From positions 63,580 through 127,579 of the forward strand of contig CACYHH010000003.1 of NCBI GenBank assembly GCA_902774115.1: a stretch of DNA of 64,000 nucleotides. The letters run 5' to 3'. This document shows positions 1 to 64,000 of this stretch, in pieces. The notes under the pieces were generated by a model. That model saw only the letters and a list, made by a program, of their open reading frames with translations. It was not told the DNA's origin and made no database searches. This stretch comes from an uncultured Spirochaetales bacterium (GTDB lineage Bacteria > UBP6 > UBA1177). Both the position numbers and the translations under genes were made by a program. Numbering within the stretch: the first letter of the stretch is position 1; every line of letters starts with the position of its first letter.

Positions 1-185
1 GGATCCGTCTCGGAATCGGAAAGCCTGAAGCCGGAATCAACATCGCCGATTATGTCCTCTCGGAATTTTCGGAAGAAGAGCTCGAAATGATCTCCGAAAA
101 CAAAGAAAAATGGGCTGAGATCGTAAAAATGATCGTTTCGGAAAGCGTAGAAACTGCAATGAACGCTTTCAACCGAAAGAACTGA
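1..185 (+). CDS. pth: peptidyl-tRNA hydrolase, 3' fragment (5' end lies outside the window)
   Basis: Frame 3 reads ...IRLGIGKPEAGINIADYVLSEFSEEELEMI...NAFNRKN*, which resembles a Pth C-terminus. The TGA stop overlaps the ATG of the next gene. Confidence 0.5.
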   Translation, partial: IRLGIGKPEAGINIADYVLSEFSEEELEMISENKEKWAEIVKMIVSESVETAMNAFNRKN

Positions 186-1657
186 TGAAAATTCTTCTCA
201 TTGCGCCGCCCGTTTTCGATTTTTACTTTACAACTCACAGAATGGAGCCGCTCGGGCTTGAATACATCCGCGAGGCTCTGGAAAAATCGGGACACGATGT
301 CACTCTTTACGATGCTACTGCTTCCGGCAAAGTAAAGCGCGTTGCCACTCCGGCAGAATTTGCCTATCTGGATAAATTTTATGAAGAAGATGCCTCTCCG
401 TTTTCACTACATAGCGGCTATAAAAGATTAGGCGACAGCTTTTTAAAAATAATTGATTTTATTAAAGAAAATGATTTTGGCTTAATAGCCTTGAGTTCGC
501 TTTTTTCTCCTTATCATCCCGATGTCGAAAATCTTGCCGCCGAAATAAAGAAGGGGACAAAAACACCTGTCGCTATCGGCGGAACGGCGGTTAACGCGCA
601 GAAAAAGAAGATTGCCGAAACCACGAATGCAGACTATCTCAACTGCGGAAACGGAGCCGTAACTCTGCCGCGTCTCGCCGATGCTTTGGCCGGAAAAACA
701 GGATTTGAAGAAGTTCCCGGACTTATCTGGAGAAAGGAGGGGGTTGCCATCTTCAACGAACCCTCGTTTGAACCGGCCTGGTGCGGAGATCTTATTCCGA
801 AACGGGAAAATCTGCGCTATTTCCGTAAGAAAAGAATCGCGAAGATTATCTTTTCAGCCGGATGCCGCAACCGCTGCGCATTCTGCTCGATCCATCGCGA
901 CAACAGGCTCGCTTTCCGTGAAATTCCGCACATACAAAAAGAACTTGAATACCTTCTGAATATCGGCGCAGAAGTAGTTGATATTGAAGACGACGACATT
1001 TTTTCAAACGGCGAATATACTTCACAAATTCTTGATATTCTTGAAGAAATGCACGCCAGAGGCTTGTGCTTCACAGCTATGAACGGGCTCACTGCAAGAA
1101 ATATCCTTCCTTTTGCCGAAAGGCTCGTTCCGGCAGGTTTCATAAAGCTCGACCTTTCGCTTGTTTCGGCTGAAAAAAGTGTGGCGAAAGGGCTTCACAG
1201 GCCGCACGGGATTGCTGAGATCGAAGAAATAATCAGACGCACCGAAGGGAAAACGGAGATCGAAGTTTTTCTTATTCCGGGTCTCCCCGGAACTGAGCTC
1301 GCCGAGACCTGCACTACGCTTCTTCACCTGCATAAACTCGGCGTTAAAGGCGGTTTGAGCCCGCTTTACCTCGTGCCTGGTGTGCCGATGTTCGAAGAAA
1401 TGGGAATTCCCGAAAATGTCCGTCTCTGCCGCGGAAGCGCACTTTATCCGTTTGATGACGAAAAACGGGCAAATGTCGCATCACTGCTCAAGATTTCAAG
1501 GTTCCTCAACTATTCGCTTGATCATAAAAATGATGAAGACTATTCTGAATTTCTGCATTTTTTCAACGAATCACTGAAGCGCAGACGCTGGTTCAAACTG
1601 GGTAAGGACGGAATCTGGCGCGATTCGTTCGAATTTACCGAAAATTTTGAATTGTGA
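185..1657 (+). CDS. B12-binding-domain radical SAM protein
   Basis: CxxxCxxC motif (SAGCRNRCAFCS). The N-terminus is Rossmann/B12-binding-like (MKILLIAPPVFD...). Confidence 0.55.
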   Translation: MKILLIAPPVFDFYFTTHRMEPLGLEYIREALEKSGHDVTLYDATASGKVKRVATPAEFAYLDKFYEEDASPFSLHSGYKRLGDSFLKIIDFIKENDFGLIALSSLFSPYHPDVENLAAEIKKGTKTPVAIGGTAVNAQKKKIAETTNADYLNCGNGAVTLPRLADALAGKTGFEEVPGLIWRKEGVAIFNEPSFEPAWCGDLIPKRENLRYFRKKRIAKIIFSAGCRNRCAFCSIHRDNRLAFREIPHIQKELEYLLNIGAEVVDIEDDDIFSNGEYTSQILDILEEMHARGLCFTAMNGLTARNILPFAERLVPAGFIKLDLSLVSAEKSVAKGLHRPHGIAEIEEIIRRTEGKTEIEVFLIPGLPGTELAETCTTLLHLHKLGVKGGLSPLYLVPGVPMFEEMGIPENVRLCRGSALYPFDDEKRANVASLLKISRFLNYSLDHKNDEDYSEFLHFFNESLKRRRWFKLGKDGIWRDSFEFTENFEL

Positions 1658-1672
1658 GCGGCTTCCAGAGCG

Positions 1673-2251
1673 TCACTTCTGAGATCCTGCGTTTTTTTCC
1701 TTGGTATTTTTTACCGCAAATACAGCCAGCCCGAGCAGAGCCGCGAAAACAATGATCGTGATTGCCGAAAATCCGAGCGAAAAGATGTCTGTCGCAAGCA
1801 TTGCAAGGGTAGATAAAACCAAAACAATGATCGGGAAGGGCTTTTTCTTCATGTTTTTTATCATCGTAACGGCGGCGCTGATGATAAGTATCCCGACGGC
1901 GCATTTGATTCCGCGGAAAGCATTTTTCACGATCTCTATTTCAAGAAAATTGTCGAGGAAGCCTGAAATTATGAGGATCACGGCAAATGAAGGAAATACG
2001 ATGCCGACTGTGGCGGCGATCGAACCGAGGATTCCTGCCTGTCTGTAACCGATGAAAGTTGCGCAGTTTATGGCGATAGGGCCGGGAGTTGATTCTGCAA
2101 TGACGGTGACATTCATCATGTCGTCGTGGGTTATCCACTTTTTCTTTTCGACGCAGTTGTCCTCAATTACGCTCAGCATGGCGTAGCCGCCGCCGAAGGT
2201 GAAAAATCCGATTTTCATGAATGTGAGAAAGAGATCAATCAGAATCCGCAT
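1673..2251 (-). CDS. chrA: chromate transporter, short-chain ChrA-family half protein
   Basis: FTFGGGYAMLSVIED...TPGPIAIN motif typical of CHR family; 192 aa; multiple TM segments. Confidence 0.6.
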   Translation of the reverse strand: MRILIDLFLTFMKIGFFTFGGGYAMLSVIEDNCVEKKKWITHDDMMNVTVIAESTPGPIAINCATFIGYRQAGILGSIAATVGIVFPSFAVILIISGFLDNFLEIEIVKNAFRGIKCAVGILIISAAVTMIKNMKKKPFPIIVLVLSTLAMLATDIFSLGFSAITIIVFAALLGLAVFAVKNTKEKNAGSQK

Positions 2252-2336
2252 AAAAAAACCTGCACAAAAAACATCGCGTGGAATTGATACTGAAAAAAAT
2301 GGAAAAAGCTATTTTAAGGGATTGGGTTAAAAGAAA

Positions 2337-4958
2337 TTATTCAGCGTCTTCATAGACAACTGTGAAGTTGTCGAAAGCAGCCCATGCGTTGGCATCAGCT
2401 GTATATCTGACTATCAATTTGCATGTGCCTGTCGTAGTTGTGCTGTCAAGTTGGACTGATGTCTGATGCAATTGATTGTTGTCGCCGAAATCTATTGACA
2501 CAAACTGAGATTTTGATGCCGAAAAATAGTTGTGTCCTTCAGTCGAATCCCAGCCATACCATTTTGTAGAGCCGCAATTAATTCCGATTTTTGGCTTTAT
2601 AGCCTGATCTGTTGCCATATCAAATGTGATTTCTGTGGCTTTTTTGCCGTCAGGAACTACAAATTCACCTGAAGTAAAAATATCCTTTGCGCTGAGACTG
2701 CTTACAGCTGTTACTTTGGCAGCGAATCCATTCGCGTCGCCGCGATCCCATTTCGAAAGTCCCACATTGTTTCCTATGGTCCAGTTAGTAGGATTGTTGT
2801 CGGACCAGTATTTGAAGTCACCGTTCGGAATCTGACTTGCTTCCGGAAGAAGAATTTTTGCAATCCCGTAATTTTCCGCAATCGTCCATGTATGACCGTT
2901 GTCGGCACTGAATCTGAACATATATTCAAATTCTCCTTCAAACGGGAATGAGAAATTCTTTATTACATACTCGTCGTTGTTACCGAAATCGTTGTTTTCC
3001 GCGATATTGATTTCAGCATCACTCCAGAATTCATCAGTGATCTCGCTATCTGAACCTTTAGCTCTGTAGCTGAACTGAGCTTTTACACCCATCAAAGGAA
3101 CAGACTTGTTGACAGTCTGGTCGGTAAGCCCTTCAATATAAACTCTGCCGTAGAATGTATCGGACAGTCCTTCATATCCTTCAACAGATGCCGGCCACTG
3201 GGTATGAGCCCAGCCGACAGTGTAGGAAGGAGCATTGTTGCATTCTCCGCCTATATAGACGAACTCGAAATCGTCAACTGTTATATCTGTTTCACCGTAA
3301 GTAGAAGATTTGCCCAATCTGAAAGCAAGCTGCAGGTTGGCATTATCCTGCCACTTTTCGGTAATTTCTGAACCGAAAATAAGAACTACGTCGTGCATCT
3401 GAGGATCTGAGGTGTCACCGAAGTCGACAGGAACACTAAATTCGTTGGTGCGGTGATTTTCTTTGGGATCAACAATGAAAGCTTTGCTCAAAGCATTCCA
3501 GTTGTAAGAGTAATAATCGTTGCCGCCTGTTCCCCAAAATAAATTTATTACAACAGGAGATGCTTTAGCAGCGGCCATTTTGAATCTGATCCCGGCCGGA
3601 ATTTCTGCATCAGCTGCGGATGTGAATTTGATGGTCTGCGCAACTTTCTGATTTCCGTCGTATGTTGAGCTGATTTTAAGAGCTCCGCTTACATTTGAGA
3701 ATGTTACTACGGGATTTCCTGCTTGAATTGTTGTTCCCTGTTTTTCCCAATTATCAGGCATTTCACCTGTCCACTCATTGAAGTCACCGTTCGGGATCTG
3801 AACACAAGCCGGATCGGTCGGTTCAACATCTTCATCAGTAAAAACATCCTCGTCAGTTTCGATGTCTTCGTCTGTTTCGATATCCTCGTCTGTTTCGATA
3901 TCTTCATCGGTTTCAATGTCTTCGTCGGTAAAGACATCTTCATCTGTAAGAACATCGTCGTCGTCATCTTCTTCGTCAGGAATATCTGTGCCGATGCAGT
4001 CTTCTGTTGCGGTATGGATTACAAAATTGTCAACAGTTATATCGAAATCGGCATTTTTGCCGTATTTGAACTCGATACGGCAGTTCTGACCGCGCCAGAA
4101 ACCTTCTGCCTTGATTTCTTCACCGAAAACAAGCTCGACATTGTGGAAATCGCTGTCGCCCAGATCTACTGCATTGTAAGCGTTGTTTCCTGCATTAACA
4201 AACGATTTGGTCTCCTGATCCCAGTTGTAGGGCTCATAGTCATCCTGAACTGTTCCGAGATCTCCGCATCTCAAGTTTATCGAGATCTTGGATGTGCTGC
4301 TTGCTTTGAGATCGAATGTGAGCTTCGTCGGGAAAGCGGCATCGTCTGCCGGAACGAACGGCGGAAGTTCGAATGCGTAAAGGTTACCCTCAGGAGCGTT
4401 GATATAAGCTCTGAGAGCGTAATCGCCTTCGCCGCGGTCGATTTTTTCATAAGCAATGAAATTCTTCTTGCCGCCGGGGGTATTCGCACCTGTAGGATCG
4501 TACTTGTTTAACCAGCCGGTCGGGAAGTTGTCCGTCCAGTTCGAAACGAAAGCGTTCGTAATGTAAGTGCAGGAACCGGTTTCCTCAGGTCCGGTCGGAT
4601 CGGTCGGATTTGTCGGATCGGTCGGGTTCGTCGGCTCAGTCGTCGGTTCCGTAGTAGGCTCAGTCGTCGGTTCCGTAGTAGGCTCAGTCGTCGGTTCCGT
4701 GGTTGGCTCAGTCGTCGGTTCCGTGGTCGGCTCAGTCGTCGGTTCCGTGGTCGGCTCAGTCGGTTCAGTCGGCTCGGTCGGTTCGGTCGGCTCAGTCGGC
4801 TCGTCCGTCGGATTAGTGGGTTCATCAGTCGGTTCAACGACATCCTCGTCCGTTACTTCCTCATCGGGGAGTTTGTCTTCTGTTGTTTTGTCGTCTCCGC
4901 AGGATGTTACAAACATCATGAACAGCACTGCGAAAGCTAACGCCGTAAATTTCTTCAT
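2337..4958 (-). CDS. large surface lipoprotein with three CBM4/9-like jelly-roll repeats, a (TEPT)n linker and a (DEDIET)n acidic linker
   Basis: Lipobox MKKFTALAFAVLFMMFVTSCGDD. Three paralogous ~190 aa modules, each opening with IPNGDF(N/K)xW...P(D/T)NW and closing with DITVD(N/D)F. The CBM4_9 assignment is by eye. Confidence 0.45.
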   Translation of the reverse strand: MKKFTALAFAVLFMMFVTSCGDDKTTEDKLPDEEVTDEDVVEPTDEPTNPTDEPTEPTEPTEPTEPTEPTTEPTTEPTTEPTTEPTTEPTTEPTTEPTTEPTTEPTTEPTNPTDPTNPTDPTGPEETGSCTYITNAFVSNWTDNFPTGWLNKYDPTGANTPGGKKNFIAYEKIDRGEGDYALRAYINAPEGNLYAFELPPFVPADDAAFPTKLTFDLKASSTSKISINLRCGDLGTVQDDYEPYNWDQETKSFVNAGNNAYNAVDLGDSDFHNVELVFGEEIKAEGFWRGQNCRIEFKYGKNADFDITVDNFVIHTATEDCIGTDIPDEEDDDDDVLTDEDVFTDEDIETDEDIETDEDIETDEDIETDEDVFTDEDVEPTDPACVQIPNGDFNEWTGEMPDNWEKQGTTIQAGNPVVTFSNVSGALKISSTYDGNQKVAQTIKFTSAADAEIPAGIRFKMAAAKASPVVINLFWGTGGNDYYSYNWNALSKAFIVDPKENHRTNEFSVPVDFGDTSDPQMHDVVLIFGSEITEKWQDNANLQLAFRLGKSSTYGETDITVDDFEFVYIGGECNNAPSYTVGWAHTQWPASVEGYEGLSDTFYGRVYIEGLTDQTVNKSVPLMGVKAQFSYRAKGSDSEITDEFWSDAEINIAENNDFGNNDEYVIKNFSFPFEGEFEYMFRFSADNGHTWTIAENYGIAKILLPEASQIPNGDFKYWSDNNPTNWTIGNNVGLSKWDRGDANGFAAKVTAVSSLSAKDIFTSGEFVVPDGKKATEITFDMATDQAIKPKIGINCGSTKWYGWDSTEGHNYFSASKSQFVSIDFGDNNQLHQTSVQLDSTTTTGTCKLIVRYTADANAWAAFDNFTVVYEDAE
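3838..3945. repeat. 18 bp in-frame tandem repeat x4-5 encoding (TDEDIE)n
   Basis: The unit gtttcgat(a/g)tc(c/t)tc(g/a)tc(t/g) repeats with an 18 nt period. Confidence 0.7.
4590..4815. repeat. 24 bp near-perfect in-frame tandem repeat (5 full units at 4633-4752, degenerate 12 bp units on both sides) encoding (TEPTTEPT)n
   Basis: ggctcagtcgtcggttccgt(a/g)gt(a/c) repeated head-to-tail. Confidence 0.8.
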
Positions 4959-5049
4959 TTTTTTGCCTCCAAAACTAAAAAGTGCCAAAATAAACGACGA
5001 ATAATAGTCTGATTTCTCATGAAAGCAATGAAAAAGTTTCTTCTTAGGG

Positions 5050-5077
5050 TTGCAAAAAAAATAAAAAATGATAAATA
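5050..5077 (+). promoter_or_regulatory. candidate sigma70-like promoter for clpP (TTGCAA-N16-TGaTAAATA)
   Basis: TTGCAA at 5050-5055, TG at 5069-5070, TAAATA at 5072-5077. The same TTGCAA -35 hexamer recurs upstream of the LamG gene. Confidence 0.3.
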
Positions 5078-5108
5078 GGGCGGTTTTTATTGTTTCATGG
5101 AGAACACA

Positions 5109-5714
5109 ATGCAGAAAAACATCAAACCTTATTCAGGGCTTGTTCCGATAGTCGTTGAAAAGGAAGGCGGCGGCGAAAGAGCTTACGACATTTATTCGCG
5201 GCTTCTCAAAGACCGCATCATTTTCATCGGCGAAGAAATCACCGACGATCTTGCAAATGCGGTGGTCGCAGAACTTCTTCTTCTCGAAGGACAGGACAGC
5301 GAACAGGATATCTCGATTTATGTCAACAGCCCGGGCGGATCGGTAACGGCAGGACTCGCTATCTACGATACGATCCAGTACATCAAGCCGGATGTTTCAA
5401 TGATATGCGTTGGTCAGGCTGCAAGTATGGCTGCTGTTCTTTTGTCCTGCGGCGCGAAAGGAAAAAGATTCGCTCTTCCCAATTCACGCATAATGATACA
5501 CCAGCCGATGGGCGGTTTCCGCGGTCAGGCGACCGATATCGAGATTCAGGCGAAAGAGATACTGTTCATCAAAGACCGTCTGCTTCAGATCATGCATGAA
5601 CACACCGGCAAAGACATTGAGACGCTGCGTGCCGATATGGAACGCGATTTCTTCATGTCAGGCGAAGAAGCAGTAAAATACGGTCTGATCGACAAGGTTG
5701 TTGCAAAAAGATAG
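5109..5714 (+). CDS. clpP: ATP-dependent Clp protease proteolytic subunit
   Basis: [11 protein letters not shown]..., [19 protein letters not shown] with the Ser/His catalytic context. GGAG RBS sits before the ATG at 5109; an alternative upstream ATG is at 5097. Confidence 0.9.
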
Positions 5715-5720
5715 GTCAAA

Positions 5721-6995
5721 ATGGTACAGCGAAACAAACAGGATATCCGCTGCTCTTTCTGCGGAAGGTCACAGACGGAAGTCGAAAGAATAATTTACGG
5801 CAGAAACGCATATATCTGCAACGAATGCGTTGAAATGTGTTCTGAACTTCTGACTGAGAATGCCAATGCAGCCGGAAGAAGCGTAGAGCCGAAAAGCAGT
5901 AGCAGAAAAGAGGAACTCCGGACTACTCCGATGGAGATAAAATCCTACCTCGACAAATTCGTGATAGGGCAGGATTACGCGAAAAAAGTTCTCTCCGTCG
6001 CGGTTTACAACCACTACAAAAGGGTAGGTTCATCGAAAAAAACGAGCATCCAGAAAAGCAATATTCTTCTTTTGGGACCTACAGGTTCGGGAAAAACCCT
6101 TCTGGCGCGTACTCTGGCAACATTTCTCGATGTTCCGTTCAGTATTGCCGATGCAACGACTCTCACCGAAGCGGGATATGTCGGTGAAGATGTCGAAAAT
6201 GTCCTTCTTTCGCTGATTCAGGCGGCGAATTACGACATTGAAAAGGCGGAACGCGGCATAATCTACATCGACGAGATCGACAAGATCGCGCGTAAATCGG
6301 AAAACACTTCGATCACCCGCGATGTCAGCGGCGAAGGCGTGCAGCAGGCGCTTCTCAAAATCATAGAAGGAACTGTCGCAAATGTTCCGCCGACGGGCGG
6401 CAGAAAGCATCCGCAGCAGGAATACATAAAAATCAACACTTCCAACATCCTGTTTATTGTCGGCGGCGCATTTGAAGGGATCGACAAAATCATCGCCCGC
6501 AGGATCGGCAGAAAGAAAGTCGGTTTCGGTTCCGAACTTGGCAGGAAAACAGAAGAAAAACATATTCTTTCGGAAATTCAGCCGGAAGACCTTCTCCGTT
6601 TCGGTCTCATTCCGGAGCTTATCGGCAGACTTCCGATGACGGCTTACCTTGAAGAACTCACGTCCGAAGATCTTCGCAGAGTCCTTACCGAGCCGAAAGA
6701 TGCACTCGTATCGCAGTATAAGGAGCTTTTCGCACTTGACGGAATCGAACTGACCTTTACCGACGGAGCTCTGGACGAAATCGTGAAGAAAACTGAAAAG
6801 CTCAAAACGGGTGCCAGAGGTTTGAGGAGAATCCTTGAGACGGCAATGCTTGACATAATGTATGCCGCACCGGGAGAGAAGGAAAAACTTAAAGAAATAG
6901 TCATTACGCCAGAAGTCATCTCATCAGGCGCAGAACCTCAGAAAATATATAAAATCGAACAATCCAAAAACAGAAATTCCGCAAAAGGAGCTTAG
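5721..6995 (+). CDS. clpX: ATP-dependent Clp protease ATP-binding subunit ClpX
   Basis: N-terminal C4 zinc finger (CSFCGR...CNEC). Walker [12 protein letters not shown]. Sits directly downstream of clpP. Confidence 0.9.
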
Positions 6996-7000
6996 TTTAA

Positions 7001-9358
7001 ATGACTTCCACAAATACTTTTCCCCTTTTTCTGTACAACGATATTGTTGTGTTTCCGTTTTATTCGTTCACGATCTCCGTTGAAGATTTAAATGAATACG
7101 AAGTTTTCAACAAAGCCTTCAATAAAGACGAACCTGTAGTCGTGGCTGCGTTTAAGAAACTCCCCGACGATCCTGAAAAAAGCATTTTTCTGCCGGTTGC
7201 GACATTGTGCGACGTACTTCATATCGAAGAGGCTGAAAAGAACAGATTCAAAGTCGTCCTTGCCGGAGCGCGCCGCGTTATCTTCCATTCATACGAGAGG
7301 AACCCGAAGACCTCTCTTTTTACGGTAAAAGTCAAAGATTTCAAAACGGTATACCCGAAAGAAAAAGAGCGTACAGTAATTATAAGAAGAGTTCTCGAAG
7401 ACTCGATCCAGAGATACTTCGACTTGGCAGGATTCCCGCCGGAAAAGGCGAAACAGATGATTGAGGAAGAGAATCTCGAGGATTTTGCGGACTGCTGCGC
7501 CGCTTCTCTTGACCAGTCGGTGGATCGTGAAGGTTTCCGCGAAGTGCTGGAAGAAGCGAATATTGAAAAAAGGATTCTCCGTCTGGTGAACATCATTTCG
7601 ACAGAGACGAATGTCGTAACGATCGAAAACGAAATCGATGACGAAGTTCAGGAACGCTTTGAAAGAAGCCAGAAAGAGCAGTTTCTGAGGGAAAAGATCC
7701 GTCTTCTCAACGAAGAACTCAACGGTGAAAACTATCAGGGCGAACCCGAAACCGATCCGAACAAAAGCATAAATTTTGATGTCAACTCGTTCAAAGCTCC
7801 GGCATACGTGAAAGAGCGTCTGAAAACAGAAATGACGAAAGCTGCGCGCATCCCGCCGTTCACGCCCGAGCAGGAAGTTATCAGGAATTACATCGAAACG
7901 ATCCAGTCGCTTCCGTGGGATGAATCGACGAAAAGCGAAATCGAAATCGACCGTGCAAGAACGCAGCTCGAAGAAGACCACTACGGTCTTTCCGAAGTTA
8001 AGGAAAGGATTCTGGAATACCTCGCAGTCCTCAAACTTTCAGGTTCTCTCAAAGCTCCGATAATTTGTCTCGCAGGCCCTCCCGGAGTAGGCAAAACGAG
8101 TATTGCATCGTCGCTGGCGGCTGCAACGGGCAGAAAATTCGTCCGTCAGTCTTTGGGCGGTCTTCGCGATGAAGCCGAAATCCGCGGTCACAGACGTACA
8201 TATTTAGCTGCAATGCCAGGCAAAATCATCCTTTCACTTCAAAAGGTCAAAGTTAATAACCCGCTGTTTTTATTGGATGAAATTGACAAACTGGCGAGCG
8301 ATTACAAAGGCGATCCCTCTTCGGCGCTTCTTGAGGTTCTTGATCCCGAGCAGAACAAAACCTTTACAGATCACTTTCTCGATCTTGAATTTGACCTCAG
8401 CAACGTCCTGTTTGTCGCGACGGCAAACGACAAGAACAAAATCCCGGTCGCTCTCAAAGACAGAATGGAAGTCATCGACATTGACGGTTACACCGCTTTC
8501 GAAAAGAAAAATATCGCGAAAAAGCACCTGATTCCGAAAGAAAAAAGACTCAACGGAATTGAAGACGTTAATCTTGAATTTACAGAGTCTGCTCTTGATT
8601 TAATAATAAAATCATACACTTGTGAATCTGGTGTCAGAGAACTTCAAAGAAAGATAGCTTCTGTTTGCAGGAAAATCGCCCTTGCAAAAGCAGAAGGAAA
8701 ACCTGTCGATGAAACAATAACGGAAGAAAACATTAAAAACTATCTCGGAGTAGAAAAATATTCCGAAGATGCAATCGGCAAAGAGCCTGAAATCGGTGTC
8801 GTAAACGGTCTTGCCTGGACTCCTTACGGCGGAACGGTACTTAAAATCGAAGCGATAAAGTATGCCGGAAAAGGCGGCATCGAAGTTACGGGAAGTCTTG
8901 GCGATGTGATGAAAGAATCTGTAAAGATTGCGGCAAGTTACATTCGTGCACTCTTCTCGAAAAATAAAATTGTCGATGATGAAGTCTGGGATAAATCGAT
9001 CCTTCACATCCATTTCCCCGACGGCGCGACTCCGAAAGACGGTCCTTCGGCAGGCGGCGCGATTTCGCTGGCGATAGCGTCACTTATGTCGGGAATAGCG
9101 GTAAATCCCAAAGTCGCAATGACAGGCGAAGTTTCGCTCAAGGGAAAAATCCTTAAGATCGGCGGTCTAAAGGCAAAAGTTCTGGCTGCAAAACAGTCGG
9201 GAATCACCAGACTTTTCATTCCTGAAGAAAACCGCGGCGACTTCAGTGAGATCCCTGACGAAATCAAGGACGGGCTTGATGTTCAGTTCGTCACCGACTG
9301 CGCCGAAATCCTTAAAAACTGCCTTCCCGGAATAAAACTGGATCAGATTTCTTTGTAA
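7001..9358 (+). CDS. lon: ATP-dependent Lon protease
   Basis: GPPGVGKTS Walker A. Lon protease Ser motif PKDGPSAGG; Lys dyad context KAKVLAAKQSG. 785 aa. Confidence 0.9.
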   Translation: MTSTNTFPLFLYNDIVVFPFYSFTISVEDLNEYEVFNKAFNKDEPVVVAAFKKLPDDPEKSIFLPVATLCDVLHIEEAEKNRFKVVLAGARRVIFHSYERNPKTSLFTVKVKDFKTVYPKEKERTVIIRRVLEDSIQRYFDLAGFPPEKAKQMIEEENLEDFADCCAASLDQSVDREGFREVLEEANIEKRILRLVNIISTETNVVTIENEIDDEVQERFERSQKEQFLREKIRLLNEELNGENYQGEPETDPNKSINFDVNSFKAPAYVKERLKTEMTKAARIPPFTPEQEVIRNYIETIQSLPWDESTKSEIEIDRARTQLEEDHYGLSEVKERILEYLAVLKLSGSLKAPIICLAGPPGVGKTSIASSLAAATGRKFVRQSLGGLRDEAEIRGHRRTYLAAMPGKIILSLQKVKVNNPLFLLDEIDKLASDYKGDPSSALLEVLDPEQNKTFTDHFLDLEFDLSNVLFVATANDKNKIPVALKDRMEVIDIDGYTAFEKKNIAKKHLIPKEKRLNGIEDVNLEFTESALDLIIKSYTCESGVRELQRKIASVCRKIALAKAEGKPVDETITEENIKNYLGVEKYSEDAIGKEPEIGVVNGLAWTPYGGTVLKIEAIKYAGKGGIEVTGSLGDVMKESVKIAASYIRALFSKNKIVDDEVWDKSILHIHFPDGATPKDGPSAGGAISLAIASLMSGIAVNPKVAMTGEVSLKGKILKIGGLKAKVLAAKQSGITRLFIPEENRGDFSEIPDEIKDGLDVQFVTDCAEILKNCLPGIKLDQISL

Positions 9359-9903
9359 GAAAGAAGTTCTTCTGGAATTTTTCCGGTTTTCGCAAAAACT
9401 TTTTCAAGAAAATCATTTGTTTTTATCGGATCTTTCAGATTTTCTTCAGTCAAAACCGGAATATTCGGAAAAAGTTTCATGACTTGAACTGCAAAAAAGC
9501 CGCTTGCATCGGCAGAAATGAGTTCGTTGCTTTTTCCCCGGTAGAGTTTCGTGTTTTTTACTCCGCAGCTCGGGCTTTTTGCCTTTAAAAAGAATCCGTC
9601 AATATCTTTTAATGTTTTCAAATAGTTGACGGAAGTTTCAATCATCTTTTCAGAGAAAAACTTTCCTGTTTCGGGCTGAAAAAGGAGGTTTTTTCCGTCA
9701 ATTCTGACGATTCTTATTTTTTCGCGCGGACATCCAAGACCGATCGCTATTTCAGGGCACCAGTGGATGATTTCGGCCTCTTGTTTGAGCTTTTCGGCAA
9801 AATCGCAGAAAAAATCCTTTCCGTCGTATCTGCATTTGTCAAAACCGAAGCAGCGGCTCATGTAAATTTTTGGTTTTTTGCTCATTTTTTCCTGTAATTT
9901 CAA
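9343..9903 (-). CDS. DUF523 (TudS/YbbK-like) family protein
   Basis: N-terminal CFGFDKCRYDG matches the DUF523 C(L)LGxxCRYDG signature. Confidence 0.45.
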   Translation of the reverse strand: MKLQEKMSKKPKIYMSRCFGFDKCRYDGKDFFCDFAEKLKQEAEIIHWCPEIAIGLGCPREKIRIVRIDGKNLLFQPETGKFFSEKMIETSVNYLKTLKDIDGFFLKAKSPSCGVKNTKLYRGKSNELISADASGFFAVQVMKLFPNIPVLTEENLKDPIKTNDFLEKVFAKTGKIPEELLSYKEI

Positions 9904-10748
9904 ACTTTTTTGAAAACTGCGGCTCTGTCTATGCCGGAATAGTCTTCAATGATTTCCTTAAGTTCGATTCCGTCGTAATTTTTGTTTATGAAATTAGAGC
10001 CTTCAAAACCGAGTTCCGTGATGAAATATCCGCCTGATTTCAGGAATTTGTGAACATCATTCAGGATTTTTTCCGTGATTTCGAATCCTGTTTTTCCACC
10101 GAAAAATGCGTTTTCAGGTTCGAATTCAAGCTCTTTTACGACAAATTTTTGCATGTCTTTTTCTGAAAGATAGGGCGGATTTGCCGTGATGAGGTCGAAT
10201 TCGCCTGAAATAGTGCCGAAAAGGTCGCTCTGCACGAAAGAAATTTCAGTCGATCCCGGAAAAAGGCGGTTTGAATTGATTTCTGCTACTTCGATTGCGT
10301 CTGCCGAGATATCTGAAAGAGTGAGCCTGCAATCGGTTGCCCTTTTTATGCTGAGTCCTATGCAGCCGCTTCCGCAGCAGATGTCTAGAATGTCTGCTTT
10401 TTCAGTGTTTTTCAGCAGAGTCGCCGCCTTTTCAACGATAAATTCACTTTCAGGCCGCGGAATCAGAACGCGGCTGTCTACAAAAAAAGTGTCTTCAAAG
10501 AACTCCCGTTCGTTCGTGATGTAGGCGACAGGCTCGAAATTCATCCTCCTTTCCAGAAACGAAGCAAAAAGTTCTGCCGCTTTGTCGCCGGCTTCTTCAT
10601 TGTATTTTGTGAAAAGTCCGAAACGGTTTGTACCGAGCGCTTTTGCAAGGAGAATTTCTGCGTCGAGTCTCGGAGTTTCCGAGATTCCTTTCAGTTTTTT
10701 TTCAGCTTCGTCAATAAGTGAGCCGACTTTTGATTTTGATACGCTCAT
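9900..10748 (-). CDS. prmC: release-factor glutamine N5-methyltransferase (PrmC/HemK)
   Basis: DLITANPPY (NPPY) motif. SAM-binding DICCGSGCIG. The internal ATG at 10748 gives a typical PrmC length. Confidence 0.7.
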   Translation of the reverse strand: MSVSKSKVGSLIDEAEKKLKGISETPRLDAEILLAKALGTNRFGLFTKYNEEAGDKAAELFASFLERRMNFEPVAYITNEREFFEDTFFVDSRVLIPRPESEFIVEKAATLLKNTEKADILDICCGSGCIGLSIKRATDCRLTLSDISADAIEVAEINSNRLFPGSTEISFVQSDLFGTISGEFDLITANPPYLSEKDMQKFVVKELEFEPENAFFGGKTGFEITEKILNDVHKFLKSGGYFITELGFEGSNFINKNYDGIELKEIIEDYSGIDRAAVFKKV

Positions 10749-10756
10749 TTTTGCAA

Positions 10757-11446
10757 CTATTGGTTTTTGTTGGCAATTTTTATAATGGCATCGTATATGA
10801 ACCATGCGACGTCGGCAGTGAAAAGGGGATTTTCGATGCATGCTCTGTCTTCGGGAGAAGTGATGTATGCGATTTCAAGCAGAAGCCCCGGCACGGTCGT
10901 ATCTTCGAACAAACCGAAGTTGTATTTCTGCGAAAACATATTGAGAGGCAGTTTCCATGTCGTGTGAAGGTTTGCCTTGAAATAGAGATCGCGGAAGATC
11001 GAGCCAAAGTAGAAAGAGCGGTTCACTTTGTCGTAGAAAAGTGCGGTTGAAGCTGAGTCGCTGCTCACGAAATCGGCCGGGTAGTATATTTCGAATCCGC
11101 GGTTCGTCGTAAGAACTTTCTGGCTGTTGAAGTGGAGCGAAATGAAAAGGTCGGGTTGAAGCCGCTCGATAAATTCGACTCTCTCTTTTATCGTCATCGA
11201 AGAGTCATCCGTTCTTGTGAAAATGATCTCGACTCCCTGAGCGGGGTGCTTTTTGAAAAAAACTCTGATTTTGGATGCAAGCGCCAGAGTGAGTTCTTTT
11301 TCGGTAATACTGCCCGAAACCGCTCCAGTATTGGTTCCGCCGTGCCCCGGATCAATCACGACTTTGAATTTTTTTTCAGCTGAAAGAGGGAGAAACGAGA
11401 GAAAAAGAAGTATGAAAAGAAATTTTTTCGCAGTATCGGAAAACAT
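10757..11446 (-). CDS. N-acetylmuramoyl-L-alanine amidase (Amidase_3), secreted
   Basis: Signal peptide followed by VVIDPGHGGTNTGA and LFISLHFNS motifs. Its start overlaps the parB stop (TAATG). Confidence 0.7.
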   Translation of the reverse strand: MFSDTAKKFLFILLFLSFLPLSAEKKFKVVIDPGHGGTNTGAVSGSITEKELTLALASKIRVFFKKHPAQGVEIIFTRTDDSSMTIKERVEFIERLQPDLFISLHFNSQKVLTTNRGFEIYYPADFVSSDSASTALFYDKVNRSFYFGSIFRDLYFKANLHTTWKLPLNMFSQKYNFGLFEDTTVPGLLLEIAYITSPEDRACIENPLFTADVAWFIYDAIIKIANKNQ

Positions 11447-12285
11447 TATTTTTTGCGCTTCAGGGAAGCTGAGAAAGTTTCGAAATCTTCAACGGAAGCG
11501 AAGTTCAGAGTGACTGAAATGCCGCGTTTTTTCGGCTTGAGGATGACTTTAGCCTTTGTGCCGGAAGCGATTTCGGCAGCTTTTTTCTGCCAGATTTCCG
11601 ATGTTTCAGCTTTTTTCGCCTTTTTCTTGACCGGTTTTGCGGAAGCGATTTTTTCAACCTGACGCGCGGTGAGTTTTTCGTTCAGGATCCTTTCAAGAAG
11701 AAGTTCCTGTTCATCGTGGCTGAGGGAAGCAAGCGGACGTACCTGACCGGTGGAGAGTTCTCCGCAGCGTACTAAATCCTTAACTTTTTCGCAGAGGTTG
11801 AGAAGCCTCATGCAGTTGCTTACTTCACTGCGGCTTTTTCCGACTTTTTTGCTGAGTTCGTCCTGCGTGTAGTCGAAGCGCTTCATCAGTTCGTCGTATG
11901 CTTCGGCGATTTCTATCGGATTGAGGTCTTCGCGCTGAAGATTTTCGATAAGTGATACCTGATATTCCTCTTCACCTTTGAAAATCGTTACCGGAACTTC
12001 GGTGAGTCCTGCGATCTGTGCCGCGCGGAAACGGCGTTCACCTGCAACGATGCGGTAGATTGCACCCTCTTTTTTGACAAGTATCGGCTGGATTATGCCG
12101 TATTGCTTTATCGATTCTGCAAGTTCTGCAAGTCTTTTTTCATCAAACCTTTTTCTCGGCTGCTCCTCGTTCGGTTTTATCGACGAAACCGGAAGCGTCA
12201 TCTGGTCTGAATCTGTTTTAAGCAGAGCATCCAAACCTTTTCCCATTATTTTTTTCTGAAGCATTGATCCCTCCATGAAATTCAA
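11446..12285 (-). CDS. parB: ParB/Spo0J-family partition protein
   Basis: GKGLDALL, IQPILV, IVAGERRFRAA ParB-box motifs. No parA is adjacent. Confidence 0.75.
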   Translation of the reverse strand: MNFMEGSMLQKKIMGKGLDALLKTDSDQMTLPVSSIKPNEEQPRKRFDEKRLAELAESIKQYGIIQPILVKKEGAIYRIVAGERRFRAAQIAGLTEVPVTIFKGEEEYQVSLIENLQREDLNPIEIAEAYDELMKRFDYTQDELSKKVGKSRSEVSNCMRLLNLCEKVKDLVRCGELSTGQVRPLASLSHDEQELLLERILNEKLTARQVEKIASAKPVKKKAKKAETSEIWQKKAAEIASGTKAKVILKPKKRGISVTLNFASVEDFETFSASLKRKK

Positions 12286-12335
12286 GCCGAGCGATTTTAT
12301 TTAAGGTGTTTTTTCTGTCAAGTCGGCATTGTTTT

Positions 12336-14462
12336 TTATATATTCAGTTTCAGGCCTATCCACGGCGTAATTCCGGCAGTGCCGTATTCGACGGAGTAGG
12401 CGTAGTCGTCATTGTCGAGCATGTTTTCGATTTTTGCGAATATTGTCACATAGTTGTGGACTTTGTATGAAATTGCGAAATTGAGGATCACGAAGTCGTC
12501 AACTGTGACGATATAGGGCGTTTTAGGATAGTTGTAAACCTCATCCTTACGGGTTCCGACATAATCGACTTCAAGAGAAATATTCAATTTTTTCTCATAG
12601 TTATAGTTGAGAATTGCGTTGAAGGAGTGCTGCGGTCTTCTCAAAGTCGGGGTCTTTGCTTTGTATTTCTGACCTTTGTATTCGACCACTTTGTATTCCT
12701 GCATTTTGAAGATCCATGTGTAGGAACTGCGAAGACTGAGTCCCCAGAAAGGTTTTGTGTAGAGTGAAACTTCAAGCCCGTGGTTTTCAATTCTGTATCT
12801 GTTTGAATATATTCCGCTTTTGTCCAAATCAATGTGGTTGTGCTTCTGCTCGTAGAAGTATCCCGCTTCGAGAAGAATCTTTCTTTCCACGAAATACTGC
12901 TGGATCGCTCCGTCGAAGCCGTATGCCGTTTCGGGTTTAAGTTCCTGATAAAGATTGGCGTAACGGCTGAAGCGCTGGAAAAGGGTAGGGGTTTTCGCTC
13001 CGCGGGCGAACCTTGCCTTGAAACCCATCTCAATCGGCGTTTCGTAAGCCGCTCCGATTGAAAAAGTGGGTTCTATATTTTTTTTTGTCTCGCTCGGAAG
13101 CGCCTCGTCGGTGTTTTTGTCAAGCAGTGAAAGCTGATAGTAATTGGTCTGAAGACGCCCTCCGATATTCAGTTCGAGTTTGTCTACAGGCTTGAAAATA
13201 TTGAAAAGGTAGGCATCGAAATTTATGTCGGGATTTGGAACGAAATCCATGTTGAAATAGCGTCCCGCCGAGTAGTCTTCGTAATCCGCCGTTCCCCATT
13301 CAGTGCCGAAATCAAGTCCGGTTACAAGCTCGTACCAGTCAACAGGAACGACACTGTTTTTCCAGTTGAGAGCGAAGGTGAGCGAGCTGTAGCGGCTTTT
13401 CAAATCGCCTGCCATTTTTCCCTTGTCTGCCGGATCGTTGTCTCTGAGAGAACTCAGAAGAAGCGAAATGTCAAACTTTAAATTCCAGATTTTATTGAAT
13501 AAATTCGATTCTGTTCCCGTTTTGAAAAGGAGAGATTCGTTTCTCAGGAATCTGTTGGGATCGTCCATTCCGAGCCCCGGACCGTCATCTATATTCGCCT
13601 TGCCGATGTTTCCGTGGAGTATAACTTCCCACGTGTTGTCGCTGTTGATATCGACTCCGCCGCGGAAATAGACGGAGCCTTTTATTACAGAATCGTTTTC
13701 AGGAGTTTTCGTGTAGAGATTTTCCTTTACATCCTTGTAGGAATCGGCCATCGAGATTCCTTTTGTGTAGAAAAAAGAACCGCCTCCGGAATAGTAAAAG
13801 CGCTTTTTCGAACCGCTTATGTTCGCGCTGGCATTGGCCGTGTCGGGGATGTAGCGACTGTTGCTCATATCGAGGACAGCAGTAGACGCCGATGCCGTGA
13901 ATTTCGGTGTTCCCTTTCCTTTTTTGGTTCTTATGTCTAAAACTCCGGCAAGTGCGCCGCTTCCGTAAAGAACGGGCTGAGGTCCTTTCAAAAGCTCGAT
14001 TTTCGCGATGTTTTCAGGGCTCATTGAAAGGTCTGCCGCGCCGTTTGGGCTCAAAGGATTCCGCATTTCGACTCCGTCGATCAGCACTAAAACGTCGGCG
14101 CTTCTGAAACCGCGGACAAAGAGAAACTGCGACTGACCGGTTCTGCCGTCGCCGTTGACGTAAACGCCGGGCATCTCTTTTACTGCATCGCCTGTCGTTA
14201 TCGACTGCTTTTCTGAAATTTCCTTTGCGTTTACCGAATTCTGCGCCGCAGTGCCGTCACTTGATGTTTTTTTCTTCCGCGATCCCTTGACCACGATTTT
14301 GTTGTCGTCCGATTTCGCAGCCTTTTTCGTCGTTTCCGGTTCGCCGGACGTTTCATTTTGAGGCGTTTCAGGAAATGTCTCTACGGGTTCGGCGGCAGAA
14401 ACAGAGATCGTTGAAATCAGAAAAACGGACAAAATCAGGCGGAAAAACGGCAGATTTTTCAT
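12336..14462 (-). CDS. TonB-dependent outer-membrane receptor
   Basis: Signal peptide. Plug-domain motifs (DAVKEMPGVYV, FLFVRGFRS...VLIDGVEM). About 700 aa beta-barrel length. Confidence 0.7.
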   Translation of the reverse strand: MKNLPFFRLILSVFLISTISVSAAEPVETFPETPQNETSGEPETTKKAAKSDDNKIVVKGSRKKKTSSDGTAAQNSVNAKEISEKQSITTGDAVKEMPGVYVNGDGRTGQSQFLFVRGFRSADVLVLIDGVEMRNPLSPNGAADLSMSPENIAKIELLKGPQPVLYGSGALAGVLDIRTKKGKGTPKFTASASTAVLDMSNSRYIPDTANASANISGSKKRFYYSGGGSFFYTKGISMADSYKDVKENLYTKTPENDSVIKGSVYFRGGVDINSDNTWEVILHGNIGKANIDDGPGLGMDDPNRFLRNESLLFKTGTESNLFNKIWNLKFDISLLLSSLRDNDPADKGKMAGDLKSRYSSLTFALNWKNSVVPVDWYELVTGLDFGTEWGTADYEDYSAGRYFNMDFVPNPDINFDAYLFNIFKPVDKLELNIGGRLQTNYYQLSLLDKNTDEALPSETKKNIEPTFSIGAAYETPIEMGFKARFARGAKTPTLFQRFSRYANLYQELKPETAYGFDGAIQQYFVERKILLEAGYFYEQKHNHIDLDKSGIYSNRYRIENHGLEVSLYTKPFWGLSLRSSYTWIFKMQEYKVVEYKGQKYKAKTPTLRRPQHSFNAILNYNYEKKLNISLEVDYVGTRKDEVYNYPKTPYIVTVDDFVILNFAISYKVHNYVTIFAKIENMLDNDDYAYSVEYGTAGITPWIGLKLNI

Positions 14463-14468
14463 TTTTGG

Positions 14469-16262
14469 TTATTTGTTGATTTCGATTCTTCCTGAACCGA
14501 ACGGATTTTCGTAGTCGAGAAGGTAATTTTTGTAGGATTTCAGCGGGCTGTTTCCGGTCGAAATGTGCGGATAGCCGTCTTTGCCCTTTTTGAACGATTT
14601 AAAGTAGTCCGAAAGGATGATGTAGTCCTCTCCGACAAAATCGAGAATAGGGACTATTCCTTTGAACATCGCCATGCCGTCACCCAAATTCTTGAGGACG
14701 TAGTTCGCACCTGCGAGACGGTATTTCCTTTCCAGATCCAGCGGCTCGAATTCACTTGTTTCGCGGTTGTAGACCTGAACATTCTGAACTTTGTATTTTC
14801 CGGTCGGTGCGCCGAGCCAGATCCCGTTTCCGTCAATCTGAACCGTCGATTCAACAGTCGAATCAATTTCGTATTTTATGCCGGCAACATGAAGAAATCC
14901 GCCTGATTCAGCCGGAATGTGCTTGGTTTCATCGTAGACTCCGGCAAACATCGCTCCTTTTTCAAGAGCATCGAGGATCTGCTGGCCGGTCGCTTCGACG
15001 ACGCAGAGCTGGTTGCCGAAGGGATGTACTGTTTTTGCAGAAAAGTACGAAACATCGCCGGGATTTATTCCGTTTCGGATGCCGCCGCCGTTGGAAAAGG
15101 CGATATCACAGTTGAGTTTCAGCTTTTCGTTGAAGAAGTAGTAGTATGAATCTGCCGTGAGGTCTCCTAAATTGGTTTCCTGACATCTTACGATTCTCTG
15201 AGCCGGATTTTTCGGGTCCATAACGAACATTTTTGAGTCGAGAACGGCGATTTTTTCACCTAATTTTTCATCTATTGTCTTTATCCAGCCAAGCTCGGTT
15301 TCGGTGACGAACTCGTTCTGTCTGCCGTATTCATGCAGCACTTCGGTCGATATCGTGCCGTCTTTTGCGATAGTCATTACTCCGATACCTTTGAAATATG
15401 CGCCGGTTTGTGTCAGAAGCACTTCATTTCCTTTTGAATCCGGGACATATTCGTGTTCTATGAGTGTGTGTGAGTGTCCGTCGATAAATGCGTCAAGTCC
15501 GTGAGTATGCTGAATGACCTCGCGGCTCGTGTAAGGAACTGACGAAAGATCGACCCCCAGGTGTCCGAGAGCGATGACGTAATCAGCCTGCGGTTTGACT
15601 TCATCGATGGTCTTCTGGACCGCGTTGTAAAGCTCGCTTCCGTCTTCACCCGAATAGAAGTTGTAAAGGAGATTCCCGTTTTTATCCATAAAGAAAGTCG
15701 GGGTCGATTTCGTGATGCTTTCAGGTGTGCTGATTCCGATGAAAGCGATTTTCAAACCTCCTTTCTCGATGATCTTGTAAGCCGGAAGCACAAGTTTTCC
15801 GTCATCGGTTTTGTAGAAGTTGCACGAAAGGTAGGAATACTCCGCTTTGTTTATCAGTTCAAGGATCCTTGCTATACCGTAATCGAACTCGTGGTTGCCG
15901 ATAGTTGCGATATCGTATCCCGTTTCGTTCATCATCTGAATGATCGTCGCTCCTTTGTCCATGTCGCCGTAAGCCGTGCCCTGGATGTGGTCTCCGGCGT
16001 CTGCAAGAATGACCTCTTTCCCCTGCGCTTCAATGTCTTCTTTCAAAGCCGAAAGTGCCGAATATGAAAGATTCATGGCCTTTTTTGCATCTTCGGGATT
16101 GCGGTTTTTGATGTAGGTGTGAATGTCGTTTGTGTAAATGATCACGACATCGTTAAGAGGTGTCTTTTTTGTTTCGATTCCCTGATTCAGAAACCACGCA
16201 GCGACTGCTACAGCGGCAATAACAAAAAAGAGGATGAGAATTTTTTTATTTTTCCGGAACAT
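14469..16262 (-). CDS. secreted 5'-nucleotidase / UDP-sugar hydrolase family metallophosphoesterase
   Basis: IYTNDIHTYI, ADAGDHIQGT and GNHEFDYG metallophosphatase motifs, plus a 5'-nucleotidase C-domain. Confidence 0.75.
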   Translation of the reverse strand: MFRKNKKILILFFVIAAVAVAAWFLNQGIETKKTPLNDVVIIYTNDIHTYIKNRNPEDAKKAMNLSYSALSALKEDIEAQGKEVILADAGDHIQGTAYGDMDKGATIIQMMNETGYDIATIGNHEFDYGIARILELINKAEYSYLSCNFYKTDDGKLVLPAYKIIEKGGLKIAFIGISTPESITKSTPTFFMDKNGNLLYNFYSGEDGSELYNAVQKTIDEVKPQADYVIALGHLGVDLSSVPYTSREVIQHTHGLDAFIDGHSHTLIEHEYVPDSKGNEVLLTQTGAYFKGIGVMTIAKDGTISTEVLHEYGRQNEFVTETELGWIKTIDEKLGEKIAVLDSKMFVMDPKNPAQRIVRCQETNLGDLTADSYYYFFNEKLKLNCDIAFSNGGGIRNGINPGDVSYFSAKTVHPFGNQLCVVEATGQQILDALEKGAMFAGVYDETKHIPAESGGFLHVAGIKYEIDSTVESTVQIDGNGIWLGAPTGKYKVQNVQVYNRETSEFEPLDLERKYRLAGANYVLKNLGDGMAMFKGIVPILDFVGEDYIILSDYFKSFKKGKDGYPHISTGNSPLKSYKNYLLDYENPFGSGRIEINK

Positions 16263-16305
16263 AGAGCCTTTGTCCTGTTGAATTAAAACATTGTTGCCAA
16301 CTTCG

Positions 16306-18303
16306 TTATTCCTCTACTTTCGCTTTGAGTGTGTGCCAGATCATGTAAGCGCAGAGAACGAGGAACATAACTATTGCAAGCCACTGCGCGCCGTTGGATT
16401 CCGCCCACTCAGCCATGAAGAAGTCAAGTCCGACGAATTTGAGGATCGCAGCAAGGACACCCATCAGAGCACCGCCCGCGATGAATCCGGAAGCGATGAG
16501 AGTTCCCTGTTCCTGACGTGCGTTGTTGAGTTTTTCGTCTTTCGAGCGGGTGATTACGAATTCGTTGATAAGTCCGCCGATAAGTATCGGAACGTTGAGG
16601 TCAAGCGGAATGAACATACCGAGCGCGAAAGCAAGCGCAGGAACACCGATCGAAGTGAGGATAAGAGCGAGAGCAGCACCAGCGCCGTAAAGCATCCACG
16701 GAGCCGGATCACCCGACATGAGAGGCTCGATAACTGCTGCCATTGCGTTTGCCTGCGGAGCGACGAGAGCATTGTCGCCGGTGAATCCGTAGGTTTTGTT
16801 GAGAACCATGATAACGCCGCCGACAGTAGCCGCCGAAACGAGAACGCCGAGGAACTTCCATGTTTCCTGTTTGTAAGGCGATGTACCGAGCCAGTAGCCG
16901 ATCTTGAGGTCGGTGATGAAGCCGCCGGCAGTCGAAAGAGCCGTGCAGACAACGCCGCCGATAACGAGCGCTGCCACCATTCCGGCAGTTCCTTTAAGGC
17001 CTACCGCAACCATGATGAATGAAGCGATGATGAGTGTCATGAGCGTCATACCCGAAACAGGGTTCGAGCCGACGATCGCGATCGCATTAGCCGCAACTGT
17101 CGTGAAGAGGAATGCGATAACCATAACTATTGCAAGTCCGACGATCGCGTGAGTCAGATTGTGGACAACGCCGAACTGGAAGAATACGAAAACAAGAACT
17201 GTGAGCGCAAGGATCCCGAAAACGATGATCTTCATCGAAATATCCTTCTGAGTACGGAGCATTTCGGCATTTTTGTCTTTGCCTTTGCCGCCGAGTTCTC
17301 TGACTGCAAGGCCGAAAGCCTGAAGGATGATCCCTTTGGAACGCCAGATTCCGATCATTCCGGCCATTGCGATGCCGCCGATACCGACAGGTCTGACATA
17401 GTTCGCGAAGATCTGTTCAGGCGACATCTGTGCGATCGTGAGAGTGATGTTAGCGCCTACAGGCTGCGTCATGCCGCTTGCAAAGTGGGCGATTATAGGG
17501 ATTATTACGAACCAGCCGATGAATGAGCCAGCGCAGATGATTGCAGCGTATTTGAGGCCGACGATGTAACCGAGACCCATTACAGCCGCGCCGGTATTCG
17601 TCTTGAAAACGAGTTTATAGTCTTTTGCAAGAGTTTCGCCGAATCCTACGATACGAGTCGAAACAGTTTCCGCCCATGCGCCGAAATTAGCGATTATGAA
17701 GTCGTAAAGACCGCCGACAAGACCTGCGATAAGAAGGACTTTCGCCTGGTTGCCGCCTTTTTCGCCGCTTACAAGGACCTGAGTTGTAGCCGTAGCTTCA
17801 GGGAAGGGGTATTTTCCGTGCATATCTGCGACAAAGTATTTGCGGAACGGAATCAGGAAAAGGATTCCGAGAAATCCGCCGAGAAGCGACGAGAAGAATA
17901 TCTGGATGAAATCGACTTCGATGTCGGGATATTTCGCCTGAAGGATGTAAAGCGCAGGAAGGGTGAAGATCGCGCCTGCGACGATAACGCCCGAGCATGC
18001 GCCGATCGACTGGATTATTACGTTTTCGCCGAGAGCGTTCTTTCTCTTGAAAACTGTGGAAAGAGCTATCGCGATGATCGCAATCGGGATCGCCGCTTCG
18101 AAGACCTGACCGATCTTAAGGCCGAGATAAGCCGCTGCAGCCGAGAAAACGGCAGCCATGACAAGACCCCAGACGACCGACCATGGAGTGATTTCGGGAT
18201 AAACTTTTTTCGGAGACATCAAGGGTTCGAAGACTTCTCCTTCCTTGAGTTCCCTGAACGCATTCTCCGGAATTCCTTTGATTTGTTCCTGATTTTCTGA
18301 CAT
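16306..18303 (-). CDS. OPT-family oligopeptide transporter
   Basis: 665 aa polytopic membrane protein. The N-terminus (PKKVYPEITPWSVVWGLVMAA...) is typical of the OPT family. Confidence 0.65.
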   Translation of the reverse strand: MSENQEQIKGIPENAFRELKEGEVFEPLMSPKKVYPEITPWSVVWGLVMAAVFSAAAAYLGLKIGQVFEAAIPIAIIAIALSTVFKRKNALGENVIIQSIGACSGVIVAGAIFTLPALYILQAKYPDIEVDFIQIFFSSLLGGFLGILFLIPFRKYFVADMHGKYPFPEATATTQVLVSGEKGGNQAKVLLIAGLVGGLYDFIIANFGAWAETVSTRIVGFGETLAKDYKLVFKTNTGAAVMGLGYIVGLKYAAIICAGSFIGWFVIIPIIAHFASGMTQPVGANITLTIAQMSPEQIFANYVRPVGIGGIAMAGMIGIWRSKGIILQAFGLAVRELGGKGKDKNAEMLRTQKDISMKIIVFGILALTVLVFVFFQFGVVHNLTHAIVGLAIVMVIAFLFTTVAANAIAIVGSNPVSGMTLMTLIIASFIMVAVGLKGTAGMVAALVIGGVVCTALSTAGGFITDLKIGYWLGTSPYKQETWKFLGVLVSAATVGGVIMVLNKTYGFTGDNALVAPQANAMAAVIEPLMSGDPAPWMLYGAGAALALILTSIGVPALAFALGMFIPLDLNVPILIGGLINEFVITRSKDEKLNNARQEQGTLIASGFIAGGALMGVLAAILKFVGLDFFMAEWAESNGAQWLAIVMFLVLCAYMIWHTLKAKVEE

Positions 18304-18408
18304 TTATTCCTCCAAAATTAAAAAAACCTTTTGAATTTAGGGAAAAAAAGAGAGTTAGTCAATATTTTGGATTTTGTTTTTTTGCCTGACGGATCTGAAT
18401 AAAAGGAA

Positions 18409-18501
18409 GGCCGGAGAAACCGCAACACACAAACTGTCCGCTACCGCTGCTTCCTCTCGGACCTGACGGGGTTTGCGGGGCTTGTTGTACGGCACCCGGC
18501 C
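18409..18501 (-). ncRNA. ffs: signal recognition particle RNA (4.5S RNA, ffs)
   Basis: The reverse complement contains GUCAGGUCCGAGAGGAAGCAGCGG, a near-exact SRP domain-IV consensus, flanked by pairing GGCCGG...CCGGCC ends. Boundaries are approximate. Confidence 0.55.
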
Positions 18502-18505
18502 ACAA

Positions 18506-18596
<91 letters not shown>

Positions 18597-18621
18597 ATGA
18601 ACCGGAAAAAGGATAAAAATA

Positions 18622-18715
18622 TGGCGGAGAGATAGGGATTCGAACCCCAGGCACCCTGTAAAGAGCGCACCTGATTTCGAGTCAGGCTCCTTCGACCACT
18701 CGGACATCTCTCCGC
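18622..18715 (-). tRNA. tRNA-Ser (anticodon CGA)
   Basis: GCGGAGAGAUGUCCGAGUGG...anticodon loop CUCGAAA...GGUUCGAAUCCC...CCA. Confidence 0.8.
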
Positions 18716-18716
18716 G

Positions 18717-19214
18717 TTATTCAAGATTTCCGGATTCGGACTGTTTTTTCGAAAGTTTCTGCTTTTCCCTGATTTCACGGAAGAAACCTGATAAAAGTTC
18801 GGCAGACTCTACAGCCAGAATCCCTTCAACGACTTCCACCCTGTGATTTAAGCGCTCGTCTTCGAGAAGCGTGTAGAGCGATCTCACTCCGCCTGCTTTC
18901 GGATCTCTTGCACCGAAATAAACTTTGGGGATCCGAGACTGCACTATCGCGCCGCTGCACATGATGCAGGGCTCCAAAGTGACATAAAGCTCGCAATCCT
19001 CAAGCCGCCAGCTTTTTAAATAAGCTGCAGCTTCGCTTATTGCCTCGATTTCCGCATGGGAAAGGGGGGACTGGGCGGATTCGCGTTTGTTGAATCCTTT
19101 TCCGATTACTCTGTTTTCAAAGACCACGACTGCGCCGACGGGAACTTCGCCCATCTCTCTCGCCTTTTCAGCAAGGTCAAGCGCAATTTTCATATATTCG
19201 GTTTCTCTTGTCAT
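18717..19214 (-). CDS. tadA: tRNA-specific adenosine deaminase TadA
   Basis: HAEIEAI...EPCIMCSGAI CDA-fold zinc motifs. The longer ORF (to 19271) would overlap tRNA-Arg, so I chose the internal start MTRETEY. Confidence 0.75.
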   Translation of the reverse strand: MTRETEYMKIALDLAEKAREMGEVPVGAVVVFENRVIGKGFNKRESAQSPLSHAEIEAISEAAAYLKSWRLEDCELYVTLEPCIMCSGAIVQSRIPKVYFGARDPKAGGVRSLYTLLEDERLNHRVEVVEGILAVESAELLSGFFREIREKQKLSKKQSESGNLE

Positions 19215-19222
19215 CACCGGTA

Positions 19223-19299
19223 TGGCGCGCCCAGGAGGACTCGAACCTCCAGCCTTTTGGTCCGTAGCCAAACGCTCTATCCAATTGGGCTATGGGCGC
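19223..19299 (-). tRNA. tRNA-Arg (anticodon ACG)
   Basis: GCGCCCAUAGCCCAAUUGGAUAGAGCG-UUUGG-CUACGGA-CCAAA-...GGUUCGAGUCCUCC-UGGGCGC-GCCA. Anticodon loop CUACGGA. Confidence 0.8.
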
Positions 19300-19309
19300 C
19301 CAAAAAAAG

Positions 19310-19404
19310 TGGCGGAGAGGGAGGGATTCGGACCCTCGATGGAATTATTAGTCCCATACCCACTTAGCAGGCGAGCTCCTTCGGCCTCTCGGACACCTCT
19401 CCGC
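19310..19404 (-). tRNA. tRNA-Ser (anticodon GCU)
   Basis: GCGGAGAGGUGUCCGAGAGG...anticodon loop CUGCUAA...long variable arm...GGUCCGAAUCCC...CCA. Confidence 0.75.
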
Positions 19405-19412
19405 AGCACATC

Positions 19413-19502
19413 TGGCGGAAGAGGTAGGATTCGAACCCACGGACGCGTAAACGTCAACGGTTTTCAAGACCGCCGCCTTCGACCACTCGGCCACTCTTCC
19501 GC
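19413..19502 (-). tRNA. tRNA-Ser (anticodon UGA)
   Basis: GCGGAAGAGUGGCCGAGUGG...anticodon loop CUUGAAA...GGUUCGAAUCCUACC...CCA. Confidence 0.75.
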
Positions 19503-19659
19503 AAATGAAATTCAATGCTCAAAGAACAAAGCGGAGCAATGATGCTTATTTTTTGTTGAAAGTCAATAAAAATTTCTCTTTTTTTGGTGAGCAGGCTTCG
19601 TTTTCGGAAAACTATACTCGTTTTCGTTTGGTTCCCGGCTTGAAAAAACTCCAAAAATA

Positions 19660-19687
19660 TTGATTTAAAATCAAAAGAGAGCATAAT
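19660..19687 (+). promoter_or_regulatory. candidate sigma70-like promoter for the tpiA operon (TTGATT-N16-CATAAT)
   Basis: The hexamers sit at 19660-19665 and 19682-19687, about 65 nt upstream of the AGGAGG RBS. Confidence 0.3.
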
Positions 19688-19753
19688 TTCGACCTTGTCT
19701 GGCGGCTGGTAATAAAAATTGAGGTCTGCCGCTCGTTTTTTTAGGAGGTTAAA

Positions 19754-20503
19754 ATGAGAAGAACGATAATTGCTGCAAACTGGAAAATGAACAATCTGAT
19801 GAAAGATGCGATCACTTTCTTTTCAGAATTCGGTGATACGGCGCTCAAATCGGAGAATGAAGTTATCATCGCGCCGGCTTACCCTTATATTCCGCTTGCT
19901 TCTGCGCTTGCAAAAAACCAGAATATCGAGATCGCGGCTCAGGATGTCTATCCGAAAGCTGAAGGTGCTTTCACCGGCATGGTCGGCGGAAAAATGCTTG
20001 CAGATATCGGTGTTTCAGCCGTTATAATCGGTCACAGCGAGCGCCGCAGGATCTTCGGCGAACCTAACGAACTTATCCGCGAAAAGGTGAAATTCGTGCA
20101 GGAGAACGGTCTTCATCTTATTTTCTGTGTCGGTGAAACTCTGCCCGAAAGAGAAAACGGTTCGATGTTCGATGTGCTTAAAGAACAGATTTATTCCGCT
20201 TTTGACGATAATCTGACCCTTGCTCCGGAAAAGATCACCGTTGCCTACGAGCCGGTATGGGCAATCGGAACAGGCGTCACGGCGACTCCGGAACAGGCAG
20301 TCGAAATGCACGCTTTCATCCGCAAAATATTGAAAGAGAGATACGGATATGAAGATTCGAGAATCCTTTACGGCGGAAGTGTAAAACCTGAGAATATACA
20401 AGGACTTTTGAGCCATGAAGATATCGACGGCGCACTCGTCGGCGGAGCAAGCCTCAAGGCATCGTCTTTCATGAAACTGGTTAATTTCCAAGCGGTGAAA
20501 TAA
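19754..20503 (+). CDS. tpiA: triose-phosphate isomerase
   Basis: AANWKMN, IGHSERR, VAYEPVWAIGTG. AGGAGG RBS. Confidence 0.9.
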   Translation: MRRTIIAANWKMNNLMKDAITFFSEFGDTALKSENEVIIAPAYPYIPLASALAKNQNIEIAAQDVYPKAEGAFTGMVGGKMLADIGVSAVIIGHSERRRIFGEPNELIREKVKFVQENGLHLIFCVGETLPERENGSMFDVLKEQIYSAFDDNLTLAPEKITVAYEPVWAIGTGVTATPEQAVEMHAFIRKILKERYGYEDSRILYGGSVKPENIQGLLSHEDIDGALVGGASLKASSFMKLVNFQAVK

Positions 20504-21549
20504 TGAAAAACAGAAGACTTATGGTCGCCGATATCGAAGACGGCGATATAATAATCCCCGATTCCAAGTGCTATTTTTTAGTTAAAAAATCATCGGTAAA
20601 AGTTGGCAAAACCGGCAAAAAGTATATTGATCTCGACCTTTTCGACGGTGAGACGACCGTTGCGGGAAAAGTCTGGGATATCACCGAAGAGACCAACGAA
20701 GCGGTGCAGGCAGGAAACGTCATTCAGGTGCTTACCGGAAAAGTCGGAAAGTATCTTTCGAATATGCAGATAACGATAAACGACGCGGTAATCGTGCCGC
20801 CGGAAAAGATTGATTCGGAGTGTGCCGGGATCCTGCCTGAGTCGTTTTATACTTATGAAGAGCTCAAAAAACAGTGGGACGAGCTTATGGAAGTTCTTGT
20901 TCCGAAGCACCGCGAACTTGTGAACAAATTCATGGAAAACGAGAAGATCTGGCAGCTTTTTACGACGATTCCAGGCGGAAGAAGTATGCACCACGCCTGC
21001 CGCAGAGGGCTTTGGGAACATTCGGTTTCGGTCGCTCAGTCGGCTCTTGCTGTTTCAGATGTTTTCGATGAAAAATACGGTCTCGATATTTCGCTCGTCG
21101 TTCTGGCTTCGATGCTCCACGATGTCGGAAAAATCTTTGAATTTCAGATAAATCCGGCAACTTCGATGGTTGACAGATATTCCGACAGAGGCAAACTTTT
21201 AGGGCACATCTACATGGGAGCGACCTGGCTTGAAAAGCTTGTTTCATCGTGTTTTCCTGAAGACAACGACCTTAAAATGGATCTTATTCACATAATTCTG
21301 AGTCACCACGGACAGTATGAATTCGGTTCTCCGAAACGCCCGAAAACGCTTGAAGCGCTCATCGTTTCGGCATGCGACAACCTCGATGCAAGCTGTGACG
21401 CCGTCAAATCGTGCTTCGGCGACAATATGGAAGGAAACTGGACAAAACCTGTTTATATGATGGAACGCGCTTTTTTCAGACGCCAGGAAAACGGCGGAAA
21501 CGGCGCGGAAATTCCGGATGAAACGGAAGAACAAACTTTTAATAATTAA
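20503..21549 (+). CDS. YhaM-like OB-fold + HD-domain 3'-5' exoribonuclease/phosphohydrolase
   Basis: N-terminal OB fold (VKKSSVKVGKTGKKYIDLDLFDGETTVAGKVWDITEE, YhaM-like pattern). HD motifs (MLHDVGK, ILSHHGQYEFG). Confidence 0.55.
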   Translation: MKNRRLMVADIEDGDIIIPDSKCYFLVKKSSVKVGKTGKKYIDLDLFDGETTVAGKVWDITEETNEAVQAGNVIQVLTGKVGKYLSNMQITINDAVIVPPEKIDSECAGILPESFYTYEELKKQWDELMEVLVPKHRELVNKFMENEKIWQLFTTIPGGRSMHHACRRGLWEHSVSVAQSALAVSDVFDEKYGLDISLVVLASMLHDVGKIFEFQINPATSMVDRYSDRGKLLGHIYMGATWLEKLVSSCFPEDNDLKMDLIHIILSHHGQYEFGSPKRPKTLEALIVSACDNLDASCDAVKSCFGDNMEGNWTKPVYMMERAFFRRQENGGNGAEIPDETEEQTFNN

Positions 21550-21566
21550 CTTTTTGGGAGGAAAAA

Positions 21567-22568
21567 ATGTCAAAAATTCGTGTTGCAATCAACGGCTTCG
21601 GCAGAATCGGAAGAGCTGTTTTCAGAATCGCTGAAGGAAGCGATCAGGTTGAAATCGTCGTTATAAATGATCTTACCGATCCCAGAACTCTGGCTCATCT
21701 TTTGAAGTATGACTCGGTTCACGGAACTTGGGATAAAGATGTCAAGGCCGGTGAATCTTCGATCATTGTCAACGGCCGCGAAGTACAGATCCTTGCAGAA
21801 AAAGACCCGGAAAACCTTCCTTGGAGAGATATGAAAATAGATGCTGTCCTTGAGTGCACGGGCCGCTTCACGGCAAGGGAAAAGGCAAACCTTCACATTG
21901 AAGCAGGCGCAAGGAAAGTCCTCATCTCCGCTCCGGCAAAGGGCGAGGACATGACGGTTGTCTACGGCGTAAACGATTATCTTTACGACAAAGAGAGACA
22001 CAACATCATTTCGAACGCAAGCTGCACCACGAACTGCCTTGCCCCGATAACCTACATCATGCACAAACACTTCGGGATCAAACACGGTCTTATGACCACG
22101 ATCCACTCATACACGAACGACCAGCGCATCCTCGACCTTCCGCACAAGGATCTCCGCAGGGCGAGAGCGGGCGCAGTCAGCATGATCCCGACGACTACCG
22201 GCGCTGCAAAGGCTATCAGCCTTGTTATTCCTGAACTTAAGGGCAAACTCGACGGTATTTCGATAAGAGTCCCGACACCCAACGTAAGTGTTGTCGATGC
22301 AACTTTCGTCATCGAAAAGGAGACAACTGCCGAAGAAATCAACGCACTTATGAAGGAATACGCCGAAGGTCAGATGAAAGGCGTTCTCAGATACTGCGAC
22401 GAGCCGCTTGTTTCGCACGATTTCAACGGCGACCCGCACTCTTCTATTCTTGACGCTCTCAACACTGCCGTAATGCAGGGAAATATGGTCAAACTTCTCA
22501 GCTGGTACGACAATGAATGGGGCTACAGCAACAGAATGTTCGACGTTCTGAAGAAACTTTTTGCTTAA
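21567..22568 (+). CDS. gap: glyceraldehyde-3-phosphate dehydrogenase
   Basis: INGFGRIGR, SNASCTTNCLAP. 333 aa. Confidence 0.9.
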   Translation: MSKIRVAINGFGRIGRAVFRIAEGSDQVEIVVINDLTDPRTLAHLLKYDSVHGTWDKDVKAGESSIIVNGREVQILAEKDPENLPWRDMKIDAVLECTGRFTAREKANLHIEAGARKVLISAPAKGEDMTVVYGVNDYLYDKERHNIISNASCTTNCLAPITYIMHKHFGIKHGLMTTIHSYTNDQRILDLPHKDLRRARAGAVSMIPTTTGAAKAISLVIPELKGKLDGISIRVPTPNVSVVDATFVIEKETTAEEINALMKEYAEGQMKGVLRYCDEPLVSHDFNGDPHSSILDALNTAVMQGNMVKLLSWYDNEWGYSNRMFDVLKKLFA

Positions 22569-22582
22569 AAACGGAGGTTTTT

Positions 22583-23788
22583 ATGGGTTTTTTCGATACT
22601 CTCGGTGTCAAGTGCGTAAACGAACTCGCCATCAGGGAAAAAAGGGTCTTTCTGAGAACCGATTTTAATTTTCCTGTTGATGAAAACGGAAATATCGCCG
22701 ATCTTGAAAGGATAAACAAGGCAATACCTACGATAAAGCACATTCTGGAACACAATGCGCGCCTTATCATCGCGTCACATTTCGGAAGACCCGAGAGCGA
22801 AAAGGATGTTCAGTACACGCTTGAACCTTTTGCGGCAAAGCTGGCGGAGATCCTCGAACAGGATATCTACTTCTTCGAGGATTGCTGCGGCATGGGCGCA
22901 ATGCAGATGGTAAGAGATCTCAAGCCCGGTCAGATACTCGTTCTTGAAAACCTCAGATTCAACAGCGAAGAGAAAAAAGGTTCGTCCGCTTTTGCAAGAG
23001 AGCTTGCTAAGATGTGCGACGTCTATATCAACGACGCTTTCGGCGTTTCGCACAGAAAGGATACCTCGATTGCCGTTCTTCCGCGTTTCGTCGATACGAA
23101 AGGGGCAAGTTTCGCTGTAAAGCAGGAAGTTGACGAACTGTCGAAATTCCTCGGTCTGGAGCACGGAAGCGGTCTTGGCATCATGCTCGGCGGATCGAAC
23201 ACAACAGATAAAATCGGGCTTATACGTCCGATGCTCGACATGGCGGACAAAATCATTCTCGGCGGTCCTCTGGCTTACACTTTCATGGCGGCACAGGGCA
23301 TCAGCGTCGGCGCTACACCTGTTGACGAAGAGAAGATCCCGCTTGCAAAAGAGATCCTGAAAAGTGCGAAAGTCCGCAAAGTCGAAATCGTTCTTCCGGT
23401 CGATCACGTTGTCGCCGAAACGGTCAATTCGACTGAACCTGCTGTATGCAAAAGCGAATCTTTCCCTGAAGGAATGTCTGCTTTTGACATCGGTCCTGAA
23501 ACGGTCGAGCTTTTTGCACAGAAGATTGCAGAGTGCAGGCATCTTTTCTGGAGCGGTCCGATGGGTGTTTACGAAAAACCGCAGTTCTCGGTCGGAAGTC
23601 TCAAGCTCGCCCAGAAAATTTCTGCCTTGCCGATTCACAAAGTCGCAGGCGGCGGAGATACCGAGGAAATGCTCGGAAAAACGGAATTCGCGAAAAATTT
23701 CGACTATGTTTTTACATGCGGAACGGCGGCGCTGGAATTTCTTAAAAACGGAGGGATGATTCCCGGTTTGGAAGCCCTGAAGGATTAG
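22583..23788 (+). CDS. pgk: phosphoglycerate kinase
   Basis: RVFLRTDFNFPV, IIASHFGRP. The ATG at 22583 has a GGAGG RBS right after the gap stop. Confidence 0.9.
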   Translation: MGFFDTLGVKCVNELAIREKRVFLRTDFNFPVDENGNIADLERINKAIPTIKHILEHNARLIIASHFGRPESEKDVQYTLEPFAAKLAEILEQDIYFFEDCCGMGAMQMVRDLKPGQILVLENLRFNSEEKKGSSAFARELAKMCDVYINDAFGVSHRKDTSIAVLPRFVDTKGASFAVKQEVDELSKFLGLEHGSGLGIMLGGSNTTDKIGLIRPMLDMADKIILGGPLAYTFMAAQGISVGATPVDEEKIPLAKEILKSAKVRKVEIVLPVDHVVAETVNSTEPAVCKSESFPEGMSAFDIGPETVELFAQKIAECRHLFWSGPMGVYEKPQFSVGSLKLAQKISALPIHKVAGGGDTEEMLGKTEFAKNFDYVFTCGTAALEFLKNGGMIPGLEALKD

Positions 23789-23795
23789 AGGGAAA

Positions 23796-24116
23796 ATGGC
23801 AAAACTTACGATGGCGACATCGGCTGATTTCAAGCCGAGGGCAAAAAAACTGACGCAGGTCGAAATGGAGAAAATAACCGAAAGCCGCAAGGTTAATCTC
23901 GGTTATTCGCAGGAATGGCCGCGCCAGAAACTCAGGATTTCCGACCTCTATCCGGACGAAAAATTCCTGAAAGAAAATCTGATGCACGAGTATAAGTACT
24001 TTATTTTAATGATTCTTCCGGTCATCGTTACATCTGCTGTAGTTCTTGTTCACAGGAACAATCTATACAACGAATTTCTTGCTTACCTCGAAGAGTTTCT
24101 TTCACAAATCTGGTGA
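23796..24116 (+). CDS. hypothetical small protein (one predicted TM near the C-terminus)
   Basis: ORF only; no recognisable motif. Confidence 0.25.
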   Translation: MAKLTMATSADFKPRAKKLTQVEMEKITESRKVNLGYSQEWPRQKLRISDLYPDEKFLKENLMHEYKYFILMILPVIVTSAVVLVHRNNLYNEFLAYLEEFLSQIW

Positions 24117-24214
24117 TTCTCCGGCTTTTTCAGATGATGAAAATCTTGACTTGATTATTCCAGAATATACTCTCACGCGAAAATTTGTTGTTTTATAAAT
24201 TTAAGGAGTTTGAA

Positions 24215-25903
24215 ATGACTAAAATCATCGAATGTGTTCCCAATTTTTCTGAAGGAAGAGATATGTCCGTAATCGACAAGATTACAGCTGAAATCAAGAA
24301 GGTGAGCGGTGTCAGACTGCTGGACGTCGATCCGGGATACGACACGAACAGAACTGTCGTCACGTTTGTCGGCGAGCCCGAAGCTGTAAAACAGGCCGCT
24401 TTCGCTGCTGTAAAAAAGAGCCACGAACTCATTGACATGCGCCACCACAAAGGTGCTCATCCCCGCTTCGGTGCATGCGATGTCTGCCCCGTTATTCCGG
24501 TCAGCGGCGTAACGATGGACGAATGCGTCGAAATTGCGCACGAGCTCGGCAAAAGACTTGGCGAAGAGCTCGACTATCCGGTTTATTTCTACGAATACGC
24601 GGCTACAAGCCCCGAAAGAAGAAACCTTGCGACAGTCCGTTCCGGCGAATACGAAGGTCTTGAAGCAAAACTCAAAGATCCGAAATGGAAACCCGATTTC
24701 GGCCCGGCTGAATTCCGTCCGACAAAAGGGGCTACAGCTGTTTCGGCGCGTGATTTCCTTATCGCTTACAACATCAACCTCAACACGACGAACGCGAAAA
24801 AGGCAAACGCGATCGCTCTCAGGCTACGCGAGCAGGGTTACCCGGAAAAAGACGCGGACGGCAACCCGAAACTTGACGCAAACGGCAAAAAAATCATGCA
24901 CCCCGGCATGTTCAAGAACTGCAAAGCTATCGGCTGGTATGTTGATGACTTCAAAAGGGCGCAGATTTCTATAAACCTCACGAATTACCACGTAACCAAT
25001 ATGTTCCACGTTTTCGACGCCGCTTCGAAACTTGCGGAAGAGAAGGGACTCCGTGTAACAGGCAGCGAGATCGTCGGCGTTCTTCCTAAAGAAGCTCTCA
25101 TCGAAGCGGGTATCCACTACCTTGAAAAACAGGGGACATGCGCAGGTCAGAGCGAAGCCGAGCTCATCAAGATCGCGGAACAGTCGCTTGGACTCAGCGA
25201 TGTAGTCAAATTCAAACCCGAAGAAAAAGTTATCGAATACATGGTGAAAGAGACAAAAGGGCTTTCCGACATCACAGTCACGGAATTTTCTGATCTTCTT
25301 GCAAGTGACGCTCCGGCTCCCGGCGGCGGTTCTGTTGCTGCTCTCTGCGGTTCTCTCGCAGCGGCTTTAGGGAGCATGGTCGCAAACCTTACTTACAACA
25401 AAAAAGGCTACAAAGAGCACAACGAAAAGATGAATACTGTCGCCAAGGATATGCAGGTAAGACGTGCCGAGCTTCTTCATCTCATCGACGAAGACACGAA
25501 CGCCTTCAACATCATGATGGCGGCGATGAAAGCTCAGAACGCGGCTAAAAAAGCGGGGAATCCCGATGAGATCGCAGCTGCGGATAAAAATATGGACGAA
25601 GCAAACAAATACGCGATCTCAGTTCCGCTTCACGTTCTTGAGAAAACTTACGAGCTTCTTCCGAACCTCAAAACCGTCGGCGAATTCGGCAACATCAACG
25701 CCGCAAGCGATGCCGGTGTAGGCGCTCTGCTCGTTCAGGCCGGTGTAAAGGCGGCAGCTCTCAACGTCAAAATCAACCTCAAGAATTTCGCGAAAGATGA
25801 TCCTTTCTACGCTGAAACTTCGGCTGCGATGAACAAAGTTCTTGATGTTGTTGACAAGGAAGCCGGGGAAATTCTTGCAATTGTTGAAAAGAAAATAAGT
25901 TAG
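24215..25903 (+). CDS. ftcD: bifunctional glutamate formimidoyltransferase / formimidoyl-THF cyclodeaminase
   Basis: N-terminal MTKIIECVPNFSEGRD transferase signature. C-terminal cyclodeaminase domain (PGGGSVAALCGSLAAALG). AAGGAG RBS. Confidence 0.8.
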   Translation: MTKIIECVPNFSEGRDMSVIDKITAEIKKVSGVRLLDVDPGYDTNRTVVTFVGEPEAVKQAAFAAVKKSHELIDMRHHKGAHPRFGACDVCPVIPVSGVTMDECVEIAHELGKRLGEELDYPVYFYEYAATSPERRNLATVRSGEYEGLEAKLKDPKWKPDFGPAEFRPTKGATAVSARDFLIAYNINLNTTNAKKANAIALRLREQGYPEKDADGNPKLDANGKKIMHPGMFKNCKAIGWYVDDFKRAQISINLTNYHVTNMFHVFDAASKLAEEKGLRVTGSEIVGVLPKEALIEAGIHYLEKQGTCAGQSEAELIKIAEQSLGLSDVVKFKPEEKVIEYMVKETKGLSDITVTEFSDLLASDAPAPGGGSVAALCGSLAAALGSMVANLTYNKKGYKEHNEKMNTVAKDMQVRRAELLHLIDEDTNAFNIMMAAMKAQNAAKKAGNPDEIAAADKNMDEANKYAISVPLHVLEKTYELLPNLKTVGEFGNINAASDAGVGALLVQAGVKAAALNVKINLKNFAKDDPFYAETSAAMNKVLDVVDKEAGEILAIVEKKIS

Positions 25904-25906
25904 TTG

Positions 25907-26554
25907 ATGAAACTCAATTCGATTTTCCAGTCCATTCAGGGTGAAGGGCGGTTTCAAGGCTATCCTTCTGATTTTATCAGGTTTTTCGGATGCAACTTGA
26001 ATTGCATCTACTGCGACACGAAACAGACTCTTTCGGGAGATTCGTTTTACATTGAAACGCCTGAGGCAGTCGCTGAAAAAATCAATAAATCTGATATTTT
26101 AGATGTCTGCATTACCGGCGGAGAACCGCTGTGCCAGGAGGAAGAGCTTCTTAAACTTCTGAAACTGCTCCGCGGCAAAAGAATATCAGTCGAAACCAAC
26201 GGAAGTATAGAGCTTGAGCCGCTTTACCGTGAATTTTATGCGGCAAAAACAGATTCTGAGCTCTATTTTTCGACAGACTGGAAAACTCCCGGTTCCGGAA
26301 ATCCAGTTTTTGACGAAAGAAATATCGGTTTTTTGAGAAAAAGCGGTGCAGGGTGGATCAAATTTGTGACCGGAACAGTTGAAGATCTTGATTTTATTGA
26401 TGAAAAACTTCCGATGCTTGACGGGATCGAAACATACTTAAGTCCTGTTTTCGAGAATGGAAAAGAGTGGTTTTCGGCAGTTGAAAAGTTCGTCAAAAGT
26501 CACAAAAATATCAGACTGCAGCTCCAGCTGCACAAAATTCTGGGGATAGAATAA
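25907..26554 (+). CDS. queE: 7-carboxy-7-deazaguanine synthase (radical SAM QueE)
   Basis: SIFQSIQGEG...FIRFFGCNLNCIYCDTKQT closely parallels E. coli QueE ([36 protein letters not shown]). Confidence 0.65.
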   Translation: MKLNSIFQSIQGEGRFQGYPSDFIRFFGCNLNCIYCDTKQTLSGDSFYIETPEAVAEKINKSDILDVCITGGEPLCQEEELLKLLKLLRGKRISVETNGSIELEPLYREFYAAKTDSELYFSTDWKTPGSGNPVFDERNIGFLRKSGAGWIKFVTGTVEDLDFIDEKLPMLDGIETYLSPVFENGKEWFSAVEKFVKSHKNIRLQLQLHKILGIE

Positions 26555-26568
26555 CAAAGAGGTTTAGC

Positions 26569-27681
26569 ATGGATAAAGCGTATTTTTCTTATGAAAATTT
26601 CAAAAAAGACGATATCCGCGGCGTTGACGCCAAGTTCGAGGCGCAGAAAATCGCGTTTGCTCCGCTTGCGTTTCAGGCGGTAAACTCGATGCTTGAGCTC
26701 GGAATAATGAAAATCATCGAGGATGCTGGCGATGATGGCATTACTCTTGAAAAAATTGCGGAAAAATCGGGAATTTCGAAATATGGTCTTTCGGTTATCT
26801 GCGAAATGGCTCTCGGTATGAATGTCCTCAAACTTTCGGCGGATTCAAACCCTGAAAACGAGAAATTCGTTCTCGGAAAAATCGGCTGGATGCTCCTTGA
26901 AGACGACCTGACCCGCGTCAATTTCCGCTTTACGAACGATATCTGCTTTCAGGGCTCTTTTGATTTGGAAAAATCGATAAAAAACGGCAAGCCGGAAGGG
27001 CTCAAAGTCTTCGGCGACCAGTGGGTCACGGTTTACGAAGCGCTTTCAACGCTGCCAGAAAAGGCGAAAAAAAGCTGGTTCGATTTTGACCATTTTTATT
27101 CCGATATAGCTTTTCCTGAGGCTCTTCCGATAGTTTTTGCCGACAAACCGAAGACGATAGTCGATATCGGCGGTAATACTGCGAAATGGTCGATTGCGTG
27201 CTGCAAATACGATCCGGATGTCAAAATGATAATCGCCGATCTGCCGGGGCAGACGAAAGTCGCTGCCGAAAACGCGAAAAAAGAGGGACTCTCTGAAAGG
27301 ATTTCTTACTGCGAAGGAAACATTCTCCGCGAATCGACGAAACTGCCGGAAAACCCCGACACTTTCTGGATGAGCCAGTTCCTTGACTGTTTCTCGCTTC
27401 ATCAGATAACGAAAATCATGAAAAAAATACACGAAGTTGCTGGCGAAAAGACGAAAGTTTACGTTCTTGAACCGCTTTGGGACTGCCAGAGATTCAATGC
27501 CGCGGCATATTCGCTTCAGGCAACTTCACTTTACTTCACCTGCATTGCAAACGGAAACAGCAAGATGTACCGCTTCAAAGAGCTCTGCGACGCGATCTGC
27601 GAAGGCGGTTTCAGACTTGAATGCTCGCACCACAATCTTGGTTCGAACTCTTATTCACTGCTTGAATTCAAAAAGGCATGA
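26569..27681 (+). CDS. SAM-dependent O-methyltransferase (class I, OMT family 2 with N-terminal dimerisation/wHTH domain)
   Basis: Dimerisation domain (KIAFAPLAFQAVNSMLELGI). SAM motif IVDIGGNTAKWS...IADLP. Confidence 0.6.
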   Translation: MDKAYFSYENFKKDDIRGVDAKFEAQKIAFAPLAFQAVNSMLELGIMKIIEDAGDDGITLEKIAEKSGISKYGLSVICEMALGMNVLKLSADSNPENEKFVLGKIGWMLLEDDLTRVNFRFTNDICFQGSFDLEKSIKNGKPEGLKVFGDQWVTVYEALSTLPEKAKKSWFDFDHFYSDIAFPEALPIVFADKPKTIVDIGGNTAKWSIACCKYDPDVKMIIADLPGQTKVAAENAKKEGLSERISYCEGNILRESTKLPENPDTFWMSQFLDCFSLHQITKIMKKIHEVAGEKTKVYVLEPLWDCQRFNAAAYSLQATSLYFTCIANGNSKMYRFKELCDAICEGGFRLECSHHNLGSNSYSLLEFKKA

Positions 27682-28343
27682 GCGAAGTTTTTGTTTCAAA
27701 ACCGGTGATGTGGGCACCCGGACTTGAAGATATCCCGGAAAAATGGGAAAAGTGGCTTTCATGCGATGAAACAATCGAAAAATCGAAGGCTGCTCCGAAA
27801 CTTGAATACACTGAACCGCTTTTCAGGCGCAGGCTGAGCCAGATTTCGAAGATGACAGTTCACGTCGTCCACGAACTTCTTGGAAAGGAGAAGTTTGATA
27901 AAGATACAAAAATTGTTTTTGTCTCGCTCCGTGGGGAAATTGCCCGCGAATTTTCGATAAATCAGGGGATAATCGAGGAAAAAACGATACTTCCTGCTGG
28001 ATTTTCACTTTCGGTTTTCAATACTCCTGTAGCCCTTGCAACGATCGCTTTAGGGCTCACGGGCGGATATTCTGCGGTGTATCCCTCAAAAAGTGATTTT
28101 TCGTCGGCTTTGAAAAACGCTTTTGCCCCGGTTTTATGCGGCGATGAAGAAAAAATCGTTCTTGTTTATGCCGACGAACTTGTTCCCGAGTGTTACGGCG
28201 TTGATTCAATTCCGCTTGCATTCGCGGCGGTGCTAAGCGCTGAAAAAACGGAAACCTCAGTCAAAATTGATGATTTCGAGAGTATAAAATCACCGGATGA
28301 CTTTTTGAAACACCTTCTTGAAGCGGGGAGGAGCGATGTTTAG
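27678..28343 (+). CDS. beta-ketoacyl-synthase N-terminal-like domain protein (chain-length-factor-like, no active-site Cys)
   Basis: ILPAGFSLSVFNTPVALATIALGLTGGYSAVYP...VLVYADE resembles the KS-N core without the catalytic Cys. ATGA overlap with the upstream methyltransferase. Confidence 0.4.
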   Translation: MSEVFVSKPVMWAPGLEDIPEKWEKWLSCDETIEKSKAAPKLEYTEPLFRRRLSQISKMTVHVVHELLGKEKFDKDTKIVFVSLRGEIAREFSINQGIIEEKTILPAGFSLSVFNTPVALATIALGLTGGYSAVYPSKSDFSSALKNAFAPVLCGDEEKIVLVYADELVPECYGVDSIPLAFAAVLSAEKTETSVKIDDFESIKSPDDFLKHLLEAGRSDV

Positions 28344-29175
28344 AATCCCTGAAAATCTGCCCAAAATCAGGAATATATTTTTCTACTGCTACCATTCGTT
28401 AGGCAAGATCGCGGCGATACTTTACATCGTTTTCGGCTCGATGGTCATCGGTTTTATCATTTTCCCTTTCATCAGGCTCTTTTCAAAAGATAAAAACGAT
28501 TTTTATGTGAAGGCGAGAAGGTATGTCTCCAACGTTTTCAAACGGTTCCTTTTCATGCTCAAAATAACCGACATCGTCGAGATGAGAGTGCCTGAAATGG
28601 AGAAACTGCGTAACCTGAAAGGGAAAGTTATCGTCGCGAACCACCCGTCGCTTCTCGATTTTGTCTGCATGACGGCGCTTGTTCCGAACGCTAACTGCAT
28701 AGTACGGGCAAATCTCACAAGAACGCCTTATGTCGGCATAATCAGCCAGATCTACATCACTAACGACGAGAATTATGACGATTTGTTCGAAGCGTGCAAA
28801 GAAGATCTCGACAACGGCAACAACGTCCTGATTTTTCCTGAAGGAACGCGCACTCCGCGCTTCAAAAGGAACATCTACCAGAAAGGTGCCGCAAGAATCG
28901 CGCTCCACGCGAAATGCGACGTTCTCCCTGTTTTCATCGGCGGAAGCGACAAATACGGCCTCGGCAAGCACGATCCGCTCTTTTCCTACAATCCCGTTGA
29001 AGAGTATTTTTACGATTTCCAGCTTCTTCCCGAAATAAAAAGTTCCGACTACGAAGGAATGCCTTCACCAGCCGCGGCAAAGCGCATCACCGGCAAAATC
29101 GAGGAAGAGATCCTCGCCGCCGATGCCGAATACAGAAAAACCAACACCAAGTGCAGAACCTTCAATAATGTGTGA
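28336..29175 (+). CDS. lysophospholipid acyltransferase (LPLAT/AGPAT family) membrane protein
   Basis: NHPSLLD (HX4D) and FPEGTRT motifs. N-terminal TM. Overlaps the upstream gene. Confidence 0.7.
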   Translation: MFRIPENLPKIRNIFFYCYHSLGKIAAILYIVFGSMVIGFIIFPFIRLFSKDKNDFYVKARRYVSNVFKRFLFMLKITDIVEMRVPEMEKLRNLKGKVIVANHPSLLDFVCMTALVPNANCIVRANLTRTPYVGIISQIYITNDENYDDLFEACKEDLDNGNNVLIFPEGTRTPRFKRNIYQKGAARIALHAKCDVLPVFIGGSDKYGLGKHDPLFSYNPVEEYFYDFQLLPEIKSSDYEGMPSPAAAKRITGKIEEEILAADAEYRKTNTKCRTFNNV

Positions 29176-29214
29176 GCTAAGACGAGTCTGGTTTTTTTTA
29201 CTTTGGAGAATGTC

Positions 29215-30063
29215 ATGAAAAAATCGATTATTGTTATAGCAATGCTTGCAGTTGCAACAACACTTTTTGCAGAAAATGAAAGCATGTCATGCGAATCGGA
29301 TCTTGGAAAATGCACTTACACAGTTTCCAATGAATATTTTACAAGAGAATGTTATTGCCGTGACGGCAGAGAAAAAATTTCTGCTTCGGAAGAAATCGGA
29401 AATATGCCGAAAAAAGAGGAATGTGAACTTGAACTTGCCGATATTTGCAGCGAATCAGGATTTATCTGTGAAAACAATGCTGGAGAATGTCATTTGGAAG
29501 CAAGCGGAGAGTATTACTGCTATTGCATTGGCAGAAAAACTCAAAGAGGAAGAGAGGAAAATGTCAGTGCGGAAGGGTGCACCGCAGTTTTGGAGAAAGA
29601 ATGCGGAACAAAGATTGCAACTCCGAGATTCGTTTGTGCCGATTCTGAAATTCTCAATGAATGTGTTTCTTATGAAAGAACTCTTGCAAATTCATGTCTG
29701 GAAGCAATTACTGATGAAGAACTTGAAGCTGCTCTTGACACTCCTATAATCGGGGCTGTAGGGATAGAAGGAGAAATGGCGAGCATTATTGCTCAATGTT
29801 GTGAGAACTCAATCTTGAGAGAAAAACATCAGACTTTTTCAGAGTGTATTGAAACTGCTGAAAGTTGTGCAAACAAAGAATGCTGTGAACCGTGCGGTCT
29901 TATTCTTGACGAAAGTGAATGGATGGATGGTGCTCCGGAAGAAGGTGCTACCGATGTAACTAATACCGAAGCTCCGACAACCGGTGCAACACCGGAAGAC
30001 ACTGCTGACGGCGGAAAAAAGGATGAAAGCAAATCCGACGGCTGTTCGATGCTGTTCATCTAA
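29215..30063 (+). CDS. secreted cysteine-rich protein (about 28 Cys), hypothetical
   Basis: Signal peptide MKKSIIVIAMLAVATTLFA. Repeated C-x-C / YCYC / CCE patterns. Acidic T/P-rich tail. Confidence 0.4.
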   Translation: MKKSIIVIAMLAVATTLFAENESMSCESDLGKCTYTVSNEYFTRECYCRDGREKISASEEIGNMPKKEECELELADICSESGFICENNAGECHLEASGEYYCYCIGRKTQRGREENVSAEGCTAVLEKECGTKIATPRFVCADSEILNECVSYERTLANSCLEAITDEELEAALDTPIIGAVGIEGEMASIIAQCCENSILREKHQTFSECIETAESCANKECCEPCGLILDESEWMDGAPEEGATDVTNTEAPTTGATPEDTADGGKKDESKSDGCSMLFI

Positions 30064-30120
30064 TTTCAAACTTTCTGCTTGATTTTCACAAAAATCTGTC
30101 GAAATTTTCTAAAATTTGAG

Positions 30121-30126
30121 TATAAT
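30121..30126 (+). promoter_or_regulatory. perfect TATAAT -10 box upstream of the toxin-antitoxin pair
   Basis: TATAAT lies 38 nt upstream of the GTG start of the DUF4258 gene. No convincing -35 element. Confidence 0.3.
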
Positions 30127-30163
30127 TACCGCGTTTTTGTTTTTTTTAACGAAGAGCTGAATT

Positions 30164-30478
30164 GTGATCAAGATTGAAAAATTAAGATTTTATTACGAAA
30201 ACGATAAGGTTTTTGTTACGGAACATGCCGCGGAGCGTTTCCGTCAGCGCGGTATAAAGACGAAAGATATTCGTGCTGTAATAAGCAATGGCGAAATTAT
30301 TGAGCAATATCCGGATGATTTTCCTTTTCCGAGTTGTCTGATAACCGGATATGATGAAAAGGGTAGTTGTATTCATGTCTGTATGAGCGACGAAGGAAGC
30401 TGTGCCAGAATTGTTACTGCATATTACCCTGATAAAGAACTTTGGAGCGAAGATTTTAGGCAAAGATTGGAGAAATAG
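30164..30478 (+). CDS. DUF4258-family type II toxin
   Basis: TEHAAERFRQRGI...IIEQYPDDFPFPSCLITGY... matches the DUF4258 pattern. GTG start. Confidence 0.7.
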   Translation: MIKIEKLRFYYENDKVFVTEHAAERFRQRGIKTKDIRAVISNGEIIEQYPDDFPFPSCLITGYDEKGSCIHVCMSDEGSCARIVTAYYPDKELWSEDFRQRLEK

Positions 30479-30479
30479 G

Positions 30480-30710
30480 ATGAAATGTTTGGTATGCAAA
30501 GCGGAAGAAATGAGTGAGAGCACCAGCACTTATTTTACTCAGGTCGATAACTGCTATGTTATTATTGAAAATGTTCCATGTTTTAAGTGCAGGCAGTGCG
30601 GAGCGGTCGTTTACCCGATGTCCGTTCAGGAAACGATAGATGACATTTTGGAAAAAGTCAGAAACATTGCAAGCAAAATCTTTATCATGGATTATTCCAA
30701 AGTAGCATAA
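30480..30710 (+). CDS. MqsA/YgiT-type zinc-finger antitoxin
   Basis: MKCLVCKAEEM...IENVPCFKCRQCG forms a CxxC...CxxC zinc ribbon, the YgiT-type pattern. Starts 1 nt after the toxin stop. Confidence 0.7.
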   Translation: MKCLVCKAEEMSESTSTYFTQVDNCYVIIENVPCFKCRQCGAVVYPMSVQETIDDILEKVRNIASKIFIMDYSKVA

Positions 30711-30762
30711 TTTTCTTGTGAAAATTCGTAAATAAAATCAAATTGTTATCTTTGAGGGGCTC

Positions 30763-31857
30763 TTGGCTGCAATGTTTGATAATGCAAAAGAATATCGCGA
30801 TTTTCTGAAATCGGTCCAGTTTGATTTTTCAGCTTTCGAAAATGTCCGCGAAAAGCCGTGCAAAATCGTAATAAGCGTAGGAAAATCGGCTGGTTATATG
30901 TATGAAAAGTTTGTTGTAAGCTATCCGGAAACGGCTGCTTTGCCAGCATTTGCCGTGCTTCCTGAAGGGATAAAATGTAATGTTCCCGAAAATGTTGAAA
31001 CTTTCTTTTCAAGCCATCCTCACCTTACTGAAAAGAGTTTCGAAGCGGCTGAAAATCTCATAAATTTCATAAAAAAGCATGAGCCGGAAAATATTATTGT
31101 TCTTTTGAGCGGCGGAAGTTCGGCTCTTATCGAAAAAAGTGATAACGAAAAAGAGTCAGTGGAGCTCAACGAAAAACTGCTCAAAAGCGGCCTTCCGATA
31201 ACTGAGATCAATAAAAAAAGAAGTGAATATTCGCTCATTAAGAACGGAAAACTCGCGGAAATGTTCGGAAAAACTAATTTTTATGTTTTTGTCGCAAGCG
31301 ATATTCCGTTTGACGGTGGCGAAAAGTTTGTCGGTAGTATGCCTTTTTTTAGAGAAGACCTTGAAAATACTCATCTTTTCAAGTGCGCTGACTCCGATTT
31401 GCTGCATGACGCGCTGTTAAAAAAACTAACCGAAAATACTGAATCTTTCAGGTGTTTCACCGGAAGCGTGGATGAATTGAAAAATCTTCTTTTGAGCAGG
31501 ATCGAAGCTGGTGCGGAGGCTGTTCTGGTTACAGGCGAGCCTCTTTTGAAAATCGACTCAAAAAATGCCGGAACCGGCGGCAGAATGAGCCATTTCGCAC
31601 TGACGATGCTTCCGTTTCTGCAAAAAGGAATGAAACTTTGCGCTCTTTCAAGCGACGGGATCGACGGAAACTCACCGTTTGCGGGAGCGGTAGTCGAAGG
31701 CGGTTTGAAAACCATATCCGAAAACGAAATTTCATCTGCACTTGAAAGCTATAACTCAGCCGAACTGCTTGATAAATACGGTTTTATGATAAAAAGCGGC
31801 TACACGGGACTCAATCTCAACGATTTCGTGATTTTTTTGAGAAAAAGCAGTTCTTAA
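30763..31857 (+). CDS. glycerate 2-kinase-like protein (DUF4147 + MOFRL family)
   Basis: IIVLLSGGSSALIE, ITEINKKRSEYSLIKNGKLAE, SSDGIDGNSPFAGAVV (MOFRL DGxDG). Confidence 0.4.
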   Translation: MAAMFDNAKEYRDFLKSVQFDFSAFENVREKPCKIVISVGKSAGYMYEKFVVSYPETAALPAFAVLPEGIKCNVPENVETFFSSHPHLTEKSFEAAENLINFIKKHEPENIIVLLSGGSSALIEKSDNEKESVELNEKLLKSGLPITEINKKRSEYSLIKNGKLAEMFGKTNFYVFVASDIPFDGGEKFVGSMPFFREDLENTHLFKCADSDLLHDALLKKLTENTESFRCFTGSVDELKNLLLSRIEAGAEAVLVTGEPLLKIDSKNAGTGGRMSHFALTMLPFLQKGMKLCALSSDGIDGNSPFAGAVVEGGLKTISENEISSALESYNSAELLDKYGFMIKSGYTGLNLNDFVIFLRKSSS

Positions 31858-31862
31858 AAGCG

Positions 31863-32558
31863 TTATTTTTCACTTGAAATTTTCTTGAGATACTTTATTT
31901 CGCTTATCGATAATGCGAGCGGTATGTAGTTTTCAGAAAATTTTGATTTTAAGAGCGAATATAAAAACGGTACGATAAAAATGCAGGGAATTGAAGCGAA
32001 AAGAAACATCATAAGGAGATTCTGCGTTTTGTTTTTCATGTTTTCGTCGCCGTAAGTGAACATCGAACAGTTGTAAAGAAGCGATGAAACCAGAGAAAAT
32101 CCCGAAAAATAGGGGACAAGAAACCATTCTGTGAAGGAAAGCAGCAGAAATGACGAAGCGTAAAGCTGAAACACCATTTTGGCGTCGTTTGCTCCGGCGA
32201 TAAATCCGATCATTGTTATTGTTGCCGACATCAGATAGATGGAAACTGTTTCGCCGAAAAAACAGGCGCACTGCTGTCTGCGCGGAATTTCCTGCCACTG
32301 TTCGTTTCCGAGAAGAATAATTCCTTCCTCTTTTGATATTTCATCGAGACTTATGCTCCCCATGTTTGCAATGTTTGTCATGGTGAAATCCGAAGAAATG
32401 AACTTGCTCTCGATGATATCGATCACTTCTTCTATGAAATCTGATGAGGAAGATTCTTTTCTCTTTTCAGGTTTCGGACTGAGCGGAATTTTCCTTCCGC
32501 AGCCGCGGCAGTAGTAAAAGTTGTTGTTTTCACTTTTGCAGTGAGGGCACGTTGTCAT
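31863..32558 (-). CDS. zinc-ribbon membrane protein, hypothetical
   Basis: N-terminal CPHC...CRGCG zinc ribbon and C-terminal TM helices. Its start overlaps the stop of the upstream gene (ATGA). Confidence 0.35.
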   Translation of the reverse strand: MTTCPHCKSENNNFYYCRGCGRKIPLSPKPEKRKESSSSDFIEEVIDIIESKFISSDFTMTNIANMGSISLDEISKEEGIILLGNEQWQEIPRRQQCACFFGETVSIYLMSATITMIGFIAGANDAKMVFQLYASSFLLLSFTEWFLVPYFSGFSLVSSLLYNCSMFTYGDENMKNKTQNLLMMFLFASIPCIFIVPFLYSLLKSKFSENYIPLALSISEIKYLKKISSEK

Positions 32559-33493
32559 TTTCCTTCCTTTTCGTTGCCGGAGATGTTGACGGACTCGTGT
32601 TTGAGAGCCTTTGTAATGATTTTTGCCGCTTCAGCCTGATTCATTGCCGTTTTTTCAGGGAGAAACCACAAATCAATAAGGATTTTGTCGTTTTTAACCC
32701 CTTTTATGTACCTTCCGTCAAATGAGAGCAGGGGATCTTTTTCGATTTTGCTTTCGACGTTTTTGATCGCATCGTGGATGAAAAGAGCCTCTTTGATATT
32801 TTTAGCAATGATATTTTCGTAAAGTTCGCCGGTGTATGCGATTTCATAGGCAATATTCGGTATCCTGATGAAATAAAGCGTCTTGCTGCCTTCGAATTTT
32901 GCACGGTAAAACTTTTCCGCCTGATTGAAAACCGACTTGAAATCCTTGACGTTTTCAAGCGAATTCAAAACCATGTTGGTGAGTTTGTTCATGTTTATGA
33001 AGAACGTAAGCGAAATCGAAAGATCGAACTTATCGGCGCCTAAAACGAGATTATCGACAACTTTTCTTTTGAACGGAAGCCCCATCATCCTCATTTCGGT
33101 GTAATCCAGACTCATGAACTGCGAATTCGCGGAAGCTGAAATTTTGCCGGAATGAAGAATTTCCATTAAATCTTCGCCAAGCCTTTCTTCGCCTTTTTCA
33201 TCAGCGTAAGCAAAGTTGGGTACAACCTGCAAAAACATGAAATCATTAAGGGTTTCTATCACAACGTGACTGCTTTTGAGAGCTTTTCCGATAATTTCGT
33301 CAATCTTTTTTTCCTGAACGTTCCCCTTCGAGTTTTTGATAAGTTCATCGTAATTCGCGGGGAGTTCCACCACCGGAGCGACAGGAAGCTGCCTCATTTC
33401 AAGATTCTCAGGAAGCGGTTCCTGAGCAGAAAGAAGCATTCCGAAAAAAAGCAAAAATAAGAAAAAAACTATTTTTTTCACATTTACCTCCAC
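32555..33493 (-). CDS. secreted hypothetical protein
   Basis: Signal peptide MEVNVKKIVFFLFLLFFGMLLSAQE. No recognised domain. Confidence 0.3.
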   Translation of the reverse strand: MEVNVKKIVFFLFLLFFGMLLSAQEPLPENLEMRQLPVAPVVELPANYDELIKNSKGNVQEKKIDEIIGKALKSSHVVIETLNDFMFLQVVPNFAYADEKGEERLGEDLMEILHSGKISASANSQFMSLDYTEMRMMGLPFKRKVVDNLVLGADKFDLSISLTFFINMNKLTNMVLNSLENVKDFKSVFNQAEKFYRAKFEGSKTLYFIRIPNIAYEIAYTGELYENIIAKNIKEALFIHDAIKNVESKIEKDPLLSFDGRYIKGVKNDKILIDLWFLPEKTAMNQAEAAKIITKALKHESVNISGNEKEGK

Positions 33494-33605
33494 AAAAAGC
33501 GGAAGATTTTATTTTTCCTGACGGAAGTGTCAACAACAAAATTTAACTCTTGCCAATAATGAAATAAAAAGTATGCTTCGCCAGCTTAGAGTTTTGGAGA
33601 GAAAA

Positions 33606-34544
33606 ATGAAGATAGTTTTTATGGGAAGTCCCGAAATTTCGGTTCCGTTTCTTGATTTCTGCGCTGGGAGAGCGGATGAAATCATTGTTTTTTCGCAGAA
33701 GGACAAGATTCGCGGCCGCGGCAAGAAACTTGAACCGACGCCCGTGAAAAAGAGGGCTGTTGAGCTCGGTCTTGAGGTCCACACGCTCTGGTCGAAGTCG
33801 GAAAAGGCATTTGAAATAATGAAAAACTTCGCTCCCGATCTGCTTTTTGTCGTGGCTTACGGTCAGATCCTGCCGAAGCGCATTCTCGATATTCCGAAAC
33901 TTTATCCGCTTAATGTCCACTTTTCGCTTTTGCCGAAATACCGCGGTTCGACGCCTGTTAATACAGCTTTGCTGAACGGCGATGCTGTGAGCGGAACTTC
34001 AGTCATGGTTATGGATGAAGAGCTCGACAGCGGAGATGTGATCCTTTCTGCTGAGTGTGCGGTTGAAGAGAGTGACAACGCGACAACGCTGTTTGAAAAA
34101 CTGACAAAACTTTCACTTGATCTTCTCGAAAAAAACTGGGAAAAGATCGAAAAGGGAACGGTAAACCGTGTTCCGCAGAAAGGTGAGCCTGTTTTCACGA
34201 ATATGATCCAAAAGTCCGATATGTGGCTTGATTTTGAAAGTGATGCAAGGATGTTGTTCAATAAAATCAGAGCGTTGACCTGTGAACCCGGAGTGCGTGC
34301 GATTTTCCGTGGAAACATCGTCGGCATCGAAAAAGCGGAATTTGTTCCGCAGAGCAGCGGAAATCCGGGCGCGATAACCGAAGTTTCGAAAAGCGGAATT
34401 ATTGTCGCGTGCAGGAACGGCGGGATCAAAATCACCGAACTTAAGCCTGCCGGTAAAAAGCCGATGAAGGCGGCAGAATTTATCAACGGTTACAGACCGC
34501 AGCCGGGAGAGATTTTCTGTTCAAAACCGGAAGAAATTCAATGA
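33606..34544 (+). CDS. fmt: methionyl-tRNA formyltransferase
   Basis: MKIVFMGSPE...VVAYGQILP...HFSLLPKYRGSTP formyltransferase core. Confidence 0.85.
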   Translation: MKIVFMGSPEISVPFLDFCAGRADEIIVFSQKDKIRGRGKKLEPTPVKKRAVELGLEVHTLWSKSEKAFEIMKNFAPDLLFVVAYGQILPKRILDIPKLYPLNVHFSLLPKYRGSTPVNTALLNGDAVSGTSVMVMDEELDSGDVILSAECAVEESDNATTLFEKLTKLSLDLLEKNWEKIEKGTVNRVPQKGEPVFTNMIQKSDMWLDFESDARMLFNKIRALTCEPGVRAIFRGNIVGIEKAEFVPQSSGNPGAITEVSKSGIIVACRNGGIKITELKPAGKKPMKAAEFINGYRPQPGEIFCSKPEEIQ

Positions 34545-35200
34545 GAAATATGGTCGAAAAAATAAATAAAATCCCTCTTTGGGCGGCTTTTCTGATTTAT
34601 GAACTGCTGATTCTCGTCAGGATTGCCGTCGAGATGCAGGAGTCGATGATTTGGATATTCGTGATGCAGCTTTTCTGGTTCAACTGTGTTCTGATGTTTT
34701 TCGTGATAGGTTTCAAATACATTCTGAAGTTGAAAAACAGCGACCTTCCGGTTCTGTTTTTAGGCGGTTTTCTGACTTATCTTCCTATTATTTATTCAGT
34801 TATGATGAATCATGAATGGCATCTCAACTTCATAAATCCGACTTCTTTCAAACAGGTCGTGCTTGACATGCTTACGCTTCTGGCAGTGCATGAATATGAC
34901 TGGCCGATGTTTCCTGAACTCGTGCTTCTGGTTTTAGGTTCTTTTACCTTGGGTTTTCTGCTTTCCGGAAAAGTGCTGAAATCGTTTTTTACGGCGCTTT
35001 TTTCGACATATACTTCATTTTTCTGTCTCGGATTTTCGTGGGTTGCTGTAAACCCCAAGCATCCTTCGTTTTCGCACTTCAATTCGCCGTTGCCTGACGA
35101 TGTCACTTACAGTCTTTTTTATGTTTTGTTTTTCCTGATTCTCACTCTTGTTGCCTTTTTTAGGGAAATCCGTGCTTTCTTAACAAATATATTTGCCTAA
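34541..35200 (+). CDS. polytopic membrane protein, hypothetical
   Basis: About 6 predicted TM helices. ATGA overlap with the fmt stop. Confidence 0.3.
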   Translation: MRNMVEKINKIPLWAAFLIYELLILVRIAVEMQESMIWIFVMQLFWFNCVLMFFVIGFKYILKLKNSDLPVLFLGGFLTYLPIIYSVMMNHEWHLNFINPTSFKQVVLDMLTLLAVHEYDWPMFPELVLLVLGSFTLGFLLSGKVLKSFFTALFSTYTSFFCLGFSWVAVNPKHPSFSHFNSPLPDDVTYSLFYVLFFLILTLVAFFREIRAFLTNIFA

Positions 35201-35271
35201 TTTAAAAAAAAGTCGTTAAATACGCCGCATTTTTTTTGAACGGTCTTTTTTTGTTATTTTAGGAGGCTTTT

Positions 35272-37464
35272 ATGTCAAATCTTGTTTTCCTGGTTTTGGG
35301 CGCTTCCGTTCTCGCTCTCGCATTCGCTTTCTTCTTCTTCAAACAGATGATGAAGGAAGACGAAGGAACGGACACGATGAAAAAGATCGCGGCTTATGTA
35401 AGACGCGGTGCTATGGCTTACCTCAAACAGCAGTACAAAGTCGTAACGATCGTTTTCTGCGTTTTGACGGTAATTTTTGCCGTTATGGCGATTTTCAAAC
35501 TTCAGAACGGTATCGTATGGTTCGCATTCCTGACCGGCGGTTTCTTCAGCGGTCTTGCCGGATTCTTCGGAATGAAAACTGCGACTTACGCTTCTGCCCG
35601 CACAGCTAACGCAGCGAGAAAAAGCCTCAACAGCGGTCTTCAGGTCGCTTTCCGTTCGGGAGCGGTCATGGGTCTTGTTGTTGTCGGTCTTGCTCTGCTT
35701 GACGTTTCGCTCTGGTTCATAGTTCTCAACAATACCGGACTTCTTGAGCTTGTCGGCGCGAAGGCTGATCTTATAACGATCACGACCACGATGCTTACTT
35801 TCGGAATGGGTGCTTCGACTCAGGCTCTTTTCGCAAGAGTCGGCGGCGGTATCTACACGAAGGCTGCCGATGTCGGTGCTGACCTCGTCGGAAAGACGGA
35901 ATACAACATTCCCGAAGACGACCCGCGCAACCCCGCTACGATCGCTGACAACGTAGGCGACAACGTAGGCGACGTTGCAGGTATGGGCGCAGACCTTTAC
36001 GAATCTTATGCAGGTTCGATCCTTGCTACAATGGCTCTCGGTGCAGCTGCATTCAAGGGCGATATGCAGCTTAAAGCTGTTCTTGCTCCGATGATGATCG
36101 CGGCAATCGGCGTTCTTCTTTCGATTATCGGTATTTTCCTCGTCAAAACGAAAGAAAATGCGAACATGAAGAACCTTCTTTCCGCACTTAGCCGCGGAAC
36201 GAACACTGCAGCGGTCCTTATCGCCGTTGCGACATTCTGCATTTTTGCAGGACTTTTCGGAACTGCAGACAACCGCTGGTGGCAGACTTCTCTTTCTGTC
36301 GTAGTCGGACTTATTGCCGGTGTAGTTATCGGAAAATTCACGGAATACTATACTTCACAGTCTTACAGACCGACTCAGAAGGTCGCTGAAAGTTCGACAA
36401 CAGGACCTGCGACAGTCATCATTTCCGGTCTCGGTCTCGGCATGCTTTCAACCGCGATCCCGGTTGTTACTGTCGGTGTTGCAATCATTCTTTCATACCT
36501 CTGTGCAAACGGTTTTGAACTTGCATTCAACGCTGCAAACCTTTCACAAGGTCTCTACGGAATCGGTATCGCTGCAGTCGGTATGCTTTCGACTCTCGGT
36601 ATCACGCTTGCAACCGATGCTTACGGTCCTATTGCTGACAACGCAGGCGGAAACGCTGAAATGAGCGGCCTTGAACCTGAGGTCCGTCAGCGCACAGACG
36701 CTCTCGACGCACTCGGCAACACGACGGCTGCAACGGGTAAAGGTTTCGCGATCGGCTCGGCTGCTCTTACCGCTCTCGCTCTTCTTGCTTCCTACGTTGA
36801 AGAGATCAAGATCGCTCTTGTTCGCACCGGCGAAGCTCTTCCGAACGGCATTGCTGCAGCAGAAGCTACACTTATCGACTTTATGAACGCATACAACGTA
36901 AACCTTATGAACCCGATCGTTTTAGTCGGTGTTTTCGTAGGCGCTATGATGGCGTTTGTTTTCTGCGGTCTTACGATGAACGCTGTCGGCAGAGCAGCTC
37001 AGAAGATGGTTGAGGAAGTCCGCCGTCAGTTCAGCACAATCACGGGAATCCTTGAAGGAAAGGCTGAACCCGACTACGAGCGCTGCGTTGCAATTTCAAC
37101 GAAAGGTGCTCAGCACGAGATGCTTCTTCCTTCGATTCTTGCAATTGTCGTTCCGGTCGTAACCGGTCTTCTTCTCGGTGTCGGCGGCGTGCTCGGTCTT
37201 CTCATCGGCGGACTTTCAGCAGGTTTCGTCCTTGCAGTATTCATGGCTAATGCCGGCGGTGCTTGGGATAACGCGAAAAAGTATGTCGAAGAAGGAAACC
37301 TCGGCGGCAAAGGTTCCGACTGCCACAAAGCTACGGTTGTCGGTGACACGGTCGGCGATCCTTTCAAAGATACATCGGGTCCGTCACTCAACATCCTTAT
37401 CAAACTTATGAGCATGGTTTCGATCGTTATGGCCGGTCTTACCGTTGCTTTCCATCTGATGTAA
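35272..37464 (+). CDS. hppA: membrane-bound pyrophosphate-energised H+/Na+ pump (K+-dependent type)
   Basis: DNVGDNVGDVAGMGADL and GNTTAATGKGFAIGSAAL. Ala at the K+-dependence position. AGGAGG RBS. Confidence 0.85.
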   Translation: MSNLVFLVLGASVLALAFAFFFFKQMMKEDEGTDTMKKIAAYVRRGAMAYLKQQYKVVTIVFCVLTVIFAVMAIFKLQNGIVWFAFLTGGFFSGLAGFFGMKTATYASARTANAARKSLNSGLQVAFRSGAVMGLVVVGLALLDVSLWFIVLNNTGLLELVGAKADLITITTTMLTFGMGASTQALFARVGGGIYTKAADVGADLVGKTEYNIPEDDPRNPATIADNVGDNVGDVAGMGADLYESYAGSILATMALGAAAFKGDMQLKAVLAPMMIAAIGVLLSIIGIFLVKTKENANMKNLLSALSRGTNTAAVLIAVATFCIFAGLFGTADNRWWQTSLSVVVGLIAGVVIGKFTEYYTSQSYRPTQKVAESSTTGPATVIISGLGLGMLSTAIPVVTVGVAIILSYLCANGFELAFNAANLSQGLYGIGIAAVGMLSTLGITLATDAYGPIADNAGGNAEMSGLEPEVRQRTDALDALGNTTAATGKGFAIGSAALTALALLASYVEEIKIALVRTGEALPNGIAAAEATLIDFMNAYNVNLMNPIVLVGVFVGAMMAFVFCGLTMNAVGRAAQKMVEEVRRQFSTITGILEGKAEPDYERCVAISTKGAQHEMLLPSILAIVVPVVTGLLLGVGGVLGLLIGGLSAGFVLAVFMANAGGAWDNAKKYVEEGNLGGKGSDCHKATVVGDTVGDPFKDTSGPSLNILIKLMSMVSIVMAGLTVAFHLM

Positions 37465-37481
37465 TTTAGATCTTTTTTAAA

Positions 37482-40388
37482 ATGTCTGTCGTTATCCGCC
37501 TTGCAGATCTCGTAGCTTCCGATTCATATTTCGACGGATGCGCTCTGCACGGGCAGAATTCCACAATGATACTTTCGGTATCGGTCAAAGAAGGAATCAC
37601 GTTCGTGCAGGGATCTGCAGGCGGATGCGATGTCAGACTCGAAATAGACGAGTTCGGCAATCTTTTCAACAGTGTCTGTTCCTGCCACAGTGGCGGTATC
37701 TGCGCGCATATTGTCGGAGTCGCGCTTTCTTTCAACGATCTTTCGATGGATAATACCGACATTTCGGAACAGCTTTCGCGTTTCAACGTGAAAAAGGATA
37801 CCCGCAAGACAGAGGCTCCTTTCAAACTTCTGATCGACAGAAAAAGCTGTTCGGCAAAGATAGAAAACGGCGGAGATCTTCAGCTCAAAAGGCTCTCTTC
37901 TCTTTTGACCGGCAATGATCCGCTCCTTCTGGTTTCGCTGTATCCCGAAAAATTCGCAATAGGTCAGCTGCAGCTTTTTTCAGCCGTTCATCCGCTGATC
38001 CTTTCGTATGACGTTGATTCTGAAGGGATCGATTTTTCAATGCCAGAGAGCATTTTCTACTCCGAAAAAAACGGTGTCGCGATCGACCTTGACGAAGGTT
38101 CTGTCTGGCGTTTTCCCGCCGGAATCAGAGATACAGTTTCAGCTCTTGCCGGAAAAACGATCGGCTACTCCAGAAAAGAGGCTTTGATCAAGGCGGTTTC
38201 CGATCTCAGTGACAGTTTAAGTCCCGAAGTGGTTTTAAGCGGCATCTTCAATCTCAAGAAAATAGAGCTTGACGAAAACACGAATGTAGTTTTCAAGACA
38301 GAGCTTCGCGAAGGAAAAGTCTTCCTGAAGATCTTTCTTAAAAACGGCAGAACGTCGATTGAATTTCAGCCGCGAAAAAAGAATCTTGAGCAGAAATATC
38401 CGGTAAACGGACGCATCTATTCGATAGATCCGCAGCTTGTAAAAAATATAAAATCGGCTCTTGCAGAAGACGGTTTCAGGCTTTTCAAGAATTCATACGT
38501 TGTTCCGATGCAGGAGTATTCGAGGATATTTTCGCCAGAAAGTGCTCTGTCGCAGATCGGAACGGTCGTAAACGAGCAGGAGATCAAAAAGATTAATATT
38601 CCTCAGTCAGCTGCCGAAAAGTCGGAGATCGTTCTTGACGTCAACTCGGACGAACAGTGGTTTTCGTTCAACATCAAACTGCCGCAGATGTCGGATTTCA
38701 TCCCTTCATCATCGCTTGTCGAAGCTGTAAAACAGTTCGAACGCGGCATCGAAGAGCCGGTGGTCAACGATACGGAAGGTAAACCTGTGATTCTTGAAAA
38801 CAGCTCGGATTTTCTTGCTAAAGTCGCAGACATGATAGGTTCCGCACTTTACGCTGACGGTGAAAAACTGCCTGTTGCGAACTTAGTAGGGCTTTTGAAG
38901 GCGAAAAACAGGAAAATTCTCAAAAATTTCACCGGTTCTGCCGAAGCAAAAAAGAAATATATCTCGATTTTCGATTCACTTGCGAAAGGTGAGCTTCCGC
39001 ATCCGGACGAAACGCTCCTTGCCGGAATCCCTCTCAGAAAGTATCAGCTCGAAGGTTTCCGCTGGATGTCGCTTCTCAAGGCGCTGGGGTTGGGCGGTGT
39101 CCTTGCCGACGAAATGGGCTTGGGCAAAACACTGCAGTCGCTCTGCATGATAAAATCGGAAACCGGAGATATGCCGTCAATAGTCGTCTGTCCTAAAACC
39201 CTTGTCTGGAGCTGGGACCGCGAGATCGAGAAGTTCTTCCCCGACATGAAGCGGACGGTCATCGATTCGCTCAAGCCGGAAGAGAGGATCGCAAAGTGGA
39301 AAAGCACTGGAAAAGAGCTCATAATTACGTCTTATTCGGTAATCATCAACGATTTTTCACTGGTCAAGGACAAATTTTTCGAGACGATAATCATAGACGA
39401 GGCTCAGCAGATTAAAAACAACAACACCAAACGCTTCAAAATCCTCAATTCGCTCAATTCGAAGCACCGTTTCGCCCTCACAGGAACGCCGCTTGAAAAC
39501 CACGTGAGCGACCTTTGGAGCATTTTTCATTTCATCATGCCGGATTATCTCGTCAGCAGAAAGGATGTCGACAAAATGGAGAAGAACGGGAACAACGAAG
39601 AACTTGATATTCTCCGCAAAAAAACGGCTCCGTTCATTCTGCGCCGCCTCAAAAACGAGATTCTTGACGAGCTTCCCGAACTTATAATCAAGGAGTATCC
39701 GGTCGAAATGACTCCGAAACAGAGGGATGTCTACCTGACGGCTGCGCTGAGAGGAAAGGCTGAATTTATCGACCGCGGCGATTCGATAAACAAAATAGAG
39801 ATCCTTGCTCTGCTTTCAAAGCTCAGACTTGCCGCAAACCACCCTTCGCTGGCTGCCGAAGTAGATCCTGTTCCTGAACTTTCCGGGAAAATCGCCGCAA
39901 TTCTTGAGCTTTGCGACGAGATTTTTTCCGGCGGCGGGAGAGTGCTGATTTTCAGTCAGTATGTCAAAATGCTGAAAATAATTGAAACTTCTTTCAACGA
40001 AAACGGTATCGGATATTTTTATATGGACGGCGACACGAAAGAGCGCATGGATCTTGTCGAAAAGTTCAACTCCGGAGAAAAAAACGCCTTCCTGCTCAGT
40101 CTGAAAGTCGGCGGAGTCGGTTTGAATCTCACCGGAGCTGATCACGTAATCATCGTCGATCCATGGTGGAATCCCGCTGTCGAAGAGCAGGCTTGGTCGC
40201 GAGCCCACAGAATCGGTCAGACTAAAAAGGTCGTAGTTACAAAACTTTACTCGAAGGGAACGATCGAAGAAAAAATTCTCAATCTCCATCAGAAAAAGCG
40301 CGGAATGATAGATTTTTTCCTTTCGCAGAGCCTGAAGGAACCGAGCGAAGATTTTGTAAAAATGGTTGCAGATCTGGCATTTGAATAG
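37482..40388 (+). CDS. SWIM zinc-finger + SNF2-family helicase (RapA/YwqA-like)
   Basis: SWIM CxCx(n)CxH (CSCHSGGICAHIV). SNF2_N DEMGLGKTLQS and DEAQ box. Helicase-C motifs. Confidence 0.75.
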   Translation: MSVVIRLADLVASDSYFDGCALHGQNSTMILSVSVKEGITFVQGSAGGCDVRLEIDEFGNLFNSVCSCHSGGICAHIVGVALSFNDLSMDNTDISEQLSRFNVKKDTRKTEAPFKLLIDRKSCSAKIENGGDLQLKRLSSLLTGNDPLLLVSLYPEKFAIGQLQLFSAVHPLILSYDVDSEGIDFSMPESIFYSEKNGVAIDLDEGSVWRFPAGIRDTVSALAGKTIGYSRKEALIKAVSDLSDSLSPEVVLSGIFNLKKIELDENTNVVFKTELREGKVFLKIFLKNGRTSIEFQPRKKNLEQKYPVNGRIYSIDPQLVKNIKSALAEDGFRLFKNSYVVPMQEYSRIFSPESALSQIGTVVNEQEIKKINIPQSAAEKSEIVLDVNSDEQWFSFNIKLPQMSDFIPSSSLVEAVKQFERGIEEPVVNDTEGKPVILENSSDFLAKVADMIGSALYADGEKLPVANLVGLLKAKNRKILKNFTGSAEAKKKYISIFDSLAKGELPHPDETLLAGIPLRKYQLEGFRWMSLLKALGLGGVLADEMGLGKTLQSLCMIKSETGDMPSIVVCPKTLVWSWDREIEKFFPDMKRTVIDSLKPEERIAKWKSTGKELIITSYSVIINDFSLVKDKFFETIIIDEAQQIKNNNTKRFKILNSLNSKHRFALTGTPLENHVSDLWSIFHFIMPDYLVSRKDVDKMEKNGNNEELDILRKKTAPFILRRLKNEILDELPELIIKEYPVEMTPKQRDVYLTAALRGKAEFIDRGDSINKIEILALLSKLRLAANHPSLAAEVDPVPELSGKIAAILELCDEIFSGGGRVLIFSQYVKMLKIIETSFNENGIGYFYMDGDTKERMDLVEKFNSGEKNAFLLSLKVGGVGLNLTGADHVIIVDPWWNPAVEEQAWSRAHRIGQTKKVVVTKLYSKGTIEEKILNLHQKKRGMIDFFLSQSLKEPSEDFVKMVADLAFE

Positions 40389-40396
40389 GAGATGGC

Positions 40397-40822
40397 ATGG
40401 AAAACTCACTGAAAAAACGTATTTTGGGAACAAAAAGAGGCTTCTACGGTCTGATTATTTCGGTTGTAAGCATCATCGCGCTCTGCTGGATGCTCTATGC
40501 GAGAGACGATGCGCGTGCCGAATTCGAGCAGCTTAAGGCAGATGGTTGCTTCACGGATGACAACTCATGGAAGCAGCTTGACCAGGAGGAGCAGACAAGA
40601 CGAAACAGCAAGGAGTTTACGCGGCGCTGCATGGCTGCATCCAACAGACTTTCCCAAGCCGAGAACGCGCCTTCTATTTTCGCGGTGCTTTCGATCATCG
40701 GTCTGCTGCTTCTTTCGTCGTCTCTGGTCGCGGTAAAAAGCGATGCCGATAAAGTCCTGGAAGAATTCGAAAAAGAGGAATCTGAAAAAAAAGGAGAAAA
40801 AGATGATAACAAACTATCTTGA
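40397..40822 (+). CDS. hypothetical membrane protein
   Basis: Two TM helices flanking a charged segment. No motif recognised. Confidence 0.25.
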   Translation: MENSLKKRILGTKRGFYGLIISVVSIIALCWMLYARDDARAEFEQLKADGCFTDDNSWKQLDQEEQTRRNSKEFTRRCMAASNRLSQAENAPSIFAVLSIIGLLLLSSSLVAVKSDADKVLEEFEKEESEKKGEKDDNKLS

Positions 40823-41393
40823 CAAGATTCCGGCAATAGATCCGGAAGCGGTTATTTTCAAAACATCCGACGTTATCGGCGATGTAACTGTCGGTGCCGG
40901 AAGCGGCATCTGGTTCGGTGCAGTCGTCCGCGGAGACGTCAACAGCATCAAAATCGGGAAAAGGACGAATATTCAGGATAATGCGACGATTCACGTTACT
41001 ACGGCGCTTTATCCGACAGTCATCGGTGACGACGTTACGGTCGGTCATAATGCTGTAATCCACGGTTCGATAATTGCGGAAAACGTTCTCATCGGAATGG
41101 GCGCAGTCGTTCTCGACGGCTGCAAAATCGGCAAAAACTCGATAATTGCTGCGAATTCTGTTCTTTTGGGCGGAACCGAAATTCCTGAAGGCGTTCTCGT
41201 TGCCGGCAATCCTGCCAAAATAAAACGCGAAGTTACGGCGGAAGAGATCGAAGGTTTGAGAAAATCGGCCGAGAATTATGCGAGATATGCACGCAACTAT
41301 TTGACTTCTTCAAAAGATTCAATATATTCTTCGTCCGATATGAAACGGGTCATCGAAAGTTTAACATTTGATAAATCAGGGGGCGTAAAATGA
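40803..41393 (+). CDS. gamma-carbonic-anhydrase-like hexapeptide-repeat protein
   Basis: Left-handed beta-helix hexapeptide repeats and a His triad context (IHVTT...HNAVIHG). Confidence 0.6.
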   Translation: MITNYLDKIPAIDPEAVIFKTSDVIGDVTVGAGSGIWFGAVVRGDVNSIKIGKRTNIQDNATIHVTTALYPTVIGDDVTVGHNAVIHGSIIAENVLIGMGAVVLDGCKIGKNSIIAANSVLLGGTEIPEGVLVAGNPAKIKREVTAEEIEGLRKSAENYARYARNYLTSSKDSIYSSSDMKRVIESLTFDKSGGVK

Positions 41394-42946
41394 GAAAATT
41401 TCTCGTTGCTGTTTTTTGTATTTTTTCAGTTATGACGGTTTTTGGCGCAGACAACAAAGATCGTCTGCTTACAGTAATTTTTACCAATGACGGACACGGT
41501 ATGGCTTGGAAATTCGACGAGCCGCACAATCCCGGAATCGGCGGACTTGCAGCTCAGAAGACTCTGGTTGACAACATCAGAGCTGAAGTTCAGGGCAAAG
41601 GCGGAAGCGTTCTTGTTCTCAGTGCCGGCGACATCACGCTCGGCGATCCGAGAAGCAACATCTGCGAAAATATCCCGATGGTAGAGGGTATGAACCTTGT
41701 CGGCTACGACGCAATGGCTATCGGAAACCACGAGTTCGACTTCGGTTTCGAAGCTTTCAAAAAAATGCAGGAAACGGCGAAATTCCCGTTCCTCAGCGCA
41801 AATATGTATAAAGAGGGCGGAGAAGAGTCGATCGGCAAAAACTACATCGAAAAGAAAATGGATGACGGACTCAAAGTTGCAGTGCTTGGTCTTACGACCC
41901 GTGAAACAGAGAGTATTTCGAGCCAGGGTCTCAAAGGCAATATCACGATGAGTGATCCGGTGGAAACCGCTAAACTGTGGGTTCCGATTCTCAAGAAGAA
42001 AAACGATGTCGTTATTGTTTTAAGCCACCTCGGTTTCTACGACAGCGACAAAAGTTTCGACGGTTACGAAGGCGACAACTACCTTGCAAAAGCGGTTCAG
42101 GGAATTGACCTCATTGTCGGCGGACACACCCAGAGACAGCTTGCAAGCCCGGTAAAAATCGGTGACACCCATATCGTTCAGACTGAAGGTCTCGGCAAAT
42201 GGGTCGGCAGAATCGACTTCTATTTCCAGGGAACAAAAATCGTAAAGACCGATTACAAACTTTATCCGATCAACCTTAAGGAAAAAACTGATAAAGGCTA
42301 CAAATTTGTCGGCGAAGAAATCAAAGAAAACAAGGCTATGGTCGATATGCTCAACGGTTTTAAATGCGAATTTTCGACCAAACAGATCGGCACGATAGAC
42401 AGAGATCTTGAAGGTGCAGACGATATCGCAAGGAAGAAAGAGGTCGAACTCGGCGACATAATCACCGACATCATGCGTGAAAAGACGAAAGCCGACATAG
42501 CTCTTCTGAACGGCGGAAGCATCAGACAGTCACTCAAGAAAGGTGCTGTTACAGAAAAGGACATTTACAGCATTTTCCCCTTCCAGGATACGGTTTACAC
42601 TGCTGAACTTACCGGTGCTCAGATTCAGGAAGTTCTTGATTTCTTTGCTCAGAAAGGAATCGGTGCCGGCGGATTCCTTCAGGTTTCAGGGATCGAAATG
42701 AAGATCTTGAAAGGTGATGCACTTGATGTCAAAGTTGCAGGCAAACCGCTTGAAAAGGGCAAAAAATACAAAGTCGCCCTCAACTCGTTTATCGCAAACG
42801 GCGGCGACGGATACGCTATGCTTAGAGATGTCAAATCCAAGAAAGACACAGCTTACCTCCTTTCTTCGATCCTTGTCGATTATATGAAAGCAAACGGAAC
42901 TTTCGCAAAAACGAAAGTCGGCCGCATAAAAATTTACAACAAGTAA
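41390..42946 (+). CDS. secreted 5'-nucleotidase (second paralogue)
   Basis: Signal peptide. TNDGHGMAW, SAGDITLGD, GNHEFDFG metallophosphatase motifs. 5'-NT C-domain. Confidence 0.75.
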   Translation: MRKFLVAVFCIFSVMTVFGADNKDRLLTVIFTNDGHGMAWKFDEPHNPGIGGLAAQKTLVDNIRAEVQGKGGSVLVLSAGDITLGDPRSNICENIPMVEGMNLVGYDAMAIGNHEFDFGFEAFKKMQETAKFPFLSANMYKEGGEESIGKNYIEKKMDDGLKVAVLGLTTRETESISSQGLKGNITMSDPVETAKLWVPILKKKNDVVIVLSHLGFYDSDKSFDGYEGDNYLAKAVQGIDLIVGGHTQRQLASPVKIGDTHIVQTEGLGKWVGRIDFYFQGTKIVKTDYKLYPINLKEKTDKGYKFVGEEIKENKAMVDMLNGFKCEFSTKQIGTIDRDLEGADDIARKKEVELGDIITDIMREKTKADIALLNGGSIRQSLKKGAVTEKDIYSIFPFQDTVYTAELTGAQIQEVLDFFAQKGIGAGGFLQVSGIEMKILKGDALDVKVAGKPLEKGKKYKVALNSFIANGGDGYAMLRDVKSKKDTAYLLSSILVDYMKANGTFAKTKVGRIKIYNK

Positions 42947-42978
42947 TTCTTTCAATTCAGATTTCAAAGGTATCAAAT

Positions 42979-43953
42979 ATGAAAAAAATCCTCGGTATGG
43001 GAAATGCTCTTCTGGATATTCTTGTAGCTTTGCCCGGAGATTCAGTTCTGTCGGAACTCGGTCTGGTCAAAGGAAGTATGCAGCTTGTCGATCTTGCTTT
43101 CAGCGAAAGAGTTCTTAAAACGGTCGAAAATCTCGATTTTTCACTCGTAAGCGGCGGCAGCGCATCGAACACGATCCACGGTCTTGCAAAACTCGGAGTC
43201 GAAACTTCGTTCATCGGAAAGGTAAGTGACGACGAATTCGGTTCCATTTTTGAAAAAGATATGCTCGCTTCTTCGATCCGTCCGATTCTTTTCCGTGACG
43301 AGCCGCAGACGGGCAGGGCGATAGCGCTTATTACTCCTGACTCTGAGAGAACTTTCGCGACTTATCTCGGTTCGGCGGTAAAACTTGCGGCTGATGAACT
43401 TACTGCCGGTCTTTTCAAAGGTCACGATCTTTTCCACGTCGAAGGCTATCTTGTTCAGGATCACGATCTGATCGAAAGATCGCTCGTTCTTGCAAAAGAG
43501 GCGGGACTTACGACTTCGCTTGATCTTGCAAGTTTCAATGTCGTTGTCGAAAATTTAGGATTTCTGCAGTCGATAGTTGAAAGATACGTTGATATCGTTT
43601 TTGCAAACGAGGAAGAGGCTCGCTCCTTCACCGGTCTTCCGGCTGAAGAAAGTGCTTTGAAAATTGCCGAAATGTGCAAAATCGCAGTTGTCAAGACAGG
43701 TCCGAAAGGCTCGCTTGTCGCATGCGGCAAAGATCTGCTTACGATTCCGCCGGTTGATGCTAAACGTGTCGATACGACAGGCGCCGGAGACCTTTATGCA
43801 TCAGGTTTTCTTTATGGTTATGTCAATGGTCTCTCTCTTGAAAAGAGCGCAATGGCGGGAACGATACTCGCAGCTTGCGTCATCGAAAAAATCGGTGCGA
43901 AAATACCCGATGAATGCTGGCCTGCAATGGTGGAAAAGATAAGAGCGTTATGA
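42979..43953 (+). CDS. PfkB-family carbohydrate/nucleoside kinase (adenosine-kinase-like)
   Basis: DTTGAGDLYASGFLYG PfkB signature 2. N-terminal GG motif. Confidence 0.6.
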   Translation: MKKILGMGNALLDILVALPGDSVLSELGLVKGSMQLVDLAFSERVLKTVENLDFSLVSGGSASNTIHGLAKLGVETSFIGKVSDDEFGSIFEKDMLASSIRPILFRDEPQTGRAIALITPDSERTFATYLGSAVKLAADELTAGLFKGHDLFHVEGYLVQDHDLIERSLVLAKEAGLTTSLDLASFNVVVENLGFLQSIVERYVDIVFANEEEARSFTGLPAEESALKIAEMCKIAVVKTGPKGSLVACGKDLLTIPPVDAKRVDTTGAGDLYASGFLYGYVNGLSLEKSAMAGTILAACVIEKIGAKIPDECWPAMVEKIRAL

Positions 43954-44315
43954 GTGCAAGTGTGATTTTTCTCATTCTGGCGATAGTTTTCAACGCCGGA
44001 GCCAATATTTTTATGAAAGCCGGAGTAATGGCGGAGCCTGTTAAACTTAGCGACGGCATAATTCCTTTCGTGCTCAGCTACATCACAAATTTCAAACTCA
44101 TGGCGGGCATAGCATGTTTCGGCATAGCACTCGTTTTTTACACGAAGGCGCTTGAAAAGTTCAACCTTTCAATAGCTTATCCGATGATGACTTCGTGCGG
44201 TCTCATAATCGTTACGCTCTGGTCGCTTTTCGTTTTTCAGGAGAAACTGAGTGCAGTGCAATTCGGCGGACTTTTTATGATAATAGGTGGAATATGGCTT
44301 TTAAACATTCACTGA
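43950..44315 (+). CDS. SMR/DMT-superfamily small membrane protein (ArnE/F-like)
   Basis: About 120 aa with 4 TM, typical SMR length. Start overlaps the upstream stop. Confidence 0.4.
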   Translation: MSASVIFLILAIVFNAGANIFMKAGVMAEPVKLSDGIIPFVLSYITNFKLMAGIACFGIALVFYTKALEKFNLSIAYPMMTSCGLIIVTLWSLFVFQEKLSAVQFGGLFMIIGGIWLLNIH

Positions 44316-45316
44316 TTTTTTGTACGATCCTTCTTTTCATAAGTTCGTGCGCCTATTCCGGTTTCAAAAAATATGCCGATGTTCCGGAAGAGGAGTTCAA
44401 AATCGAAGAGATGAATTTCGATGAAGATTTCAAGGAATTTGCCGAAGGAGATATGAACTACACTGTCGGAGTCGGCGACGAAATCAAGATCACGATCTAC
44501 GGAAACCCTCAGGACAGTACGCAGGCAACCGCTCTTGGCGAGATTTTCGGTCATGCCGTAGATGAAAACGGCGAAATCAACATTCCTCTTTTGAAACAGG
44601 TGAAAATTGCCGGTCTTACAAGAAAGGAAATTGTCGAAAAACTTGAGGAAGGTTATTCGAAATTCATCAAAGATCCGCATATAATGTTTGATATCGTCAA
44701 ATACGAAAGCAAATTCTACTATGTTGTCGGCAACGTAAAAAACGCCGGCAAAAATCCGATAAAAGTCAATACGAATATGCTTGAAGCGGTTACCGGAATG
44801 GTTCCTTCGTCTTCTTCTGAAAAAAATTCGATTGAGTTCGTCTATCTTAAACGCGGTGAAAATGTCCTTCCGATAAGCGTCAGCGAGATGGCGACGGGAG
44901 CGCGCGATTTTTCGAAGTATTACCTGAAAGACGGCGACACTTTCTATGTTCCGGCTCCTTCCGCAAACAGAGTCTACATTCTCGGTGAAGTCAAAAATCC
45001 CGGCGCTTTCGAGATGACCGGCAGCAACTACACGATGATAGACCTTGTTGCAGATGCCGGAGGTCTTGTCCAGCCTAATGCAGCCGACGGAAGGATATAT
45101 ATGATTCGTCAGACCGGCGGAAAACACCTTTTGGTTCAGTTTCACTTTGATGATATTATGACCGGAAAAGCGGGTTCAGTGCGTCTTATGCCGGGTGACA
45201 GAGTTTTCGTTGCTCCGCTCGCTCTGGTCAGTTACAACCGCATAATACAGCAGATCGCGCCGACATTCTCACTCCTTTATACCGGAACACTTCTCTACAA
45301 CAACTGGACAAAATAA
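44294..45316 (+). CDS. polysaccharide export lipoprotein (Wza/Poly_export family)
   Basis: Lipobox (LLFISSCAY). Poly_export-like YTVGVGDEIKITIYG. Repeated SLBB-like segments. Confidence 0.55.
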   Translation: MAFKHSLIFCTILLFISSCAYSGFKKYADVPEEEFKIEEMNFDEDFKEFAEGDMNYTVGVGDEIKITIYGNPQDSTQATALGEIFGHAVDENGEINIPLLKQVKIAGLTRKEIVEKLEEGYSKFIKDPHIMFDIVKYESKFYYVVGNVKNAGKNPIKVNTNMLEAVTGMVPSSSSEKNSIEFVYLKRGENVLPISVSEMATGARDFSKYYLKDGDTFYVPAPSANRVYILGEVKNPGAFEMTGSNYTMIDLVADAGGLVQPNAADGRIYMIRQTGGKHLLVQFHFDDIMTGKAGSVRLMPGDRVFVAPLALVSYNRIIQQIAPTFSLLYTGTLLYNNWTK

Positions 45317-45352
45317 CTAAATTAAACGTTACGACGGAACGACGTCACGGTG

Positions 45353-47836
45353 TTACGATTTCAGTTTTTCTTCGATTGCTTCTTTTACGGCTGAAGCGAG
45401 TTCTTCGCGGGTTTTTCCTTCCGGATTTATCGGCGGAAGATATGTGACATTGATTCTTTTGAAAGGGTGGGGAAATTTTCTGTTGCGGGGAAACGCTTCA
45501 AATGCACCGTCAATCGCAACAGGAATGACCGGAACGCTGATTTCGCAGGCAAGGAGGGAGAATGTCTGCTTGAAATCGCCCAAACCGCCGTCGCGGCTGC
45601 GTGTTCCTTCCGGGAAAATCAGGACGTTGCGCCCTTTTTTGAGAACTGATGCCATCCGTTTTATCGAATCGACGATCTCTTCGTCTTCACGCATGATTAT
45701 GATGTTGTTGCGTTTTGCCATGTATCGGCGCCACCACTGCTTGAAGTGCTTTTCCTTGGCGAAGCAGTAGGTGCGTTTGAACTCTTTTGCCGGAATTTTT
45801 GCCAGCACGAAAAGGGCATCTACCACGCTCTGGTGGTTTGCGGCGAAGATGACCGGTCCTTCGGGAATATTTTCAGTTCCGAAAAAGCGGACTTTGAAGA
45901 AAGTTCTGACCGCGCTTACAAGAGAAAATCTAAGAAGTCTGTGGTAAAACGCGCTTCTCGGTAGCTCGATGTTGTTGATATTTTCCCTGAGAACCGTTTT
46001 CCAGTCCTGTTTTGCGCTGTTAACTTTTCTGCTGCTTCTTTCGGCTGTGAAACCGGCGATTTTGCGAACGGTTGCCATATTCTGAATGTCGGTTTCGCTG
46101 ATTTTTATGCCGAATTCCGAATTGATGAACGATGCCAGTTCGATTTTGTCGAGCGAGTCGAGCCCTAAATCGATTTCGATATGGTCATCCGGAAAGACCT
46201 TTTTTTCGCTTGTTTTCTCAATATATTCAGCGATTTTTGCATATTCTTTGGTGCCGGGGATCTCGCACTTTGCCCGTTTTTCGTCCTTGTTTTTAAGAAA
46301 TTCCTCAAGTTTGAAACGCTGGATTTTGTCGAGTCTCGTCCGCGGCAGCGGCTGGTTCGTTAAGGTAAAATCGAGTATTTTTTTATGGTGTGAAGCCGTT
46401 GAGTTGTATCTGTCGATGATTTCCCAGCGTATGTATTCTTCTAAATTCGGGATCTGCCGCTCTGCAAGTATTTTTTCATCAGGTCTGATGATGGCGCAGA
46501 GAACGCCGTTTTTCGCTATGACCGCGATTTCTTTGATCAAAGTGTCGCTTCTTTCGATATTCTGCTCGATTTCGGTCGGATTTACGTTTTTGCCGTTGCC
46601 GAGAATGATGATTTCTTTTTTTCTGCCGGTGATGCAGAGGTTTCCCTCTTTGTCGAAGTGACCGAGATCGCCGGTGTAAAGCCATCCGTCACGCAGAACT
46701 TCGGCAGTTTCTTCGGGGCGGTTGTAGTAGCCTTTCATTATGTTTTTTCCGGTCGCAACAATCTCTCCGTCAACGATTTTTACCGTTCCTTTCGAAAGTT
46801 CGGTTCCGACGCATCCCGCTTTGCCTTTGCCGGGGCGGGGGAAGGTTATCATCGGGCTTGCTTCGGTCATCCCGTAGCCGTCTCCGATCGAAAAACCGAG
46901 CACTTTGAAGCAGTTCCAGACCTCGGGATCGAGCTTCGCGCCGCCGCAGATGAAGTGTTTAAGATTGCCGCCGAATTTTTTTGCGACCGATTTGAAGATT
47001 ATTTTTGAAAAAGCGGTGCTGTTCGCGATTTTTGCTGTTCTGAATATAGCTTTCGTGAGAAATCCCGAGTTTATTTTCTGCATGATCCCTTTCATCATCA
47101 TTTCGTAGAATCTGGGGACTGCAAGGATCATCGTCGGGTGGCTTTTTTCCATCATTTTGGCAATGTCGGAAGCCTGGAGCGACGGGCAGATTACGGCTTT
47201 TCCTCCGCCTAAAAGAGGAGCTACGACCGTTCCTAAAAGCGGAAAGATGTGGTGCAGCGGAAGAATCATCAGAACGACATCTGAGCTTGTGTAGTAGCCG
47301 CATTCCTGAAGTGCGTCCATGTTTGCCATGATGTTGCGGCATGAAAGCATGACCCCTTTCGGTGAGCCCGTTGTGCCGGAAGTGTAGATTATAAGTGACG
47401 TTTTTTCCTTGTCTTCGACATCGAAATCTGCGGCTTCGTATTTGGAAATGTCGCCCTTTATTTCCTCGAAAACGATCTTTCTTATCTCAGTTTTACCGGA
47501 AATTTCTATTGCTTTTCCGACATTTTCACGCACCTTTTCCGAGAAGCAGATCACGTCCGGCGAACAGTCGTTGATGATGTAGGCGATTTCTTCCGGAGTG
47601 CTCATGAAATCGACAGGAACGACGATCCCGTCCGATTTCCAGATGCCGTAGAACGAATAAATATATTCAGGTCTGTTTTCGCTTATGATAAGGACTCTTT
47701 TTCCGTCGAGATTGCCGAGAATATCAGAAAAAAACGCGACTGTTTTGAGCAGATCCGAGTATGTGATTTCTGAATTTTCTGTAACTATCGCGATGTTGCT
47801 GGTGTTTTTCAGGAACATGCCTCTCTCCTCCGGCAA
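45353..47836 (-). CDS. tri-domain acyl-AMP ligase - acyl carrier protein - lysophospholipid acyltransferase fusion
   Basis: AMP-binding IIYTSGTTGSPKGV. Internal PP-binding DLGLDSLDKIELASFI. C-terminal LPLAT NHQSVVD (HX4D) and FPEGTRS. Confidence 0.7.
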   Translation of the reverse strand: MPEERGMFLKNTSNIAIVTENSEITYSDLLKTVAFFSDILGNLDGKRVLIISENRPEYIYSFYGIWKSDGIVVPVDFMSTPEEIAYIINDCSPDVICFSEKVRENVGKAIEISGKTEIRKIVFEEIKGDISKYEAADFDVEDKEKTSLIIYTSGTTGSPKGVMLSCRNIMANMDALQECGYYTSSDVVLMILPLHHIFPLLGTVVAPLLGGGKAVICPSLQASDIAKMMEKSHPTMILAVPRFYEMMMKGIMQKINSGFLTKAIFRTAKIANSTAFSKIIFKSVAKKFGGNLKHFICGGAKLDPEVWNCFKVLGFSIGDGYGMTEASPMITFPRPGKGKAGCVGTELSKGTVKIVDGEIVATGKNIMKGYYNRPEETAEVLRDGWLYTGDLGHFDKEGNLCITGRKKEIIILGNGKNVNPTEIEQNIERSDTLIKEIAVIAKNGVLCAIIRPDEKILAERQIPNLEEYIRWEIIDRYNSTASHHKKILDFTLTNQPLPRTRLDKIQRFKLEEFLKNKDEKRAKCEIPGTKEYAKIAEYIEKTSEKKVFPDDHIEIDLGLDSLDKIELASFINSEFGIKISETDIQNMATVRKIAGFTAERSSRKVNSAKQDWKTVLRENINNIELPRSAFYHRLLRFSLVSAVRTFFKVRFFGTENIPEGPVIFAANHQSVVDALFVLAKIPAKEFKRTYCFAKEKHFKQWWRRYMAKRNNIIIMREDEEIVDSIKRMASVLKKGRNVLIFPEGTRSRDGGLGDFKQTFSLLACEISVPVIPVAIDGAFEAFPRNRKFPHPFKRINVTYLPPINPEGKTREELASAVKEAIEEKLKS

Positions 47837-47964
47837 AAAACAGGCGCATATTATTTATTTCGGCATGAAAAGTAAAGATAGTACCGGTTTTTATGCAGGA
47901 ATTGTGAAAAAATCAAAAAACATTATAATGCACCGCTTTTTGATTTATTGACTGTCGGTGATTT

Positions 47965-48675
47965 ATGAAATTTTCGCTTCTTATTCCGGTTTACAACGAG
48001 GAAAAAACACTTGATCTGATTTTTTCAAGAGTTTTCGAGCTTGAAAAATCACCTCTGATCGATGAACTTGAAGTTATCGCGGTTGATGACTGTTCAAAAG
48101 ATAACTCTTTGAATTTATTGAAAAAATATGAATCGGACGGCAGAATAAAGCTGTTTCATCACGAAAAAAATCAGGGGAAAGGGGCGGCAGTCAGAACGGC
48201 TATGGCGAATGCGACGGGCGATTATGTCGTTTTTCAGGACGCCGACCTTGAATATGACCCGCAGGATCTGCTGAAAATGCTCGATTATGCTGTCAAAAAC
48301 AATGTCGATATCCTTTACGGCAGCCGTTTCCTGGGGAAAAAGACGAGCCCCCTCGGTAAATTTCACTATTTAGTGAACGCAGGACTTACGACTTTCTCAA
48401 ATCTTTTCACCGGTCTGAATCTCACCGACATGGAAACATGCTATAAAATGTTCAAAGGCGAAGTTTTGAAAGAAATAAACATCGAAGAAGACCGCTTCGG
48501 TCTCGAACCTGAAATCACGGCTAAAGCGGCAAAAATCTGCGCCGCAAAAAATCTTGCAGTCAAGGAAATTCCGATCAGCTATAACCCGCGCAAATCGGAT
48601 GAAGGCAAAAAAATCGGAGCCAAAGACGGTCTTCGTGCAGTCTATATCATCCTGAAATACGGATTGTTCGAATAA
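47965..48675 (+). CDS. family-2 glycosyltransferase (polyprenol-phosphate sugar transferase, ArnC/DPM1-like)
   Basis: VIAVDDCSKDNS and VFQDADLEYDP (DxD). 236 aa. Confidence 0.65.
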   Translation: MKFSLLIPVYNEEKTLDLIFSRVFELEKSPLIDELEVIAVDDCSKDNSLNLLKKYESDGRIKLFHHEKNQGKGAAVRTAMANATGDYVVFQDADLEYDPQDLLKMLDYAVKNNVDILYGSRFLGKKTSPLGKFHYLVNAGLTTFSNLFTGLNLTDMETCYKMFKGEVLKEINIEEDRFGLEPEITAKAAKICAAKNLAVKEIPISYNPRKSDEGKKIGAKDGLRAVYIILKYGLFE

Positions 48676-48707
48676 AACGTTACGGCGTCACGTTGAAGGC
48701 ACGGCAA

Positions 48708-50162
48708 TTATTCCGAAGCCTCTTCGTTGAATGAATCAAGCATGGTTTTTACAGTTTCCGGCGGGAGCCTGAAGTGAAGTCCCTGGGGAATTTCAAGAAG
48801 TTCATGCGGATAGAACTCCTGGATTCCGACAAATTTCAAGTCTTTGTCGAGGATAGCCGCTTTTCCTTTTCTTCCGGTCGTCCTGAAAACATCAAGGGAA
48901 CACGCCAGCTGTTTTTTGCCGATGACGCGGAGAATCGTTCCGGGCGGGAAGACTCCGAGCGCGCTGAAAAGTGCTTTGACCGTAACCTTGGCAAAACAGC
49001 GCATATCAGCCATTTTGAAAAGCTGTTCTATTGCTTCCGGACGTTTCATGGGCATGGTTTTGCGTGCCGGCCACCAGCGTGTCGCGAGATCGTAGTAGTC
49101 GCAGACTTTTATGAGTTCGCCCAGAGGCGTTGACATAATCGGTTTTTCCGGCGGTACCGGTTTGCAGTCGAAAGTATATGTCGTATGGTGAAGACCTGCC
49201 GTGATCGCAGCTTCCATCATTGCGAAGTTGAGTGAATTGAGTCTGCTCAAAACCGCAAAACCGTTCTGGCAGTGTTCGACGACTTCTCCCTTTGAATTTT
49301 CCGGAAGGTCGATGTCGTGGAAGTATGCCGCGGTGCCGATTCTGGTGAGAAGCGAACGGTCTATGCCGAGCTGAACTCCGGCGGCAATACTTAAAATAGC
49401 CGTATTTGTCAGGTGAGTCGCGATCATTTTGCCGCGGAGACTGTTTATCGAAGCCAGAACCATGAGATGTGATTCCTGTGAATCGCTTGAACCGTCGCAG
49501 ATCATGTCGATCGCGTTCTGGATGTTTCTCATAGCCTTTTTCAGCGGCATCGGACGGTTTTCGTTGATTTTCGTCTTGAACATCGAATGGTCAAGTACCA
49601 TATTGCGGTAGGTGAGTCTCGCTAGCTGGCTTTTGTTCAGGATGTTGAAAAGGTCGTCTCCGCCTGAACTGTCGCGCTGCGTTATCTGGATTTTTATTCC
49701 TTTGCTTTTGATTTTTTTCTCAAAGTAGTCAAAGACAACGTCGCTTTTGATGTTCGATTTTATTACTTCCTGACCGATAAGCATAAATTCGATTATTTCG
49801 CTGATTCCGCCTGCCTTTTGAAATACTATTGTCGCAACCTGCAGGTGGATGTAGAAATCCTCAAGTTCGTCGAACGAAATATTCAGTCCTTTTTTCCGGC
49901 GCACCCTTACGTCGTTGAGCATAAAGTCGTTGCCGTTGAAGGTGAAATCGAAAAAAGAGTCGGTGGCAAAAAAGAACTTTATTGTTTCGCCCAGTTTTTC
50001 AGTATTTTTTTCAACAGTTTCGTTTGCCGGACCGTAAAGCCTGAGTGCCTTCAAAAGAGCATTGAACGCAACTGTGAAATCATACATTCTTTCTCTTTCG
50101 ACCCTGTCTGAATTTTCAAAAAATTCAGAGGATATCACATTGTTCTGAAGTTCTTCGCTCAT
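48708..50162 (-). CDS. HD-GYP-like domain protein with degenerate GYP motif
   Basis: C-terminal half shows H..N.A.L...LGI...AAYFHDIDLP, GLHH, then PLGELIKVCDYYDLATR in HD-GYP order. FDCKPVP occupies the GYP position. Confidence 0.4.
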   Translation of the reverse strand: MSEELQNNVISSEFFENSDRVERERMYDFTVAFNALLKALRLYGPANETVEKNTEKLGETIKFFFATDSFFDFTFNGNDFMLNDVRVRRKKGLNISFDELEDFYIHLQVATIVFQKAGGISEIIEFMLIGQEVIKSNIKSDVVFDYFEKKIKSKGIKIQITQRDSSGGDDLFNILNKSQLARLTYRNMVLDHSMFKTKINENRPMPLKKAMRNIQNAIDMICDGSSDSQESHLMVLASINSLRGKMIATHLTNTAILSIAAGVQLGIDRSLLTRIGTAAYFHDIDLPENSKGEVVEHCQNGFAVLSRLNSLNFAMMEAAITAGLHHTTYTFDCKPVPPEKPIMSTPLGELIKVCDYYDLATRWWPARKTMPMKRPEAIEQLFKMADMRCFAKVTVKALFSALGVFPPGTILRVIGKKQLACSLDVFRTTGRKGKAAILDKDLKFVGIQEFYPHELLEIPQGLHFRLPPETVKTMLDSFNEEASE

Positions 50163-52207
50163 AAGTATTTATCCTTGATTTTATTGACTATTTTAACTGT
50201 TTCCTTGTTGCCGGACGACAAAGATTTTTCTATGAATTTTTTAGCTTCAGGATCGTTCCTGTAGTAGAAAATCGCTTTGTAGAATTCTTCTTTCGCAGTC
50301 GGTACAGATTTGTTGAAAAGACTTCCGGATGCAGAAAGCATGTTTTTAACTGCCGGGAAAAGTTCCGGAAAAATCTCAGGTTTCAGAAGTTTACAGAAAG
50401 CCTGAAGCTCGTCGGTTTTCATTTTCGACAGAGAGTTTATGTCTGCCGCCCTGATTATAAATTTTTCAAAGTGACTCATTGTTGTCGCTTTCTGTATCGC
50501 CTGTATCGCTTTCATCCTTATTTCGGGGTCTTCGGTCAGAAGCTGCTGCCCCAAAAGGTCGAAAAGATCGTAGCGGCGCAGAGAAATTATCATCTGAAAA
50601 ATCTCGTCAATTTCGTCGTTTTCAAGTTTTTTAAGGTTGTGGACCTGAAGCAGACGGTTTACGATCGGTTTGATCGCCGTATTGTCCTTGAGTTCGAGAA
50701 TCTTCTGTATTGCCGCACTTCTGACATCTCTGGCGGATGAGAAGACCGCTCTTTCAAGTGCCGGAAGAGCTTCTTCGACCGAAAATTCCATGAGAAGAGC
50801 CAGAGCTTCGATACGCGCCTGTTTCTGCGGATGTGAAACGGTCGCCCTGATTGCGGGAAGGATTCTCGGATCTTTTTTATCTTTCATCATTGCCAGTGCA
50901 TTACGGACGACTTTCCAGTCGGAATGTCTTGTAAGGGCAAGGAGATCGTCGGTTATAGGCATGTGTTCCGAGCAGCTGTGTATAATTGCGATTCTCGTGT
51001 CCTTTGAATCGATACTGTTGATTTTGGAAAGAAGGAATTCCATTTTTTTCGCCGGAACCATTGCAAAAAGTTTGCCGATAACGGCAATTTCCTCTGCAGG
51101 AATATCTTCTATCGTGAAAAAGAAATCGCTTAAAAACTCTTCGTTTTCAAGGTCTGCAAAAGTATCTCTTATCTTTTTGGCATATTCCGGCTGAGTGTGC
51201 TGAAGCTGTTCCGCAATGGTTTTCAAAGTCTGAATGAAGAGGATCGCGCCGCTTACCGAGCCGAAAAGAAGCAGTTTTTCCCAAAGCGAAACGGCGGTGT
51301 CCAGAAGCTCTTTTCCCGCTTTTGTCCCCTGACTGCTCATAAGCCGCGAAGAAAGTTCCTTCAGAAAGCGGTTGACAACGAAAGAATCGCTGTTTCTTTT
51401 CAGGGCTTCGTCAAATTTGAACATCTCCATTTTGCCGACGATGTAGTTCGAAAGCCTCTGGTTGAGCAGCTCTTTGCGCTCATTAAAATCGATCTCTCTC
51501 TCTTCTTTCATCATAAGTTCCGAATATTTTTCGAAATCGGATGATTCGAACTTCGGAGCGTTCGCCATATCCTGCGGTGAGTTTCCCGCGCCTTCCTTGC
51601 CTTCATTGTCTATTTCGCCGATACCGTCGAAACCGGGACCGTATGAAAGTTCTTCGACAAGAAACGGTGAGAAATTATCTGCATCATTCGAAATTGAAAG
51701 ATTCTGTTTTATGAGCTCATCCTCAGTAATATAGCCGATATTCGTGAAATTGTGATCCCAGAGAAGAGTTGAAAGGTCGTAGTCTTCGTTTGCGAACAGC
51801 GTGCACTGCGCCAGAATATCGAAAAACTGCCAGATTTCATCTTTCTGGGTTCCTTTCTGGAAAAAAATCTCGCGCAGACCATCGTTGTAAAGGAAAAAAA
51901 CGACTTCGCGGTCTTTTTCACCGGTTTCCAGAACATGACTGCCGAGCATAAAACCCTTTGTGGAAATCCTTAATGAAATCGAAGGAATATCGGAAAGAAT
52001 CTCATCCAGTTTTACCTTGAACTGGTCTGCAAACCTGGAAAATGCGGGATTCGTTCTCGGATAGAGCCTGTAGCCGCGGATGACCTTTCCGAAAAGGGTG
52101 ACAAGTTCTTTAGTCGATTTGACCAGCTCGTTGTCATCAAACAGCTTGTCGGCATTGTCTTTAAAAAAATCAAATATTTCTCTCTTTTTTTCGCTTGCTT
52201 TTACCAT
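50159..52207 (-). CDS. HEAT/PBS-lyase-repeat protein, hypothetical
   Basis: Tandem HEAT-like repeats (PAIRATVSHPQKQARIEALALL..., ALPALERAVFSSARDVRSAAIQKIL...). ATGA overlap with the downstream HD-GYP-like gene. Confidence 0.5.
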   Translation of the reverse strand: MVKASEKKREIFDFFKDNADKLFDDNELVKSTKELVTLFGKVIRGYRLYPRTNPAFSRFADQFKVKLDEILSDIPSISLRISTKGFMLGSHVLETGEKDREVVFFLYNDGLREIFFQKGTQKDEIWQFFDILAQCTLFANEDYDLSTLLWDHNFTNIGYITEDELIKQNLSISNDADNFSPFLVEELSYGPGFDGIGEIDNEGKEGAGNSPQDMANAPKFESSDFEKYSELMMKEEREIDFNERKELLNQRLSNYIVGKMEMFKFDEALKRNSDSFVVNRFLKELSSRLMSSQGTKAGKELLDTAVSLWEKLLLFGSVSGAILFIQTLKTIAEQLQHTQPEYAKKIRDTFADLENEEFLSDFFFTIEDIPAEEIAVIGKLFAMVPAKKMEFLLSKINSIDSKDTRIAIIHSCSEHMPITDDLLALTRHSDWKVVRNALAMMKDKKDPRILPAIRATVSHPQKQARIEALALLMEFSVEEALPALERAVFSSARDVRSAAIQKILELKDNTAIKPIVNRLLQVHNLKKLENDEIDEIFQMIISLRRYDLFDLLGQQLLTEDPEIRMKAIQAIQKATTMSHFEKFIIRAADINSLSKMKTDELQAFCKLLKPEIFPELFPAVKNMLSASGSLFNKSVPTAKEEFYKAIFYYRNDPEAKKFIEKSLSSGNKETVKIVNKIKDKYL

Positions 52208-52430
52208 TTTTCAAGACCTCAAAAATTTCCGCGCATTTTAGCTGTTAAGATGAAAAGTGCAATTTTTATTGTCGTTACGACGAAACGCCGTTACGCCGTA
52301 ACGATATTAATGATGGGAATTGAGAAGAACGACGAAACGTCGTGACGACGTGACGTCGGGTATCGCGCTTTATTTCTTTTTAATTTTGTGTTATAAAACC
52401 CGGCTTTTGTTGATTTTGTTGGAGAATGCA

Positions 52431-53441
52431 ATGGCGGAAGGTATTTTGAGAAGAGATCCTCTCAATAAGATCTGGGTGATTTTTGCACCGGAAAAGGTGA
52501 AAACGGTGATTTCGGGAAGTTCGGAAAACGATGCGGTTTTTGATGTCGATCCTTTTGTTCCCGGTTTTGAAGCTGCCACAGGTCCCGATATTATGCGGAG
52601 TTCTGATCCTGTTTATTCGGTAGGTGGCTGGTCTTCGCGCGTTTTCCCTGCGAAAAATCCTATACTCAGAGTCGAAAACGAAAAAAACGGCAGAGGACAC
52701 GGGCTTTACGATTCGATGTCGAGGCTCGGAGCGCATGAAGTCGTTGTTGAAACGCCGAAAAGCGGCATCGGTCTCGACCAGCTTTCGGTCGAAGAAATCG
52801 CTGACGGAATCAAAATCATTTTTGACCGTATTTCCGACCTCAGAAAAGATACCCGTTTCCGCTATATTTCGGTTACTAAAAACAGAGGTGCCGCAGCCGG
52901 AGGAACGATCAACCACAACTATTCCGAAATCAAGGCATATCCCTTCATTCCGCCGTTTGTCCGCAATAAACTCGACAACTGCCTTGAATATTACCGCATG
53001 AAAGAGCGCTGCCTGCTCTGCGACATCATCGATCAGGAGCTTTCCGAGAGAAAAAGGATAGTCTGCGAACACGACAACTTTGTTGCAGTCTGTCCGTATG
53101 CAAGCCGCTTTCCCTTTGAAATAATGGTCCTTCCGAAAAAACACGGCAGGATTTTAAGTGACAATCCCGCTTCGGCGATAGGCGATTTTGCGAAAATTCT
53201 TAAACCGGTTATGACAAAGTTGAGACTCGGGCTCAATTCGCCTGCCTACAACATGGTTTTCCACTATCTTCCGGTAAACAGCGGAAGAGAGGCTGAGAGC
53301 GAAAGTCTGGCATATCACTGGCATCTTGAAATAATTCCGCGAATTTCCGTGATAACTGCCGACAGTTTTGAAAACGGCATTTTCGTAAATCCGACTCTGC
53401 CGGAAGATGCGGCTGAGTTTTTGAGAAACATAAGGGAGTAG
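52431..53441 (+). CDS. galactose-1-phosphate uridylyltransferase (GalT, HIT branch III) family protein
   Basis: RRDPLNKIWVIFAPEKVK, SRVFPAKNP, GAHEVVVETP and C-terminal YHWHLEIIPR are GalT-like. The expected CPFC and HPHGQ motifs appear altered, as far as I can align by eye. Confidence 0.5.
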   Translation: MAEGILRRDPLNKIWVIFAPEKVKTVISGSSENDAVFDVDPFVPGFEAATGPDIMRSSDPVYSVGGWSSRVFPAKNPILRVENEKNGRGHGLYDSMSRLGAHEVVVETPKSGIGLDQLSVEEIADGIKIIFDRISDLRKDTRFRYISVTKNRGAAAGGTINHNYSEIKAYPFIPPFVRNKLDNCLEYYRMKERCLLCDIIDQELSERKRIVCEHDNFVAVCPYASRFPFEIMVLPKKHGRILSDNPASAIGDFAKILKPVMTKLRLGLNSPAYNMVFHYLPVNSGREAESESLAYHWHLEIIPRISVITADSFENGIFVNPTLPEDAAEFLRNIRE

Positions 53442-53444
53442 GTT

Positions 53445-54302
53445 ATGAAGTATTCGATTATTCCTGCGGCAGGGCTCGCGACCCGTTTCCTGCCGGCGTC
53501 AAAGTGCATCCCGAAGGAGCTTTTCCCGGTTTTGGACAAGCCTGTGATCCAGTATATCGTCGAAGAGTCGATAGAAGCAGGCGCAACGAACGTCGTTTTT
53601 GTCTCGGGCAGCGGAAAAGAGGCAATCCTCGACCATTTTGACAGGATAAATCCGAAATTTTCGGCCAAAAACCTCAAGGAAGATGTCCGCGAGAAGGTTG
53701 AAACGCTTGACGACATGATCGAAGTCATTTCTGTCCGCCAGAAATCTCCGCAAGGTTTGGGGCACGCCGTTATGAAGGGAACTTTCGTGATCCCGGAAGC
53801 AGAATCGTTTGCCGTAATGCTTCCCGACATGCTTATTTTTTCTGAGGGTGAAAGCACTGTTATGCAGGAAATGAGCCGCATCAGCGAAAAATACGGCTGC
53901 TCAGTCATTGCTCTCATGGAAGTTCCTGCAGAATCGCGCGGAATGTACGGCATTGCTGAGGGGGCAACTCTTGAAAACGGAGTCATCGATATTAAAAAAC
54001 TTATCGAAAAACCATCTGTGGGCGAGACTGAATCCAATCTTGCCGTTTTGGGAAGATACATTTTCACGCCGAGGATTGCCAAAATTCTGAGAACCGTCAA
54101 ACCCGGCAGAGGCGGGGAGATCCAGCTTACCGACGCAATGGTTTCGCTCCTTGCCGAAGAGCAGATCTTGGGTTACGTTATTGACTCCAAAACACGCGTT
54201 TTCGACACCGGAAACATGGAAGGTTTTGCCCTTGCAAATGCTTACGCTGCGCTTCGCAGAGTCCCTGATTTCGACAAAAAAATCGCTGAATTAATCAAAT
54301 AA
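53445..54302 (+). CDS. galU: UTP--glucose-1-phosphate uridylyltransferase
   Basis: MKYSIIPAAGLATRFLPASKCIPKELFPV signature. 285 aa. Confidence 0.85.
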   Translation: MKYSIIPAAGLATRFLPASKCIPKELFPVLDKPVIQYIVEESIEAGATNVVFVSGSGKEAILDHFDRINPKFSAKNLKEDVREKVETLDDMIEVISVRQKSPQGLGHAVMKGTFVIPEAESFAVMLPDMLIFSEGESTVMQEMSRISEKYGCSVIALMEVPAESRGMYGIAEGATLENGVIDIKKLIEKPSVGETESNLAVLGRYIFTPRIAKILRTVKPGRGGEIQLTDAMVSLLAEEQILGYVIDSKTRVFDTGNMEGFALANAYAALRRVPDFDKKIAELIK

Positions 54303-54432
54303 TATCGTGACGGCGTCACGTCGTCTCGCCGTCACGTTTCGTCGTTACGCTGCCTTCGAAATATTGTTGCCGCCATGTCGATATATCGGAATATCGAAAT
54401 TTCGAAATATCGACGAGATCTGGCGGCGGCGA

Positions 54433-56580
54433 TTATTTCTTGACCAGTTTGAATTTCCCGTTCTCGACGGTGATGACGGCTTTGGTCTTGGGCGGCAGAT
54501 TGCCTTTTAAAATCTCAGTCGCAAGCAGCGTTTCGACATTCTTTTCAAGGTAACGTCTGACCGGTCTTGCGCCGTATTCAGTGTTGAAGGATTCGTCGAT
54601 GACTTTCTGCATTGCCAAATCATCAAGGTCGAGGTGAAGCTCTTTATCCTCAAGGATCTTGTTGATGTTCCTGAGAAGAAGAGCGGTTATCTCCTTCAGG
54701 TTGTCGGTCGAAAGCGGGTTGAAGACCACGATATCGTCGATACGGTTGATAAATTCAGGTTTGAACCTTCCTTTTATCGTCTGCATTACGGCATCGAGTT
54801 CGGTTTCGGAAAGTTTTCCGTCCTTCGCTTCGATCATGTCGCTTCCGAGGTTCGAAGTCATGATTATTATCGTGTTCTTGAACGATACGGTTCGACCCTG
54901 GTTGTCTGTCAGACGGCCGTCTTCAAGTATCTGGAGCAGAATGTTGAAGACATCTTCGTGAGCCTTCTCGATTTCGTCAAGCAGGACGATGGAGTAGGGT
55001 TTTCTTCTGACCGCTTCTGTGAGCTGGCCGCCTTCGTCGTAGCCGACATATCCTGGAGGCGCACCGATAAGACGCGAAACGGAGAATTTCTCCATGTATT
55101 CACTCATATCAATACGAACCATGTTGTCAGCCGTATCGAAAAGCTGTTCCGCCAGTTTTTTGGCAAGTTCTGTTTTGCCGACACCTGTCGGGCCTACGAA
55201 AATGAAGGAACCGAGCGGTCTGTTCGGGTTGGTGAGACCTGCACGCGATCTCAGGATCGCCCTCGTGATGCTTTCAATTGCTTCGTTCTGACCGATTATC
55301 TCCTCTTTCAGCCTGTTCGAAAGATTGAGGATCCTCTCTTTTTCGGTCTGGGTCATGCTCGAAACCGGAATGCCTGTCCACTTGCTGACGACTTCTGCGA
55401 TCTGTTTTTCGGTAAGGACTTCTGTTACCATGACATTTTCGTTTTTGGTTATCTCCTGAGCCTCTTTCAGTTTGGCTTCAAGAGTTCTCAGTCTGCCGTA
55501 CTGGAGTTCGCCCACTTTGTTGAAGTCTCCTTCGCTCTGAGCCCTTTCGATCATGGTCTTGACCTCGTCAATCTCTTTTTTGAGTTTTTTGACCTCTTCG
55601 ATCGAAGCCTTTTCCTTCTGCCAGATCTTGTACTGTTTGTCGTATTCGTCCGTTGTCTCTTTCAGACGCTCCTCGACGTTTCTGATCTCCTCTTTTGTCG
55701 CACCCGAATCCTTTCTGCGGAAGCCTTCGAACTCGATCTGGAGCTGGAGTTTCTTACGCTTGAGGTCGTCAAGCTCTGCCGGCATGCTGTCGTTGTCGGT
55801 CCTGAGCATTGCACAGGCTTCATCGATAAGGTCGATCGCCTTGTCGGGCTGGAAACGGTCTGAAATGTAACGGTTCGAAAGTTTTACCGCCGCCACGATA
55901 GCCCCTTCAGAAATCGTGATCCCGTGATGGATCTCGAAACGCTCACGCAGACCACGCAGGATAGAGATCGTCTCGTCTTCATCCGGCGGCTGGACAATAA
56001 GAGGCTGGAACCTTCTTTCAAGGGCGGCATCCTTTTCGATGTACTTTCTGTATTCGTCGAGAGTCGTCGCACCTATGCAGTGCAGTTCTCCTCGTGCCAG
56101 CATAGGTTTGAGCATGTTTGCCGCATCCATGCTGCCGTCGGTTTTGCCCGCTCCGACGATCGTGTGAAGCTCATCGATGAAAAGGATGATCTTTCCTTCC
56201 GATTCCTTGACCGCTTTCAGGACATCTTTCAGCCTTTCCTCAAATTCGCCGCGGTATTTCGCTCCCGATATAAGGGCACCCATATCGAGCTCGAAGATCT
56301 CTTTGTTCTGAAGGCTTACAGGCACGTCGCCGCGGACGATCCTCCGTGCCAGACCTTCAACGATCGCCGTCTTGCCGACACCGGGCTGACCGATGATGAC
56401 CGGGTTGTTTTTGGTTCTTCTCGAAAGGATCCTGATGATCCTTCTGATTTCGCCGTCACGCCCGATCACAGGGTCGAGTTTCCCCGCCTTGGCAAGATCG
56501 ACAATGTTTCTTCCGTAGTTTTTCCACGAATCTTTGTTCGTTTCATTCTCGTTAACATTGTAATCCATAGCAACCTCCAT
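54433..56580 (-). CDS. clpB: ClpB-type AAA+ disaggregase lacking the N-terminal Clp_N domain
   Basis: Two AAA+ modules ([30 protein letters not shown]) and a long coiled-coil M-domain. Only about 30 aa precede the first AAA module. 715 aa. Confidence 0.8.
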
Positions 56581-56758
56581 TTAAAATCCGACATCTGTTA
56601 TAAACAACTTTTTGCGGTTTCAAGGGGGAAAAATCACATTAGCGGAAAAAAATCGAAATAAGCGGGCTGGGAATTTGGTGAGAATTGAGCTTGTTTTTTT
56701 AAGATTTTCTTCTAAAATACTGCGTTTTTTTGTTTGGCAACCCGCATGTGAGGAAAAA

Positions 56759-57706
56759 ATGAAGAAAATTTTTGCAGTCTTCGCGCTTTTTACACTGTTT
56801 TTCGCAGTTTCCTGCGGAAGTTCAAGTAATAACGAAAACAAAGACAATACCGACACAGGTGAAACTGTGACAGACGAAGATTCCGGCACGGCTGACAGCG
56901 AGCCGGCTGATACAACACCGGAACAGCCTGACAATGAAGAAACAGGCAGAAAGCAGGGCGAACTTTACGGCGAATGTTACCCGAATGCGACCTGCAACAA
57001 AGGTCTGGTCTGCGATGAGGAGAACAATATCTGCATCAAAGATCCGAACGGCAACAGCAATGATTCGAATAATGATGTGACGGAAACTGACGATGACGGT
57101 GATTCAACTCATGATGACGCAGATTCTGACAGCGATTCAGATAGTTCGGATTCAACTGCTGATGATGCTGACACGTCTGATTCGCAGTCGGACGACGATG
57201 CAGATACCGACAGCGGTGATCCGGATGAACCCTGCACAACAATTGACGCCAAGCTGTGGTGGTCACCAAAAACAACGGATACAATGGATTGGCTGAGTGC
57301 GCTTGATTACTGTGAAAAAAAGTTGAACGATTCGAACAAATGCGGGTATTCAGACTGGCATCTGCCTATAATCGATGAACTGAAGACGCTCCTTAAGTGG
57401 AGAAGGGATTCCCAATGCAAGGTTTCTGAAACGGACGACCATTTGTCTTTTAATGATTACTGGACATGCTCAAGCTGCTGCCATGATTGTACGCTTGGAG
57501 GCGGAGGAGAGTGCAACTACTCTTCTTATTATTACGACGGAAGATACAGCAAATTAGGCGACTCCGGCTCGCTCTGGTCTTCCTCTGTTCCAACCGAATA
57601 TATTCATTCTGCGTGGGTTGTAAATTTCAATGCCGCTCAGGTGTACAACAAAAGTAAGTCGAACACGACTGAAGTCTATGTTCGTTGTGTGCGGGGAGCT
57701 CAGTAA
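56759..57706 (+). CDS. lipoprotein with D/S-rich acidic linker and C-terminal DUF1566/FISUMP-like domain
   Basis: Lipobox FFAVSCGSS. Low-complexity DDADSDSDSDSS. C-terminus ...WHLP...EL..LL...YWSSS...AW.VNF...VRCVR. Confidence 0.55.
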   Translation: MKKIFAVFALFTLFFAVSCGSSSNNENKDNTDTGETVTDEDSGTADSEPADTTPEQPDNEETGRKQGELYGECYPNATCNKGLVCDEENNICIKDPNGNSNDSNNDVTETDDDGDSTHDDADSDSDSDSSDSTADDADTSDSQSDDDADTDSGDPDEPCTTIDAKLWWSPKTTDTMDWLSALDYCEKKLNDSNKCGYSDWHLPIIDELKTLLKWRRDSQCKVSETDDHLSFNDYWTCSSCCHDCTLGGGGECNYSSYYYDGRYSKLGDSGSLWSSSVPTEYIHSAWVVNFNAAQVYNKSKSNTTEVYVRCVRGAQ

Positions 57707-57819
57707 CCGAGGCTCACAAACCTTAAAAAATTTCATTCCCGAAAATACTTGCTTTCCCTAAATTATAAGTCTACATTAGCCCGTTATTTGTTTTATTAAC
57801 CTATTCCTTGGAGGAAACT

Positions 57820-59028
57820 ATGTATTCAAATCTTGACAATTACTTTTCAGACATGTCCAAAAGGGCAAAAAAATCGGCTATCAGAGAGCTTCTCAAACTC
57901 ACAAAGGAACCCGGCATCATTTCTTTTGCAGGCGGTCTTCCGGCTCCGGAAACTTTCCCGGTAAAAGAACTTGAGGAAGTTACCGAAGAAGTTTTGAAGA
58001 AAGAAGCTGCTTTCGCTCTCCAGTACGGCACGACCGAAGGTGACGACCTTCTGAGAGAACAGCTTGTAAAACGCTATCAGGAAATGGGTCTCAAAATCAC
58101 GAAGGAAAACCTTGTAATCACGACCGCAAGCCAGCAGTCGCTTGACTTCCTCGGCAGAGTTTTCATCAACAAAGGCGACAAAGTCATCGTCGAGTTCCCG
58201 AGCTACCTCGGCGCACTCCAGGCTTTCAACGCTTTCGGCGCAGAACCGGTCGGCATTCCTTCCGATGATCACGGTATGGATCCGAAACTTCTCGAAGCAA
58301 AACTTGCTGAACTTCAGGCAAAAGGCGAGCAGGTCAAATTCATGTATATCATTCCTGATTTCCAGAACCCGTCAGGCGTTACGATGCCGGAATTCAGAAG
58401 AAAAGAAATCATCGAAATCGCTCACAAATATCACGTTCTCATCGTTGAGGACAGCCCGTACAGAGAACTTCGTTTTGAAGGCGAAGCTCAGCCCACGATA
58501 TATCAGCTTGATGAAGAGGGAACGACCATCACACTCGGAACCTTCTCGAAGATTTTCGTTCCGGGATTCAGAATCGGCTGGGTAATCGCAGATCCGAAGA
58601 TTATCGACAAGTTCGTAACCACGAAACAGTCGGTTGACCTCTGCACACCGCCTTTCGTTCAGAGAATCGCAGGCAGATACATGGAAAGAGGTCTTTTCGC
58701 AACGAAACTCGGCGACATCATCAAACTTTACAAACACAAAAAAGACCTCATGATGGACTGCTTCGAAAAATACCTTCCGGAAGGCGTAAAATGGACGAAC
58801 CCCGAAGGCGGACTCTTCCTTTTCGTTTACCTTCCTGAGCACATGGATGCAGAGAAACTTTTCAAGATCGCGATCGCAAACAAAGTTGCATTCGTTCTCG
58901 GAACAGTTTTCTACTGCGACGGCAGCGGCAAGAACACTCTCAGAATCAACTTCTCCTACTGCTCGGACGAACAGATCGTAGAAGGCGTAAAGAGACTCGG
59001 TCAGGCTATCAGAGAATACAAAGACTAA
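57820..59028 (+). CDS. PLP-dependent class I/II aminotransferase
   Basis: ISFAGGLPAPETFP and SFSKIFVPGFRIGW (PLP Lys). GGAGG RBS. Confidence 0.75.
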   Translation: MYSNLDNYFSDMSKRAKKSAIRELLKLTKEPGIISFAGGLPAPETFPVKELEEVTEEVLKKEAAFALQYGTTEGDDLLREQLVKRYQEMGLKITKENLVITTASQQSLDFLGRVFINKGDKVIVEFPSYLGALQAFNAFGAEPVGIPSDDHGMDPKLLEAKLAELQAKGEQVKFMYIIPDFQNPSGVTMPEFRRKEIIEIAHKYHVLIVEDSPYRELRFEGEAQPTIYQLDEEGTTITLGTFSKIFVPGFRIGWVIADPKIIDKFVTTKQSVDLCTPPFVQRIAGRYMERGLFATKLGDIIKLYKHKKDLMMDCFEKYLPEGVKWTNPEGGLFLFVYLPEHMDAEKLFKIAIANKVAFVLGTVFYCDGSGKNTLRINFSYCSDEQIVEGVKRLGQAIREYKD

Positions 59029-59056
59029 TAAAATCAATTAGTTCTTCGTTTTTATC

Positions 59057-59083
59057 GGGCTTCCTTCGGGAAGCCCTTTTTTT
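59057..59083 (+). terminator. rho-independent terminator
   Basis: GGGCUUCC-UUCG-GGAAGCCC followed by a U7 tract, directly after the aminotransferase stop. Confidence 0.8.
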
Positions 59084-59155
59084 ATTTGAAATCTGTAAAA
59101 ATGGCAAAAACTTCTTTATTGAGTAAAATTCTTTGTTTTATTCTTGGAGGGAGAT

Positions 59156-60502
59156 ATGAAAAAAATACCGTTTTTTCTCTTTTTAGCCTCTTTTTTCCTT
59201 ATGGTCGCATGCGAAAACCACATCGAGGCAGACTGTTCTCAGACAAGTGTGAACAGGAAGGCTTTTGCCTACCTCAAGGAGTGGTATCTCTGGTACGAGT
59301 ATCTTCCGGCGATAAATCCGTCGGATTATGAGTCGCTCGACAAGATGATCGCGGCAGTGAAATACCGCGAAGGTGAAACTTTGATCGACAGATTTTCATA
59401 CGCTGTAAAAAAGGAGGAACACGACAATTACTATGCAGGAAAGCGTTACGGCATGGGTATGTCGATGCAGCGCGACGAAAACAATGAGATTTTCATTACG
59501 CTGGTTTATCCCGAAAGTCCTGCCGGGGTCGCCGGGCTGAAACGCGGGCAGAAACTGCTTGCAATGAACGGAGTGACGGTTGAAGAGCTTGACGAGAACG
59601 GGAAATACAACAAAGAACACCGCAACGACGAGGATTTTGAAGAAAAAACCGACTGGAACAACGTCTACAATGCTGAAAACAAGGGGGAAGCTGTTGTTTT
59701 TAAAGTCCTTGAAGAGGGAACTGAGCTTGAAACGACGGTAGTTCTTGACGACTACATCGGGAAATCGGTTCTTGCATACAAAGTTCTGGAAAATGACGGC
59801 GTGAAAACGGGATACATTCACTTTAAATCGTTCATAAACTCTTCTGAAAAGGAGCTGAACGAGGTTTTTGCACACTTTAAGGAAGAAAAAGTCGAACGTC
59901 TGGTCCTTGACCTGCGCTACAACGGCGGCGGACTCGTAAAAATCGCGCGTCAGCTCGTCAATCTAGTTGCCGGTGACAAAGGGAAGGGGGATGAGATAAT
60001 AAAACTTATCTACAATAACAAGCATTCCGAGCAGAACTATTCATACAAGGGCGAAGTGCTGAAAAATTCGCTTTCTGGAATAGAAAAAGTCGCTGTGATC
60101 GTCTCTTCGGGAACCGCAAGCGCTTCGGAAATGGTTATAAATTCGCTTACTCCTTATGCCGAAGTTACTCTTATCGGCGAAACGACATACGGTAAGCCGG
60201 TCGGAATGAATGCGAAGGATATCTGTGACCAGACGATCGTGCCGATCACTTTCAAGTACGCCAATTCACAGGATTACGGCGATTTCTTTTTGGGAATGGA
60301 AGCAGACTGTGCGGCAAGTGACGATATCAAGCACGATTTCGGCGACGAAAGGGAAGAGGAACTTGCTGTTGCGCTTTACTATCTTTCTTATGGAAAATGC
60401 CCGCAGGAAGCGGAAGTTAAGAGCTTGGCAAAGAGAAAAACCCTCGAAGAGCGCATTCCGCTTCAGCTCAAGGGAATGGGAAAAATCGATTATACGTTTT
60501 AA
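59156..60502 (+). CDS. S41-family C-terminal processing peptidase (lipoprotein)
   Basis: Lipobox LMVACENH. PDZ domain (GLKRGQKLLAMNGV). S41 motifs LDLRYNGGG and SSGTASASEM. Confidence 0.75.
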   Translation: MKKIPFFLFLASFFLMVACENHIEADCSQTSVNRKAFAYLKEWYLWYEYLPAINPSDYESLDKMIAAVKYREGETLIDRFSYAVKKEEHDNYYAGKRYGMGMSMQRDENNEIFITLVYPESPAGVAGLKRGQKLLAMNGVTVEELDENGKYNKEHRNDEDFEEKTDWNNVYNAENKGEAVVFKVLEEGTELETTVVLDDYIGKSVLAYKVLENDGVKTGYIHFKSFINSSEKELNEVFAHFKEEKVERLVLDLRYNGGGLVKIARQLVNLVAGDKGKGDEIIKLIYNNKHSEQNYSYKGEVLKNSLSGIEKVAVIVSSGTASASEMVINSLTPYAEVTLIGETTYGKPVGMNAKDICDQTIVPITFKYANSQDYGDFFLGMEADCAASDDIKHDFGDEREEELAVALYYLSYGKCPQEAEVKSLAKRKTLEERIPLQLKGMGKIDYTF

Positions 60503-60515
60503 TTTTAATTTGCCG

Positions 60516-60562
60516 CCCCTGATGCAGGGGAGGTGGCGCAACGCGCCGGAGGGGTTTCAGGT
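60516..60562. terminator. two adjacent GC hairpins between convergent genes (possible bidirectional terminator)
   Basis: CCCCTG-atg-CAGGGG (60516-60530) and GGCGC-aac-GCGCC (60535-60547), followed by a T-rich stretch. Confidence 0.35.
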
Positions 60563-62074
60563 TTATTTTAGATCTGGATTTGTCTTCAAAATCTCAGGAT
60601 CGACTTCGTAGATGTTGAAATATGGAGTTTTGTGCTTCAGGACCATTCCTTTCGGCGGTTTATTCCTCAGTTTTCTCAGTTCTTCCTTAGATATTTTGAA
60701 GCGTGATGCGCTGGAATTGAATTTGTGAGTGATCAGGAAAACCCCCGGTTTTTTGATCTGTTTGAGCGAATTGATGAATCTGTAGTTTTTGTTTTTGTAA
60801 CCTGAATAGTAGTCTATGCGGTAGTAAATATTTCTATCGGCGAGATATATCGTGGTGTCAGGATAGTTCGAGAGGAGTACCGACATCGATTCTTTCTGGT
60901 TTTTTCTGGCTTTTTTGTAAAAATCGCTGTTGTCCAGAGAAAAATAGATGTTGCTTATAAAAATTGTAAGGAAAATCACCAGAGCAGCTATTTTTGCGGC
61001 GATTTTTTTCGTTTTGACCAAATCCCAAAGAAGGATGGCACACATAGCACATAGAGGAAGAACGAAAATTATCGTATAGCGGTTGTTTCTGATGAGTGTG
61101 GTGTAGGGATTCAGGCTTGTCGGCGCGAACGACATGAAAAGAAAGTATGAGACGAACCAGATGAAAAACATGACTTCTCTGCCGCATTTTTTCAGGCACA
61201 TTTTCACGATGCAGGCAAGAAGTGCGGCAACTGTGAAATATCCGCCGAATCCGAATGTTCTCCAGCGGGCGAAGTTACCGGATGTAAAAGCGCTTCTGAT
61301 GTAAAAAAAGAGGTCTTTCGGATCAACGTCGGTCATTCTGTTCTGGTATGCGACAACTTTTTTGCTGAGTTCAAAAACATGAAAGAAGTTGTTGTGGACT
61401 TTGAGGTAGACAAAACCCTGGAATATTGCGGGAACAAGCGAAACAAGCGCCGCGCATAGAACCCAGAGAATTGTTTTTTTGTTGAATCCTTTTTTATACC
61501 ACACGTAAATCGAGACTAAGGGCGCGATAAAAAGCCCCGTCGTTCTGGCGAAAAATATCCAGCCTATTGAGAAACCGCCGAGAATGAACCAGCCGGTTTT
61601 TCCGGTGTTTGCACCTCTCTGGAATGAATAAACGGTGAGAAGCGTGAAAAATTCAAGCGGTGCTGCAACCTGGAGAAAGTTCGTAAAGATAGCGACGATC
61701 GGATATGTAATGTAAAAAAGAGTCGTAACTATTGCTGTTGCCCTGTCGGTTTCGGCTTCTATTATTTTGTAAGCCAGCCAGACGCTTGAAACGCCGTAAA
61801 CCATTGTGGGAAGAAGAGAAGTGAAGTCGCTTACCCCGAACAGTTTGTAAAGAAGCGCCGCCGGAGCGAAAACGACCCATCTGGCATCGAAAATGAAGCC
61901 GGCTGAAAAGTTGCCGTTTGCGAATCTGTTTGCCAGCGTGCTGTAGGGAAAGTCGTCACCCTGGGCAATTCCCATGAAATTGATCATTCGGAATATGAAT
62001 GAGAAAATCATAAGAAGATATACGGGATCGATTGGAAATCCTTCAAGTTTTTTGCGTATTTTGTCAAAATTCAT
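60563..62074 (-). CDS. PMT/ArnT-like (GT39/GT83) polytopic glycosyltransferase
   Basis: About 12 TM, 503 aa. N-terminal loop and first helices typical of the ArnT/PMT dolichyl/undecaprenyl-phosphate sugar transferase family. Confidence 0.5.
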   Translation of the reverse strand: MNFDKIRKKLEGFPIDPVYLLMIFSFIFRMINFMGIAQGDDFPYSTLANRFANGNFSAGFIFDARWVVFAPAALLYKLFGVSDFTSLLPTMVYGVSSVWLAYKIIEAETDRATAIVTTLFYITYPIVAIFTNFLQVAAPLEFFTLLTVYSFQRGANTGKTGWFILGGFSIGWIFFARTTGLFIAPLVSIYVWYKKGFNKKTILWVLCAALVSLVPAIFQGFVYLKVHNNFFHVFELSKKVVAYQNRMTDVDPKDLFFYIRSAFTSGNFARWRTFGFGGYFTVAALLACIVKMCLKKCGREVMFFIWFVSYFLFMSFAPTSLNPYTTLIRNNRYTIIFVLPLCAMCAILLWDLVKTKKIAAKIAALVIFLTIFISNIYFSLDNSDFYKKARKNQKESMSVLLSNYPDTTIYLADRNIYYRIDYYSGYKNKNYRFINSLKQIKKPGVFLITHKFNSSASRFKISKEELRKLRNKPPKGMVLKHKTPYFNIYEVDPEILKTNPDLK

Positions 62075-62122
62075 TTGTCACCTCTAAAAAAACCGGTGGA
62101 AGTCTACTTTTTATTTTAAGGA

Positions 62123-62150
62123 TTGCAAATGCAGGAGAAATGATTATACT
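62123..62150 (+). promoter_or_regulatory. candidate sigma70-like promoter TTGCAA-N16-TATACT
   Basis: Hexamers at 62123-62128 and 62145-62150, about 95 nt upstream of the LamG gene start with a GGGAGG RBS. Confidence 0.4.
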
Positions 62151-62244
62151 TTGCGATATTACCTGTTGTTCCTTAAATTTTGAACGCGTTATTTGTTTTT
62201 TTTGCTTTTCTATTTTGTTTTAACAGTTTTTTGGGAGGCTGAAA

Positions 62245-64000
62245 ATGAAAAAAGTAATTTGTTTGTTGTTTTGCATGTTGTGTGCCTCTGGAATCTTATC
62301 GGCAAAACTACTGACACATTTTGAATTTGAGAACTCACTGGAAGACAGTGTTGGCGACAACAACGGAACTTTCACACGGTCGGATTCTTCAATTTACAAT
62401 ACCGGTCGGAACGGCAAAGCTCTTGTTTTCAATGGAACAAGTGATTATTTGGAATTTGGTAAGGGAGATTTCGATCCTGCTCAGTTTGGAGGACGTTATT
62501 CTATTTCAATGTGGGTTCTTTCTCAAGAGCAGGCTTCATCAACAAACAACAACAGTTATATCGGAAAACATACAAGCTCAGGGGATAATGCTATTCTTTT
62601 CGGGTATTGGGATGAAAAACTGTCCTTAAGAATAAAAAGCGATCTGGTGCAGATTTCTTCTATAAGCGAACCGGCAAACTATTGGGCTCACTATGTTGTT
62701 TCCGCGAGAGAAGACAATAATAATGGAACAACTTCGGTTGTGATTTATAAAAACGGTTCACAAATCTGGAGCGGAACATTAAATGATGTCATGGGAACTT
62801 TTGGTAATGACGATAACCCTTGGACATTGGGTGTGAAATGGGATTCTACGAATTCGGCAACAGATTTTTTTAAAGGAAAAATGGATGATCTCCGAATTTA
62901 TGATTGGGATATTACCGCTGACGAAGTCAAAGAAATATATTACAAAGAAGCTGCAAAAATCCATTTGACAATGGATGATACATTCAATGCTTCAGCAGGT
63001 TCTATCTCTGGAACCGGATTCGGCGGAGCGACTTTCAAGCAGGGCATGGAAAACCGTTCCGCATATTTTGACGGAGTTAATGATTATGTTCAGTTCGGTT
63101 CTGGTCTTACCGATCCTCGCGGCTCGTCATCAACGACCAAGAAATACACGATAAGCATGTGGGTGAAATCTGATGAACAGGCTACATCTTCTAACAACAA
63201 TACATATATTGCCAAACATACAGATACCAACGGGGACGTTTTTCGTTTCGGCTATTGGAACAACAAACTGGTTCTTAAAATCGGTAATACCTCCACAGAT
63301 ATTTCGAATTTATCTGAGCCGACAACTTGGACTCATTATGTAATTACCGCAACTGAAAATTTATTGGCATTAAATACTGTAGCCACTGTTTACAGAAACG
63401 GGACTCAAATCTGGACAGGCACTATTTCTAATTTAATGGGAACTTTTACTTCCAGTTACAAGCCTTGGGTTCTTGGCAGAAGATTAGGAAGTGTTGGGGA
63501 TTACTTTCGGGGTGAAATAGATAATGTCCGTTTTTATGGGAGCGTTTTGAATGCAGCGGCGATTCAGGCTCTTTACCGCAGTGAGTTCAGCGGAGTAAGA
63601 TACTGCAATACAGACCAGAATTCTGCCGGATGTACCGTGGTGAACGATACAGTTTATAATCTTGGTCAATATTCGTGGCAGATTCCTACTCCTGGATTTA
63701 ACGGGATTCCTATATATCTTCCGGTGTCCCACACAAGCATCGAATCAATAAAAGTTTCTGATGGTTGGGAAGCGTATTTGTGCACACAAGCTAATCATCA
63801 GGGAAATTGTCATTATTACGATGATGGTTTTTATAATTCGTCGAACTTGTTTTTTCAATCCATAGTAAACAATGTTTATTCCATGACAGTTCAACCCTCA
63901 TCTTTTAGCGCAGCAAAAAAGTTTTTCGGTTACAAAAGAGCTGACGACTATAAGGACTCTCCGTCGGGCTTTGCTTATATTTACGCCCTTTCTGATTTTG
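62245..64000 (+). CDS. secreted protein with tandem LamG/concanavalin-A-like (Laminin_G_3) domains; 3' end lies outside the window
   Basis: Signal peptide MKKVICLLFCMLCASGILSA. Two paralogous modules (...YLEFG...SMWV...YIGKHT...FGYW...KNGSQIW...DDLRIYDW... and a second copy). Frame is open to the window end; the ORF track fragments it. Confidence 0.55.
   Translation, partial: MKKVICLLFCMLCASGILSAKLLTHFEFENSLEDSVGDNNGTFTRSDSSIYNTGRNGKALVFNGTSDYLEFGKGDFDPAQFGGRYSISMWVLSQEQASSTNNNSYIGKHTSSGDNAILFGYWDEKLSLRIKSDLVQISSISEPANYWAHYVVSAREDNNNGTTSVVIYKNGSQIWSGTLNDVMGTFGNDDNPWTLGVKWDSTNSATDFFKGKMDDLRIYDWDITADEVKEIYYKEAAKIHLTMDDTFNASAGSISGTGFGGATFKQGMENRSAYFDGVNDYVQFGSGLTDPRGSSSTTKKYTISMWVKSDEQATSSNNNTYIAKHTDTNGDVFRFGYWNNKLVLKIGNTSTDISNLSEPTTWTHYVITATENLLALNTVATVYRNGTQIWTGTISNLMGTFTSSYKPWVLGRRLGSVGDYFRGEIDNVRFYGSVLNAAAIQALYRSEFSGVRYCNTDQNSAGCTVVNDTVYNLGQYSWQIPTPGFNGIPIYLPVSHTSIESIKVSDGWEAYLCTQANHQGNCHYYDDGFYNSSNLFFQSIVNNVYSMTVQPSSFSAAKKFFGYKRADDYKDSPSGFAYIYALSDF

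Follow-up and report, generated by a model that had tools for sequence, protein, structure and literature searches.

The three enzyme genes described here very probably represent the apeB-apeC-apeD arm of an aryl-polyene-type type II PKS/lipid cluster, which a rearrangement in the UBP6 rumen lineage detached from the remaining cluster genes. They lie in a 64-kb window, the whole stretch of DNA that was analysed, from a rumen bacterium of the candidate phylum UBP6. Positions 26569-30063 of this window hold four ORFs, all in the same direction, and a fifth gene abuts them upstream:

25904 to 26554, + strand: QueE-like radical SAM gene, abutting apeB (PF04055; TIGR03963, 126 bits)
26569 to 27681, + strand: apeB-like SAM-dependent methyltransferase, 370 aa (PF00891, PF21212, PF08100 and FlxJ family match)
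27678 to 28343, + strand: apeC-like half-size ketosynthase/chain-length factor (CLF), 221 aa (PF13723)
28336 to 29175, + strand: apeD-like lysophospholipid acyltransferase (LPLAT), 279 aa, with an N-terminal TM helix (PF01553)
29203 or 29215 to 30063, + strand: secreted, Cys-rich member of a multi-copy protein family confined to UBP6, 286 or 282 aa (no match in Pfam or NCBIfam)

The first and second genes share an ATGA overlap (27678-27681) and the second and third an 8-bp overlap (28336-28343), both read directly from the sequence, and 27-39 nt, depending on the start, lie between the apeD-like gene and the Cys-rich gene. The chain of four genes described in the sequence-only reading is therefore borne out by the ORF coordinates and by direct reading. 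The apeD-like ORF has 279 aa from its ATG, and an alternative TTG start at 28318 would give 285 aa. Profile searches matched the three enzymes to PF00891 (methyltransferase), PF13723 (CLF, 107.9 bits for a cut-off of 25) and PF01553 (LPLAT, 61 bits), and the earlier comparison with the methyltransferase/CLF/LPLAT core of aryl-polyene and flexirubin type II PKS clusters was correct as a homology call.

The methyltransferase carries, in addition to PF00891, the dimerisation domains PF21212 and PF08100 (Pfam scan), and is 43.7% identical to ApeB of E. coli CFT073 over 359 aa (E=7e-100). It also matches the flexirubin-associated FlxJ family of the Bacteroidota (NCBIfam NF053543) from end to end (positions 2-352 of 352; E=1.8e-130) and a structural-genomics methyltransferase (PDB 3dp7, E=2e-92), although its score of 435 bits falls below the equivalog cut-off of 560 bits. 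No dialkylresorcinol (darA/darB) or tyrosine ammonia-lyase genes were noticed in the loci examined. On these scores, the protein is a family-level relative of ApeB/FlxJ and not a curated equivalog. Its previous description as a class-I O-methyltransferase holds for the fold, but this name describes the fold only, since ApeB, the orthologue whose activity has been characterised, places methyl groups on ring carbons of the aryl head group (10.1101/2020.12.19.423268).

The 221-aa protein is of the ApeC type, that is, half-size (about 200-240 aa) with a single thiolase fold. Its top matches among solved structures are the ApeC proteins of X. doucetiae (6qsp_B, E=6.6e-11) and A. baumannii (7f28_A), in which the CLF is likewise half-size, and it is 26% identical to E. 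coli CFT073 ApeC over 221 aa. The family alignment of 18 CLF homologues contains no invariant Cys, and the segment FSLSVFNTP aligns with FAMSVHNSS of ApeC. The profile alignment of this family against the E. coli ApeO KS was unusable, so that the absence of a catalytic Cys, already proposed from the sequence and upheld here together with the PF13723 match, is read from the lack of a conserved Cys. In aromatic type II PKS such as that of actinorhodin, a non-catalytic KS-like partner (KS-beta beside KS-alpha) also sets chain length, but actinorhodin-type CLFs are full-length with two thiolase folds, whereas the CLF of the window is of the single-fold ApeC type with about 220 aa (PMC8358021).

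The assignment of the third protein as a lysophospholipid acyltransferase was likewise right: besides PF01553, its translation contains both the HX4D (NHPSLLD) and the FPEGTR (FPEGTRT) motifs. It is 33% identical to E. coli CFT073 ApeD over 156 aa (E=5e-25) and also matches the PlsC structure 5kym (E=3e-12).

No KS, KR, DH, thioesterase or free-standing ACP gene was found in the 64-kb window by Pfam scans and six-frame tblastn, in agreement with the earlier statement that these partners are missing from it. The Pfam scans covered 46 of the 53 window ORFs, with most of the remaining ORFs at 17.7-38.3 kb covered through precomputed Pfam entries of a near-identical contig (L001). The queries for the tblastn searches of the whole window were the 18 E. 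coli Ape proteins and Treponema cluster proteins, and in the region described here only ApeB, ApeC and ApeD matched. The sole carrier-protein domain in the window is part of a fusion of 827 aa with AMP-binding, PP-binding and acyltransferase domains (45353-47836, - strand). This fusion was rejected as the missing ApeH/ApeE: its identity to ApeH-like proteins is only about 22%, and its match is to another Treponema family (c18).

An ape cluster has been defined by the presence of apeO/R, apeE/F, apeC, apeI/P, apeQ and apeM in one locus (10.1101/2020.12.19.423268, Fig. 1 legend). Of this core (KS, ACP, CLF, DH, KR and transporter), the window has the CLF only, plus apeB and apeD. The complete set is found in one locus in Treponema (for example L035 and L027), and collectively in UBP6 genomes (L085, L089, L095, L101).

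The comparison of related genomes shows where the triad belongs. About 80 genomes of UBP6 and Treponema, counted at species level, have it as a contiguous unit with order and strand kept. It divergently adjoins apeE-F-G/H-I-J-K in about 40 Treponema species or loci, often continuing into apeL-M-N-O-P-Q-R, and in UBP6 it also stands divergently beside the E-K block (L005, L007, L008, L092, L094, L097-100 and L110-113). The adjoining block has the order ACP-ACP-ApeG/H-ApeI (PF22818)-GT2-acyltransferase-4HBT thioesterase, followed in Treponema by LolA-MMPL-DUF3261 and KS-ApeP (PF22817)-KR-KS, and the block proteins of the Treponema/UBP6 loci all match E. coli Ape proteins. Downstream of the triad, two of the UBP6 loci (L007 and L008) have the genes that the window also has there (a toxin-antitoxin-like pair, glycerate kinase and two hypothetical proteins), but upstream they have the E-K block.

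On contig 25 (L016) of the MAG JAFYIZ01, the context of the triad is exactly that of the window, and contig 10 (L089) carries ACP-ACP-ApeH-ApeI-GT2-AT-TE beside rplU-rpmA-obg, as well as an ApeR-like KS. This is a same-genome demonstration, in one MAG, that the E-K block of the window's sub-lineage is located elsewhere, beside rplU-rpmA-obg. In other genomes with the block beside obg, ApeP-ApeQ-ApeR, a LolA-like and an MMPL gene, and an ApeO-like KS are nearby; the ApeO-like KS of one related genome (L085, 19788-20966) is 39% identical to ApeO. For the window's own genome, we infer the split from related species whose CLFs are 74-89% identical; none of the loci retrieved for six ApeH-type clusters, for the CLF cluster P0015 and in one cluster-member listing came from sample ERZ27280243 or MAG JAGCNV01.

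The identity between UBP6 and Treponema (66-80% for ApeH, ACP and methyltransferase) could reflect shared ancestry or gene transfer. These results document a Treponema-like ape system in the candidate phylum UBP6. They also call for caution in genome mining, as the aryl-polyene clusters are here dispersed into three or four sub-loci among housekeeping genes, and therefore cluster-based detectors and single-window readers will see "orphan" pieces.

It is unlikely that the triad is a true orphan, in which the rest of the ape pathway was lost and the three enzymes modify a membrane lipid, working with the housekeeping fatty-acid synthase or on another substrate. The lack of partner genes within 64 kb would fit such a loss, as would an ape locus prone to rearrangement, with a truncated ApeH on one contig (L110) and no fewer than five kinds of gene found upstream of the triad in UBP6. 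Nevertheless, JAFYIZ01, where the triad has this context, carries the partner block on a different contig, the E-K block was intact around all UBP6 ApeH clusters examined, and a half-size CLF is known to act only when paired in a heterodimer with the KS dedicated to it (PMC8358021). Moreover, purifying selection is strong and equal in genomes with split and with adjacent arrangements: compared with both genome types, dN/dS is 0.06-0.09 for the apeB-like, 0.13-0.20 for the apeC-like and 0.01-0.06 for the apeD-like gene. This range (0.01-0.20) indicates that the triad is functional, which favours a split pathway and leaves a novel lipid-modification module unsupported. Therefore, of the two options offered by the sequence-only reading, a split or novel pathway and a membrane-lipid module, the split stands, since relatives join the triad to the canonical cluster and JAFYIZ01 has the rest on another contig, while the membrane-lipid module found no backing.

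For the detached apeBCD arm, the QueE-like radical SAM gene marks the putative rearrangement junction. It ends 14 nt before the apeB start, with an AAGAGG ribosome-binding site in the junction sequence, and in adjacent-type relatives a divergent intergenic region of roughly 150 bp stands in its place, together with the ACP genes. As a member of the pathway this gene was rejected: other UBP6 genomes have different genes at this place, and the Treponema loci lack it. A rearrangement at the divergent promoter region would have detached the arm and left the window's triad without an upstream intergenic region of its own, so that it would probably be transcribed by read-through from the upstream tpi-gap-pgk-FTCD-rSAM run. 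Consensus scans for promoters and terminators between 19.3 and 31 kb did not exceed shuffled expectation and are uninformative on operon structure, and co-transcription with the upstream genes is suggested by the 14-nt gap only.

The roles of the three enzymes are proposed by analogy with the characterised E. coli and Xenorhabdus system (10.1101/2020.12.19.423268, PMC8253772, PMC8358021). With the partner genes presumably elsewhere in the window's own genome, as in related species, the half-size CLF would pair with an ApeO-type KS, and the pair would extend an aryl starter, carried on an ACP, to a conjugated polyene. The methyltransferase would methylate the aromatic head group, and the membrane LPLAT would attach an ACP-bound conjugated acyl chain to a lysophospholipid. 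The resulting lipid anchor would later be glycosylated, acylated and exported by ApeJ, ApeL and ApeM.

Compared with the ape systems of E. coli CFT073 and X. doucetiae (apeA-R; APELs), the ApeB, ApeC and ApeD homologues keep their order and their coupled reading frames, and the relatives hold ApeE, F, G, H, I, J, K, L, M, O, P, Q and R (as well as ApeN in Treponema). In contrast to the co-directional and contiguous E. coli genes, apeBCD is divergent from apeE onwards in Treponema/UBP6 and detached in the window's lineage. In most cases ApeG and ApeH form a fusion, ApeJ is represented by two proteins (a GT2 protein and one of 325 aa), the Treponema/UBP6 loci examined yielded no ApeA and those of UBP6 no ApeN (DUF3261), and the hosts are strict rumen anaerobes. 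In the papers found, Treponema aryl-polyene clusters come from automated genome mining only, without product chemistry, and the product of the spirochaete/UBP6 clusters may be an aryl polyene or another conjugated lipid.

The fourth gene requires a separate interpretation. Its product has a signal peptide and 23 Cys, fewer than the approximately 28 first reported. Its family comprises 167 homologues, all from MAGs and only from UBP6, with at least three copies in one MAG. It is improbable that this protein is a dedicated component encoded in one operon with apeBCD, for instance a client at the cell surface or a partner resembling ApeA/ApeN. Such a role would agree with the short distance on the same strand, with the position of family members after apeD (in the window, L006, L007, L008 and L015) or after an ApeM-like MMPL gene (L101 and L102; L085-87 retain a C-terminal remnant there), and with the lack of ApeN and ApeA in UBP6 loci. 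However, other copies sit in unrelated contexts, near an AcrB-type pump or near Fic and purF, and the copy closest to the window's protein (90% identity) has no ape genes nearby. Furthermore, the gene is missing or replaced after apeD in L016, L097, L110-113 and all Treponema loci, and at orthologous positions the copies are only about 49% identical between flanking genes of 90-98% identity, a pattern that fits cassette turnover. Judging from this distribution (restricted to UBP6, multi-copy and in unrelated contexts), the Cys-rich gene is an unrelated surface-protein neighbour outside the ape module, and its earlier inclusion as a fourth member of the unit is not sustained.

The predicted structure of the Cys-rich protein has a confident core, for which Foldseek searches against the PDB returned noise only (TM of 0.16 or less), and the C-terminus KSDGCSMLFI is invariant in the family. 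Members of the family are found repeatedly next to apeD, apeM and an RND pump. A connection of another kind can be imagined, although we consider it very unlikely: the Treponema/UBP6 system might make a conjugated lipid other than the classical ROS-protective aryl polyene, and the Cys-rich proteins might form an exchangeable surface set whose C-terminal Cys is processed or anchored via that lipid and RND export. In that case, KSDGCSMLFI would be a new C-terminal sorting or lipidation signal.

Finally, that the triad itself consists of chance neighbours, namely a small-molecule O-methyltransferase, a degenerate KS fragment and a PlsC as unrelated housekeeping enzymes, is hardly credible: the flanking genes are indeed housekeeping (glycolysis, formiminotransferase-cyclodeaminase, QueE-like and glycerate kinase) and the LPLAT also matches PlsC-type models, but this reading is contradicted by the synteny, in which the methyltransferase-CLF-LPLAT order is conserved across two phylum-level lineages and linked to ape genes, by the best characterised matches being ApeB, ApeC and ApeD, and by the translational coupling through overlapping stop and start codons.

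Four plus-strand ORFs lie in tandem in the window, joined by an ATGA overlap at 27678, an 8-bp overlap at 28336-28343 and a gap of 27-39 nt after the third stop codon; both overlaps were read directly from the sequence, as the sequence-only reading had described them:

26569-27681, plus strand: apeB-like methyltransferase, 370 aa, with an O-methyltransferase fold and a dimerisation domain
27678-28343, plus strand: apeC-like half-size chain-length factor (CLF), 221 aa, PF13723 "Ketoacyl-synt_2" at 107.9 bits
28336-29175, plus strand: apeD-like lysophospholipid acyltransferase (LPLAT), 279 aa from the ATG, PF01553 acyltransferase at 61 bits
29203/29215-30063, plus strand: Cys-rich secreted protein, 286/282 aa, with a signal peptide and 23 Cys

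The HMM check matched the three enzymes to the domains anticipated for them, and the NCBIfam FlxJ-family methyltransferase model matched the first over its full length (435 bits, against a curated cut-off of 560). The proposed absence of a catalytic Cys in the CLF was confirmed, with no Cys conserved across 18 homologues. The fourth protein, credited with about 28 Cys, has 23, and no Pfam or NCBIfam match. Compared directly with the genetically characterised ape (aryl-polyene) cluster of E. coli CFT073 (gene table in PMC8253772), the methyltransferase shares 43.7% identity with ApeB over 359 aa (E=7e-100), the 221-aa protein 26% with ApeC over its whole length (E=4e-14) and the acyltransferase 33% with ApeD over 156 aa (E=5e-25). 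Among solved structures, the 221-aa protein best matches ApeC as seen in the ApeO-ApeC heterodimers from X. doucetiae (6qsp_B) and A. baumannii (7f28_A). Because of these matches, the apeB-apeC-apeD assignment holds at the homology level, and the triad appears to belong to the already known aryl-polyene type of system. The dN/dS of the three genes (0.01-0.20, against genomes with either a split or an adjacent arrangement) does not exceed that of neighbouring housekeeping genes, supporting a functional triad.

As the sequence-only reading had noted, the 64-kb window yielded no gene for a KS, KR, dehydratase or thioesterase and none for a free-standing ACP, either by Pfam (scans of 46 of the 53 called ORFs, and precomputed entries of the near-identical contig L001 for most of the remaining ones, at 17.7-38.3 kb) or by six-frame tblastn of the whole window with all 18 Ape proteins of E. 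coli and those of the Treponema clusters as queries. The sole carrier domain lies inside an 827-aa fusion of a different family (45353-47836, minus strand). This Aas-like protein combines AMP-binding and PF01553 acyltransferase domains with an embedded phosphopantetheine-binding domain; a family-2 glycosyltransferase gene (47965-48675, plus strand) diverges from it, and several Treponema loci have a relative of the fusion (645 aa, 25% identity) at a distance of 3-8 kb from the ape triad.

Aryl-polyene clusters are described as the most widespread biosynthetic gene cluster family of Gram-negative bacteria, and automated mining flagged them in a gut Treponema genome (PMC8863827). Our literature search retrieved no report of such a cluster in UBP6 and no product chemistry for any spirochaete or UBP6 ape cluster. 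Identical copies of the 221-aa protein occur on rumen metagenome contigs of up to 295 kb. In a scan of species-representative genomes, its nearest relatives (74-89% identity) belong to UBP6 rumen MAGs, including UBA1177, UBA1196 and RGIG MAGs from yak, goat and buffalo; a rumen survey placed all its UBP6 MAGs in the genus UBA1177 (PMC7820578). About 65 species of Treponema and other spirochaetes come next at 47-63% identity, T. bryantii and T. socranskii among them. The triad is contiguous, with order and strand kept, in essentially all 80 loci. In ~40 Treponema loci, flanking-ORF clustering showed that it divergently adjoins a minus-strand block, whose genes were identified by Pfam and by tblastn against the E. 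coli Ape proteins:

Minus strand: two ACPs, ApeE/F
Minus strand: membrane and AMP-binding fusion, ApeG/H
Minus strand: ApeI-like dehydratase (PF22818)
Minus strand: GT2 and a 320-aa protein, together matching ApeJ
Minus strand: 4HBT thioesterase, ApeK
Minus strand: LolA-like protein, ApeL; MMPL, ApeM; DUF3261, ApeN
In locus L035 additionally: KS (ApeO), ApeP-like dehydratase (PF22817), KR (ApeQ) and KS (ApeR)

By gene content, the Treponema locus is a canonical ape cluster with its B-C-D arm inverted. Ape proteins of UBP6 (L005-L008) and Treponema (L017-L084) share ~80% (ACP), ~70% (methyltransferase) and ~66% (ApeH) identity, unusual for different phyla, which could reflect UBP6-spirochaete kinship or horizontal transfer in the rumen.

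UBP6 holds both arrangements. In L005, L007, L008, L092, L094, L097-100 and L110-113, the triad stands beside ACP-ACP-ApeG/H-ApeI-GT2-AT-TE, and L007 and L008 also carry the window's downstream genes (a DUF4258/YgiT pair, glycerate kinase and two hypothetical proteins). The triad is instead detached, with tpi-HD-gap-pgk-FTCD-QueE-like rSAM in front of it, in the window and in L006, L013, L014 and L016. The decisive case for a split cluster is the MAG JAFYIZ01, in which contig 25 (L016) bears the triad in the window's context and contig 10 (L089) bears ACP-ACP-ApeH-ApeI-GT2-AT-TE adjoining rplU-rpmA-obg. Around other obg-associated blocks, ApeP-ApeQ-ApeR lie ~5 kb upstream (L095), and LolA-like and MMPL genes and an ApeO-like KS lie downstream (L085 and L101). 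Therefore, the pathway appears to be intact but dispersed, as seen in related genomes, one of them with the window's arrangement. The uncharacterised lipid-modification module that the sequence-only reading had also envisaged is not supported; its split pathway is, by the triad-block linkage in relatives and the separated loci of JAFYIZ01. The window does not hold all core genes in one locus; from these comparisons, it is best classed as holding a putative apeBCD arm that has become separated from the rest of a dispersed ape cluster.

The junction upstream of apeB usually lies within ~15 nt of its start (26554-26569 in the window; ~8830-8892 in L010, L012 and L015), which suggests that rearrangements have repeatedly broken the locus here. 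In the window, 14 nt with an AAGAGG ribosome-binding site separate the rSAM stop from the apeB start; the ancestral divergent promoter region would therefore be gone and read-through from upstream genes is likely, consensus scans around the triad being uninformative on this point. The gene 5' of apeB varies between close UBP6 relatives, from ACP genes and the QueE-like rSAM to, in further genomes, PNP_UDP_1, a defence-like SIR2-STAND-TPR protein or a BcrAD/DUF2229 protein. L110 and L111 encode an identical CLF beside different blocks (compared at L110 6604-7551 and L111 2513-3898), one with intact ApeG/ApeH-ApeI-GT2-AT and the other with a 315-aa truncated ApeH abutting a TonB-receptor fragment; either one strain has undergone a deletion or the assembly is chimeric.

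Compared with E. coli, the B-C-D arm is divergent in Treponema and UBP6. ApeG and ApeH are mostly a 664-677-aa fusion (L007 6148-8142, L017 6100-8133), although some UBP6 loci (L110-113) keep the membrane and AMP-binding proteins separate (205 and 461 aa). The 558-aa ApeJ corresponds to two genes, a 249-aa GT2 and a ~325-aa protein without a Pfam match (L007 4060-5780). ApeA has no counterpart in the compared loci, and no ApeN was seen in UBP6. A mechanism can be proposed from the characterised system, in which the Xenorhabdus lipids carry a 4-hydroxy-3-methyl- or 3,5-dimethylphenyl head group and deleting apeB yields desmethyl aryl polyene lipids (10.1101/2020.12.19.423268; PMC8253772; PMC8358021). 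By analogy, ApeH would load an aryl starter onto the ACP, an ApeO-type KS paired with the CLF would extend it there, and the apeB-like enzyme would methylate the aromatic head group, probably by ring C-methylation notwithstanding its "O-methyltransferase" fold name. The LPLAT would acylate a lysophospholipid at sn-2 with a conjugated chain, forming the anchor, and ApeJ, ApeL and ApeM would complete and export the lipid.

The Cys-rich gene, previously counted as part of the unit, lies outside the conserved module and appears to be an unrelated neighbour. It is missing 3' of apeD in L016, L097, L110-113 and all Treponema loci, and a copy at the orthologous site shares only ~49% identity, against 90-98% for the flanking genes. 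Its family (167 matches, all from bacterial MAGs, without a Pfam domain) is UBP6-only and multi-copy, one MAG carrying three or more members. Within the family, some copies adjoin an AcrB-type pump and others Fic and purF; a copy 90% identical to that of the window lies in a context without ape genes. Copies also lie 3' of an ApeM-like gene in L101 (20543-21472) and L102, and 11-codon C-terminal remnants, the gene body lost, mark this position in L085-87 (~18830-18863). Copies were also located at:

L106, 6001-6879
L107, 3718-4578 and 6001-6846

Members share a signal peptide, an acidic linker and ~22 invariant Cys, and their extreme C-terminus does not vary (KSDGCSMLFI); this end, ...KEESKSDGCSMLFI-stop, is not long enough to be a transmembrane sorting signal. 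AlphaFold models the core with confidence, and its fold has no match in the PDB. We read this pattern as cassette-like turnover of variable surface proteins, and the family may be such a cassette with a C-terminal tag; that it works together with the ape and RND machinery is improbable. Directly 3' of the variable gene, overlapping DUF4258 and YgiT/MqsA-type zinc-finger genes (30164-30710) form a toxin-antitoxin-like pair that keeps 94-98% identity in related UBP6 genomes.

What the first reader, a model, noticed from the sequence alone, without database searches (positions are those of the whole stretch)
45326..54350. Dispersed family of CGTNACG / ACGACGAAACG inverted-repeat elements punctuating three consecutive operons
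Four intergenic gaps carry related GC-rich elements built from the 7-mers CGTTACG, CGTAACG, CGTCACG and CGTGACG, arranged as spaced inverted repeats. The four sites are 45326-45357, 48676-48703, 52270-52358 (two copies) and 54305-54350. Examples are CGTTACG-C-CGTAACG, CGTGACG-G-CGTCACG and ACGACG-AAA-CGTCGT. Two sites share an almost identical 15-mer (C/T)AACGACGAAACG(T). I saw nothing similar elsewhere in the 64 kb. The elements sit between convergent or divergent genes and bracket the FAAL-ACP-AT/GT2 unit, the HD-GYP/HEAT operon and the galT/galU operon. They could be REP-like elements, terminators, or operator sites of a shared regulator.
Basis: seen in the sequence. Interest (0 to 1): 0.6.

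Follow-up and report, generated by a model that had tools for sequence, protein, structure and literature searches.

The report
Dispersed octamer-repeat elements between genes
The four GC-rich motif clusters are real, short members of a genome-wide family of 8-base tandem repeat modules specific to an uncultured rumen bacterial lineage; they behave like REP-type "junk or mobile" intergenic repeats rather than regulator sites, and the same modules also build the linker of that lineage's TonB protein.

Summary
Five CGTNACG arrays sit in four gaps (45325-59, 48677-703, 52271-305, 52329-57, 54303-49) and nowhere else in the 64 kb, far above chance.

They are not primarily inverted repeats. They are head-to-tail octamers (A-CG-T-N-ACG), usually four per module (32 nt). 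The central bases of different units are not complementary.

The source is an uncultured rumen lineage (UBP6/UBA1177 MAGs). Metagenome contigs of this lineage carry the same core, CGTTACG-A-CGAAACG-A-CGTGACG-A-CGTAACG, in dozens of unrelated contexts. It occurs naked, inside GC clamps (GCCGCC...GGCGGC), or mixed with other octamer flavours (TCGATATT, GGATCNCG, TTATAACG). All flavours keep a CG every 8 nt.

At orthologous gaps, sister species have other flavours, the opposite orientation, nested copies, or no gap at all. That rules out a shared operator.

Arrays favour convergent gaps (12/42, against 1/149 tandem gaps). No RAYT transposase was seen, and no Rfam family matches.

Unexpectedly, about 115 TonB orthologs have linkers encoded in-frame by these modules, one with 39 consecutive octamers. 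So the arrays are transcribed through and are not terminators by themselves.

Verdict: a new variant of REP/BIME-like mosaic repeats. How they are copied is unknown.

The parts
45325..45359 (+). Site 1: naked 4-unit ACG module (ACGTTACG ACGGAACG ACGTCACG GTGTTACG). It fills the 36-nt gap between the Poly_export/SLBB gene stop (45316) and the FAAL-ACP-acyltransferase gene stop. Its last unit supplies that gene's stop codon (TTA at 45353-55 on the + strand).
   Evidence: profile E 1.5e-8; no hairpin (z +1.0). Strains L001 and L003 carry a version 24 nt (3 units) longer.
48677..48703 (+). Site 2: partial, decayed module (CGTTACG G CGTCACG plus a degenerate tail). It fills the 32-nt gap between the convergent stops of the GT2 gene and the 484-aa gene.
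   Evidence: profile E 0.05, 2 units only; no hairpin. The orthologous gap is a full 4-unit module in L015, other flavours in L011-L013, and absent (genes overlap) in L017-L019 and L024.
52271..52305 (+). Site 3a: 4-unit ACG module (CGTTACG A CGAAACG C CGTTACG C CGTAACG) between the divergent promoters of the HEAT-protein operon and galT.
   Evidence: profile E 3e-10; folds with z -3.2/-4.2. Present in L011; replaced by unrelated sequence in strains L001 and L006; absent in L017-L019.
52329..52357 (+). Site 3b: 3.5-unit ACG module (ACG A CGAAACG T CGTGACG A CGTGACG) in the same divergent gap.
   Evidence: profile E 7e-8; this site was not matched by the pattern used to collect the profile. Folds with z -1.6/-3.0.
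54303..54349 (-). Site 4: ACG array of 5-6 units, canonical orientation on the minus strand, with one 3-nt register slip. It starts 3 nt after the galU stop.
   Evidence: profile E 2.5e-7; hairpin z -2.6/-3.3; conserved in L011; replaced by GATC-flavour arrays in L017-L019.
54364..54432 (.). It abuts the ClpB-like gene stop.
   Evidence: CG period-8 run of 6 units at 54371-54412; TRF period 8 x4.5. The whole gap folds as two adjacent hairpins, z -4.8/-3.9. The same architecture recurs in L017 site 3, L099, L108 and the L056 TonB linker.

Best explanation
The four sites are short members of a lineage-specific, genome-wide family of mosaic intergenic DNA repeats in an uncultured rumen lineage (UBP6/UBA1177).

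The basic building block is an octamer anchored by CG. In the ACG flavour it is A-CG-T-N-ACG. It is typically repeated four times head to tail, giving a 32-nt module with consensus CGTTACG-A-CGAAACG-A-CGTGACG-A-CGTAACG. Modules occur naked (as in this window), enclosed by a GC-rich inverted clamp, or combined or nested with sister flavours (TCGATATT, GGATCNCG, TTATAACG).

Shown:
- The modules are copied between unrelated loci as whole units with a conserved unit order.
- They change in steps of 8 nt.
- They flip orientation, swap flavour, or disappear at the same site between close relatives.
- They accumulate where DNA is tolerant: between convergent stop codons, between divergent promoters, and in-frame in the disordered linker of TonB.

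Inferred: they work as a DNA-level repeat 'library' that spreads and turns over by slippage or unequal exchange within arrays, and by gene conversion or a trans-acting element-specific protein between loci, as REP/BIME elements do. Any effect on the flanking FAAL/GT2, HEAT and galTU operons is incidental, at most a 3' hairpin at sites 3 and 4. They do not tie these operons into one regulon.
For: Real and non-random in the window.

Organism and relatives.

Dispersed family:
- The metagenome scan returned about 45 lineage loci (GC 0.43-0.50) with the same oriented core in different gene contexts. Three separate hits each fall on contigs of 318 kb and 216 kb.
- Of 84 distinct arrays, 58 have exactly 4 units.
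- Density is about 7 arrays per 100 kb in close relatives, and 0 in 57 kb of distant ones.

Turnover:
- A 24-nt indel at site 1 and an allele replacement at site 3 among near-identical strains.
- Different flavours, or no gap at all, at orthologous gaps.
- A clean ~144-nt filled-versus-empty pair (L073/L092); opposite orientations at the same site (L095/L080, L074/L093, L060/L108); flavour swaps; and nesting (L099/L089).

Location: 12/42 convergent, 2/42 divergent and 1/149 tandem gaps carry an array. This matches published REP behaviour, where conv-REPs lie within 20 bp of both ORF ends and intragenic copies exist (PMC3733652).

DNA-level rather than RNA-structure logic:
- Modules are weak hairpins (median z -0.7).
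- Central bases of different units are not complementary; units 1 and 4 are identical in 12/22 cases.

Coding co-option:
- Orthologous TonB_C proteins have linkers built in-frame from the modules.
- This holds for about 115 of 120 homologs, in all flavours.
- DNA check: 39 consecutive octamers in L126 and 51-nt GATC-flavour repeats in L125.
- An exact 31-mer is shared between the L126 TonB linker and an intergenic element in L102.

No Rfam family matches.
Against: - No mobilising enzyme was identified. There is no RayT-like ORF in 756 kb, and no gene is flanked by inverted element arms.
- Only one clean filled-versus-empty pair was found, and its possible target duplication (AATAA) is ambiguous.
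- The strict 8-nt register, the CG anchor shared by all flavours, and the 4-unit quantum are not explained by a neutral-repeat model. They are what periodic protein recognition would predict.
- The strong convergent-gap bias and the retention of some array at sites 2 and 4 across several species could reflect selection for a function.
- The copy-number estimate comes from fragments, not a complete genome.
- Orthologous gaps were counted repeatedly.
Confidence: 0.65

Rival explanations
1. Periodic protein-binding platforms. Each octamer is a palindromic half-site pair (CGT-N-ACG) bound by a dimeric DNA-binding protein that polymerises along the array at 8-bp steps. Four units span 32 bp, about three helical turns. 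The formal parallel is MetJ on tandem 8-bp metboxes, or omega and ParG on short tandem repeats. The protein could be a nucleoid or chromosome-structuring factor, or the element's own transposase or partition-like protein, rather than a gene-specific regulator.
For: - Strict 8-nt register with conserved CGT/ACG triplets and a free central base.
- A 4-unit quantum in 58 of 84 arrays.
- Direct-repeat logic rather than hairpin logic, and weak folding.
- All flavours keep a CG every 8 nt.
- Genuine CGTNACGN tandem octamers also occur next to gene starts in unrelated high-GC phages, where they look like operators.
Against: - At least four flavours have different inner sequences, so one sequence-specific protein cannot read them all.
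- Arrays vary in presence, flavour and orientation at the same site between close relatives.
- Most lie between stop codons, not at promoters.
- Long arrays sit inside a translated gene.
- No candidate protein was identified.
- The MetJ, omega and ParG comparison rests on my own knowledge and was not tested here.
Confidence: 0.17
2. Transcript 3'-end elements. The arrays act at the RNA level as bidirectional terminators, or as hairpins that protect the mRNAs of convergent genes from 3' exonucleases.
For: - Strong enrichment between convergent stops, within a few nt of ORF ends.
- Sites 3a, 3b and 4 and the long gaps of relatives fold into one or two stable hairpins on both strands (z -2 to -4.8).
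- Clamp arms stay complementary as their sequence changes (PP 8, QQ 3, PQ 0, QP 2; p 0.035).
- REPs are proposed to have such roles (PMC3733652).
Against: - Sites 1 and 2 have no hairpin.
- There are no U-tracts, and the scan finds fewer terminator-like sites than shuffles do (9 against 18), while a canonical hairpin+T7 terminator exists at 59060-59090.
- Family-wide folding is weak, with no complementarity at the free positions.
- Arrays of up to 306 nt are transcribed and translated inside TonB.
- Many canonical copies sit in divergent promoter gaps (11 of 27 classifiable).
- Some species have overlapping gene ends and no element at site 2.
Confidence: 0.12
3. Operator sites of one shared transcription factor that co-regulates the FAAL/GT2, HEAT and galTU operons.
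For: Related motifs lie in four neighbouring gaps. One gap (site 3) is a true divergent promoter region.
Against: - Three of the four sites lie between stop codons.
- Site 3 arrays are absent or replaced in strains L001 and L006 and in species L017-L019, while the promoter hexamers stay conserved.
- The same core occurs next to dozens of unrelated genes.
Confidence: 0.03
4. Independent local microsatellite-like expansions at each gap, with no copying between loci.
For: Indels come in multiples of 8 nt. Long pure arrays exist in TonB.
Against: The same ordered series of four different units recurs at dozens of unrelated loci. An exact 31-mer is shared between a coding and an intergenic site. 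Independent local expansion does not produce this.
Confidence: 0.03

Closest known systems
REP / BIME elements (repetitive extragenic palindromes, including the GTAG- and CGTC-tagged superfamilies; Di Nocera et al. 2013, PMC3733652)
   Same: - 20-40-nt units in high copy.
- Extragenic, and close to the 3' ends of convergent or co-directional ORFs.
- Several families per genome, and species-specific.
- Variable between strains.
- Mosaic combinations of motifs.
- Occasional intragenic in-frame copies.
- The CGTC type lacks a dedicated transposase.
   Different: - No unpaired GTAG or CGTC tag, no 8-9-bp stem with a 4-5-nt loop, and no CCA tail.
- The module is a tandem direct repeat of four octamers rather than one stem-loop.
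- There is no selection for complementarity at the free positions.
- No RAYT was found.
Rickettsia palindromic elements (RPE) and other intragenic REPs
   Same: Short repeats inserted in-frame into protein-coding genes and tolerated as extra peptide segments (PMC3733652).
   Different: Here one gene (TonB) carries the modules in essentially every ortholog of the lineage. They are amplified to 5-39 units and make up the whole linker. RPEs are single insertions of 100-150 bp in many genes.
Cyanobacterial STRR (short tandemly repeated repetitive) heptamers (own knowledge)
   Same: Very short units repeated in tandem and dispersed at many intergenic sites of one lineage, with several sequence variants.
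   Different: The period is 7 rather than 8. They have no CG anchor, no palindromic unit, no GC clamp and no 4-unit quantum. Not tested here.
MetJ metbox operators and omega/ParG repeat arrays (own knowledge)
   Same: Tandem arrays of 2-5 short (7-8 bp) units, palindromic in the case of metboxes, read cooperatively by dimers at non-helical spacing. This is a formal match to the 8-bp register and the typical array length.
   Different: Those arrays sit in promoters or centromere sites of specific operons and are conserved. These lie mostly between stop codons or inside a gene, exist in several flavours, and turn over rapidly. No cognate protein was identified.
Pneumococcal BOX / neisserial NIME mosaic elements and bacterial MITEs (own knowledge; PMC10969869 listed, not read)
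   Same: Modular architecture with a variable number of internal sub-repeats between conserved arms. The composite clamp-type elements (100-144 nt) have imperfect inverted arms and one clean insertion polymorphism.
   Different: The target-site duplication is ambiguous, no autonomous partner was found, and the sub-repeat is only 8 nt. The window's own copies lack arms and clamps.

Membership tests
REP (GTAG/CGTC-tagged palindromic repeats) | Short (20-40 nt), high-copy, extragenic and dispersed | tested here: met
   Modules are 31-35 nt. About 45 lineage loci carry the core in different contexts. Density is about 7 arrays per 100 kb. All window copies are intergenic.
REP (GTAG/CGTC-tagged palindromic repeats) | The unit is an imperfect palindrome forming a stem-loop (stem 5-13 bp; for the CGTC type, 8-9 bp with a 4-5-nt loop) | tested here: not met
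   Sites 1 and 2 fold no better than shuffles. Across 62 modules the median z is -0.7 and only 19% fall below -2. Central bases of units 1/3 and 1/4 are not complementary, and units 1 and 4 are mostly identical. The definition is from PMC3733652.
REP (GTAG/CGTC-tagged palindromic repeats) | Unpaired terminal GTAG or CGTC (TGTC/CCTC) tag and a CCA-like tail | tested here: not met
   The profile consensus is ACAT-CGTTACG...CGTAACG-AGAA. A TGTCAT precedes the core only in a subset of clamp-type copies. There is no CCA tail.
REP (GTAG/CGTC-tagged palindromic repeats) | Associated RAYT (Y1 transposase) gene flanked by the repeats (GTAG type) | tested here: inconclusive
   phmmer with E. coli RayT against all ORFs of 60 aa or more in 756 kb of lineage sequence gave a best E of 0.9. 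The sequence is partial and redundant, and no complete genome was available.
REP (GTAG/CGTC-tagged palindromic repeats) | Preference for convergent or co-directional gaps, within 20 bp of ORF 3' ends | tested here: met
   Window sites 1, 2 and 4 start 2-9 nt after a stop codon. Arrays occupy 12/42 convergent gaps against 1/149 tandem gaps. Unlike typical REPs, tandem gaps are almost empty.
BIME/NIME-type mosaic elements | Several distinct motifs combined in variable order and orientation at different loci | tested here: met
   ACG, TCGA, GATC and TATAACG arrays, GC clamps and TATCG arms are combined, nested, swapped and inverted.
MITE | Terminal inverted repeats plus a target-site duplication, with filled and empty sites | tested here: inconclusive
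   L073 versus L092 shows a clean ~144-nt insertion with imperfect inverted arms and a possible AATAA duplication. The arm motif occurs singly in 8 loci. The window's copies have no arms.
Intrinsic (Rho-independent) terminator | GC-rich stem-loop directly followed by a U-tract | tested here: not met
   Only one weak consensus match lies within the four sites (54320-54306, minus strand), and the region has fewer matches than shuffles. Sites 1 and 2 have no stem. A canonical terminator exists elsewhere, at 59060-59090.
Intrinsic (Rho-independent) terminator | Stops transcription, so is not tolerated inside an expressed ORF | tested here: not met
   Arrays of 100-400 nt lie in-frame inside intact TonB_C genes in about 115 orthologs. 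Expression itself was not measured.
Operator array of a shared regulator (e.g. MetJ-like RHH) | Tandem 8-bp palindromic boxes, 2-5 copies | tested here: met
   Period 8, 3-5 units, unit CGTNACG. This is a formal resemblance only.
Operator array of a shared regulator (e.g. MetJ-like RHH) | Located in the promoters of the regulated genes and conserved at orthologous promoters | tested here: not met
   Three of the four sites lie between stop codons. Site 3 arrays are absent or replaced in close strains and species while the promoter elements are kept.
CRISPR array | Repeats of 24-48 nt separated by unique spacers of similar length | tested here: not met
   The period is 8 nt with no spacers. Super-arrays (38-60-nt periods) have repeated spacers, not unique ones.
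Known RNA families (Rfam 15) | Match to a curated covariance model | tested here: not met
   No hit at the gathering threshold in the window or in 8 element-rich loci, and none at E<=1 in 45000-54700.

The most novel reading that the evidence does not exclude
The octamer arrays are the substrate of a dedicated, lineage-specific machinery that reads or writes DNA in 8-bp steps. This would be a protein (or protein family) that binds CG-anchored octamers cooperatively, four units per three helical turns, and that copies, flips and exchanges modules between dispersed sites. The TonB linker would serve as a permanent in-frame reservoir or sink for this repeat library. In that case the family would be a new kind of bacterial repeat system, not a REP variant, and would directly couple non-coding repeat dynamics to the evolution of a protein linker.
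Probability: 0.12. Interest if true: 0.75.

Novelty: new variant of a known kind. Interest (0 to 1): 0.55.

Why it matters
**For annotating this window:** the motifs should not be read as a regulon signal linking the FAAL/GT2, HEAT and galTU operons.

**More broadly,** this describes a previously unreported repeat family in an uncultured candidate phylum, with an unusual architecture:
- CG-anchored octamers in a strict 8-nt register.
- A 4-unit quantum.
- Several flavours that are interchangeable at the same site.

The same modules are read in-frame as the whole linker of TonB in about 115 orthologs. That gives a natural system for studying how REP-like DNA spreads without an obvious transposase, how such repeats are domesticated into disordered protein segments, and what enforces a non-codon (8-nt) periodicity inside a gene. 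The arrays are also hypervariable between near-identical strains, so they could serve as strain-typing markers for this rumen lineage.

Tried and rejected
- **Hairpin or terminator as the common feature:** rejected. Sites 1 and 2 do not fold, there is no terminator consensus, family-wide folding is weak, and there is no complementarity at the free bases.
- **Rfam:** nothing.
- **Literature on UBP6/UBA1177:** essentially none; only one rumen MAG survey mentions the names.
- **Restriction-site decoy idea:** rejected. The strongly avoided palindromes in the window are CTAG (O/E 0.08), GGCC (0.28) and GTAC (0.40), which the arrays do not contain. TCGA and GATC are not avoided.
- **Footprints of repeated 8-bp target duplications:** rejected, because the four different units recur in the same order at many loci.
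- **Three-frame stop-codon module idea:** dropped, because the canonical unit order does not cover all frames and the arrays are translated in TonB.
- **Autonomous element search:** the arm motif TTATCGTTATTATCGATTCGCCGCC gave 8 single hits and no inverted pair around a gene. The RayT probe found nothing.
- **Genes next to super-arrays:** ordinary housekeeping genes (phosphorylase, TetR, GT2, TyrRS, radical SAM, TerB, ThyX); no partition, replication or transposase genes.
- **RNAalifold on 11 clamp-type elements:** MAFFT could not register the clamp arms. Only the inner hairpin was recovered, and its pairs were fixed by my search pattern, so the result is uninformative.
- **Viral scan:** only unrelated high-GC phage tandem octamers.

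Full report
**1. Observation**

The four sites exist exactly as described.
- CGTNACG occurs 28 times in the window against 12.8 +/- 3.3 expected from dinucleotide-preserving shuffles. Thirteen of the 28 lie in the four gaps.
- The two-unit pattern CGTNACGNCGTNACG, with up to 2 mismatches, gives 16 hits against 2.0 expected. Thirteen of those lie in the gaps.
- The shared 12-mer AACGACGAAACG is exact at 52328-39 (+) and 54335-46 (-).
- Runs of ACG at a spacing of exactly 8 nt (3 or more in a row) occur 5 times against 0.5 expected. All are in these gaps, and other spacings show no excess.
- A looser detector (CG every 8 nt, 4 or more in a row) finds the same gaps.

However, the elements are head-to-tail octamers (N-CG-T-N-ACG) whose unit is a 7-nt palindrome, rather than 'spaced inverted repeats'.

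**2. Gene context**

Pfam assignments are and ORFs.
- Site 1 fills the 36-nt gap between the convergent stops of a Poly_export/SLBB gene and a FAAL-ACP-acyltransferase gene. It even supplies the latter's stop codon.
- Site 2 fills the 32-nt gap between the convergent stops of a GT2 gene and a 484-aa gene with no Pfam domain.
- Site 3 (two arrays) lies between the divergent starts of the HEAT-repeat protein operon and galT.
- Site 4 starts 3 nt after the galU stop, in a 130-nt convergent gap with a ClpB-like gene.

In the window, 3 of 6 convergent gaps and 1 divergent gap carry arrays. No tandem gap does. A canonical hairpin+T7 terminator exists at about 59060-59090.

**3. Not a common hairpin, not a known RNA**

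As RNA, sites 1 and 2 fold no better than shuffles (z +0.7 to +1.0). Sites 3a, 3b and 4 fold moderately well on both strands (z -1.6 to -4.2). The terminator consensus scan finds fewer matches than shuffles do (9 against 18). Rfam has no match at the gathering threshold, or at E<=1 in the region.

**4. Organism, strains and sister species**

The 484-aa protein is found on 19 metagenome contigs. The HEAT protein retrieves 16 genome loci, all uncultured rumen or gut MAGs, several named 'UBP6 UBA1177', at 58-96% identity.

Among near-identical strains:
- Site 1 differs by exactly 24 nt (three octamers).
- Site 3 is replaced by unrelated sequence in two strains.
- Sites 2 and 4 are unchanged.

Across species the same gaps are strikingly unstable.
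- Site 2 is a 2-unit array in the window and L021, and a full 4-unit ACG module in L015.
- In L011-L013 it is a 95-105-nt composite with TTATAACG/TTATACCG octamers inside a GC clamp.
- In L017-L019 and L024 it is absent altogether, and the two genes overlap.
- Site 4 carries ACG plus TCGA arrays in the window and L011, but GGATCNCG arrays in L017-L019.
- Distant relatives (58-63% identity) show no arrays in 57 kb.

All flavours keep a CG every 8 nt. Long gaps fold into two adjacent hairpins (z -2 to -4.8).

**5. A genome-wide family**

One metagenome scan with CGTNACGNCGRAACGNCGTNACG returned 87 loci. They fall into three populations:
- An unrelated ~300-nt repeat of a 0.50-0.60-GC organism.
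- Scattered high-GC singletons.
- About 45 loci of the rumen lineage (GC 0.43-0.50).

In the rumen-lineage loci, an oriented 4-unit core recurs next to many unrelated genes, with three separate hits each on 318-kb and 216-kb contigs. Roughly 40% of cores are enclosed by a GC clamp whose sequence varies but stays complementary (20 of 45 have an exact clamp of 5 nt or more). Arm types match: 8 PP, 3 QQ, 0 PQ and 2 QP (Fisher p 0.035). Half of the cores (28 of 56) have no clamp.

Of 84 distinct ACG arrays, 58 have exactly four units, 24 have three and 2 have five. The unit profile is A(.46) C(.78) G(.78) T(.64) [G .43/A .36] A C G. Density is about 7 arrays per 100 kb in close relatives.

A profile built only from these other loci recovers the window's sites 3a, 1, 3b and 4 (E 3e-10 to 2.5e-7). 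Site 2 appears as a marginal partial, and nothing else in the window scores. The consensus is ACAT-CGTTACG-A-CGAAACG-A-CGTGACG-A-CGTAACG-AGAA.

**6. How the elements change**

Same-context comparisons show five kinds of change:
- A clean ~144-nt filled-versus-empty pair (L073/L092). It is a composite with imperfect inverted arms, a GC clamp and a central array, and it has a possible AATAA duplication.
- The ACG-core element in opposite orientation at the same site in three pairs (L095/L080, L074/L093, L060/L108).
- Identical arms and clamps with different central flavours (L060/L108, L095/L115).
- One element nested inside another (L099/L089).
- A conserved core with unrelated flanks (L062/L117).

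This is mosaic behaviour of the BIME/NIME kind.

In sequence not selected by the motif, arrays occupy 12/42 convergent, 2/42 divergent and 1/149 tandem gaps (odds ratio 25, p 8e-8). The caveat is that orthologous gaps are counted once per species. In the motif-selected set, cores are 9 convergent, 11 divergent and 7 tandem.

**7. Direct repeats, not selected hairpins**

Sixty-two naked 4-unit modules fold with a median z of -0.7, and only 19% fall below -2.

The only free position in each unit is the central N. It shows no excess complementarity between units 1 and 3 (4 observed against 5.5 expected). For units 1 and 4, complementarity is depleted (1 against 5.7), and the two bases are identical in 12 of 22 cases.

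RNAalifold on clamp-type copies was uninformative.

**8. The same modules build a protein linker**

The long 'super-arrays' (39-nt period x7.9 in L057, 39 x4.8 in L051, 60 x6.8 in L056) lie inside orthologous ORFs. These ORFs share an N-terminal membrane anchor and a TonB_C domain (E about 5e-15). Their linkers are in-frame translations of the modules.

A protein search found 120 homologs of 164-300 aa. About 115 have linkers made of such repeats, in every flavour:
- RDDVTTKRRNETK (ACG)
- NRNIEISKSRNIDETTGAP (TCGA plus GGCGCGCC)
- APRDNGITESRDPGNSS (GATC)
- NRNNVIPESRDNDTENTAP (TATAACG)

The most distant homologs have ordinary Pro/Glu/Lys-rich linkers.

At the DNA level, L126 has 39 consecutive CG-anchored octamers (306 nt) read as an 8-codon repeat. 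L125 has five 51-nt repeats of a GC clamp plus five GATC-type octamers.

Coding periods are all multiples of 3 (24, 39, 51 and 60 nt). Non-coding super-arrays have a 38-nt period (spacing in L083).

An exact 31-mer is shared by the L126 linker and an intergenic element in L102. The arrays are therefore transcribed through and translated, which argues against an intrinsic terminator role and for a DNA-level repeat pool. The window itself does not encode this TonB.

**9. Mobilising enzyme**

No RayT-like ORF was found in 756 kb of lineage sequence (best E 0.9). No inverted pair of element arms flanks a gene. Genes next to super-arrays are housekeeping genes. This is inconclusive, because no complete genome was available.

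**10. Comparison with known systems**

Published REP properties are a 20-40-bp unit, a preference for convergent and co-directional gaps within 20 bp of ORF ends, several families per genome, intragenic copies, and CGTC-type REPs without a dedicated transposase (PMC3733652). These match how the elements behave.

Formal membership fails. There is no GTAG or CGTC tag, no 8-9-bp stem with a 4-5-nt loop, no CCA tail, and no selected palindromy.

The tandem 8-bp palindromic units resemble MetJ metbox arrays in form (own knowledge). Genuine CGTNACGN tandem octamers also occur in unrelated high-GC phages. However, position, flavour diversity and turnover argue against a gene-specific operator.

**11. 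Verdict**

The finding is real. It is best explained as short members of a new, lineage-specific family of mosaic octamer-repeat elements that work like REP/BIME repeats at the DNA level (confidence about 0.65).

Three things remain unexplained: the strict 8-nt register with its CG anchor, the 4-unit quantum, and the process that copies modules between loci and into TonB. These keep a periodic protein-recognition model alive (about 0.17). An RNA 3'-end role gets about 0.12.

It is a new variant of a known kind, with moderate interest (0.55). Most of that interest comes from the TonB-linker co-option and the unusual periodic architecture.

Noticed in passing
window 54364-54432: A second array type in the site-4 gap: a GC clamp (GCCGCCA/TGGCGGC) enclosing TCGA-flavour octamers (ATATATCG GAATATCG AAATTTCG AAATATCG). 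It forms a strong hairpin next to the ClpB-like gene stop.
   Followed up: yes
L057:5631-6389(-), L051:5753-6571(-), L056:438-1304(-), L125:10001-10777, L126:10001-10903; proteins P0001-P0116: The TonB-family protein of this lineage has a linker encoded in-frame by the same octamer modules. The flavour and copy number differ in nearly every ortholog (164-300 aa). L126 has 39 consecutive octamers.
   Followed up: yes
L030 7224, L031 725, L032 319, L034 11157, L035 11979, L033 3986 (viral contigs, GC 0.59-0.71): Unrelated high-GC phage contigs carry true tandem octamers of the same unit type (CGTAACGG x3, CGTCACGC x4, CGTGACGG x3). In L031 and L032 they lie just upstream of a conserved gene start (MSFVKLDT...). 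They look like operator or iteron arrays.
   Followed up: partly
L038 6680-6979, 9613-9912, 11607-11906, 13515-13814 (and about 25 other loci, e.g. L039, L043-L046, L053, L066, L081): A different organism (GC 0.50-0.60) has a ~300-nt repeat recurring every 1.9-2.9 kb between co-directional ORFs. It contains the hairpin CGTCACGACGGAACGGCGTGACG. There is no Rfam match. The layout resembles a cassette array.
   Followed up: partly
window 52208-52430 vs L001/L006: In two otherwise near-identical strains, the whole spacer between the divergent HEAT-operon and galT promoters is replaced by a different 64-nt allele. That allele resembles the one in species L017-L019, which suggests inter-lineage recombination at this gap.
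   Followed up: partly
Only the adjacent 682-aa protein has a hit (HEAT_2).
   Followed up: partly
window 3828-3963 and 4592-4836, inside ORF 2337-4988 (-): Coding tandem repeats with periods of 9, 18, 24, 27 and 36 nt (for example GGCTCAGTCGTCGGTTCCGTGGTA x5.4) in an 883-aa ORF. They are unrelated to the octamer arrays.
   Followed up: no
window 18406-19500 (-): A cluster of five tRNA genes directly next to the small SRP RNA gene (Rfam hits).
   Followed up: no
whole window (arrays masked): Strong avoidance of CTAG (O/E 0.08), GGCC (0.28) and GTAC (0.40), and mild avoidance of ACGT (0.62). CpG is over-represented (O/E 1.38). This may reflect restriction-modification pressure.
   Followed up: no
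window 60503-60562: A convergent gap with two GC-rich hairpins (CCCCTGATGCAGGGG; GGCGCAACGCGCC), preceded by TTGCCGCC, the same motif as the clamp arm of the mosaic elements, but with no octamer array.
   Followed up: no

Follow-up and report, generated by a model that had tools for sequence, protein, structure and literature searches.

In the stretch of DNA analyzed here (64,000 nucleotides in total, hereafter the window), a gene on the minus strand (45353..47818) encodes an acyl-adenylating ligase, an acyl carrier domain and a PlsC/LPLAT-type acyltransferase, joined in this order in a single polypeptide chain. The protein is homologous to the enzymes Aas and PlsC, retains residues invariant in its family in all three modules and possesses no transmembrane segments, while its gene has no conserved partners. 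From these sequence features we are inclined to regard the protein as a stand-alone, peripheral-membrane enzyme, which would salvage free fatty acids into glycerolipids. It joins a widespread and previously noticed family of ligase-carrier-acyltransferase proteins, and the architecture itself is not new.

The minus strand is open from 47836 to 45353 with no internal stop codon. The frame delimited mechanically begins at a TTG codon (47836) and comprises 827 amino acids; the likely start, however, is the ATG at 47818, since it is preceded by GGAGGAGAGAGG and the resulting N-terminus, MFLKNT, agrees with the family consensus MFxK. The complete coding sequence so predicted comprises 821 codons and the stop codon at 45353-45355. 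The single clean frame rules out a pseudogene or a frameshifted gene, and the domains reside in one chain rather than in separate frames, as was claimed in the sequence-only reading of the window. Scanning of the surroundings of the gene for promoters and terminators gave counts at or below the shuffle expectation. None of the 19-residue windows of the protein qualified as a membrane span, the hydrophobic maximum being located inside the ligase core, and an integral membrane protein was ruled out by the lack of a hydrophobic span outside this core.

Annotation with Pfam recognized four domains in the frame, all on the minus strand and every one above its curated cut-off, in agreement with the adenylation domain, internal carrier and C-terminal acyltransferase initially proposed for this polypeptide. 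The N-terminal AMP-binding domain (residues 8-365, 46724..47797; PF00501, E 4e-69, 233.7 bits vs. a cut-off of 29.9) contains the P-loop YTSGTTGSPKG (145-155) and the motif GYGMTE (314-319). It is followed by the adenylation C-terminal subdomain AMP-binding_C_3 (residues 402-505, 46304..46615; PF23562, E 4e-9), with the A8 motif GRKKE (398-402) just upstream and the A10 catalytic Lys498 within LPRTRLDKIQR. The third domain is of the PP-binding, i.e., acyl carrier, type (residues 543-590, 46049..46192; PF00550, E 2e-7, 31.6 bits vs. a cut-off of 20.8), and the putative phosphopantetheine-attachment residue, Ser555 (codon 46154-46156), lies there within DLGLDSL; among the NCBIfam carrier models the AcpP-type TIGR00517 matched it best (E 6e-10, under the cut-off of this model). 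The PlsC/LPLAT-type acyltransferase domain (residues 643-769, 45512..45892; PF01553, E 2e-23, 82.9 bits vs. a cut-off of 23) displays the HX4D motif as NHQSVVD, with His662 (codon 45833-45835) and Asp667 (codon 45818-45820), and further the motifs AKEKH (687-691), FPEGTR (735-740) and VPVIPV (762-767). The carrier, HX4D and FPEGTR motifs quoted at first reading were thus all found in place.

Conservation was analyzed in an alignment of 139 homologues with 36-95% identity. Ser555, together with the adjacent D554 and L556, and the acyltransferase residues His662, Asp667, Glu737, Gly738 and Arg740 are present in 139 of 139 sequences, and the same is true of Y145-T150, K154, G155, E319, T382-D384, G398-R399 and K498 in the adenylation core, that is of the elements YTSGTTGxPKG, GYGMTE, TGD, GR and the A10 lysine. 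A687, K688, K690 and H691 of the motif-II-like AKEKH are invariant in the family as well. This invariance of catalytic and cofactor residues in all three modules, down to 36% identity, indicates that the three activities have been selected together. The universal occurrence of Ser555 agrees with the internal phosphopantetheine site claimed earlier and led us to reject a vestigial carrier domain. In the AF2 model of the protein (mean pLDDT 83) the ligase part gave its best superposition, of about 4 Å, on thioester-forming conformations; a fold search of the PDB with this model returned ligases and A-PCP didomains only and did not illuminate the acceptor of the acyl group.

The nearest PDB sequences and structures for the ligase domain are CoA ligases, which makes the use of CoA by this domain conceivable. 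FadD10, the sole FAAL-like PDB entry matched, appeared low in the ranking (E 8e-18), and a FAAL-type insertion is not evident, the spacing from the A5 Glu319 to the A7 Asp384 being only 65 residues. The motif DGWLHTGDIGxWxPxGxLKIIDRKK is the signature of fatty-acyl-CoA synthetases, reportedly defined by Black and co-authors in 1997. Residues 377-401, DGWLYTGDLGHFDKEGNLCITGRKK, fit this signature, judging by eye, and most of the motif positions are invariant or nearly invariant across the family, in keeping with the salvage of fatty acids preferred here. One could imagine an ordinary acyl-CoA synthetase joined to an acyltransferase that uses acyl-CoA or soluble acyl-ACP, with the carrier domain as an unloaded structural linker; the CoA ligases among the closest solved and profile relatives and the short Glu319-Asp384 spacing would fit such an enzyme. 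We consider it very improbable, nevertheless, as D554-S555-L556 would hardly be expected to persist in every homologue down to 36% identity, or the carrier to be multiplied to two or three tandem copies in family variants, and as the ligase and carrier activities of ElbD, a Myxococcus xanthus protein with the same core, were confirmed in vitro (PMC9131029).

The acyltransferase half has a sole solved relative by sequence, the PlsC of T. maritima (5KYM; E 7e-19 over 180 residues), with which it shares the HX4D, EGTR and VPxxPV elements; the AF2 model resembles PlsC also in the helices ahead of the acyltransferase catalytic core. PlsC enzymes, however, consist of a single domain, the acyl-ACP or acyl-CoA donor of which comes from solution, whereas in the protein studied here the donor is presumably tethered in cis. 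Two NCBIfam profiles tie as the match to this half, the generic AGPAT model TIGR00530 and the acyltransferase part of the Aas-type PRK08633 (E 1.2e-23 each), but the curated cut-off of TIGR00530 is not reached (83.3 vs. 102.95), nor is that of the PlsC equivalog PRK15018 (30.8 vs. 501). The protein remains far under the curated cut-off of every NCBIfam equivalog, and its specificity is therefore not transferable by homology. An enzyme of specialized lipid synthesis, delivering the acyl group to a non-glycerophosphate acceptor, e.g., a lyso-aminolipid, a glycolipid, diacylglycerol or another metabolite, appears rather unlikely to us, considering that the AGPAT- and Aas-type profiles surpass the aminolipid ones by about 19 orders of magnitude, the models of lyso-ornithine and lyso-glycine lipid acyltransferases attaining an E of only about 1e-4, that conserved biosynthetic partner genes are absent, and that the conserved AKEKH resembles the AKKEL-type motif of LPA acyltransferases. 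In its favor, the PlsC family does include OlsA, GlsA and OlsF, although their models matched weakly (E 3.6e-5 to 3e-4); besides the unreached AGPAT and Aas cut-offs, the occurrence of two tandem paralogues in Ilyobacter suggests diversified specificity, and FAAL surveys mention FAAL-type ligases fused to LPLAT domains among the unexplained architectures (Actinomycetota, Pseudomonadota; PMC8460268, PMC12820801). Those fusions are similar in combining a fatty-acid-adenylating domain with an LPLAT_AGPAT-like one, while the ligase of the protein studied here is nearer to CoA-ligase-type enzymes and offers no obvious room for the FAAL-specific insertion.

Salvage of free fatty acids into glycerolipids, the reading preferred here, is in keeping with the comparison with Aas. 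BLASTP against E. coli Aas (b2836) aligned the ligase half at 26% identity (E 1e-26) and the acyltransferase half at 24% (E 5e-13), and PRK08633 is the second-best NCBIfam match of the whole protein (E 1.5e-67), although the scores lie far below the cut-offs of the Aas models PRK08043, PRK08633 and PRK06814 (228 vs. 1221, 161 vs. 1349 and 45 vs. 886). The Aas-like logic with reversed domain order and an embedded carrier, suggested at first reading, is borne out: each half has its homologue in Aas, and the Ser555 carrier lies between the two. The order is acyltransferase-ligase in Aas and ligase-ACP-acyltransferase here; Aas recruits free ACP, whereas the carrier of the present protein is covalently embedded, and its ligase, unlike that of Aas, carries a COG1022-style C-terminal subdomain (PF23562). 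In Aas, the bound ACP becomes acylated with a free fatty acid and then serves in the acylation of lysophospholipids (PMC13170283). The chemistry proposed to be shared by the two enzymes would lead from a fatty acid and ATP, through an acyl thioester on the phosphopantetheine of ACP, to a lysophospholipid.

The presence of three modules in one chain, the homology to Aas and the invariant Ser555 make a self-contained activation, carriage and transfer of the acyl chain the natural reading. The initial proposal that all of this proceeds without a separate ACP is thus reasonable in view of the domains. We infer which substrate is used (a fatty acid), that the carrier is loaded in cis, which acceptor receives the acyl group and what the enzyme does in the cell, and envisage the following route. 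The ligase domain would adenylate a long-chain fatty acid with ATP; the acyl group would then be taken over by the phosphopantetheine arm that the protein's own carrier bears on Ser555, bypassing CoA and free ACP; finally, the C-terminal PlsC-type domain would move the tethered acyl group, by means of His662 and Asp667, to a hydroxyl of a membrane glycerolipid. The likeliest acceptor, deduced solely from family-level similarity, would be a lysophospholipid or 1-acyl-glycerol-3-phosphate (lysophosphatidate). The role of the enzyme would then be re-acylation of lysophospholipids of the Aas type together with the uptake of outside fatty acids, with ACP fused in cis, and priming of the carrier would require a phosphopantetheinyl transferase encoded elsewhere. 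Some family variants possess two or three carriers in tandem, others a second acyltransferase domain (A-ACP-AT-AT), as would suit such a glycerolipid-acylating machine. The fusion of an AGPAT domain to an assembly line with carrier proteins has a precedent in the myxobacterial PUFA synthase Pfa3, from the C-terminal AGPAT of which the finished chain presumably goes straight to 1-acylglycerol-3-phosphate (PMC6731297); in Pfa3, however, PKS-like domains assemble the chain de novo, whereas the ligase of the protein studied here would capture a free fatty acid. A point against this reading is that the aas gene of E. coli adjoins lplT, while no lplT is located beside the tri-domain gene: a tblastn search with E. 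coli LplT found neither in the window nor in 65 related loci a match reaching E 1e-3.

According to its published descriptions, ElbD of M. xanthus (MXAN_1528, Q1DC43) shares with the protein a ligase-ACP-AGPAT-like core of identical order, placed behind an N-terminal FAR-like reductase domain, and is needed for the synthesis of alkyl ether lipids (PMC9131029; bioRxiv 10.64898/2026.06.23.733905). ElbD-like homologues without the FAR domain were reported in anaerobes, pathogens and extremophiles, and the acyltransferase activity of ElbD itself was undetectable in vitro (PMC9131029), which weighs against the reading preferred here. In Poribacteria and Acidobacteria there are variants in which the reductase is separated from the A domain (bioRxiv 10.64898/2026.06.23.733905). 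The shared core and these variants could be taken to mean that the protein is a reductase-less homologue of ElbD serving ether lipids, the bound acyl group being reduced in trans, or the acyltransferase catalyzing a GNPAT-like step on the way to an alkyl-glycerol. Such a role seems improbable to us for several reasons. Pfam revealed no reductase domain in the protein, nor in any of the long variants among the best 150 representatives scanned; the gene does not have elbB, elbC or elbE as neighbors, and no NAD-dependent reductase, HAD protein (elbB) or epimerase (elbE) was encountered in the annotated part of the window (19.7-62 kb) or beside the homologues. Moreover, Pontiella possesses elbD homologues, but ether lipids were not found there (PMC11868695), and the known anaerobic routes to these lipids run via PlsA/PlsR or Ger (bioRxiv 10.64898/2026.06.23.733905). 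A BLAST match to ElbD in the absence of the reductase domain is not to be read as a capacity for ether lipids.

The genes flanking the tri-domain gene are those that the first reading had described: a small SMR protein resembling ArnE/ArnF (43950-44315) and a Wza-like lipoprotein with Poly_export and SLBB domains (44294-45316) on one side, and a GT2 resembling polyprenyl-phosphate sugar transferases (47965-48675) on the other. From this vicinity it was proposed that an acylated lipid-linked glycan or remodelled envelope lipid is made and exported with the aid of the GT2, the SMR-like flippase and the Wza-like exporter. Indeed, the genes are physically adjacent, both in the window and in part of the close relatives; similarity to polyprenyl-phosphate-sugar synthases and to ArnE/F flippase subunits, below cut-off, is seen in the GT2 and SMR proteins, respectively, and a PMT_2/ArnT-like GT-C is encoded at 60563-62074. 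The tri-domain gene, however, lies on the strand opposite to both neighbors, in a convergent arrangement with the Wza-like gene and a divergent one with the GT2 gene, so that it forms an operon with neither. Of 10 close relatives (82-95% identity), 7 retain the Wza-like neighbor and 5 the GT2. Both are missing from the closest one (L001, 95%), the GT2 from L002, L004 and L009, and the Wza-like gene from L008, and the lineages with no more than 63% identity all have unrelated neighbors. Even among close relatives synteny is thus lost on one side or on both, and it vanishes farther away. The surroundings in the window represent a mixture of housekeeping genes (a PfkB kinase, a 5'-nucleotidase, a gamma-carbonic-anhydrase-like protein, an SNF2 helicase, an H+-PPase and a Clp ATPase), with Wzx, Wzy and Wzc absent. 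Furthermore, O-acylation of glycans is usually accomplished by AT3, LbH or SGNH proteins and not by cytoplasmic PlsC-type domains. Hence, participation of the enzyme in the production of an exported glycan is highly unlikely, the suggested link to the export and glycosyltransferase genes did not hold, and the tri-domain gene should not be counted within a glycan-export locus in this window.

The conservation of the neighborhood was further assessed in 28 loci with full-length homologues, the ORFs of which were called and clustered by BLASTP; no neighbor common to different lineages was found there beyond the fusion itself. To lineage-specific neighbors Pfam assigned unrelated functions: a FetAB-like ABC transporter, a Ser/Thr kinase, DUF554, a Na:Ala symporter, RibB, DegT, a two-component system and a ferredoxin. 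Such a lack of conserved neighbors across lineages is what a self-sufficient housekeeping enzyme predicts.

The ligase-carrier-acyltransferase architecture comprises about 190 clusters at 50% identity and thousands of database proteins, with carriers among Fusobacterium, Ilyobacter, Marinilabiliales-type Bacteroidales, Ignavibacteria, Calditrichia and Victivallales. The novelty implied at first reading did not hold up, the architecture being common in databases and already mentioned in print. The literature search for a characterized ligase-ACP-PlsC fusion retrieved only reviews on ElbD, papers on Aas and passing remarks on FAAL-LPLAT proteins, and nothing on such a fusion in Fusobacterium. 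Family members are named in RefSeq merely "AMP-binding protein", and labels such as this or "long-chain acyl-CoA synthetase" say little about such fusions. If the proposed mechanism is correct, the family represents a compact, self-sufficient means of fatty-acid uptake or lysophospholipid repair in these clusters, the Fusobacterium nucleatum group included; it would then matter for membrane construction from host or dietary lipids in anaerobes of the gut and rumen, and for the question whether inhibitors of fatty-acid synthesis can be bypassed there. A bolder suggestion, which we put forward only tentatively, is that the family constitutes the main unrecognized route by which many anaerobic diderms incorporate environmental fatty acids directly, in a fully channelled manner, into membrane phospholipids; these diderms would include the F. 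nucleatum group, rumen lineages, Ignavibacteria and Victivallales. Were this so, the channelled route would involve no soluble acyl-CoA or acyl-ACP intermediate, and one protein would replace the Aas/LplT, FadD/PlsC or FakAB/PlsX systems.

As for the taxonomic position, none of the closest genomes is labelled as Fibrobacteres, the taxon named at first; they are MAGs of uncultured rumen bacteria from the 'UBP6' lineage, and a part of them carries the label Spirochaetales. Distant relatives with 26-27% identity are located on replicons of Rubrobacter and Methylobacterium, and these may be of the FAAL-LPLAT kind.

One open frame spanning 827 codons (window 45353-47836, minus strand) and free of internal stops encodes the tri-domain enzyme. 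The mechanical start of this ORF is a TTG; an ATG at 47818, lying 18 bases downstream and preceded by GGAGGAGAGAGG, gives an 821-aa protein whose N-terminus, MFLKNT, resembles the family consensus. The Pfam search, all four matches of which exceed the curated cut-offs, revealed AMP-binding (residues 8-365, E 4e-69), AMP-binding_C_3 (residues 402-505, E 4e-9), PP-binding (residues 543-590, E 2e-7) and Acyltransferase PF01553 (residues 643-769, E 2e-23) domains, and the motifs DLGLDSL, HX4D (in NHQSVVD) and FPEGTR named in the sequence-only reading were all found. In the alignment of the enzyme with 138 homologues of 36-95% identity, the three active sites are jointly conserved, as each of the following residues is retained in 139/139 sequences: Y145-T150, K154 and G155 of the ligase P-loop, ligase E319 (GYGMTE), T382-G383-D384 and G398-R399, the A10 lysine K498, carrier D554-S555-L556, and acyltransferase H662, D667, E737, G738 and R740. 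Given the uninterrupted frame, the Pfam domains, the motifs and this conservation, which includes the carrier Ser555, the proposed placement of an adenylation domain, an internal phosphopantetheine site and an acyltransferase on one polypeptide is confirmed; the enzyme is real and was correctly read.

Comparison with PDB and NCBIfam put the ligase domain nearest to ANL enzymes of the CoA-ligase type, with feruloyl-CoA synthetase (a second PDB entry of which was deposited as ‘fatty-acyl-CoA synthase’), MatB, 4CL, FadD5/FadD13 and PRK06187 among its relatives. Residues 377-401 match the fatty-acyl-CoA-synthetase signature motif well. Beside this affinity stands the invariant carrier triad, and it is considered highly improbable that the enzyme depends on CoA and leaves its carrier idle. 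The carrier domain most resembles AcpP of type-II FAS (TIGR00517, E 6e-10, below cut-off). The acyltransferase half matched the generic AGPAT model TIGR00530 and the acyltransferase part of the Aas-type PRK08633 equally well (both E 1.2e-23), and its sole solved sequence relative is the lysophosphatidate acyltransferase PlsC of T. maritima (5KYM, E 7e-19). The models of lyso-ornithine and lyso-glycine lipid acyltransferases scored much poorer (~1e-4), and transfer of the acyl chain to a specialised-lipid acceptor seems unlikely.

From these relationships we infer the substrate, loading in cis and the acceptor: the ligase domain would adenylate a long-chain fatty acid, the acyl group would pass to the phosphopantetheine arm that Ser555 bears in the cis carrier, and the PlsC-type domain would hand the chain to an acceptor among the membrane glycerolipids, a lysophospholipid or LPA being the likeliest. 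It is moderately probable that the enzyme constitutes a one-protein route of fatty-acid salvage and lysophospholipid re-acylation. Since no hydrophobic span was found outside the ligase core, the protein should, judging from its sequence, be soluble or peripheral. The AlphaFold2 model, for which 45 sequences were used, shows the individual domains with confidence (mean pLDDT 83, pTM 0.59); in the fold search its ligase part superposed to ~4 A on structures caught in thioester-forming conformations, namely 4CL with AMP and CoA, the MenE ternary complex and the second luciferase conformation, and the A-PCP didomains McyG, CAR and EntE-EntB were also retrieved.

Direct alignment with E. coli Aas gave 26% identity (E 1e-26) for the ligase halves and 24% identity (E 5e-13) for the acyltransferase halves, the acyltransferase being N-terminal in Aas and C-terminal in the tri-domain enzyme. 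For Aas, a high-affinity site is described that binds ACP, which is acylated there with free fatty acid and then serves to acylate lysophospholipids delivered by LplT (PMC13170283), whereas in the tri-domain enzyme the ACP is covalently embedded. With both halves aligning to Aas, their order swapped and the carrier within the chain, the earlier description of an Aas-like logic with reversed domain order and an embedded carrier is a fair one. Assignment to the curated Aas family was rejected, because the scores lie far under the NCBIfam cut-offs, the domain order differs and no LplT-like gene turned up either in the window or across the 65 related loci that were searched.

Against 5.8 billion proteins, the tri-domain enzyme had about 8000 hits, the 120 best of which all combine AMP-binding and acyltransferase domains in ~820 aa, with a recorded PP-binding hit in all but three, and are named only ‘AMP-binding protein’ or ‘long-chain acyl-CoA synthetase/ligase’. 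When the ACP-acyltransferase half (residues 506-821) was searched against 1.84 billion 50%-identity representatives, 190 clusters were obtained at E 1e-30 or better, most of ~820 aa with the match at 510-820. Homologous proteins include variants with tandem carriers (three in P0238, two in P0259) and one with two acyltransferase domains (P0260, A-ACP-AT-AT); P0244 (1493 aa) has ~870 unannotated residues past the acyltransferase domain. Full-length homologues occur in UBP6-lineage rumen MAGs (the window’s own relatives, 82-95% identity), Sumerlaeota, Alkalitalea, Natronoflexus, Paludibacter, Victivallales, Leptospirales, Fusobacterium animalis, F. vincentii, Ilyobacter polytropus (two tandem copies), Ignavibacteria, Calditrichia, Fidelibacterota and Desulfobulbus. 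The full-length paralogues of I. polytropus (NC_014633.1, locus L063; 4287-6770 and 6995-9454, 827 and 819 aa) are both annotated merely as ‘AMP-binding protein’. Distant relatives of 26-27% identity, 911 and 949 aa long, in Rubrobacter radiotolerans (L065, 4899-7903) and Methylobacterium nodulans (L066, 4482-7637) each have a small hypothetical gene (~90-100 aa) just downstream, overlapping or adjoining their own, and a ‘CDP-archaeol synthase’-family gene lies nearby in the latter.

The architecture had already been remarked upon. A review of how myxobacteria make plasmalogens describes ElbD of Myxococcus xanthus as joining a FAR-like reductase to an acyl-CoA synthetase, an ACP and an AGPAT-like acyltransferase; in vitro work confirmed the ligase and carrier functions of ElbD and detected no acyltransferase activity (PMC9131029). 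In a passage citing Lorenzen et al. (2014), the same review reports that anaerobes, animal pathogens and extremophiles have ElbD-like homologues, nearly all of them without the FAR domain, which is the architecture of the tri-domain enzyme. Surveys of FAALs list ligase-LPLAT fusions as unexplained, and our literature search found no published characterisation of a FAR-less ElbD-like member. BLAST surveys find ElbD ‘homologues’ very widely, including in Pontiella, which makes no detectable ether lipids (PMC11868695), and we regard an ElbD-like role of the tri-domain enzyme in ether-lipid metabolism, with the reductase acting in trans, as doubtful. The tri-domain enzyme is thus a further member of a large, already remarked family, unnamed in databases, of FAR-less ElbD-like proteins with Aas-like chemistry, a family that occurs in Fusobacterium and in numerous anaerobes of the gut and rumen.

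The neighbours are as first described: a small SMR protein with best matches to ArnF and ArnE (43950-44315, plus strand), a Wza-like protein of the Poly_export/SLBB kind that carries a lipoprotein signal peptide (44294-45316, plus) and a GT2 of 236 aa similar to polyprenyl-phosphate sugar transferases (47965-48675, plus). In its listed form, which starts at the GTG at 44195, the Wza-like ORF shares 120 nt with the SMR gene; from the ATG at 44294 it begins with MAFKHSLIFCTILLFISSC, a lipoprotein signal that includes a lipobox cysteine, and encodes 340 aa, matching its relatives. The tri-domain gene lies on the opposite strand; it converges on the Wza-like gene across a 36-bp gap and diverges from GT2. 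Among ten close-relative loci (82-95% identity), the Wza-like gene occupies the corresponding flank in seven and GT2 is present in five; GT2 is absent from L002, L004 and L009, the Wza-like gene from L008, and L001 (95% identity, 10 kb each side) has neither flank in common. In L004 (92% identity), one of the seven, two ORFs (645 and 127 aa) separate the tri-domain and Wza-like genes, and this insertion shows the junction to be a rearrangement hotspot. Other lineages have other neighbours: a FetA/FetB-like ABC pair following and a Ser/Thr kinase preceding the gene in the 60%-identity sister clade, DUF554 in Alkalitalea and Natronoflexus, a Na:Ala symporter in Fusobacteriia MAGs, ribB in Leptospirales, a DegT aminotransferase in Victivallales, a two-component system in Ignavibacterium, a ferredoxin in Desulfobulbus, and DUF1846 with a TlpA-family protein in F. 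animalis. Around the gene in the window lies a housekeeping mix (fmt, H+-PPase, SNF2 helicase, gamma-carbonic-anhydrase-like protein, 5'-nucleotidase, PfkB kinase, GalT-like protein, sugar nucleotidyltransferase and Clp ATPase). Because of the strand, the broken synteny and this mix, a functional unit with the exporter and GT2 is unsupported, and the suggested production and export of an acylated glycan is scarcely probable. The gene lacks partner genes and behaves as a monocistronic unit sufficient in itself, and it stands beside the glycan genes by chance of the local gene arrangement.

The GT2 resembles the polyprenyl-phosphate-sugar synthases AglJ, PpgS and ArnC, with every match below cut-off, and a GT-C glycosyltransferase of the PMT_2/ArnT-like type is found at 60563-62074 (minus). 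Together with the SMR protein they make up three parts that an Arn/Gtr-like periplasmic glycosylation system typically has; they are scattered in the window and could cooperate independently of the tri-domain enzyme. Just past GT2, two co-directional genes (48708-52207, minus), both kept alongside it in five close relatives, encode a 484-aa protein without Pfam or NCBIfam match and a 682-aa HEAT-repeat protein. At 25904-30063 (plus), 15 kb from the tri-domain gene with housekeeping genes between, five co-directional genes resemble part of a cluster of the aryl-polyene or secondary-lipid type; they encode a radical-SAM protein, an O-methyltransferase, a KS-like protein (PF13723 Ketoacyl-synt_2), the window's second PlsC-family acyltransferase, which here stands alone (28318-29175, 285 aa), and an unknown protein of 286 aa.
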